Program-made: the position numbers and the translations under genes
NCBI RefSeq assembly: GCF_039522935.1
Contig: NZ_BAAAEI010000007.1
Span: 84,501 to 116,500, forward strand
Length of the DNA: 32,000 nt
Reading direction: 5' to 3'
From: Bowmanella denitrificans
GTDB taxonomy: Bacteria > Pseudomonadota > Gammaproteobacteria > Enterobacterales > Alteromonadaceae
In this document: positions 1 to 32,000 of the stretch, in pieces
How the letters are laid out: each line of letters starts with the position of its first letter
How positions within the stretch are numbered: position 1 is the first letter of the stretch
Notes under the pieces: generated by a model
What the model was told of the DNA's origin: nothing
The model's database searches: none
What the model saw: only the letters and a program-made list of their open reading frames with translations

Positions 1-532
1 ATACGCTTTCCTTGGGCAGGGCCAGCAGCACATTGGCGCGGGTTATGGCGCTGATATCTTCAATAGTACGGGCGAGCTGTTGTTCACGGGCATGTTTTAA
101 GCGTTCTTTTTCCACCCTTTGGCTGACACCAAAGCCCATATCCTGCATGATGATATCGGTGCCGCTGTTAGCTTCCTGGCTGATGCCCTGGCGTGCCATG
201 CCCAGTTTGATGTTTTGATACTGCTCTTCGTTTACATAAACAACGTTGCCTTCCAGGCGGTAATCAATCTGATTCTGATCCAGATAATCCAGCGTCTGAA
301 TAAGCTCTTCGGTGGGCATCTTGGCCAGCGGGCGGTAGTCCGGCTCCTGGGCCCAGATAACAATAAACACGGCAATGGCCACACAAATAACCAGCGCCAC
401 AATCAAGGTAATCTGACGCAGCAAGTCGATGCCGCCCAGGCCTTCCATAAAACCGGAGCGCTGTTCCGGGTTGTTGTCGGCCTCGGGGGCGTTGCCCGTT
501 ACGGCCAGTTCTGTACCAGTTGTTTCTGCCAC
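1..532 (-). CDS. fliF: Flagellar M-ring protein FliF, N-terminal 177 codons (gene runs off the window start)
   Basis: This is my own minus-strand translation; the gene is absent from the ORF track because it leaves the window. It starts at GTG 532, with GGGAG 7 nt upstream and an in-frame TAA two codons upstream. The product reads VAETTGTELAV..GIDLLRQITLIVALVICVAIAVFIVIWAQEPDYRPLAKMPTEELIQTLDYLDQNQIDYRLEGNVVYVNEEQYQNIKLGMARQGISQE..GFGVSQRVEKERLKHAREQQLARTIEDISAITRANVLLALPKESV. That is one TM helix followed by the conserved FliF/YscJ-type periplasmic region. It lies immediately after fliE, as in other flagellar loci. Confidence 0.9.
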   Translation of the reverse strand, partial: MAETTGTELAVTGNAPEADNNPEQRSGFMEGLGGIDLLRQITLIVALVICVAIAVFIVIWAQEPDYRPLAKMPTEELIQTLDYLDQNQIDYRLEGNVVYVNEEQYQNIKLGMARQGISQEANSGTDIIMQDMGFGVSQRVEKERLKHAREQQLARTIEDISAITRANVLLALPKESV

Positions 533-546
533 AGCTTAGTCTCCCG

Positions 547-873
547 TTACACCGGCATATTCATAATTTGTTTGTAGGCTTCCATCACCTTATTGCGCAC
601 CTGCACTGTGGCCTCAAAGGCAATGCCGGATTTCTCCTTGGCCACCATCACATCCACCAGGCTCAGGCTTTTATCGCCCATTTCAAATGCCACCTGCTTG
701 TTTCTGGAGTCAAACTGCAACTCGTTCACATTGTCCAGCGCTTGTTTCAGCATATCGCCAAAATTCTGTGAACTGGGGTTGGTTACCAGTGGTTGCGCCT
801 GACTGCTGTCCAGGCTGGCCTGACGGGCCAACGACTGCAGTTCGCTGTACAAGGATTGGGCTTTAATATCCAT
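547..873 (-). CDS. fliE: Flagellar hook-basal body complex protein FliE
   Basis: ORF 547..885 has the conserved FliE C-terminus (FGDMLKQALDNVNELQ...ATVQVRNKVMEAYKQIMNMPV). I prefer the second ATG at 873 (MDIKAQ...) because GGAG lies 6 nt upstream of it, whereas the ATG at 885 has no Shine-Dalgarno. Confidence 0.9.
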   Translation of the reverse strand: MDIKAQSLYSELQSLARQASLDSSQAQPLVTNPSSQNFGDMLKQALDNVNELQFDSRNKQVAFEMGDKSLSLVDVMVAKEKSGIAFEATVQVRNKVMEAYKQIMNMPV

Positions 874-920
874 CGGCGGCTCCATAAACTGGGCGTGGAA
901 TAATTGACTAGCAGAACCCT

Positions 921-936
921 AGCAATACTAGTGCCA
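921..936 (-). promoter_or_regulatory. Sigma54 (RpoN) -24/-12 promoter upstream of fliE-fliF
   Basis: The minus strand reads TGGCAC-TAGTA-TTGCT, an exact match to the TGGCAC-N5-TTGCW core. It lies about 50 nt upstream of the fliE start. fliE operons are sigma54-dependent in the Vibrio and Pseudomonas flagellar hierarchies. Confidence 0.8.
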
Positions 937-1018
937 TATTATTTATTCCTTTAAATTCAAGTAGTTGACAGGTTTGCTAGGATAGCGTGACGGGAATTTG
1001 GCGGCGGATATAGATTAT

Positions 1019-1207
1019 CACCACAGAGACACGAAGAACACGGAGATTCACAGAGGTTTCATGGCATTATCTCGGCGAGCTCTGCGGCTTGGCGAGAGTG
1101 GCTTTTCGCTGATACCGGAATACTTCACACAGAGACGCTGGGGGCGCTGAGAAAAGCTCGCAGAGTATTCTAATCATTCAGTAACTCTGCGTTTCTCTGC
1201 GTCTCCG
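1019..1207. repeat. Cluster of short imperfect REP-like repeats (CACAGAG / CTCTGCG family) in the flrC-fliE intergenic region
   Basis: Forward copies of CACAGAG[A/G] lie at 1022-1029, 1049-1056 and 1128-1135, with CGCAGAG at 1159-1165. Reverse-complement copies CTCTGCG lie at 1080-1086, 1185-1191 and 1195-1201. An 8-bp inverted pair pairs 1159-1166 with 1184-1191. Confidence 0.6.
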
Positions 1208-1245
1208 CAAGAAATGTTTGGTATTTTTCGGGGCCAGAAGTTTGT

Positions 1246-2583
1246 TCAGGCCGGCACCTCAATCCCTACATCGCGCATTCTGGCCAGCTTGTAGCGCAAA
1301 GTACGGGGGCTGATCCCCAATTTATCTGCTACGGCCTTGCGGCTACCATTACAGGATTTGAGTGTGTCGAGAATTATCTGGTGCTCCTGCTGTTGCAACT
1401 CCATCCCCAGCTTGCTGCCTTCAGGCTCGGTATCCAGTTCCGGCAGCTCATGAGGCAAGTCCGGCTCCAGCATCAAATCCATGGCATCAATCTGCTCATC
1501 TGTGGCCAGAATAAGGGCGCGCTGAATAACGTTTTCCAGTTCCCGTACATTACCTGGCCAGCTATATTGCTGCAGTTTATTACGCGCCGAAGCGCTAAGC
1601 ACAGGAATGGCCGCCCCTACTTTCTGGCTGTGTCGTTCAATCAGGTGCTGGGCCAGCGGAATAATATCGCCAGGACGTTGGGCTAAAGGCGACCAAGTTA
1701 ATGGAAACACATTGAGGCGGTAATATAAGTCTTCGCGAAAATCGCCCCGCGCCACCGCCTGACGTAAGTCGCGGTTACTGGTTGCCACTACACGCACATC
1801 CAGGTCGATGGTTTTACGACTGCCCAGGCGCTCGACTTCCTTTTCCTGCAACACGCGCAATAACTTGGCTTGCAGAGCCAGATCCATCTCGGTAATTTCA
1901 TCCAGCAAAATGGTGCCGCCCTGAGCCTGTTCGAACTTGCCCGGACAAGCCTGCAGCGCGCCGGTGAAAGCGCCTTTTTCATAACCAAACAAAGTGGCTT
2001 CGAGCATATTCTCCGGAATCGCCGCACAGTTAATTGCCACAAAAGGCTGTTCACTGCGACTGGACTGGTCATGAATATAGCGGGCTAGCACTTCCTTTCC
2101 GGAGCCGCTCGGGCCCAACACCATCACAGTGGCATCGGCCTTAGCCACTTTTTTGGCCAGTTCCAGTAGTTTTTTACTGGCAGGGTCTGCCACCACAGGC
2201 TGGCGGGATTCCACCTTCTGCGCTGGTGCATAACGCCCAACCAGATTAAGTAGCACCTGCGGAGCGAATGGTTTGGCCAGATAATCCGTGGCACCGTCGC
2301 GCATGGCCTGCACTGCGTCGTCAATTGTGGCATATGCCGTCATCAGCAGCACCGGCAAATTAGGTAGCTTCTGCTTAATGCTGCGCAGCAGCGACAAACC
2401 AGACATTTGCCCCATCTGAATATCACTGACCACCAAGTCCACCGGCTCCTGGCCGAGGATCGCCATAGCGGCTTCCGCACAATCGGCTTCCACAATCTGA
2501 TAGCCGCCCAGCAGTAAGGTATCAATCAGTGCTTCGCGCAAACCAGCGTCGTCTTCAACAATCAGGATTTTACTGTTACTCAT
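1246..2583 (-). CDS. flrC: Sigma54-dependent flagellar response regulator (FlrC/FleR type)
   Basis: ORF 1246..2592 has a receiver domain (DLVVSDIQMGQMSG), an AAA+ Walker A (GPSGSGKE), the sigma54-contact motif GAFTGA (EKGAFTGA) and a C-terminal Fis-type HTH (VADKLGISPRTLRYKLARM). The likely start is ATG 2583 (MSNSKILIVEDD). It forms an ATGA overlap with the flrB stop and has AGGAG 8 nt upstream. Confidence 0.9.
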   Translation of the reverse strand: MSNSKILIVEDDAGLREALIDTLLLGGYQIVEADCAEAAMAILGQEPVDLVVSDIQMGQMSGLSLLRSIKQKLPNLPVLLMTAYATIDDAVQAMRDGATDYLAKPFAPQVLLNLVGRYAPAQKVESRQPVVADPASKKLLELAKKVAKADATVMVLGPSGSGKEVLARYIHDQSSRSEQPFVAINCAAIPENMLEATLFGYEKGAFTGALQACPGKFEQAQGGTILLDEITEMDLALQAKLLRVLQEKEVERLGSRKTIDLDVRVVATSNRDLRQAVARGDFREDLYYRLNVFPLTWSPLAQRPGDIIPLAQHLIERHSQKVGAAIPVLSASARNKLQQYSWPGNVRELENVIQRALILATDEQIDAMDLMLEPDLPHELPELDTEPEGSKLGMELQQQEHQIILDTLKSCNGSRKAVADKLGISPRTLRYKLARMRDVGIEVPA

Positions 2584-3698
2584 CCTCTGCACTCCTTAGG
2601 AGTTAAGGTTTTTTCCAGTTGCCGCAAGATGGGCAAGCGAATATCAAATTTGGCCCCACCCTGTTCCAGATTGGCCGCCCGCACCTGGCCCTGATGGGAC
2701 TGGGCAACGGCCTTGACCACCGCCAGACCAAGACCTGTGCCCTGGCTTTTGGTGGTATAGAATGGGTCAAAAATATGCAGCAACTGCGCTTTGGGAATGC
2801 CCGGGCCGTTGTCTGCCACGCTGATCACCACTTCGGTTGGATTGAGGGGATCGCGCCCGGCTTGCAGGTGAATACGGCAGCCCTTGGGCATGGCCTGAAT
2901 GCTGTTGTGAATCAGGTTCTGCAGGGCACTGGCCAGGGCGGTTTTATTGCCCAGTACCAGAATATCCGGCTCGGGAAGCTCCACGGTCAGAATGGCCTGA
3001 CGCGCCATCAACATCGCTTCGGCACCGGCTTCTACTTCCAGCATCAGGCTTTGCAGCGATAACTCACTGACCACCTGCTGTTCGCCGCTTTTAGCAAACA
3101 GCAACATATCATTCACCTGCTGCTCTAAATCTTTAAGCCGGAATAGCAGTTTGTCGGCAAACTGGCCTCTGGCATCCAGTGTCAGAGTGGTGTTTTGTAA
3201 ATTGGCCGCATATAACATAGCCGCAGATAACGGCGTGCGGATCTGATGGGCCAGGGATGCGACCATACGCCCTAAGGACGACAGCTTCTGCATATGGCTG
3301 AGCTGCTGCTGCAGGCGCCGGGTTTCGGTCAGATCGGTCAGCACAATCAACTGACCGGGTTCCAGCTCCAATGGGCTGATAGACAGTTTCACCTTGCGAC
3401 CATCACGCAACGATATCTCATGACCATCATCGGCACGCGGCTTAAAGGAACGTTGAATTATAGTGCGCCAGGCCTCGCCTTCCAAAGGCTCGCCCAGCAA
3501 TTCAATGGCAACCTGATTGGCCTGGCGTACCTGGCCATGGCCGTCCACCACAATCACGCCGGCCGGCATCACCTCTAGCAAATGCTCCAACCGCGAGGAC
3601 TGTTGCTGTAAACGCAAAAGCTCACCGGCGTCGGGTAAAATCTCCATTTGTGAATGGAGAGTGGTTTGGTCTGCAGCGGCGTTAGGCTGGCTAAGCAT
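2580..3698 (-). CDS. flrB: Cytoplasmic PAS sensor histidine kinase (FlrB/FleS type)
   Basis: The protein has no TM segment. It carries a PAS-like N-terminus (MPAGVIVVDGHGQVRQANQVAIELLG), an H-box (SLAHQIRTPLSAA), an N box (LIHNSIQAM) and G boxes (DNGPGI, GTGLGLAVV). It is translationally coupled to flrC, and GAGG lies 6 nt before the ATG. Confidence 0.9.
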   Translation of the reverse strand: MLSQPNAAADQTTLHSQMEILPDAGELLRLQQQSSRLEHLLEVMPAGVIVVDGHGQVRQANQVAIELLGEPLEGEAWRTIIQRSFKPRADDGHEISLRDGRKVKLSISPLELEPGQLIVLTDLTETRRLQQQLSHMQKLSSLGRMVASLAHQIRTPLSAAMLYAANLQNTTLTLDARGQFADKLLFRLKDLEQQVNDMLLFAKSGEQQVVSELSLQSLMLEVEAGAEAMLMARQAILTVELPEPDILVLGNKTALASALQNLIHNSIQAMPKGCRIHLQAGRDPLNPTEVVISVADNGPGIPKAQLLHIFDPFYTTKSQGTGLGLAVVKAVAQSHQGQVRAANLEQGGAKFDIRLPILRQLEKTLTPKECRG

Positions 3699-3736
3699 GG
3701 CTACCTCATGTCAAAACTTGGACGTTATACAACGGA

Positions 3737-3752
3737 CATAAGGGCAAAGCAG
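3737..3752 (-). promoter_or_regulatory. Sigma54 -24/-12 promoter upstream of flrBC
   Basis: The minus strand reads TGGCAC-GGTCT-CTGCT, with correct GG-N10-GC spacing and one mismatch in the -12 element. It lies about 40 nt upstream of the flrB ATG. Confidence 0.7.
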
Positions 3753-3825
3753 AGACCGTGCCAGTTTTTAGCCTATAAATATCAGTAGGTTAATCTATGT
3801 TTTTAGACGGCGGGAAATTGACAGC

Positions 3826-3855
3826 AATAAAAAAGCCCTCAAATTTAAGGGCTTT
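3826..3855 (-). terminator. Rho-independent terminator after wecA
   Basis: The minus strand reads AAAGCCCT-taaatttg-AGGGCTTT followed by TTTATT. That is an 8-bp stem and 8-nt loop, with a run of six T formed by the last three stem bases plus TTT. It starts 11 nt after the wecA stop. Confidence 0.85.
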
Positions 3856-3866
3856 GTAGTCAACAA

Positions 3867-4940
3867 TTAGCGCAAGCGCTTAAACAAATCCAGATTCTGG
3901 GCGTGGTTGCCCATCTTTTTGTCCTGCTTGATCATCAGGCTGTTGTACAGCACAAAGACTCCGATAAAGGCCAGTAATCTTGTGCTCTCACTGACACCCG
4001 CTAATTGGGTAACGATACCGACACAACTGGCCACCGCAGACACTACGCCGATAAAACAGGTGGCCTGGAAAGGGCTCAAGCCATTGAACAACATAATATG
4101 ATGTAAATGATCGCGACTGGCCCGCAGCGGTGACAAACCGGCTAATATCCTTCTCAGCATCACTGAGACCATATCCATCAAGGGCACCGCAATCAGCCAC
4201 AAGGCAGTTACAGGTTGAATAAAGGCGCCGTCGCCCTGAGTGAAATAAGCCAGCAACCAGATCATGGTCAGACCAATCAGCATACTACCCGCATCACCCA
4301 TAAAGACTTTATAGCGACCGCCTTTAAAGCGCCCAAAGTTAAAAAACAGGAACGCAAACAATGCGCCAAGGAACATAGCGGGCAACTCGGATGAAATGAC
4401 CACGCCTGAAAACAGCGCCAGAATCCCCATCGCCACGAAGGTATTAATGCTCAGGGTGCCTACCAGTCCATCAATGCCGTCTGTCATATTAAAAGCGTTG
4501 ATGGCGGCCACTACTGCTAACAAGGTAAACAGAGGCGCAAACCAACCAAGATTAATACTGCCACCACCGAAAAGATTACCCAGTTCACTGATATAGAGAT
4601 CGGCACCAAACACCATCAGTGAACCTATCAAAAACTGCGCCACCAGCCTTAAGCCAGCGTCTAAATCATGATAATCATCCAGCGCCCCGATCAACACCAT
4701 AAAGGCGGTGGAGATCAGATACAGCTTATATTGATTGTCAAAGTCCACGAACAAGAAACTACTAACACAGATAGCAGTATAAATGGCCAGCCCACCCACC
4801 AGCGGCACATCACCTATGTGCTGCTTGCGGGCGCAAGGTCTGTCCACCAGCCCCATACCGATAGCAAGGGGGCGGAAGGTCATCACACACAAAAAAGACG
4901 TGGCGAATGCTACAGCAACAACTATTGCAGTACTTAACAC
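3867..4940 (-). CDS. wecA: Undecaprenyl-phosphate HexNAc-1-phosphate transferase, polytopic MraY/WecA (PNPT) family
   Basis: The product is a 357-aa multi-TM protein. Its N-terminus RPLAIGMGLVDRPCARKQHIGDVPLVGGLAIY parallels E. coli WecA (as I recall it), and it has the family motifs DDYHDL and NAFNMTDGIDGL. It uses a GTG start. Confidence 0.85.
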   Translation of the reverse strand: MLSTAIVVAVAFATSFLCVMTFRPLAIGMGLVDRPCARKQHIGDVPLVGGLAIYTAICVSSFLFVDFDNQYKLYLISTAFMVLIGALDDYHDLDAGLRLVAQFLIGSLMVFGADLYISELGNLFGGGSINLGWFAPLFTLLAVVAAINAFNMTDGIDGLVGTLSINTFVAMGILALFSGVVISSELPAMFLGALFAFLFFNFGRFKGGRYKVFMGDAGSMLIGLTMIWLLAYFTQGDGAFIQPVTALWLIAVPLMDMVSVMLRRILAGLSPLRASRDHLHHIMLFNGLSPFQATCFIGVVSAVASCVGIVTQLAGVSESTRLLAFIGVFVLYNSLMIKQDKKMGNHAQNLDLFKRLR

Positions 4941-5317
4941 GATAAAACTCTACAAAGGAAAATTAAGGATAAGAAAACCTGTATAACCAGTTACTTTTGT
5001 CAGGTTCCTTCCTGCTAAAGCCCTAGTGGGCGCGGCAATTCTAAGAGATTGCAGCCGGTTCATCAAGTTCCTGCCCATATCCTATTCTCGTTATATTTAT
5101 ACTCTTCAGGCTTTACGGCCCAAAGCGCCAATGGACTGTTAGAGTGTATGCTTACCGAAAATTTAATCAACCGTACAAAATGTTATTAATTGATATTGTA
5201 TTTAACCTTGCTACAAAGTAGCACGTTGTGGTGGTGACCTCGCCGCACTGACCAACATGGCTTGGCCAAATAGCTGTTCCTACCTATCGATCACACAAGG
5301 AAGCCGACTCTGCCAAC

Positions 5318-5437
5318 CAAGGTCATAGCAGTAGTCAGATTGCTGACCTATTGCAGCCCCGCAGCTCGGAATATGGTTGGTGTCAACGCCAAGAACAAAC
5401 CAATATGGAAGGATTATATAATGCCAGACCAGGTTAG
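5318..5437 (+). pseudogene. Possible remnant of a transposase N-terminal HTH (IS630/Tc1-like), no intact ORF
   Basis: My translation gives QGHSSSQIADLLQPRSSEYGWCQRQEQTNMEGLYNARPG*. This resembles the GxS..IA..L..S...V..W......GL....RPG winged-helix pattern of IS630-type transposases. It is flanked by stops, and no catalytic domain is recognisable downstream. Confidence 0.3.
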
Positions 5438-5921
5438 AATTTAAAAAGTTCTGACTTGCTTATCGCCATGCTGAGGTTGATGCTCCAGCCGGTCTGTACT
5501 CCCTGAGTCAACAGAACTGAAAACTCTGTTATACCCTGCATAAAACCGAGAGCCGCAGCCATCAATGCGAAGTGATGTGGACATTGCATAAACAAGAGAA
5601 AGACTTTATGGCAGCATTCCCGTTCCCTGGCAAAGGCCATGGGACCATTAATGTGGCAGAGAAATAGGAACACTTATAATTAGCTCAATCGAGCAACATG
5701 CAACTTGTTTGCCTGGTGCTTCAAACAAGAAGAGGAAGTTGGGGTTTTCGTCTTTGCCATTGTGTCACCTAATGTGGTTGAGGCAACATCATCGCAGCTC
5801 TAATCAGGTGGCCTAATTCACTTGGCCACTACACAGCCGTCTTCAGCAGGCTGTGTATGGACAGATGAAGAACATTATGTTTATGCTGGACCAAATAGCC
5901 ATATACCTGAGTTTATTGTAG

Positions 5922-7871
5922 ATGAGCGATGACATTGGAACCTTGATAGAAGCAGGAAAGTTCAAAAAAGCACTGTCACTGTTGAAAAAAAATAAAAAAC
6001 CTAAGCACTTTCTATCCGCTGAGCAAGAAGCGCTTTGCTGGTTTAATACCAAACAATACAAATTAGCAAAAATTTCTTTTAGCGAAGCCCTGAATATGGC
6101 GACGGAACCACAGCAACGCATTAGAACGCTTAACAATCTGTCAGCAGTGGGACACTTTCTTCAAGATAAAGAACTGTCTAAAAACTCACTAATACAGAGT
6201 GTTAATATAGATGGTTCTATCGCCAACATTCAGGCAAGGATGAAGTTATGCAATATACTATTCGAAGAACAACATTATAGTGAAGCAGTGGAATTTGCCA
6301 AACCATTATTAAGTAATGAAGAGCAGAGCAATCGCACTTTATTCTTTATTATAGATTGCCATCAAAAAAACAATGATCGAGTTTCAATGCTTGAATGGCT
6401 TGACAAAGCTGTAGCAAGATCTAACTTTCTTGAAAAAAATTACTTACTCCAAGCTCTTAATTTATTTCATCAATGTAATGAGTTTGAAAAAGAGAGTTCT
6501 TTTTTTAAAAAGATAGAAAAATCAATTGAAAATGAAATTTGGTTTTCAGAAGTAAGAGACAGAATCACAACAAAAAATAACACAAGAACTATAAACTATA
6601 AAACAACAAGTTACATACCCTCTCATCGAGTGGATGGAGATAATCAACACGCCATTGATGTAACAAAAAAATTAATCACAACACTTGAAAAAAATGGAGC
6701 ATTTTTCGACCAAAGAATTCGCTTTGTAATTTTTGACGGGAATTTATCCATTGTCACTTCTCAGTCAATAGAAGACCCTACAGTTCTTATGTCCGTTCCT
6801 GTTCGCTGCATGCCTTTGTTAGACGACTATGAGTTTAGCATTGATACTAGCTATCAATTGATTTGTACTCCGAAAAAAGTACCTATGAACTCTGAATCCG
6901 TTCCAATCATGCAGTTGTTGATAGAGCTATATAATGCAACAGGAAAAATTCAACAGTGGAAGGATGTTTATCCTCTTACCGCATTGGCTGCCCATCCTGA
7001 GCTGTTGAACAAACTTTGCGAAAGTAAACGTCATTCCAGCTCACTCAATGCCATGCTGGATTTACTGCGTTCAGAAAAAAATGAGGAGTTATTGATCAGC
7101 AGTTATTTTTCATCTCGAAGATTTTCATATAATCAGAAAACACTTAAGACAGCGGGAGTTAGAACTCATAACGAAGTCGAATATGGGTTGCTATCTGTTA
7201 TTGATTTTCTAAACCACTCCATGCATGTGCCTGGCTATTCAGTGAATGAAGATAAGCCAAGCATTGAAGTAGCAGGTAACAAGCTTAACAGTGGAGATGA
7301 GATCTTTGTTAGATATAATTTTGACGATCCTGTAATTACTTATCTCACCTATGGCTTTGTAGACGAGCATGCCCCATGGTTTTTCAGTGTTCCTTTAGAA
7401 TTTCAAATTTCAAATGGATTGAATATAAGAGTACTTAATTGTACAGGTGCCGTTAACAATGCCAAAATACCTAAAGAAATGCAAGGGCTACGAGATTTTC
7501 TGCCTAGCACATTCGCATTAGAAGACAACAGGCTAGATATTAGCAGTCTGGTAATTCCAGGTAAAGATAGATGGACCAGCCTAATGATGATAGTTAACTT
7601 CATCCTTAACTATATAAACATCAGTGGATTATTTTCCAACTCAAATCAATTGGAAAGCGCGGCAAAAGAAATAATAAATAAAATTATCGAAATGAATGTT
7701 CTTTACTGGAAAGAACTCAGGAGTACTTGTCTTAAATTCGAAGGATACGAAAGCAAAGTACTAAAGCAACATCTACAAAATATTGAAAAACTATCTGATT
7801 TTGCACTAAGAAATATAGATAACTATATGGGAGCGTCAGGGTATTTATTAACCAACGATAAGCATCACTAA
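5922..7871 (+). CDS. TPR-like repeat protein with LSMT/SETD6-like SET domain (putative protein-lysine methyltransferase)
   Basis: This is a 649-aa ORF. Residues 1-200 are helical TPR-like repeats (for example EQHYSEAVEFAKPLL). The SET signatures are an N-SET strand block FDGNLSIVTSQSIEDPTVLMSVP, LLSVIDFLNHS (the D..NH motif), and SGDEIFVRYNFDDPVITYLTYGFVDEH (GE.vf..Y......YGF). A long insert separates the N-SET block from the NH motif. GC is very low (17/60 at 6541-6600). Confidence 0.55.
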   Translation: MSDDIGTLIEAGKFKKALSLLKKNKKPKHFLSAEQEALCWFNTKQYKLAKISFSEALNMATEPQQRIRTLNNLSAVGHFLQDKELSKNSLIQSVNIDGSIANIQARMKLCNILFEEQHYSEAVEFAKPLLSNEEQSNRTLFFIIDCHQKNNDRVSMLEWLDKAVARSNFLEKNYLLQALNLFHQCNEFEKESSFFKKIEKSIENEIWFSEVRDRITTKNNTRTINYKTTSYIPSHRVDGDNQHAIDVTKKLITTLEKNGAFFDQRIRFVIFDGNLSIVTSQSIEDPTVLMSVPVRCMPLLDDYEFSIDTSYQLICTPKKVPMNSESVPIMQLLIELYNATGKIQQWKDVYPLTALAAHPELLNKLCESKRHSSSLNAMLDLLRSEKNEELLISSYFSSRRFSYNQKTLKTAGVRTHNEVEYGLLSVIDFLNHSMHVPGYSVNEDKPSIEVAGNKLNSGDEIFVRYNFDDPVITYLTYGFVDEHAPWFFSVPLEFQISNGLNIRVLNCTGAVNNAKIPKEMQGLRDFLPSTFALEDNRLDISSLVIPGKDRWTSLMMIVNFILNYINISGLFSNSNQLESAAKEIINKIIEMNVLYWKELRSTCLKFEGYESKVLKQHLQNIEKLSDFALRNIDNYMGASGYLLTNDKHH

Positions 7872-8220
7872 AGGGATACTTCTAATCGTTGTACCATCTC
7901 AACGTTTCCATGGGTGCTGGCGGCGGAAGGAATACTGTCTTTCCATATACAAACAACGTCCACATCCTCTTGAAAAATAGATATTGAATGCGGGACAGCT
8001 ATTCAATACGCAATATAAGCGCAACGTTTTTTTTGAAAAAAATCAGACAACCTTATGCCAATTTGCAACTTGGCTTTCTAAAATATGTGCTAGATTAATC
8101 TGACATATACCCGGGTAATGCTTTAACAGTCTACTCTAAAATTCAGGCTGGAAAAGGGCAACTTAAAAGTAGGAAAAAGCTATAATTCTTATTCCAGCCA
8201 TTAATATAAAAAATAAATTC

Positions 8221-9138
8221 TTACCTTCGAAACATTATTGATATACAGATCCCGCAACTTCCAAATAAACTTCCGACAAGAACTCCCAACACCACAATTA
8301 GAGCACGCTTAGGAGCATATTTCTCTTCCGGGGTTATTGCGGGATCAATAGTTTTTAATACGTACTCAAGGCGGACACTCGCTAAAGCTATTGCCTTAAG
8401 GCGTTCCTCAATAATACGATAAAAGCTAGTTTGAATATCAACATTAGAGGCCGATTCAGCTTTCTCCGTCAAATAGTCCACCGTGCGTTGCAACTCCAAT
8501 ACTTCAGCATTTCTCATGTTTTCGTTCAAATCAGAAATTAGCCAGTCTAGGTATTGCTTCGATCGATGCTTCTCATAATAAACGAATGAAATCGACACTG
8601 TCTGTTCTGTTTTGTTGTATTCAATTTCAATTAATCTCATTAAAGCGAGGTAGAGCTCTGTTGTAGTAGGATAATAGGTACTTTCACCACTTTGTCTCTT
8701 CAGCCAGGTATTGGTTTTTGGATCAAACTTTTCCAAATCGTAGATCGCAGTATCAGTCTCCTTATTCCAACCTTTAACCGCAATTAACGGCACTTCCAAA
8801 TTCCGATTCCTGGCAAATTCGTTTAAAAACTGCCTGGATTCCAGAACTTGCAATGCCAAAGTGGTTTTATCTTTCGCTTGAGGTATTGATAAACCCGCCA
8901 GGTTGGCCAAACCACCAAATTGACTGGCCATTGCCGAAAGTCCAGATGCATCATTAACAGAGTTTGGCACTAGTAGTACATCGGCCCGGTATGTGTCGTA
9001 GGTTGTCCAGGCAAAAATGCCGAAGACAATGCCGACTGCAATACCTGAGGCAGCGACCCAAGTCCAACGCCTAATAAGCTCATGACAGAACTCTCCTATT
9101 CCTATCTTTAACAGCATATTCTCTTGCTTTATTGCCAT
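8221..9138 (-). CDS. wzz: O-antigen chain-length determinant, Wzz / PCP-1 family
   Basis: The 305-aa protein has an N-terminal TM (WVAASGIAVGIVFGIFAW), a long periplasmic coiled region, and a C-terminal proline motif plus TM (PEEKYAPKRALIVVLGVLVGSLFG). It is the last gene of the operon. Confidence 0.8.
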   Translation of the reverse strand: MAIKQENMLLKIGIGEFCHELIRRWTWVAASGIAVGIVFGIFAWTTYDTYRADVLLVPNSVNDASGLSAMASQFGGLANLAGLSIPQAKDKTTLALQVLESRQFLNEFARNRNLEVPLIAVKGWNKETDTAIYDLEKFDPKTNTWLKRQSGESTYYPTTTELYLALMRLIEIEYNKTEQTVSISFVYYEKHRSKQYLDWLISDLNENMRNAEVLELQRTVDYLTEKAESASNVDIQTSFYRIIEERLKAIALASVRLEYVLKTIDPAITPEEKYAPKRALIVVLGVLVGSLFGSCGICISIMFRR

Positions 9139-9863
9139 GACGAGTCCTTACTAAATAATAAATTGATTAGGAATTTTGGATAGTATTTAAACACTCTCTT
9201 GCGGGAATGAGGCTCAAACAACAGGCGATACAGCCAACGTAGCTCCAACTTGTTTATCCAATAGGGGTAATACTCTGCCTTCAGGGAGCTCTGATGAATG
9301 AACCCACCACAAGTAAAAATACCTTTTAGTCCGGTATTTGAGTAAGATTTAATATATTTTATAAACTCTTCCTGTTTAGGTGTCCCCATGCCGACTATTA
9401 CCACGTCTGCAGATTTGGAAAAAATATCTTCACAGGCTTTTGTCATCTCACTCTCATTCGAGAAATAGCCATTCCTTGCACCAACAACATTAAGTTTCGG
9501 AAACGTCTTAAGAAAAGAATCCCGGGAACCTTCCACTTCCTTCTGGTTGGCACCCAACAAATAAACTCGCAGATTGTTCTCTTCAGAGAATCTAAAAAAT
9601 ATGGGAGCCAGTGACGTCATGTCGAAACTGACTCTCTCTATTTTACATTTCAACCTCCAAGATAGCAGCTTGGCCCCCGAAACACCGTCACAATAAAGAT
9701 GATCCAAGGCATTCAATAGATCAGGCCTTTGCGCTAGTATTTGATAGGAGTAGGGGTTGACAAAAGATACTGAAACAGGCTCATCATGGTCGACTAAAAG
9801 GGACGCCAACAACTCTTCAGTTGAGGGGGCACTCTTAAGCTTTAAATTAATCAGGGCGTTCAC
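9129..9863 (-). CDS. WecG/TagA/CpsF family (GT26) glycosyltransferase
   Basis: Motifs are VIVGMGTPKQEEFI and LELRWLYRLLFEPHSRKR, which align with E. coli WecG (as I recall it). The ORF maximum is 9899, but GTG at 9863 forms a GTGA overlap with the upstream stop. Confidence 0.8.
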   Translation of the reverse strand: MNALINLKLKSAPSTEELLASLLVDHDEPVSVSFVNPYSYQILAQRPDLLNALDHLYCDGVSGAKLLSWRLKCKIERVSFDMTSLAPIFFRFSEENNLRVYLLGANQKEVEGSRDSFLKTFPKLNVVGARNGYFSNESEMTKACEDIFSKSADVVIVGMGTPKQEEFIKYIKSYSNTGLKGIFTCGGFIHQSSLKAEYYPYWINKLELRWLYRLLFEPHSRKRVFKYYPKFLINLLFSKDSSWQ

Positions 9864-10789
9864 TTCTTCAATACCTTTTGGATAACAAAAGAAGACCATT
9901 TATTGGGTAAGTAACTCAACACAAAGCTGGCAATAGACAGAACATTCCAGCTTATATACGGAAGTGACTTGAGATAAGCTCGAGCTTCGACTGTTCGCCC
10001 TGAAGAAATGTTATTCAAAACCATATATATACCGCTTCTGTTTAATAGCACTTTAACGGCTTGAGTATGCTCTCTAGCAATAACACCCTCTTGCAACCAA
10101 CAATTGAGTAACTTGACATGCGGAAGTGGCTCCAACACTTTATTAACACTACAAGCACTCCCGTCAACTTGATGAACATATGTAACTAAATCTATGTTTA
10201 CGAAAGCAATTTTTGAATGACTTGCCAACGACATCCACATGAATTGATCTTCTCCCATTGGCCAACCAACAGGGAAACCGTTAAATTGCTGAAGTTTGGA
10301 TTTTTTAATAACGACAGATGAAGCCGTTACCGGCAAGTGCCCTTTACTGGCGCTGGCGTAATAATTATCAAGTAACCCCGACCGATGAGGAACTTCGGAT
10401 AACTTTGCAGGCTTTCTGACCCCGTCAATAAGAAAGGAGTAGGCAGAGCAATACGCGCCAGCATCCGGATACGATTCAATAAGCAGACCAATCTGTTCAA
10501 GAAATGAGCTCTGCCAGTAGTCGTCCGCATCCAAAAAGGCAATATGTGCTCCCATGGAAGCTTTCCAACCAGTATTTCGTGCCGACGATACTCCTTGATT
10601 AGATTGTCGTATGATTCTAATTTTGCTATGCGCCAACTTTCTCACTAGCTCCGCACTACCGTCATTTGAACCATCATCGACGACGATAATCTCTAGCGCT
10701 TGATACGTCTGTTCTAAAACAGACTGCACAGCCCTGATGATATAGTCCCTCTTATTATAAAGAGGAATTACAACAGAGATATCAACCAC
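9860..10789 (-). CDS. Family 2 glycosyltransferase
   Basis: Motifs are ISVVIPLYNKRDYIIRAVQSVLEQTY, IIVVDDGSNDGS and the DxD motif FLDADD. The ORF maximum is 10849. I prefer GTG 10789, which has AGGTGG 7 nt upstream and an 8-nt overlap with the wzy stop. Confidence 0.8.
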   Translation of the reverse strand: MVDISVVIPLYNKRDYIIRAVQSVLEQTYQALEIIVVDDGSNDGSAELVRKLAHSKIRIIRQSNQGVSSARNTGWKASMGAHIAFLDADDYWQSSFLEQIGLLIESYPDAGAYCSAYSFLIDGVRKPAKLSEVPHRSGLLDNYYASASKGHLPVTASSVVIKKSKLQQFNGFPVGWPMGEDQFMWMSLASHSKIAFVNIDLVTYVHQVDGSACSVNKVLEPLPHVKLLNCWLQEGVIAREHTQAVKVLLNRSGIYMVLNNISSGRTVEARAYLKSLPYISWNVLSIASFVLSYLPNKWSSFVIQKVLKK

Positions 10790-12050
10790 TTTTTGCCCAC
10801 CTATCGCGAATATCTGACGAAGTTGAAGTAAACGCCAGTGCAAGCACAATACTTAACATAATTGAAGACGTACCATTAAATAGCACATGACCAGCCAGAA
10901 GAGAATGCATTGAAATCAGGAATAGACACATAACAATAAATATCTTCCCTGACAGAATACCCTTAACCATTCCTCTGATCAGAAGAACAGTAAACAATAG
11001 AGCCATCAATATTCCATAACAGAAAAAAAGTTCAAAAAAATCGTTCTCTAATGTTTTTCTAATTACAGATTGGCTGTACCAAAAGTCAAGATAGCTATAA
11101 TATGCCCCGCCACCAAATAAAAATCTGAGACTTTTCCAATCATTCCAATTTATTACCGAGAAAGCATCTTTTATAAATACATCTCTGGAACTTGCCAGTA
11201 TCTGAACTTTGTCATAGTCCGAATTTAGTTTTGATAGTATATTTTCAAAAACCAGCGAAAGAAATGAAACCAAATGAGAGTAGAAAAAAAAGATACATGA
11301 TAAAAATAAGATTAAAGTCAGTATAGGAGCCCTTCTCCAGCACAAAAAAGCAAGCACCGAGAAACAAATTATAGAGAGCACTAAAGCGGCTTTAGTACCA
11401 ATCAACACAATCGAAAATAGCATTAAGATTGAATAGCATAGGTAACTTAACTTATTGCTCAGATAGTTGGCATATAAACTAAGAAGACAAGCGATCCCCA
11501 ATGTAATACCTATGCCATTCCCTGAAACAAATAGTCCTCTGGTAGCCGCACCTCTACCTTCATAGTTTGGTATATGAAAACCTGAGATATACGCAGCAAT
11601 CAGAGTGATAGAGATAACAACTCCATATAAAACCGCAGACTTCATAATAAAGGCATAGGCATCGTCACGGCATTGAATCCAGGCCTTAAGAAATTCATAT
11701 AATAAAAAGAAGAAAAGTACCTTTGTGAGAAATACCACTCCAAAAATATATGCCTTTGGATTCACATGAAAAAATGCCACCACTGACTCTGTCAACAACA
11801 TAAAGCCAAGTAAAGCAAAAAATTTAAACAAAATAACCCGAGACTGACTAAACTGAAAGGAAGCAAAGAATAGAATTAAAAGCATTGACACACGTGCCAA
11901 TTGAGAAGGTGAACCTATCGCACCTTCCGATAACACCCCTAACTTAAACAACGCCCCCGTAAGGTTATCAACTAACGGCAAAATTAAAACACAAAGAAGA
12001 ATTATCGACTTCGGTATATCTATACTGACTTCTATACCAGACAGTTTCAA
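10782..12050 (-). CDS. wzy: O-antigen polymerase-like polytopic membrane protein (Wzy candidate)
   Basis: The 422-aa protein has about 10-12 predicted TM helices with one larger loop, about 30% GC (18/60 at 11281-11340), and the expected position in a Wzx/Wzy-type locus. Sequence-level Wzy identification is inherently weak. It uses a TTG start in a TTGA overlap. Confidence 0.6.
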   Translation of the reverse strand: MKLSGIEVSIDIPKSIILLCVLILPLVDNLTGALFKLGVLSEGAIGSPSQLARVSMLLILFFASFQFSQSRVILFKFFALLGFMLLTESVVAFFHVNPKAYIFGVVFLTKVLFFFLLYEFLKAWIQCRDDAYAFIMKSAVLYGVVISITLIAAYISGFHIPNYEGRGAATRGLFVSGNGIGITLGIACLLSLYANYLSNKLSYLCYSILMLFSIVLIGTKAALVLSIICFSVLAFLCWRRAPILTLILFLSCIFFFYSHLVSFLSLVFENILSKLNSDYDKVQILASSRDVFIKDAFSVINWNDWKSLRFLFGGGAYYSYLDFWYSQSVIRKTLENDFFELFFCYGILMALLFTVLLIRGMVKGILSGKIFIVMCLFLISMHSLLAGHVLFNGTSSIMLSIVLALAFTSTSSDIRDRWAKSG

Positions 12051-12616
12051 AACGCCTCCGGTTCATCTAGAAATCGCTGTCTGTATTTACTCTCGTATTC
12101 TTCGAAACGCTTAATAAATTTAGCTGGATTTCCTGCAACCACTGTACTATTGGGCACATTTTTAGTGACAACGCTACCGGCCCCAATTACGACGTTACTA
12201 CCGATAGTGACGCCTGCTAATACAATAGTTCCGACACCTATAAATACATTATCGCCTACATGAATAGCAGACCTATAAGAACGTCTAGCGCCAGGCAAAT
12301 ATGGCTGGCTTCGCACCTTAAGCTCGGGCATAAAGACTGTTGGAGAGGCATCATGCCCTAGAAAAGTAGTACCAGTTATAGTGCAATTGTTACCAATGAA
12401 GAATCTATCTCCTTTGTAAGAATGAGAGAATCGACAATCATACAAAACCGAGCCAGCACCAATCACCACCCCCTTCTTCTTATATCTTATTAGATCAAAG
12501 CGATATTGCATCGTTGCTAACAGATCACTCCCTTTTGGGGAAGAAAAAATTTTCAATGCAAATCCCAAAAAAAAGATGAGAAATTTGAAAAGAATGAGCT
12601 TAGTGATTTCAATCAT
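12047..12616 (-). CDS. Left-handed beta-helix (hexapeptide repeat) acetyltransferase
   Basis: The hexapeptide region is VGDNVFIGVGTIVLAGVTIGSNVVIGAGSVVTKNVPNSTVVAGNPAK, preceded by a hydrophobic N-terminus. The start forms an ATGA overlap with the upstream GT2. Confidence 0.8.
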   Translation of the reverse strand: MIEITKLILFKFLIFFLGFALKIFSSPKGSDLLATMQYRFDLIRYKKKGVVIGAGSVLYDCRFSHSYKGDRFFIGNNCTITGTTFLGHDASPTVFMPELKVRSQPYLPGARRSYRSAIHVGDNVFIGVGTIVLAGVTIGSNVVIGAGSVVTKNVPNSTVVAGNPAKFIKRFEEYESKYRQRFLDEPEAF

Positions 12617-13509
12617 TTTCTCTCGAACTCCCTCAAAATCTTGAACTTGTACAGAAACTTAATCCAAAACCCATAATACCTTACCATCATTAAGACAGAA
12701 GCAATTCGAATAAAATCCGTCAAGCTATTTGACCTTCTGGCAATGTACATCACACCATTAACTGGCGGTATTAATAGTCTAAGCAGCCCTAAGAAAGTGA
12801 ATTGTTCGGCCATGTAATCTTCCTGATTTCTCAATTTGTATGCACCGCCCATTATCCTTCTAATTTTGGTTCGATACTCTTTCCAACTGGCCCTGGCAGG
12901 ATGTAAAACAACTGCGTGTTCAGCAAAACCAAAAGATTTTCCCATCCGACTTGCACGTTTACAAAACTCAACATCTCCGCCAGACAATGTCTCAGCATTA
13001 AATACACCGATATCTTCAAATATCTTTCGATGCAAAAACAAGTTGGCAGTAACACAGTGCCCCGCTCTAACGTTTTCACGTTGCTGAAAGGCAAATAGTT
13101 GTTCATATAATTCAATTGAATTGGGAACACTTGAAGCTGAAAAAACCTTTATATCCCCCGCCACTATTACATTTTTTGACTCGTTTTTAAGGGCAGCTAC
13201 CCCTTCGGCAATCCAACTTGGGTCGGGAATACAATCTGAATCAGTAAATGCAATGATGTTTCCTTGGGCAATACATAATCCTTTGTTTCTAGCTTTGTAA
13301 GACCCCTTTTCGGTTTCTGTGGCTAATCTGACAAATTTAAAGGGACTACAACACTTCTCAATTGCAGATGGTTCACTTGAGCCGTTGTCGATAACTATAA
13401 CTTCAAAAGGTACATCTCCACTTTGCACATTAAGCGCTGAGAGGCACTTGAAAAGTCGGCTCGTGTCGTTATAAACCGGTATAATGACCGACACAATGAT
13501 TTCACTCAT
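12613..13509 (-). CDS. Family 2 glycosyltransferase
   Basis: Motifs are VSVIIPVYNDTSRL, VIVIDNGSS and the DxD motif FTDSDC. Confidence 0.8.
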   Translation of the reverse strand: MSEIIVSVIIPVYNDTSRLFKCLSALNVQSGDVPFEVIVIDNGSSEPSAIEKCCSPFKFVRLATETEKGSYKARNKGLCIAQGNIIAFTDSDCIPDPSWIAEGVAALKNESKNVIVAGDIKVFSASSVPNSIELYEQLFAFQQRENVRAGHCVTANLFLHRKIFEDIGVFNAETLSGGDVEFCKRASRMGKSFGFAEHAVVLHPARASWKEYRTKIRRIMGGAYKLRNQEDYMAEQFTFLGLLRLLIPPVNGVMYIARRSNSLTDFIRIASVLMMVRYYGFWIKFLYKFKILREFERK

Positions 13510-14698
13510 TCAACAGTTTCCCGGCCAGCGTTTTCCACGAAAAGGAAGTTAGCGCCAGTTGTCTGGGTTGATATGCCAGACCGTTGTTAAACTTACATTC
13601 CATACATCTTTGCATCGCCTCAGCCAAAGACTCAGCATTCGCATCATCAGCATAAAAGGCATATTTACCAATGACCTCCTCGGTTGCCGTATCAACGCCT
13701 GGTCCACTTCGAAAAGCAACCACAGGCAAATCGCAGGCCAGCGCCTCCAGTATCGTCTGCCCCAATGGCTCATATCTTGAGCTCATAACGAAAGCATCAG
13801 CTATCTGATAATACTTAAGTGGATTGGAACTTTGACCTATAAATTCAATCTGGTTTGACATGCCGAGTTCATTTGCACGACGCTTTAGTTCTTCCAGCTC
13901 TGGACCGTCTCCAACAAGAACAAGCTTGCATTGACTTAAGGACCGCATAGCGTCTACTAAAAGATCAAAACCTTTGGCTCTAACCATTCGACCCACTGAC
14001 AAAAACACAAAGTCATTTTCAAAGATGGAAGAGTCTTTTTTCAGTGCTTTTTTAGCTTGTTCACTAAGCGGTTTAAAAAAGTCACAATCAACCCCAGGTT
14101 TTACAATTGATACAGTGTCTTTTGGGGATGCAACAGTTGCCACTTGTTTAAACATGGTCTCGCTGAATACCAAGCACCTGTCAACAAAAGAAAGTGCCAA
14201 CTTTTGCACCCACATATGATATCTCTTTTTCAACCGTAATATCATGGAACGAGAGAGTCCCGGGTTTGATTGCAAATTCTTAACAGAATCCTGATACTTA
14301 ACCACACCGGGAATTAAGTAACACTGAGGCTTTAGACCAGCCATGGTGGCTAAAAGCGTGGTAAGGTGATAGCGTGAAACAGTAAGAACAGGTGAATAAC
14401 GCTTTCTAATTTCTATAAACTGGGAAAGCAAATTCATTAGCACAATAATTCCATTAAAAGGTAGTGCTATTTTTGAATTAATAAATCTTGTACGATATCT
14501 CCTGACTTCAACATTCTCGATTATTTCATCCACATAAGCTGGAGACCAGCCGACGTCACTAATCAATATTATTACATTATATCCTTTTTCAGAGAATGCT
14601 CTGGCAAGATAATACAAAGAATTTTCTACTCCACCCCGATTAGGTAAGTAAGCATTACTGGTGAGTAAAATATATTTATTTAATGAACTAAAATTCAT
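13502..14698 (-). CDS. GT4 (Glycos_transf_1) glycosyltransferase
   Basis: The C-terminal E-x7-E region is SSRYEPLGQTILEALACDLPVVA. The ORF maximum is 14716; ATG 14698 ([12 protein letters not shown]) forms an ATGA overlap with the upstream stop. Confidence 0.8.
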   Translation of the reverse strand: MNFSSLNKYILLTSNAYLPNRGGVENSLYYLARAFSEKGYNVIILISDVGWSPAYVDEIIENVEVRRYRTRFINSKIALPFNGIIVLMNLLSQFIEIRKRYSPVLTVSRYHLTTLLATMAGLKPQCYLIPGVVKYQDSVKNLQSNPGLSRSMILRLKKRYHMWVQKLALSFVDRCLVFSETMFKQVATVASPKDTVSIVKPGVDCDFFKPLSEQAKKALKKDSSIFENDFVFLSVGRMVRAKGFDLLVDAMRSLSQCKLVLVGDGPELEELKRRANELGMSNQIEFIGQSSNPLKYYQIADAFVMSSRYEPLGQTILEALACDLPVVAFRSGPGVDTATEEVIGKYAFYADDANAESLAEAMQRCMECKFNNGLAYQPRQLALTSFSWKTLAGKLLNE

Positions 14699-15759
14699 GA
14701 TAACAACTTCAACCAAGTATCTTGCAATGCTTGCTCGGAGAAGTTGGCAAGCAACAATTCTTTATTCCTATTAAGTTTCACATCAGATTTAATAGATATA
14801 GATAAGAAATCTTCATCCTTAATAGTACGGGTATCTTTAATACAAAATCCAAGCTGTTTAAAAGTGTTAAAACTGCTAGTACCACTTTTAACATAAAGGG
14901 TTTTTCCATTCATGAGCATATAATATGCCACAAAAAGTCCTTGCTGCCTTTCATGTCCGAGAACTGCCACGTCCATATCAAGTAGATATTCCTCAAAATC
15001 AGACTTACTCAACAGCTCTAATATAGGAATAAACTTGCAAGGAAAGAGACGCTTCCCTGTGTCAATAACCATTTCTATATACTTTCTGCTGACTACGCTT
15101 GGGTAATTCAATGGCACATGAATTTCAATATCTTCGGATGCAAGCTTGCTTAAGTCATGTAAAAGTTCAATATGACAGTTGGTTTCTGTCGCAGAGTTTC
15201 CTAACAGGATCTTCAGAGGACCACCAGTATTCTTTTTGAAGGGCAGTGGTTTAACATCGATTAAAGGATAAGGTAACACTCCGACATTGCGATGCTTAAG
15301 TAGTTTTTCAAGCAACTCTGCGTCACCACTGTTCAGTGCTGAAACAGATTTCATTCTGTGAGCCGCCAGCCCTCGAATGATGCGCTTGAGAGTTCTTGAA
15401 TAAAGTCGTCTGGGCCGGACACGCATATCATGAATATCTCCTCCCCAAGCTATCCAATGACACTTGGACGTTAACTTAGAGAGTGCCAGTCGATAGGCCA
15501 CAGCCAGATCAAACATGCCATGGAATACAATAGCGTCGCAGTCTTTGGTAGATAACAATTCGAACAACTGTTGTGCGTTACCGTAAAACTCTACCCCTTC
15601 TAAGTGTGCATATTTGAGTTTTTCATTGTCATTTGGCACTCGGACACAAAAAGACAAATCCTGCTCAATATATACTTTTCTGAAATATGGGATCATATTC
15701 AGGTTATGTTGAGGTGTTGAGTGAAAAACATGGATCACCATTACCCTTCCCATACTCAT
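14695..15759 (-). CDS. GT56 family, WecF-like 4-alpha-L-fucosyltransferase (dTDP-4-acetamido-4,6-dideoxyhexose transferase) homologue
   Basis: The sequence parallels E. coli WecF along its length (from my memory of that sequence). Matches include [12 protein letters not shown] vs LIHVLGSDIPHHN, FHGMFD vs [20 protein letters not shown] vs ILVGNSGDRSNEHI, and RQQGLF vs RQQGIG. Confidence 0.65.
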
Positions 15760-16643
15760 ATATTAACTAGCGACCGAAGATACTGACCATAATCGTTTTT
15801 CTCTAGAATTTCGGCATACCTTAAAACGTCGTCCGCTTGCAACCATTTGTTCAAGAATGCAATTTCCTCCAAGCAAGCAATCTTGAATCCTTGCCGATGT
15901 TCAACAGTCTGAACAAACTGAGAAGCTTCCATCAAACTATCATGGGTGCCGGTATCTAACCAGGCAAACCCCCGTCCGAGAATCTCTACCTGCAATTGTT
16001 TGTTCTGCAAATAAACATCATTGACACAACTGATCTCCAACTCGCCCCTGGCAGATGGTTGGATAGTTTTTGCAATCTCCACAACCTGGCTGTCATAGAA
16101 ATACAAGCCAGTAACAGCGTAATTAGATTTTGGCTTAGAAGGCTTTTCTTCAATACTCACCGCATTGAGATGCTCGTCAACCTCAACCACACCGAAACGT
16201 TCCGGATCTTTAACCTGATAGCCAAATATTGTAGCTCCGCTATTTTTCCTGGCGGCAGCTTTGAGTTTTGGAGAGAAGCCTGAGCCGTAAAAAATATTGT
16301 CACCCAACACAAGACAGACATTGTCACCGGCAATAAAATCTTCCGCGATTAAAAATGCTTCGGCAATACCATTTGGCTGCTCTTGTACCAAGTAAGTGAT
16401 CTCTATTCCAAAGCGTTGACCATCACCAAGTAGTTTTTGGAACTGAGATTGATCGTGCGGGGTAGTAATTAATGCGATCTGCCGGATACCTGCCAACATA
16501 AGCACAGAAATGGGGTAGTAAATCATCGGCTTGTCGTAAACAGGCATCAGTTGCTTCGATACCCCCATAGTTAATGGGTATAAGCGCGTGCCACTGCCCC
16601 CCGCTAGCACTATCCCCTTTGTCTGGCGCTGTTCCGTTGTCAC
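15756..16643 (-). CDS. rmlA: Glucose-1-phosphate thymidylyltransferase
   Basis: [46 protein letters not shown] is the canonical RmlA N-terminus. Confidence 0.95.
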
Positions 16644-16737
16644 TGTTTTCCTCGGCTAAATCTGGCTGCACTTAGGCAGCGAATAATACTGAATGTCGTT
16701 TTTTGTTTCCATGCACAATGATGAGGGCCATTATCCG

Positions 16738-17811
16738 TCATGATTCATTGTGCTGGCCTAACCGCTGGCGCTGATAATTCCCGCTTTGTACCTGGGCACA
16801 CCAATCCAAGTTACTCAAGTACCACTCAATGGTTTTTCTAAGCCCTGACTCGAAAGTTTCTTTGGGTTGCCAGCCTAACTCTTTCGCCATCTTGCTGGCA
16901 TCAATTGCGTAACGTCGGTCATGACCCGGTCGATCTTTAACAAAGGTAATCAGCTCAGCAAAGCTGGCAATTGAACCTGGCTTTTCCGCTATACGTTCAT
17001 CCAAAATGGCACATATTGTTTGCACTACCTTCAAATTGGTCTGCTCGTTGTGTCCACCAATATTGTAGGTTTCACCAACTCTGCCATGATTCACCACAGT
17101 CCACAGTGCTTCAGCGTGATCTTCAACATACAACCAATCCCTGATTTGACCACCATCGCCATACACAGGTAGTGGCTTTCCTTCCAATGCATTCAGTATC
17201 ATCAAGGGGATCAGCTTTTCAGGAAAATGGAATGGACCATAGTTATTTGAGCAGTTGCTAATCAACACGGGGAGTCCATAGGTGCGGTGCCATGCCCTGA
17301 CTAGATGATCTGACGCCGCTTTACTGGCCGAATACGGAGAACTCGGCTGATAAGCGGTATCTTCAGTAAATAAATCTGTCAGACCTTCCAAATCGCCAAA
17401 CACTTCGTCTGTTGAAATATGATGGAACCTGAACTCTTTCCGCTTCTGCTCGTCCAGCCCATTCCAGTAAGCTCTGGCCGCTTCAAGTAAATTGTAAGTA
17501 CCCACTATGTTGGTCTGAATAAATTCTGCGGGTCCATCTATTGAACGGTCCACATGAGACTCTGCAGCCAGGTGCATAACGGCATCGGGCTTGTACTCAG
17601 TAAACAAAGAATCTAATTTGTCTTTGTTGCATATATCAATTTGCTTGAATACATGTCGCGCTGGGTTAGTCAGCTTGTCAAGTGAAGCCAAGTTCCCGGC
17701 ATAGGTTAGCTTATCAACATTGACAATCCGACAGTCTGAAATGCGGTTAATAAAACGTACCAGATTAGAACCAATAAATCCGGCACCACCAGTGATAAGC
17801 AGGGTTTTCAT
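16738..17811 (-). CDS. rmlB: dTDP-glucose 4,6-dehydratase
   Basis: Motifs are [18 protein letters not shown] and the catalytic [11 protein letters not shown]. The ORF maximum of 17841 uses a GTG, but ATG 17811 gives the usual N-terminus. Confidence 0.95.
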
Positions 17812-17884
17812 AATAGATATCGACCTCTTGGCTGAATACACTTCATAAGTGCTGGTGAATTTATCTTAAAAAACACGTTTGAAG

Positions 17885-19321
17885 CTAACTGACCGCGGAG
17901 ACTTGTGTTTTTAGTTGCAGGTACAAATGCTTTAATCTAAATGATGCTAGTAGCATATAAATCGGCGCAGCCATTACCAATGCGATGAGTAGTGTCCCGA
18001 TGTCATTGGACTCGCCTGGTAGCAACATTTCAACAAAAGACAGCGTCAGTATGCTAGTAAGCAGCGGCAATGCGAGCGCCAGTAGGTAATGACTGACAGA
18101 GACTGCTGCTGCAGGGCGAAGCAAAAAATACCAATGTGGGAGGTACAATGACAATTGCATAACGAGTAACGCTGTTGCAACGCCTTTTATTCCTGATTGT
18201 GTACCAAACCAGATAACAAGCGGAACCAGCACTGCGATAAAGATATTCCACACAAATGCCTGCCTTACCCAACCTATAGCAGAAAGTAGTGAACCGGACT
18301 GACTCATTACTGAACGAATAATCATCCAGCCCGCCAAAAGTTGCAGCAATACTGACAGGTGCAACCATTTTTCACCAAGCAGCGCATTGATACTCAGTTC
18401 TGGGAACATAATAAAAAAGCTATAAATGGGCACAGTCAAATAGCAAAGGAGTTCCTTGACCCGGCAGTAGATACTACCAAGGCCAGTATACCCTTGCATT
18501 TTTGCGTAAAAAGGCAAGGCAACACGAGTAAGCACAGGGTTAAGTAAGGTGGCAATTCTGAAAACTAAGTCCTTAATCAGGCCGTACTGCCCGGTTTTTT
18601 CCACCCCCAGAAAACGGCTGATCAGTAAAATATCCAGACTGGTTACCAAGAAGCTCAGCAGGTTAGCGCCGGTAAAGTGTCCTCCATAACGGTAAAACGC
18701 GCTGAGTTGACTGATGCGCAGTTCCCAGAGGCGCCAGGATAATTGTCGATGCACCACCAAGAGCATCCCGGTTCGTACCAGGTGATTGATTGTAATGGAC
18801 AGTATAAAAGAATAGACACCAAAGCCATTTAGCAGTGCAACTGTCAAAAAGGTAAAGCCAATCACCGAAGCCAAGGTCTCTGCCAACACTAACCTACTGA
18901 AGTTTAATGTCTTTTGGCATTCCATCGCGGCATAGTTACCAACAGCCATAATTAACAGTGCTGGTGTGTACCAAGGTAATATAGTGGCTAGCAATGGATT
19001 GTTTAACAAGGCACCCAGTGCAGGCGCAGCGACAAACAAGGCTACAGATATCAGCAGGCCGTTACCAATGAATCCGAGTCCCAGTTGTCTTTTTTCATGT
19101 TCTGTCAGTTGATCTCTGTTAATAGCTGCGGTTGTTAAGCCAAAATCAACCAACATCAAGCTTAAGGTATACACCAGGAAGAACTGTGAATACGTTCCAA
19201 GCTCTTCTGCCGAAAAAAAACGTGACAACAAGGCTATTTGTGCCAATCCGAGTGCACTTTTTAACAAAGTGCCAAGAGAATTCCAGGCCAAGCCTTTTTT
19301 GGCACGATTAAATAAGTTCAT
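17885..19321 (-). CDS. wzx: Wzx-type oligosaccharide flippase (MOP/PST family)
   Basis: The 478-aa protein has about 12-14 TM helices and the typical N-terminus KKGLAWNSLGTLLKSALGLAQIALLSRFFSAEELGTY. Confidence 0.8.
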   Translation of the reverse strand: MNLFNRAKKGLAWNSLGTLLKSALGLAQIALLSRFFSAEELGTYSQFFLVYTLSLMLVDFGLTTAAINRDQLTEHEKRQLGLGFIGNGLLISVALFVAAPALGALLNNPLLATILPWYTPALLIMAVGNYAAMECQKTLNFSRLVLAETLASVIGFTFLTVALLNGFGVYSFILSITINHLVRTGMLLVVHRQLSWRLWELRISQLSAFYRYGGHFTGANLLSFLVTSLDILLISRFLGVEKTGQYGLIKDLVFRIATLLNPVLTRVALPFYAKMQGYTGLGSIYCRVKELLCYLTVPIYSFFIMFPELSINALLGEKWLHLSVLLQLLAGWMIIRSVMSQSGSLLSAIGWVRQAFVWNIFIAVLVPLVIWFGTQSGIKGVATALLVMQLSLYLPHWYFLLRPAAAVSVSHYLLALALPLLTSILTLSFVEMLLPGESNDIGTLLIALVMAAPIYMLLASFRLKHLYLQLKTQVSAVS

Positions 19322-19366
19322 AGGCTGCTTATTTTCACAATTCGAGCATTCTGAGCAATTTCCAAG

Positions 19367-20446
19367 CTAGGAACTCAAACCACTTTTTAAGATGTGACAT
19401 ATGCGATCCACCTCTTGTGTTGACAAGTCTGTATAGAGAGGAAGACAAAGTATTCGATTCGCCAAAGACTCCGAGTTTGAACAATCAGACTGTTGATAAA
19501 ATGCCGGAGCTTTGTTCAGACTGGGATAAAAATAGCGCCGGGGATATACTTGCTCTTCTTGCAGGTTTTTCACACAACGATTAATATCTGCCTCTGATTC
19601 CAGGACTACAGGCATATAAGCACCATTGATCGATGCACCTTCCTGCCAATGCTGAAAACCAACACACCCTTGCAGATTCAGTTTATATTGATTAACTATT
19701 GCCAGCCTACGTTCAGTTATGCGTTGAATATCATCTAATACAGCCAATCCCATCGCGGCGTGAACTTCGCTCAACTTGGCATTAATACCTATCGTCTGGG
19801 GTATGCCGTGACTATCCAAGCCAAAATTAATCATCTGCTTGGCGCGTTCAAAATCCTCGCGCTGCCGAAACACAATAGCCCCACCCTCAACAGTATGGAA
19901 CAACTTGGTGGCGTGGAAGCTCAGGGTTGACGCATCACCTGCACAGAGTACAGACTTGCCTTTTTGTGTCACCCCAAAAGCATGCGCGGCGTCGTAAATC
20001 ACCTTGGCTTGCCTGGCATCGGCGTAAGCTTGTATAGCTTGGGTTTCGCAGGGATTACCAAAGACATGCACACCAAGAATTGCACTAAAATTCCCATTCT
20101 CGGGCAGAGTGCCAGCGGCGAGATTAAAGCTCTTAGGGCAAATATCGGAAAACACCGGTTTTAACCCCTCCCACGCCAGGGCACCGGGGGTGGCAGCAAA
20201 TGTAAAAGGTGTGGTTAGCACCTTGCCGTCTGCCTGCAGGCCCAGCGCCTTAAACGCCACCTGCAATGCCAGGGTGCCATTAGATACCAGCAACAGGTTT
20301 TGTACCCCCAGATAATCTTCCAGTCTTTGTGTTAATTCCTGGTGGAGCGGGCCACTATTGGTCAGCCATTGCCGTTGATAAATATCCGACAAGTACTTCT
20401 GATACTTTTCAATAGGGGGAAAGTAAGGCTTGGTTACAGGGATCAT
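19367..20446 (-). CDS. DegT/DnrJ/EryC1/StrS family PLP-dependent sugar aminotransferase
   Basis: Motifs are WLTNSGPLHQELTQRLEDYLG, SNGTLALQVAFKALG and the PLP-lysine motif SFHATK. The ORF maximum is 20494; the likely start is ATG 20446 (MIPVTKPYFPP). Whether it aminates C3 or C4 cannot be told from the sequence. Confidence 0.85.
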   Translation of the reverse strand: MIPVTKPYFPPIEKYQKYLSDIYQRQWLTNSGPLHQELTQRLEDYLGVQNLLLVSNGTLALQVAFKALGLQADGKVLTTPFTFAATPGALAWEGLKPVFSDICPKSFNLAAGTLPENGNFSAILGVHVFGNPCETQAIQAYADARQAKVIYDAAHAFGVTQKGKSVLCAGDASTLSFHATKLFHTVEGGAIVFRQREDFERAKQMINFGLDSHGIPQTIGINAKLSEVHAAMGLAVLDDIQRITERRLAIVNQYKLNLQGCVGFQHWQEGASINGAYMPVVLESEADINRCVKNLQEEQVYPRRYFYPSLNKAPAFYQQSDCSNSESLANRILCLPLYTDLSTQEVDRICHILKSGLSS

Positions 20447-20580
20447 CCGGAACATCCTAAATCGCAAGGGCGAGATTATGCCAGCATCCGCCAACTGCTT
20501 CCAGTTGGCGAACCTTGCAAAACGTATAAGAGTGTAATCGCAACATGGAAGAAGCCGCAGGTGATACCTTGATACGGCCT

Positions 20581-20931
20581 TTATAGCGATTGTTGGCTAT
20601 GCGATTGCTCGGCTTCAATAATAGCCAAACGCTGTACCAGACGGTTAATAGTAACCTGCATGCGGGCTCTTTCGATATCCGCCAGCAGAAGTTTAATCAA
20701 AATAACGCCCATTCCCACCAACACAGGAATAATGGGTGGATAGCCAATTTTGAGATATTGGCCCAGCACATCTACCCAGGAGGGAAATATCCCTGCTACC
20801 AATATAAGGCAGGCAATCAGCATCCATTTAATACCGTCGCGATGCATCAGATGGTCACGACGGATCAACACAATAATACTGATCCCGATAGCCAGGCTGA
20901 TTAGGGCAGAAATAAGTTGCGGAGTATTCAT
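20581..20931 (-). CDS. DUF2304-type small membrane protein
   Basis: The ORF maximum is 21033, but ATG 20931 (MNTPQLISALISL...) forms an ATGA overlap with the GT2 stop. The 116-aa product has four hydrophobic segments plus a C-terminal coiled tail (RLVQRLAIIEAEQ). This architecture and its pairing with a GT2 are typical of DUF2304. Confidence 0.65.
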   Translation of the reverse strand: MNTPQLISALISLAIGISIIVLIRRDHLMHRDGIKWMLIACLILVAGIFPSWVDVLGQYLKIGYPPIIPVLVGMGVILIKLLLADIERARMQVTINRLVQRLAIIEAEQSHSQQSL

Positions 20932-21647
20932 TTCTCGTCTTCTGCTGTGACACGCCGCGCATTCTTGTCCGGCATGGATTTGGCAAAACTCAGTAATAAT
21001 GTCGAAGCCATATAGTATCCCACCTTGAACCAAGAGGAAAAAATTCTCGACTTACCATCAGCCCGCTCATTCATCTCAACTTCGACCTCATATACCGAAA
21101 GTCCTGCTGACTTGATGAACAGTAATACCCCAACATCTTGATATTCCAAGTACGAGGCGCGTGAGCTGACCAATAACATCAAGGCCTCGGCATTATATAA
21201 CCTAAACCCTGAGGTCAAGTCACGCACCGACAACCCACCAATACGGCGAAACAAAGCCCTGGCAAACTGACGCAGCAAGCCGCCGCGCAGTGAGCTTGCT
21301 CCAACAATAACCTGCGCCTTTGCCTCCACCTCCCTGAGCTTGGCAATTTCACCGGCCAGATGCTGGCCATCGGCATCCATGGTAATCACTCGTCGATAAC
21401 CTTGCCGCCAGGCATATCGCATCCCTGTTTGCATGGCGATCCAGGCGCCCTTGCTTTCGCAGTGTGCCAGAACGCTGGCTCCGGCAGCCTTGGCAATGCA
21501 GGCGGTTTGATCGGTACTGCCATCGTCTACCAGAATAACCGGCAGACCGGTGTTCTTGTGAATATCAGCCAGTACCCCAGCAATGCTTGCCGATTCGTTT
21601 TTGGCGGGAATAACAATGGCAGTTTTAATAGATCCAACTCCGAACAT
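20928..21647 (-). CDS. GT2 polyprenyl-phosphate glycosyltransferase-like enzyme (DPM1/PpgS/GtrB-like)
   Basis: Motifs are AIVIPAKNESASIAGVL, LVDDGSTDQT and the DxD motif MDADGQH. It is a short soluble 239-aa GT2 coupled to a DUF2304 gene. Confidence 0.7.
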   Translation of the reverse strand: MFGVGSIKTAIVIPAKNESASIAGVLADIHKNTGLPVILVDDGSTDQTACIAKAAGASVLAHCESKGAWIAMQTGMRYAWRQGYRRVITMDADGQHLAGEIAKLREVEAKAQVIVGASSLRGGLLRQFARALFRRIGGLSVRDLTSGFRLYNAEALMLLVSSRASYLEYQDVGVLLFIKSAGLSVYEVEVEMNERADGKSRIFSSWFKVGYYMASTLLLSFAKSMPDKNARRVTAEDEK

Positions 21648-21677
21648 TAGTAATACGCCAATAATGCCCTTGTATAT

Positions 21678-22883
21678 TTATGCTGTCGTCTTTTTGTCTC
21701 GCTCCAGCAGCCAGTAACATACGCATATTAACAACAGAGCAATTACGCATTCAGTAGCTAAACGGGTAATGGCCGCACCTATTCCAGCAAAATGTGGAAT
21801 AAGCAGAATATTGCCGATTGAGCAGAGTAGCAGACCAGCGGCACAGATTTTTACATAACTCCATTCCTTGTCCCTGGCGAACAACCAATGTGACAGCAAC
21901 ATGCTCAAGCCCATGGGCAACAGGGCCAACAGTAGCAGGCTGATCAAGGTGTGACTTTGCTCATATGCCGGGAACATCCAGGCCAGCAACCAGGGGCCAA
22001 GTAACTGCCAACCAACCAGAATAAAGATGACCACCAACAACAACAGCCCCACAAACGGCCAGAGGTGGCGCCATAAGGAGTCTTTATCATTTGTGCGCCG
22101 GTTGTAGCGGTTAAAAAACAGATAACTTAAAGGCGATGTCAGCAATACACAGGCCTCAAACACTTGTATCGCAAAGAAATACTCGGCTACCTGTACTTCC
22201 TTTACCCCATAGGCGCTAAGTAGCAAGACATCCAGTTTCATATAGGCAATAGTGGCCACTTCCAACAAAAAGAAATTACGCAGCAAAGGGTTGCCAAAAG
22301 GCAGCGTCAGTCGGCTAATCGGCTGTACATAAGAACAAAGTGTGGAAACCCCCTTGACGATTGTTAGCGCCATCAAGCTGGCCAGCGCAGCAACAGCGAA
22401 AACGCCAACTATATCCAAATCGCCGGCAAGGCAATAAACCCCGAGGCAACCAAGCAACCAGATGCCGCGGTATAAAGGCAGTGAAACGGCGTCGCGTAAA
22501 TAAAACCCCAGCCCGCGATGAATATTGCTGACCAGCGTCATAAGGTACAAGGCTAAAAATGCCAGGGCTGCCAAGCCTGTTTCCAGATTGAAAAACAACG
22601 CCAGCAAGGAAAAAAACACACAACCGCAAAGCCACAACTGCAATGTTCCAAAATACCGTGCAACATCCTGAATCCGGTTCTGACTACTAAGCTTAAATAA
22701 GGCTTCCTTGTGACCAAAATTAACCAGTATTAAAAGTAAGCTCATCACAGATGTAAGTACGCCGTACTGGGCATACTCAGACTTTGACAAACTATTCGCC
22801 AGAAACAGCAGTAACAGGTAGCTAACCAGGATATTACCCAGAGAAAATGCCAGATAGTGGCCGTATTGTTTTTTTATGCTCAC
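21678..22883 (-). CDS. Second MOP-family oligosaccharide flippase-like membrane protein
   Basis: The 401-aa polytopic protein has a Wzx-like N-terminus (LAFSLGNILVSYLLLLFLANSLSKSEYAQYGVLTSVMSLLLILVNFG). Confidence 0.65.
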   Translation of the reverse strand: MSIKKQYGHYLAFSLGNILVSYLLLLFLANSLSKSEYAQYGVLTSVMSLLLILVNFGHKEALFKLSSQNRIQDVARYFGTLQLWLCGCVFFSLLALFFNLETGLAALAFLALYLMTLVSNIHRGLGFYLRDAVSLPLYRGIWLLGCLGVYCLAGDLDIVGVFAVAALASLMALTIVKGVSTLCSYVQPISRLTLPFGNPLLRNFFLLEVATIAYMKLDVLLLSAYGVKEVQVAEYFFAIQVFEACVLLTSPLSYLFFNRYNRRTNDKDSLWRHLWPFVGLLLLVVIFILVGWQLLGPWLLAWMFPAYEQSHTLISLLLLALLPMGLSMLLSHWLFARDKEWSYVKICAAGLLLCSIGNILLIPHFAGIGAAITRLATECVIALLLICVCYWLLERDKKTTA

Positions 22884-22976
22884 GGGTAACTAATGCTGCT
22901 CAATAAAGTAATCGCCGACAGACCATCGGCTGCCGGAAAATGAATCGAGTTTTGCGCTTGTGTGCTAATCCGCACG

Positions 22977-24908
22977 TCAAACTAATTTCAAGCGCACCTC
23001 TTCCTGGGACTTACTTTCGCCCCGCCCATGGCACCATAGCAAATCGGCCACCGGCGTGATGGGGTGAAAGCCGGTTGGTGCCTTTTCAAGCAGCTCGCGA
23101 ATCGCCTGAATATTTCCTGTAGTGATTTGTTTTTCCAGATGAGCAAGTAAGTCATTCAAATCTCGCTCCCCCATAGAGTCCTCCCTGGCTCGCATAATGC
23201 GCGGATGACCAGTCCCCTCAACTTCGCCACCAATCAGAAGTTCCTCATAGAGTTTCTCACCCGGACGCAAGCCGGTAAACTCTATGGCAATATCGCCTTC
23301 AGGATTGGCCTCACTGCGCACATCATACCCCATCAAGTGGATCATCTTCTCGGCCATTTCTACTATTTTGACCGGCTGGCCCATATCCAGCACAAAGACT
23401 TCACCGCCTTTTGCCATGGCACCGGCCTGGATCACCAAAGAAGCAGCCTCGGGAATAGTCATAAAATAACGGGTAATATCTGGATGGGTAACAGTCACTG
23501 GCCCACCTTGTTCTATCTGCTTACGAAACAATGGAACAACTGAACCTGAGGAACCCAGTACATTACCAAAACGCACCATACTAAACACTGTTGAACCGGA
23601 CCGTTTAGCCAAATCCTGTATTACCAACTCTGCGGTACGCTTAGTGGTGCCCATCACATTAGTGGGACGCACGGCTTTATCGGTAGAAACCAGCACAAAG
23701 TGCTCAACCTGATGCCTGAGGGCCGCTTCGGCAACAGTTTTGGTTCCCCAGATATTGTTACGGATACCGGCCACCACATTAAATTCCACCAGAGGTACAT
23801 GCTTGTACGCAGCAGCGTGGTAAATGGTCTGAATCTGGTAAGAACCTAAAACTCCGTCCACCAGGGCTGGATCCTGAACCGAGCCCAAGATAGGCACAAT
23901 TTTTAGCCCAGGCGCCAGCTCTCTAAGCTCTTTTTCAATGGCATACAGATTGAATTCCGACTGCTCAAGTAGCACCAGCTTCTGCGGTTTCAACGCCACA
24001 ATCTGCCGACACAACTCGGAACCGATAGAGCCCCCGGCCCCGGTTACCAATACACACTTAGCGAGATTACATTTATTCAATAGTTCAGTATTGGGTGCGA
24101 CTGGCTCACGCCCCAGCAAATCCTGAATTTCCACCGTTCTTAACTGGTTCACACTTACCTTGCCACTCACCAGGTCTGCCGTTCCCGGTATCGTCAGCAT
24201 CTCAATATGTAATGCCTGAACTCTGTTGAAAATGTCTTTCTGCTGGCGACTGGATGCACTGGGGATGGCAAATAATACTTTATCTATCTGGTACTTCTTG
24301 ACCAGTTCCGGCAGGTATTCAGGGGAAAAGACTTTTACATCAGCCACAGTAGTACCCTGCAATTGAGAACTGTCATCAATAAACACCACCGGGCGATATT
24401 CTGCACCATTCTGCAATGACAAGCAGAGCTGTCTGCCCGCAGAACCAGCACCATAGATCGCCACCGGCTTGCGCGTCTGGCTACCTTGCGCATTAATGAG
24501 ACCGCGGACAAACAAACGAGATCCGGCAACAAAAATAAGAATCAAGGTAAAGTAGATGAAAGGAATAGAGCGGGGAAGATCGGCTCTGATAGTAAAAGAG
24601 AGAAAAACCAGTACTGCTACTGAACCGACACTGCCCCAGAAAATATTAGACAGAACTTTAACGTCCAGGTAGCGAATCACCGCCCGGTATAGCCCCAGTC
24701 TTATCCACAAAACCAGGGTCAGAGGAATCAGTGCTGACATTAGCCACAAGGTTTCTTTGTCCAGATAAGCTTTGGCACCTTCAAACCCAACGCGGATATA
24801 CAAGGCCAGTACCATAGCCGATGCGATAAACACGACATCGAAAAGAAGGGTAATCAAACGCTTATAAATGCGTGGGATTTCAAAAAAATGCTGAATAAGA
24901 TTTTTCAT
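22977..24908 (-). CDS. Membrane-anchored UDP-HexNAc 4,6-dehydratase, WbpM/PglF/CapD family
   Basis: The 643-aa protein has four N-terminal TM helices. Motifs are VLVTGAGGSIGSELCRQI, YKHVPLVE and MVRFGNVLGSSGSVVPLF. Confidence 0.9.
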   Translation of the reverse strand: MKNLIQHFFEIPRIYKRLITLLFDVVFIASAMVLALYIRVGFEGAKAYLDKETLWLMSALIPLTLVLWIRLGLYRAVIRYLDVKVLSNIFWGSVGSVAVLVFLSFTIRADLPRSIPFIYFTLILIFVAGSRLFVRGLINAQGSQTRKPVAIYGAGSAGRQLCLSLQNGAEYRPVVFIDDSSQLQGTTVADVKVFSPEYLPELVKKYQIDKVLFAIPSASSRQQKDIFNRVQALHIEMLTIPGTADLVSGKVSVNQLRTVEIQDLLGREPVAPNTELLNKCNLAKCVLVTGAGGSIGSELCRQIVALKPQKLVLLEQSEFNLYAIEKELRELAPGLKIVPILGSVQDPALVDGVLGSYQIQTIYHAAAYKHVPLVEFNVVAGIRNNIWGTKTVAEAALRHQVEHFVLVSTDKAVRPTNVMGTTKRTAELVIQDLAKRSGSTVFSMVRFGNVLGSSGSVVPLFRKQIEQGGPVTVTHPDITRYFMTIPEAASLVIQAGAMAKGGEVFVLDMGQPVKIVEMAEKMIHLMGYDVRSEANPEGDIAIEFTGLRPGEKLYEELLIGGEVEGTGHPRIMRAREDSMGERDLNDLLAHLEKQITTGNIQAIRELLEKAPTGFHPITPVADLLWCHGRGESKSQEEVRLKLV

Positions 24909-25169
24909 TAATTATTCTGTCCGGCCAGCCGCACAGCGGCGAAACTCCTGCATTCCAGCCAGGCTGGCATACGATTGAAAAAGAAAAATCGTATTGTACC
25001 CCATGATGGGCAAATTCAAACAGGCTATCACTGTAAGTTTAACCTCCGCCCCTGGGTTTGTCGTACCGGCGTCCGATTCGTAAAAAACTATCTTGCACAA
25101 AGTGCCATCAGTTGAACCGCCCACTTATATGCGCAATAACGAAGTTGACCTTCCGATTTTCACATAAAC

Positions 25170-26345
<1,176 letters not shown>

Positions 26346-26364
26346 GGCAGTACCAGACCGAACA

Positions 26365-28482
26365 ATGACAACAGCACAACCCTTTCCCCTAAAACACATA
26401 GGCAGCTTTACCCTGCTGTTTCTTTTGTCGGTATTGCGCCCAGCAGCCATCTGGCCAGATATCCCCTTCTCCTTCGCGCCCTTAACCGTCTTAGCCCTAG
26501 GCTTTCTGCTGCTGTACAAAATCAACGCCACCCTAGGTTTTAAAGCCTTCTGGCAAAAATACAAAATCGAACTGCTACTGGTACTGGCCTACCAAGCCCT
26601 GTGCCTGATTTCCCTGTATGTAAACAAACATCGCTACGCGGACACGGGAGAAATTATTCAGTGGGGACTTACGCCCATTATTGTGCAAGGTGCTTTGCCA
26701 GCAGCGGTGTTTCTTTTTTTTCTACCCCAGAATCATTCCAGGTTTTCCCTTTCCCACTGGCGTTACAGCTGGATTTTTCCATTATTCATAGCCCTACTGA
26801 TTCCCGCAGTAGCTATCTGGCAAGTTATTGATAACCAGAGTGCTTATCAGCTCTACCAATATTCCATTGCGGGTAATGTGGACGAAGCGCCTATTGTCAG
26901 GAGTGTACTGGCGATTAGTACAGATTTGGGAGCGATCTCAGCCCTGTTGACGATAGCAAGTTTTTACCTCTCAGTAAGCTTTTTGCAATCACAACGTTAT
27001 TTCGTTGGCTTCACCTTACTCGCGGTAACACTGTTTAACCTTGGTGGTGGTATTAGCAGCGGCGCAAGAGTGTTTATCCTGATGCTATTAGCCGCTGGTG
27101 TTAGCTATCTAGTCATTATGTTTCGAAAACAACCACGGCTTCTCCTCCTGGGGGGAGTAGCAACAGTGACAGCTTCGCTTTTTCTCGTGCAGGTGGCTCC
27201 AGTGCATACAGCCTCAAAACTTGCCAACTTATTTCCCTTTGTTCTTCCTCTAAACCTAGGAATTTCATTTGTTCCATCAGATTTCATTCCGAATTTTACG
27301 GCAGCCTCCCTAGGAGAAAGAGCACTATTATGGCAACGCGCCGTAGACCAAATCACACAAAATCCAATTTTAGGCATAAGCAATGGGGGTTTTAGGCTAC
27401 TAGGTGAATCTTTAGGTGAGACTCGAATAAACAACACTCACAATGTAGTTCTTCAATCCGCTGTAGATGCAGGTCTACTAGGTCTTACAGTGCTGACAGC
27501 CTTGTTCATTAGAGTCACATCTCGAGCAGACAATACCTTTTATTATTTAATCTTGATGGTTTGTGTCATTGGCTTATTAGTAGACAATTTCACAGATCAC
27601 AGCTTACCTTGGATGATTTTTTCTGCCGGCACATTAATTATTAAAGAATACAATCCCCTGCCCCACGGAAAAACAAGAACCACAATTTCAACAAGAAAAA
27701 ACGAAAGGTTTTTGATTTCAATTGCATCACTTTGTATTCTTGGCATACTGACACATTACTTATTTGAGCGATATCAAAATACAAAGCTAGAACCAAAGGA
27801 TTTAGTTAAAAGGATATACCCTGTCATTGCGGAAAGGCATCGACATGGGGGGCCTATTATTATATCGGACGATATAGACTGGGATACAAAAGATACTTCA
27901 AGGAACGATATCACTAAACTTTTTTCATCTATAGATAGCAAGCACTATTGCGATTATCTCTATCGGCAAGCCACATATATATATAACAGAAAAGAAAGGA
28001 CCTCCCTAGATTCAGGTAGAAAAATATCCGATAAACTAACGATAGCAACACATTCTAATGAAGATTGCGCCCTTACATTAACCAACCCACTAGACAGCAA
28101 GAACTGGGTTAGCAATCACCACCAATATTTAGTTAGAAATGGGCGACAAGCAGATAATAGCTTAAGGTTAATGTACGAAAGCATCTTTCTCTGGTCACCT
28201 ATCATTGAAGTATCTAAAAATAGCAAAATTCAATTTAAGGCCTCTTCCAGAGCTGCTAATGGGATATATCCAACACTCGGCATAACCATTTACGACAGCG
28301 ATACTGGTGAAGCAGTTTGGAGTGAAAAAGAAAAATTTGTAGGTGAAAACACAGTCTTTACACTGTCACCACCAGGCAACGCAACCAGAGTCTATTTAAG
28401 ACTGAGGCTGCATGATTACATATTCGATCAAGATAACCGAGAATACCAATTAGTGGAGTTACGGGATTTCAAGGTTGAATAG
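26365..28482 (+). CDS. O-antigen ligase / Wzy_C family polytopic membrane protein with additional TM helix and ~235-aa C-terminal extracytoplasmic domain of unknown function
   Basis: This 705-aa ORF has a polytopic N-terminal region of about 430 aa carrying the Wzy_C loop signature (RINNTHNVVLQSAVDAGLLGLTVLTALFI). An extra hydrophobic helix follows (FLISIASLCILGILTHYLF), then a hydrophilic beta-rich tail ending ...VYLRLRLHDYIFDQDNREYQLVELRDFKVE. Confidence 0.7.
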   Translation: MTTAQPFPLKHIGSFTLLFLLSVLRPAAIWPDIPFSFAPLTVLALGFLLLYKINATLGFKAFWQKYKIELLLVLAYQALCLISLYVNKHRYADTGEIIQWGLTPIIVQGALPAAVFLFFLPQNHSRFSLSHWRYSWIFPLFIALLIPAVAIWQVIDNQSAYQLYQYSIAGNVDEAPIVRSVLAISTDLGAISALLTIASFYLSVSFLQSQRYFVGFTLLAVTLFNLGGGISSGARVFILMLLAAGVSYLVIMFRKQPRLLLLGGVATVTASLFLVQVAPVHTASKLANLFPFVLPLNLGISFVPSDFIPNFTAASLGERALLWQRAVDQITQNPILGISNGGFRLLGESLGETRINNTHNVVLQSAVDAGLLGLTVLTALFIRVTSRADNTFYYLILMVCVIGLLVDNFTDHSLPWMIFSAGTLIIKEYNPLPHGKTRTTISTRKNERFLISIASLCILGILTHYLFERYQNTKLEPKDLVKRIYPVIAERHRHGGPIIISDDIDWDTKDTSRNDITKLFSSIDSKHYCDYLYRQATYIYNRKERTSLDSGRKISDKLTIATHSNEDCALTLTNPLDSKNWVSNHHQYLVRNGRQADNSLRLMYESIFLWSPIIEVSKNSKIQFKASSRAANGIYPTLGITIYDSDTGEAVWSEKEKFVGENTVFTLSPPGNATRVYLRLRLHDYIFDQDNREYQLVELRDFKVE

Positions 28483-28483
28483 T

Positions 28484-29035
28484 TCATTTGCTTACAGCAT
28501 CACCCGCACCAGCTCCAGAGACAGTTTTAAATATATAAGAAAAGTATTGAGGGACACTAAGCGTCGTTAACATGGTTCGATCAACTTTTGCCAGAAGTTG
28601 AGGAGTGGACATGTCGATGCCTTTTATCTGAGCCAATCCAGTTATTCCCGGTCTGACATCGTATACACCTAATAGACTTCTGGCTTCTGTAAGTTCAACC
28701 TGAGTTGCAAGTCCTGGCCGCGGCCCTACCAAACTCATGTCACCTTTAAGGACATTCCATAACTGGGGCAACTCGTCTAGTTTGGTTCTTCGCAGAAATT
28801 TTCCAAACGGAGTAATTGCATTAGCATCTGCCAAGTGACTAGGTACTGAAGCAGTATCCGGTTTCATTGTTCTGAACTTCACTAGGGTAAAGGGCTGTTG
28901 ATAGCGCCCTACTCTGACCTGGCGGAAGAGCGGCGCTCTTGTGTCGAACATGCCTATTAAATAGATAACTATTAGCACCGGAAATCCAAAAACTAATCCG
29001 AGCAAAGAAAAAAAAATATCAAAAAGTCGCAGCAT
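28484..29035 (-). CDS. Small monotopic phosphoglycosyl transferase (bacterial sugar transferase family, PglC/WbaP-C-terminal type)
   Basis: Motifs are FDIFFSLLGLVFGFPVLIVIYL (re-entrant helix), PLFRQVRVGRYQQPFTLVKFRTM and DELPQLWNVLKGDMSLVGPRP. The ORF maximum is 29107. ATG 29035 avoids a 50-nt overlap and gives a family-typical product of about 183 aa. Confidence 0.85.
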   Translation of the reverse strand: MLRLFDIFFSLLGLVFGFPVLIVIYLIGMFDTRAPLFRQVRVGRYQQPFTLVKFRTMKPDTASVPSHLADANAITPFGKFLRRTKLDELPQLWNVLKGDMSLVGPRPGLATQVELTEARSLLGVYDVRPGITGLAQIKGIDMSTPQLLAKVDRTMLTTLSVPQYFSYIFKTVSGAGAGDAVSK

Positions 29036-29057
29036 GATCTTGAACCAGATAGTTAAT

Positions 29058-30014
29058 TTATTGAGAATGTTTAGTGCCTTGGAGACACTCAGCAAGGCCT
29101 TGTTCAAAGGTGACTGGTGGAAGCCAGTTAAGCGTGTTGATCGTATCTGCTATGTTTACCTGAAGATTACTACATAACCTATCTGTAACTGCGGATTTAC
29201 CGACAAGGCCTGCAGCAAATTTTAACAAACCAACAGGAAACAGCCATAGCCGGGGTTTCTTACCATTTAGTCTAGTCAGGGTTGATAGCAACTCAGATGT
29301 GGATACATCATGATTGTCACTGACAAGGAAAACCTTGTTTGCTGCATTAGGGTGATTAATACAGGTTTCAATCAGACTCACTAAATTAGGTAAACTTACC
29401 ATACTTCTTTTATTGTTAACTGATGCCAATGGTAGAGGTAAATTAGCTTTAGCCAACTTTATCATACTTGCAAAATTGGCTTTTACTCCCGGACCATAAA
29501 CCAGAGGTGGGCGAATAATTACCACCTCCATTTGCGAATGCTCAGCGAGCTCTAGCAACCCCGTCTCTGCCTCAGCTTTGGAGATCGCATACGGATCACT
29601 AGGGCCTCTGTTATCAGAAGCGCAGAACGGTCGACCGGGTTGGGTTGACTCACCATTAACTTTAATTGAGCTGAGAAATATAAATCTTTTCACGCCAGCT
29701 TTCTCAGCCTGCTTTGCAAGGTTAAGAGTGCCAGCCGTATTTACCTGACGATACAAAGCTAAAGGTTCTTCTGCATCATCTCGCATTACGTGAGCTCTGG
29801 CAGCACAATGTATAACAACATCGCCTTGACAAAACACACCTTTGTATTCTTCTTCGGCATTTATTTGCTTCTCAATAAAGTCTTCACATTGAAGGGGGGC
29901 TTTACGCCCCAACGCGACCACTTTATATCCTAGATTTTGAAAATGAGTTAAGCAGGCTTTACCGACAAAGCCTGTTGCACCCGTTAATATAAGTCGTTTA
30001 GTGGGAGCTGGCAT
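29058..30014 (-). CDS. NAD(P)-dependent sugar epimerase/reductase (extended SDR)
   Basis: Motifs are LILTGATGFVGKA (Rossmann) and the catalytic YAISKAEAE (YxxxK). It lies next to the phosphoglycosyl transferase, as in wbpV/wreQ/qnr-type UDP-4-keto-6-deoxy-HexNAc reductase arrangements; that specific function is inferred. Confidence 0.75.
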   Translation of the reverse strand: MPAPTKRLILTGATGFVGKACLTHFQNLGYKVVALGRKAPLQCEDFIEKQINAEEEYKGVFCQGDVVIHCAARAHVMRDDAEEPLALYRQVNTAGTLNLAKQAEKAGVKRFIFLSSIKVNGESTQPGRPFCASDNRGPSDPYAISKAEAETGLLELAEHSQMEVVIIRPPLVYGPGVKANFASMIKLAKANLPLPLASVNNKRSMVSLPNLVSLIETCINHPNAANKVFLVSDNHDVSTSELLSTLTRLNGKKPRLWLFPVGLLKFAAGLVGKSAVTDRLCSNLQVNIADTINTLNWLPPVTFEQGLAECLQGTKHSQ

Positions 30015-31170
30015 TCGTTGTCTCTATAATGTCTTCAGCCATTTTTTGCATTATATTTGACCGGCTAAACTTGTTAATAAATTCCTGACGTGGCTGCTGA
30101 ATAAGCTCAAGCTCGTCAAACCGCTCAATTGCCATAGTATGATTGCAGGGGCTGAAGACAGCACTATTGCACACTTCATTCTTGATAAATTCAGCAGCAA
30201 AGCCACCTACCCCAGCCCAAATAGGCTTGCCCGTAGCAGCGTACTCAAAAACTTTTGAAGGAAGCACTTTCTCAAAGGCCGCGTAATCATTCAGGTGCAA
30301 CAGCAGAATATCTGCATTTTGATACTCGGCTACTAGCTGTGTCCGACTGACAGGTGGCAACAGCTCTACGTTGTTAAATCCTTCGACCGCAGACATCAAT
30401 GCTTGCTTTCTGCCGCCATCGCCAATAATACGAAAAAACAGTTTATTTGATGTGGCCACTGCCAACTCAGGAATAATTTTATGCATGCCTTGTCCTTCGC
30501 CCAAATTACCGGCATAAAGCACGATCAGCCGCTTTGCCATATCTTCTTTGTTGGAATTCAGAACATCAGTCTTGAGAAACTCTTCATCGATGCCATTAGA
30601 AAACCAGCGATACGTTTTATCGGGAAACCTTGTTTTGAAATATGTTTTAAAACCACCAGAAACAAGATTGATTTTCTGTGCTTTACTAAACGTGTATCGC
30701 TCAACAACGGAAAGAAAAGGTTTGACGACAAATGCCACTTTCCTAGGCAGCACATCTCCCATGGTATCTACAAAAATATCCCTGATATCCAGATACAGAG
30801 GGATGCGTTTCTGTCTGGCCACCATCGCCCCGAGAAACGCAGTAAATAAGCGAGAAGAGGTAGCAAAAACCAACTGGTAATCTTCTTCTTTGACCAGCTT
30901 TTTCACCTGCTTGTAGTACGCATAGAACGCTTTTATCTGATCAAGCATGCCACTTTTGTGGGATGGCAAAGCAATACGATGAACGGCCACATTTTCTGAC
31001 TTCTCATAAGCCTTAGCCTTAGTTGAAAAAGTAGAGTACCTGTTGGGTAACGTGGTAACTACCTCAATCTGAACATCATATTTGCTCAGTTGCGCCACCA
31101 AGGCGCTGCACCTGAAAGATCCGGCACAAAGGTCGGGCTTATAATAAAACGACAAAATCAGTATCTTCAA
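29998..31170 (-). CDS. GT4 glycosyltransferase (WbuB/WcaI-like architecture)
   Basis: The 390-aa protein starts MKILILSFYYKPDLCAGSFRCSALV and has a C-terminal GT-B region (FEYAATGKPIWAG). It uses a TTG start in a TTGA overlap with the upstream stop. Confidence 0.7.
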   Translation of the reverse strand: MKILILSFYYKPDLCAGSFRCSALVAQLSKYDVQIEVVTTLPNRYSTFSTKAKAYEKSENVAVHRIALPSHKSGMLDQIKAFYAYYKQVKKLVKEEDYQLVFATSSRLFTAFLGAMVARQKRIPLYLDIRDIFVDTMGDVLPRKVAFVVKPFLSVVERYTFSKAQKINLVSGGFKTYFKTRFPDKTYRWFSNGIDEEFLKTDVLNSNKEDMAKRLIVLYAGNLGEGQGMHKIIPELAVATSNKLFFRIIGDGGRKQALMSAVEGFNNVELLPPVSRTQLVAEYQNADILLLHLNDYAAFEKVLPSKVFEYAATGKPIWAGVGGFAAEFIKNEVCNSAVFSPCNHTMAIERFDELELIQQPRQEFINKFSRSNIMQKMAEDIIETTNASSH

Positions 31171-32000
31171 TTTAATAGCTCAACCTTGATAGATATGGAT
31201 GATGAAGACTGGAAAGGGATGATTAGCTTTTGCGATTGTACTGATTCACCAAACCTTGGATGCCAGGTAGATCCTTCTAGCCTAAAAGGAACACCAGACT
31301 CGAGTTGCAAACGCTGACCAGAGGGGGTCTCTAGCAATAAGCGACTCTCATTAGTCTCTATTACTCTTATAGCAGGATGAAGGTGATAATGAGCTTCTGC
31401 CTTTGAAAATTTACCGCTCAGTGAATCACTGACCACCAGACCCCTTTCAAAAACGTCAAGTGCTCGACGGTGTATCACCTTGCCTTTTAGTCTTCTATAC
31501 CCATCATGGGAGGCGACCAGAGCAACTCGGCCATTTTCCTCTGTCTGTTTTTCTAACTGTGCATAGGCGCGTCGTGCAACTCTGAAGCCCCCCCAGACTT
31601 CCGATGAATCCTCATCATCCACGACCACTGTATTATGCGAAGCTGTCTGTCGCTGGCGGTGGCGCTCTGCTGACACACCATATAATGATGTACCAGAATT
31701 AACAAAAACTCTGTCAATTCCTACACTCCATTCAAGGCTAAGGGTATCTGCGTGAGCATGCGCAGGAAGATAATCCGGCCCCACGGCCCCATGATCAAAT
31801 ATAAGGGTATGATCTCTCTGGACGACCTTGCTGTAGCCTGTAGCTAAAAGTATCTGTATTGGACTGTCCGATCTCGGAACTCGCAGCCCAAGCTCTTCGG
31901 CATAGGTCACAATCCACTTTGGTTCTGGAGCAATTCCAAACGCACTATCATTGAAAAAGCTTATCTGTCCGTCGGGATGGGTCATTGCGTCCAGCCACTG
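31167..32000 (-). CDS. Heparinase II/III-like family protein, C-terminal part (gene continues beyond window end)
   Basis: Motifs are PAHAHADTLSLEW and RQTASHNTVVVDDEDSSEVWGGFRVARRA. The reading frame stays open to position 32000 (QWLDAMTHPDGQISFFNDS), so the listed Met at 31985 is internal. Confidence 0.75.
   Translation of the reverse strand, partial: QWLDAMTHPDGQISFFNDSAFGIAPEPKWIVTYAEELGLRVPRSDSPIQILLATGYSKVVQRDHTLIFDHGAVGPDYLPAHAHADTLSLEWSVGIDRVFVNSGTSLYGVSAERHRQRQTASHNTVVVDDEDSSEVWGGFRVARRAYAQLEKQTEENGRVALVASHDGYRRLKGKVIHRRALDVFERGLVVSDSLSGKFSKAEAHYHLHPAIRVIETNESRLLLETPSGQRLQLESGVPFRLEGSTWHPRFGESVQSQKLIIPFQSSSSISIKVELLN

Follow-up and report, generated by a model that had tools for sequence, protein, structure and literature searches.

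The plus-strand gene at 5922..7871 of the window, the 32,000-nucleotide stretch of Bowmanella denitrificans DNA that was analyzed, encodes a protein in which an N-terminal TPR module is joined to a SET domain. Profile comparisons and the structural model almost certainly place this domain among genuine enzymes of the SETD3/LSMT/SETD6 class. The reading offered here for the protein as a whole, at about even confidence, is that of a cytoplasmic, TPR-targeted lysine methyltransferase that would decorate an exported surface protein, with a layout like that of FlmG.

The gene and its surroundings

The gene is complete. Its open reading frame has an ATG start, encodes 649 amino acids plus a stop and matches B. 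denitrificans WP_343844213.1 exactly; the reading frame described in the earlier note was recovered with the same coordinates, strand and length, and with the peptides exactly as quoted. The start codon is right, as the N-terminus lines up with the start of a Pseudoalteromonas homolog (alignment with P0002). No signal peptide or transmembrane segment was found in the 649-residue product, the maximum hydropathy over 19 residues being 1.54.

The gene does lie between wecA and the O-antigen operon, as had been claimed. On one side are the genes of an FlrC-like sigma-54 regulator (1246-2592), an FlrB-like kinase (2580-3698) and a WecA-type GT4 initiating glycosyltransferase (3867..4940; PF00953, E = 5e-32) homologous to WecA of the related locus L001 (E = 3e-50), all on the minus strand. 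On the other side a minus-strand glycan operon is found from 8221. Its first gene, Wzz (8221-9138), is homologous to the gene in L001 that carries PF02706 (E = 7e-45), its second is WecG (9129-9899; PF03808, E = 2e-32), and GT2, Wzy-like and other genes belong to it as well. The 981-bp non-coding gap 5' of the gene (4941..5921) contains candidate plus-strand promoters at 5653-5680 and 5858-5887, as located by a promoter scan. An Rfam search of the gap gave no match, and it was found to contain no remnant of slr4 or of any other neighbor gene and no repeats. Neither slr4 nor T2SS or PEP-CTERM genes were found in the 32-kb window, and a word-indexed search, which is a limited kind of search, gave no match for a Bowmanella Slr4.

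The gene had been taken for acquired cargo because of a GC content of about 28% and a strand opposite to that of all its neighbors. The GC value holds for the 60 nucleotides at 6541-6600 (28.3%) but not for the whole gene (35.3%, with a GC3 of 31.5%). The whole-gene value is the lowest nearby, next to 35.9% for the wzy-like gene, a mean of 43.8% for the glycan operon and 54-55% for flrBC. The argument from GC was thus overstated, low GC being common to the glycan locus. Locally, this is the sole plus-strand gene; farther off, another is present at 26365-28482. Better evidence for accessory status comes from its presence or absence across related loci and from the transposases that adjoin it in two loci.

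The SET domain

Three SET blocks are present in the order given in the earlier note: FDGNLSIVTSQSIEDPTVLMSVP at residues 271-293, LLSVIDFLNHS at 423-433 and SGDEIFVRYNFDDPVITYLTYGFVDEH at 457-483. The SET signatures, which had been assigned to residues 283-485, begin at residue 271. The blocks coincide with columns that are conserved across 127 diverse homologs and are therefore not chance resemblances: R399, H432 and Y465 were each found in 127/127, N431 in 126/127, E460 in 121/127 and F479 in 118/127, while D469, Y477 and D481 are conserved in at least 90%.

The N-terminal β-strands of the SET domain (6705..6872, plus strand; residues 262-317) include the first block and are modeled at residues 266-271, 274-279, 287-293, 303-307 and 313-317. 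G273 and P293 are conserved in the family, and hhalign aligned these strands with the N-SET region of SETD3, EGFGLRATRDIKAEELFLWVP, at E = 8e-4. A gap of about 130 residues had been pointed out between the first two blocks; 74 of these residues (324-397; 6891..7112, plus strand) form an i-SET-like insert of six helices in the model, at pLDDT >95, in which N338 and K342 are nearly invariant. A helical i-SET has been described for SETD3 and LSMT (PMC6400499). The catalytic C-terminal half (7113..7376, plus strand; residues 398-485) carries the motifs S-R399-R-F401, DFLN431-H432, E460-x-F-V-x-Y465 and Y477-G-F479-V-D481. The tail recognized earlier beyond the SET region is a C-terminal domain (7377..7868, plus strand; residues 486-649) modeled as strands followed by three long helices. 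It is placed as the substrate-binding C-domain of LSMT, SETD3 and SETD6, with Foldseek alignments that span 459-498 columns, the tail included.

A HMMER check against Pfam SET (PF00856) and Rubis-subs-bind (PF09273) had been proposed, and neither model matched at threshold. Pfam SET gave no match to the 649-residue product even at E ≤ 10. None of 82 family members reached its threshold, four of the 82 being sub-threshold matches (best E = 0.014), and the C-terminal domain had no Pfam match to Rubis-subs-bind. The automatic UniRef name is 'SET domain-containing'. When the core-only profile of the 82 members was compared with the PDB, the best match was SETD6 (3qxy), residues 209-278, at E = 2.9e-5; weaker matches to EZH1/2 and PTAC14 cover the same stretch (EZH2, E = 0.3). 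Alignment by hhalign to LSMT residues 171-259, using an LSMT sequence verified at 100% against 2h21, gave E = 2e-5 and a probability of 77%. It paired R399 with LSMT R222, F401 with F224, N431-H432 with N242-H243, Y465 with Y287, Y477 with Y300 and F479 with F302.

The proposed AlphaFold and Foldseek check bore out the class. The AF2 model has a pLDDT of 96.5 and a pTM of 0.93, and the top 35 PDB matches to it are SETD3, PTAC14, LSMT and SETD6 (E from 8e-10 to 7e-5, probability 1.00), SMYD proteins appearing only from rank 36. In all, 44 PDB matches were obtained at E ≤ 1e-3, and all those listed are SET-domain proteins. The global TM-scores are low, at 0.35-0.48 for SETD3, LSMT and SETD6, and identity to the eukaryotic class members over the Foldseek alignments is 10-15%. 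The original call of a TPR protein with an LSMT/SETD6-class SET domain is thus upheld by the profile match to SETD6, the hhalign match to LSMT and the modeled structure. Its description as eukaryote-style is apt structurally; a recent transfer from eukaryotes is not suggested, because identity is so low and the bacterial family is large.

Activity and target residue

In SETD3, AdoHcy is bound by N278, H279, F327 and R254 (PMC6400499). The predicted AdoMet-binding residues of the Bowmanella protein (R399, N431, H432 and F479) and its predicted catalytic tyrosine, Y465, are intact. In LSMT and SETD6 a phenylalanine makes the cation–π contact with the lysine, and Asn256 takes its place in SETD3 (PMC6400499). 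Among the 127 homologs the F401 column consists of F77 L27 M8 V6 I3 Y3, with Asn absent from these six commonest residues. The I427 column, which aligns with LSMT A238 and with the SETD3 tryptophan, consists of I91 V22 L5 A3 M3 F1, and here Trp is absent from the six commonest. In PDB entry 6v62, the N255F/W273A mutant of SETD3 has a lysine-substituted peptide bound. Since F401 is of the LSMT type rather than the asparagine of SETD3, and since I427 is aliphatic rather than tryptophan, the ε-amine of lysine is the most likely target. The predicted enzyme is probably catalytically active and directed at lysine.

The TPR module

The proposed substrate-docking domain is the N-terminal TPR module (5922..6629, plus strand; residues 1-236), with about 13 helices and a solenoid that extends to about residue 220. 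Scans of the single 649-residue sequence against Pfam, NCBIfam and the PDB gave weak TPR matches only (TPR_2, ANAPC3, PilW and PrsT). The family profile matched consensus TPR structures at E = 1.8e-59, and the AF2 model shows a confident TPR solenoid of 13 helices over residues 1-200, with a pLDDT of 80-93. Both agree with the earlier description of about 200 residues of TPR-like helices preceding the SET region. An HMM of the module finds further TPR-fused proteins at related loci, one of them in L004 at E = 6e-21.

Core-only forms that lack the TPR module occur at slr4 or glycan loci (L002 and L017) and also in unrelated housekeeping contexts (L011-L013). The TPR module is therefore not required in every member, and other substrates are conceivable for the wider family.

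Family and related loci

The bacterial family is unannotated and comprises 556 representatives at 50% identity, whose database labels read 'hypothetical' or 'TPR repeat protein'. Marine bacteria of the Alteromonadales type and metagenomes are the sources of the relatives. The TPR-fused arrangement had been thought to be undescribed, and a literature search found no paper on a TPR-fused bacterial protein of the SETD3/LSMT/SETD6 type.

Genomic context was counted over 21 loci of the close branch, made up of the window and 20 related loci. Together, slr4 and its T2SS adjoin the gene in 8/21 loci, and in six of the ten with flanks of 5 kb or more in both directions; both were the top conserved neighbors in unbiased neighbor clustering. 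The S-layer protein Slr4 has been characterized by experiment and has a dedicated T2SS encoded upstream (PMC7821379), and this T2SS is the sole linked feature described in the Slr4 literature that was compared. Conversely, only 1/4 Slr4-anchored loci carries the TPR-SET gene, so that Slr4 biogenesis can do without it. As neighbors, polysaccharide genes are commoner than slr4, adjoining the gene in 12/21 loci, so that the adjacency could reflect a glycan pathway and not a protein. The commonest are Wzz and WecG, each in 6/21 loci, and GT4 neighbors clustered in three loci. Glycan-tailoring sulfotransferases, a pyruvyl transferase and acyltransferases co-occur with the gene. In three loci (L016, L021 and L022) it comes directly after two genes, one for a multi-TPR protein and the other for a PEP-CTERM protein, and no labeled glycan or T2SS genes were found in the DNA examined around it.

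The SET core is also found fused to other modifying enzymes. P0079 combines TPR, Sulfotransfer_3, TPR, class-I methyltransferase and SET core, P0093 a class-I methyltransferase and SET core, and P0076 a GT41 and SET core. Separate TPR-sulfotransferase genes are located nearby in L009 and L017, as is a TPR-methyltransferase gene in L004.

Proposed role and alternatives

The 649-residue product is proposed to be a soluble, cytoplasmic, two-part protein-modifying enzyme. By analogy with FlmG, its TPR solenoid (residue 1 to about 220) would capture a substrate protein. The remainder (residues ~262-649), acting as a SAM-dependent SET methyltransferase with its helical insert and C-terminal domain, would then methylate a lysine of the captured protein before export. 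The contexts seen in relatives suggest as substrate an abundant protein of the cell surface that is exported and produced together with surface polysaccharide: for many of them the candidate would be Slr4, the S-layer protein with a T2SS of its own, and for others a PEP-CTERM protein. An exported surface protein as the substrate, recruited through the TPR module, is plausible, though held at somewhat less than even confidence. In Bowmanella the gene lies within the WecA/Wzz/WecG glycan locus, with slr4 not nearby. The enzyme would be an optional member of a strain-variable, TPR-guided toolkit that also includes a TPR-sulfotransferase, a TPR-class-I methyltransferase and a GT41.

The frequency of polysaccharide genes allows the methylation to be seen instead as regulatory, aimed at assembly machinery such as Wzz, WecA, a T2SS pseudopilin or a secretion ATPase, with the TPR module docking onto the complex. 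Polysaccharide genes are the sole related neighbors in the window, Wzz and WecG recur in six loci each, and a complex that assembles glycan could just as well be the docking site of the TPR-fused sulfotransferases and methyltransferases. Against this, the 21 loci have no one machinery gene in common, the three PEP-CTERM loci show no labeled glycan or T2SS genes in the DNA examined, and the fusion to GT41, a family that glycosylates proteins, is more in keeping with decoration of the cargo. Regulation of the machinery is considered unlikely.

The known substrates of the SETD3/LSMT/SETD6 class are abundant non-histone proteins (ribosomal proteins, Rubisco and actin), and the gene could accordingly specify a housekeeping methyltransferase of an abundant cytoplasmic protein, for example a ribosomal protein or an elongation factor, its position in a glycan locus being incidental. 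Actin, for one, is the substrate of SETD3 (PMC6400499). Distant core-only relatives do occur in unrelated housekeeping neighborhoods, one example being a Magnetospiraceae MAG with genes for uvrB, endonuclease V and ATP synthase as neighbors. On the other hand, the context of the TPR-fused branch is non-random, with T2SS and slr4 as top neighbors, PEP-CTERM genes, and sulfotransferase and GT41 fusions, and the gene is accessory and strain-variable, which would be unusual for a housekeeping modifier. We regard this explanation, too, as an unlikely one.

Flagellin had been named as the first candidate substrate. The TPR module would then bind flagellin, or pilin, as in FlmG, a precedent for a TPR-enzyme fusion aimed at flagellin, and the SET domain would methylate surface lysines as FliB is known to do on flagellin. 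The flrB and flrC regulators do lie 2-4 kb upstream in the window. They are separated from the gene by wecA and the 981-bp gap, however, and transcription is divergent; no flagellin gene is present within the 32 kb. Flagellar genes are missing from the labeled neighbors at all 20 related loci, where Slr4 and PEP-CTERM genes recur instead. The candidate thus gains no support from these loci and appears quite improbable.

A non-protein substrate is less probable again. The enzyme would be a glycan-tailoring N-methyltransferase acting on an amine of the surface glycan, which might belong to an amino sugar or to an amino acid, such as lysine, joined to a uronic acid through an amide; marine Gammaproteobacteria are known to have polysaccharides that carry amino acids. 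In favor are the location of the gene inside glycan loci, its co-occurrence with the tailoring enzymes listed above and a RimK-like ATP-grasp ligase gene that adjoins it in L001. Against this, we know of no characterized SET enzyme whose substrate is other than a protein lysine or histidine, a TPR module and a large C-terminal domain are typical protein-recognition modules, and the GT41 fusion points to proteins.

A host-directed effector acting on host histones like Legionella RomA/LegAS4, Chlamydia NUE and Burkholderia BtSET is scarcely credible. The comparison was made in the earlier note, and the protein is indeed a bacterial one that combines a SET domain of eukaryote-like fold with repeats. 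Against it are the facts that the best structural matches are SETD3, LSMT and SETD6 and not histone KMTs or effector SET domains, that the relatives belong to the self surface-biogenesis operons of marine bacteria and metagenomes, and that the protein has no secretion signal.

Significance

To our knowledge, the SETD3/LSMT/SETD6 class has been characterized only in eukaryotes, on actin, Rubisco, RelA and ribosomal proteins. The family described here would add a large, unannotated bacterial branch with a predicted intact catalytic center, one sub-branch of which is fused to TPR, and this branch bears on the origin of the eukaryotic enzyme class. For annotation, the Pfam SET model misses all 82 members tested. 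The TPR-SET gene is an overlooked feature of Slr4 loci, and its slr4 and T2SS, PEP-CTERM and glycan neighbors lead to a testable hypothesis, the lysine methylation of an S-layer or other surface protein.

More speculatively, marine Gammaproteobacteria might possess a toolkit (SET, Sulfotransfer_3, class-I methyltransferase and GT41) that decorates Slr4 or PEP-CTERM proteins before export and diversifies the surface in the manner of O-antigen variation. The window gene would in that case be the first bacterial member with a defined role in a class that has a broad, ancient bacterial branch of >500 clusters. This wider proposal is tentative and, as it stands, rather unlikely.

Comparison with known systems

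LSMT (pea, 1mlv/2h21) and SETD6 (human, 3qxy) share the fold class of the Bowmanella protein (Foldseek E = 8e-7 and 4e-5, respectively). In common are the AdoMet-binding arginine, the NH pair, the catalytic tyrosine, the YGF motif and the channel phenylalanine (F401, corresponding to LSMT F224), with the helical insert and the C-terminal domain in the same position. They differ in that identity is 10-15% and TM about 0.35-0.43, and that only the bacterial protein has a TPR module and is encoded at surface-layer and glycan loci. Human SETD3, which N-methylates actin His73, gave the best match of all to the model (E = 8e-10, TMq up to 0.48). The N-SET strands of SETD3 could be aligned by hhalign and its AdoHcy-binding Arg, Asn, His and Phe are shared, whereas Asn255/256 is replaced by Phe or an aliphatic residue and Trp273/274 by Ile or Val. 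As these histidine determinants of SETD3 are absent, lysine and not histidine is the predicted target.

Most of the bacterial SET proteins known so far are compact effectors aimed at a host, and RomA carries an ankyrin repeat domain. RomA/LegAS4, NUE, BtSET and the bacterial and archaeal SET proteins of about 130 residues have a compact, histone-KMT-like SET domain and host or nucleoid targets, unlike the long-insert architecture with a large C-terminal domain found here. None of RomA/LegAS4, NUE and BtSET was among the top 50 Foldseek matches.

The closest likeness in layout is to Caulobacter FlmG, in which an N-terminal TPR domain and a C-terminal catalytic domain are likewise combined in one cytoplasmic protein (596 residues, compared with 649). 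In FlmG the N-terminal TPR domain is both required for the binding of flagellin and sufficient for it (PMC7591256); flagellin is bound in the cytoplasm and is modified there by the catalytic domain ahead of its secretion. The catalytic part of FlmG is a GT-B glycosyltransferase, without homology to the SET domain, and its substrate is flagellin. Membership of the FlmG family was rejected on the grounds of the SET catalytic domain, the layout alone being alike.

FliB of Salmonella, which acts on flagellin, and PKMT1/2 of Rickettsia, which act on OmpB, are not known to be SET-domain enzymes. No link from any of them to S-layer or PEP-CTERM proteins is known to us. What they would share with the Bowmanella enzyme is a concept, the methylation of lysines, while still in the cytoplasm, on a surface protein that is abundant and exported.

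The TPR-SET gene and its surroundings

The plus-strand ORF at 5922-7871 is present as described in the earlier note, and its 649-aa product contains all of the peptides quoted there. The protein is identical to WP_343844213.1 of Bowmanella denitrificans, which carries the name hypothetical at NCBI and, by automatic annotation, SET domain-containing protein in UniRef. The three SET motif blocks reported previously were all located, with FDGNLS...SVP at residues 271-293, LLSVIDFLNHS at residues 423-433 and SGDEIFVRY...YGFVDEH at residues 457-483, although the first begins 12 residues before the start originally assigned. A GC content of about 28% is true of the 60 nt that had been counted, but the whole gene has 35.3% (GC3 31.5%). 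Values elsewhere are 35.9% for the wzy-like gene, a mean of 43.8% for the minus-strand operon, 49% for wecA and 54-55% for flrB and flrC.

The neighbours were also as first read, with flagellar regulators and WecA on one side and glycan genes on the other, all on the minus strand. On the wecA side the order is FlrC-like sigma-54 response regulator, FlrB-like kinase, WecA-type GT4, a 981-bp gap and TPR-SET. On the other side a 349-bp gap is followed by Wzz, WecG, GT2, Wzy-like, acetyltransferase, GT2, GT1, GT56, RmlA, RmlB, Wzx, aminotransferase and further genes, the glycan genes running on to the end of the window. The gap next to wecA (4941-5921, 44% GC) is non-coding and unusually long, and all it contains is a pair of promoter-like sites and a 79-aa ORF in antisense (5434-5673). 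A decayed slr4, a mobile element or an RNA was ruled out here, as blastx, blastn and Rfam gave no match and no repeat was present; nor did 4941-5921 hold remnants of genes from related loci. The surroundings of the TPR-SET gene yielded no terminator-like sites.

The glycan locus contains a second plus-strand gene, at 26365-28482, whose 705-aa product has a Wzy_C/O-antigen-ligase domain (PF04932, E=1e-12). This product is large enough for a WaaL- or PglL-type ligase or a protein O-oligosaccharyltransferase, and so might join glycan to protein. A protein with a Heparinase II/III-like C-terminal domain (PF07940, E=1e-52) is encoded at 31167-31985 (-), and a DUF2304 and GT2 gene pair at 20581-21647 (-).

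Identification of the SET and TPR domains

Single-sequence scans of the protein against Pfam, NCBIfam and PDB detected no SET domain. The Pfam check proposed in the earlier note returned TPR matches, below threshold, but no SET match; NCBIfam gave weak PilW and PrsT TPR matches and PDB gave designed TPR proteins. This failure is ascribed to limited sensitivity and was not counted as evidence against a SET domain. Likewise, none of the family members tested reached the threshold of the Pfam SET model. A word-indexed homology search found just three relatives, at 30-35% identity. An exhaustive HMMER search, seeded with the core profile of these three, yielded a bacterial SET-core family of 556 representatives at 50% identity, 222 of them with E<=1e-30, in two main forms of about 640 aa (TPR and core) and about 400 aa (core only). 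Across 127 members R399, H432 and Y465 are invariant, while conservation is 90% or more for N431, E460, D469, Y477, F479 and D481.

Compared with PDB, a four-sequence profile reached SETD6 at E=1.1, too weak a match, and a deeper alignment was therefore required. The 127-sequence profile was swamped by its TPR columns, so the search was repeated with core-only members. This profile (82 members) had SETD6 (3qxy) as its best match, at E=2.9e-5 over DFLNH...E.F..Y...YGFV, with EZH1/2 and PTAC14 aligned over the same stretch lower in the list. The family also aligned to LSMT with hhalign (E=2e-5), placing S-R399-R-F401 on S-R222-A-F224, N431-H432 on N242-H243, Y465 on Y287 and Y477-G-F479 on Y300-G-F302. 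With SETD3 the N-terminal strands were matched (E=8e-4). The reference sequences were checked and are 100% identical to PDB chains 2h21_A (LSMT) and 3smt_A (SETD3).

A first AlphaFold2 run on the full-length protein with 4 sequences gave pLDDT below 50 for the SET core and was used for the TPR module only, which had pLDDT 80-93 over residues 1-200. Together with the match of the family profile to consensus TPR structures (E=1.8e-59), this model confirms the predicted N-terminal TPR module. A second run, which took residues 237-649 and the alignment of 127 sequences as input, reached pLDDT 96.5 and pTM 0.93. The model has N-terminal strands (residues 266-317), a six-helix insert (324-397), a catalytic half (398-485) and, after residue 485, a C-terminal domain of strands and three helices, which lies where LSMT has its Rubis-subs-bind domain but gave no Pfam match to that family. 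The Foldseek check suggested in the earlier note placed SETD3 (best E=8e-10), PTAC14, LSMT and SETD6 at ranks 1-35 against PDB, with SMYD below.

Core profile, hhalign and structure model thus all bear out the original reading of an LSMT/SETD6-type SET protein, and modeled structure, profile and motifs agree in assigning it to the SETD3/LSMT/SETD6 class. By homology, the protein is shown to be a SET methyltransferase that depends on SAM and has an intact centre, joined to a TPR solenoid.

Predicted residue specificity

SETD3, which matched best in structure, is a histidine methyltransferase. The Phe that stacks on the substrate lysine in LSMT and SETD6 is replaced by Asn256 in SETD3, where AdoHcy is contacted by N278, H279, F327 and R254 (PMC6400499). 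PDB 6v62 is a SETD3 N255F/W273A mutant with a lysine-substituted peptide. In the 127-member alignment the Phe401 column holds F77 L27 M8 V6 I3 Y3 and the Ile427 column I91 V22 L5 A3 M3 F1; neither Asn in the former nor Trp in the latter is among the top six residues. On these pocket residues a SETD3-like histidine specificity was rejected. The AdoHcy-binding residues are all conserved in the family, and the protein is likely to be an active, lysine-directed enzyme.

Genomic context of the family

The close branch was compared over 21 loci (the window, L001-L010 and L014-L023), with neighbours labelled by an Slr4 HMM and label transfer. The S-layer protein gene slr4 (PF19526) and a dedicated T2SS adjoin the TPR-SET gene in 8/21 loci, and in 6 of the 10 that extend 5 kb or more on each side of it. 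The two genes share a strand in L001, L002, L008 and L010, with slr4 upstream, immediately so except for one small intervening gene in L002; they converge in L004, L009, L015 and L020. Wzx/Wzy-type polysaccharide genes, among them WecA, WecG, Wzz, sulfotransferases and pyruvyl transferase, occur in 12/21 loci including the window. Unbiased all-against-all clustering of the neighbours ranked T2SS and Slr4 highest (8 loci), followed by Wzz and WecG (6 loci each). In three loci the TPR-SET gene directly follows genes for a multi-TPR protein of about 950 aa, which we take to resemble PrsT, and a PEP-CTERM protein of about 350 aa (L016 5040-9110; L022 605-4725; L021 1-1751); no exosortase was seen near this pair in the available sequence. 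The 32,000-nt window itself has no slr4, T2SS or PEP-CTERM genes, and no Bowmanella Slr4 was among 38 matches of a word-indexed search, a weak test for that reason.

When four Slr4 genes were picked independently of SET (L024-L027), one locus had the TPR-SET gene, namely L024, whose strain is probably closely related to that of L008. In L025-L027 slr4 is followed by a sulfotransferase and polysaccharide cluster with nothing between. The TPR-SET gene is accessory. Transposase genes lie immediately downstream of the SET gene in L002 (rve, 11299-12330, -) and L009 (Transposase_mut, 12019-13230, -), two independent loci, which fits a gain-and-loss hotspot at the slr4/glycan junction. A split TPR in L002, where a 207-aa gene precedes a core-only homologue, was rejected (BLASTP E=1.5, no Pfam match).

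In every Slr4 locus examined (L001, L004, L008 and L024-L027), slr4 is followed by a polysaccharide cluster that includes a flippase gene and two Sulfotransfer_2 genes, suggesting that the S-layer has a sulfated glycan of its own, which would serve in anchoring or glycosylation. In Pseudoalteromonas gelatinilytica, a gene of the RimK-like ATP-grasp type (L001 11976-12935, -; PF08443, E=5e-5) is convergent with TPR-SET, and its product could ligate amino acids to a protein or glycan carboxylate. Slr4 has been characterised by experiment as an S-layer protein and its upstream T2SS noted; the accessible portions of these papers mention neither the sulfated-glycan cluster nor a SET, TPR or methyltransferase gene beside slr4 (PMC7821379, PMC11094555).

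More distant core-only relatives of about 400 aa, with the same invariant catalytic residues, occupy unrelated neighbourhoods (L011-L013; proteins P0106 and P0131). One, from a Magnetospiraceae (Alphaproteobacteria) MAG, has endonuclease V on one side and uvrB on the other. Other substrates are therefore probable for the wider family.

Fusions and TPR-linked modifiers

One family member of 1662 aa (P0079) combines TPR, Sulfotransfer_3, TPR, a class-I methyltransferase and the SET core in one chain, and P0093 joins a class-I methyltransferase to the core. Such fusions to other modifying domains argue that the SET enzyme is part of a shared modification pathway. Separate TPR-sulfotransferase genes (Sulfotransfer_3) occur in L009 (13447-15180, -), one gene away from slr4, and in L017 (11574-13319, +; 582 aa), beside a core-only SET gene. 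In Pfam, Sulfotransfer_3 covers the protein tyrosine sulfotransferases, which would hint at protein sulfation. L004 encodes a TPR-class-I methyltransferase (13214-14968, -) and, immediately downstream of TPR-SET, a 599-aa protein (11198-12994, +) whose N-terminal 200 aa or so match the TPR module of TPR-SET end to end (E=6e-21), more strongly than does the L017 sulfotransferase. Its C-terminal domain of about 370 aa has no Pfam match, and the protein may be a further TPR-guided modifier. With only the TPR module in common, it was ruled out as a second SET paralogue; a C-terminal domain common to it and the 582-aa protein was rejected, the latter being a TPR-sulfotransferase.

Putative substrate

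The TPR-SET protein has no signal peptide or transmembrane segment, so action in the cytoplasm is expected. There it would methylate lysine on a substrate captured by its TPR module, by analogy with FlmG, the Caulobacter TPR and GT-B flagellin glycosyltransferase, whose N-terminal TPR domain is required and sufficient to bind flagellin before export (PMC7591256). The substrate would be Slr4 in many relatives and the PEP-CTERM protein in others. Recruitment of an exported surface protein by the TPR module is the favoured but tentative reading.

The glycan or secretion machinery, whose genes share these loci, is unlikely to be the target, and a housekeeping substrate is a shade less likely. Flagellin is improbable: the flrBC genes are nearby in the window, but no flagellar genes are among the labelled neighbours at any related locus. 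Methylation of an amine-bearing glycan is more doubtful still, and fusion of the core to GT41, the OGT/SPINDLY protein glycosyltransferase family (P0076), favours a protein substrate. Structural class and ecology make a host-directed effector very improbable.

Comparison with known systems

As the earlier note supposed, no published account of a TPR-SET fusion was found, nor any report of a bacterial SETD3/LSMT/SETD6-class member or of S-layer methylation by a SET enzyme. The enzymology itself is familiar; what is undescribed, and open to direct testing, is the bacterial family with its architecture and surface-layer context. In chemistry TPR-SET resembles LSMT and SETD6, and it is not an effector SET protein of the RomA/NUE type. 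Its domain layout, TPR plus enzyme, is that of FlmG, although the two are not homologues.
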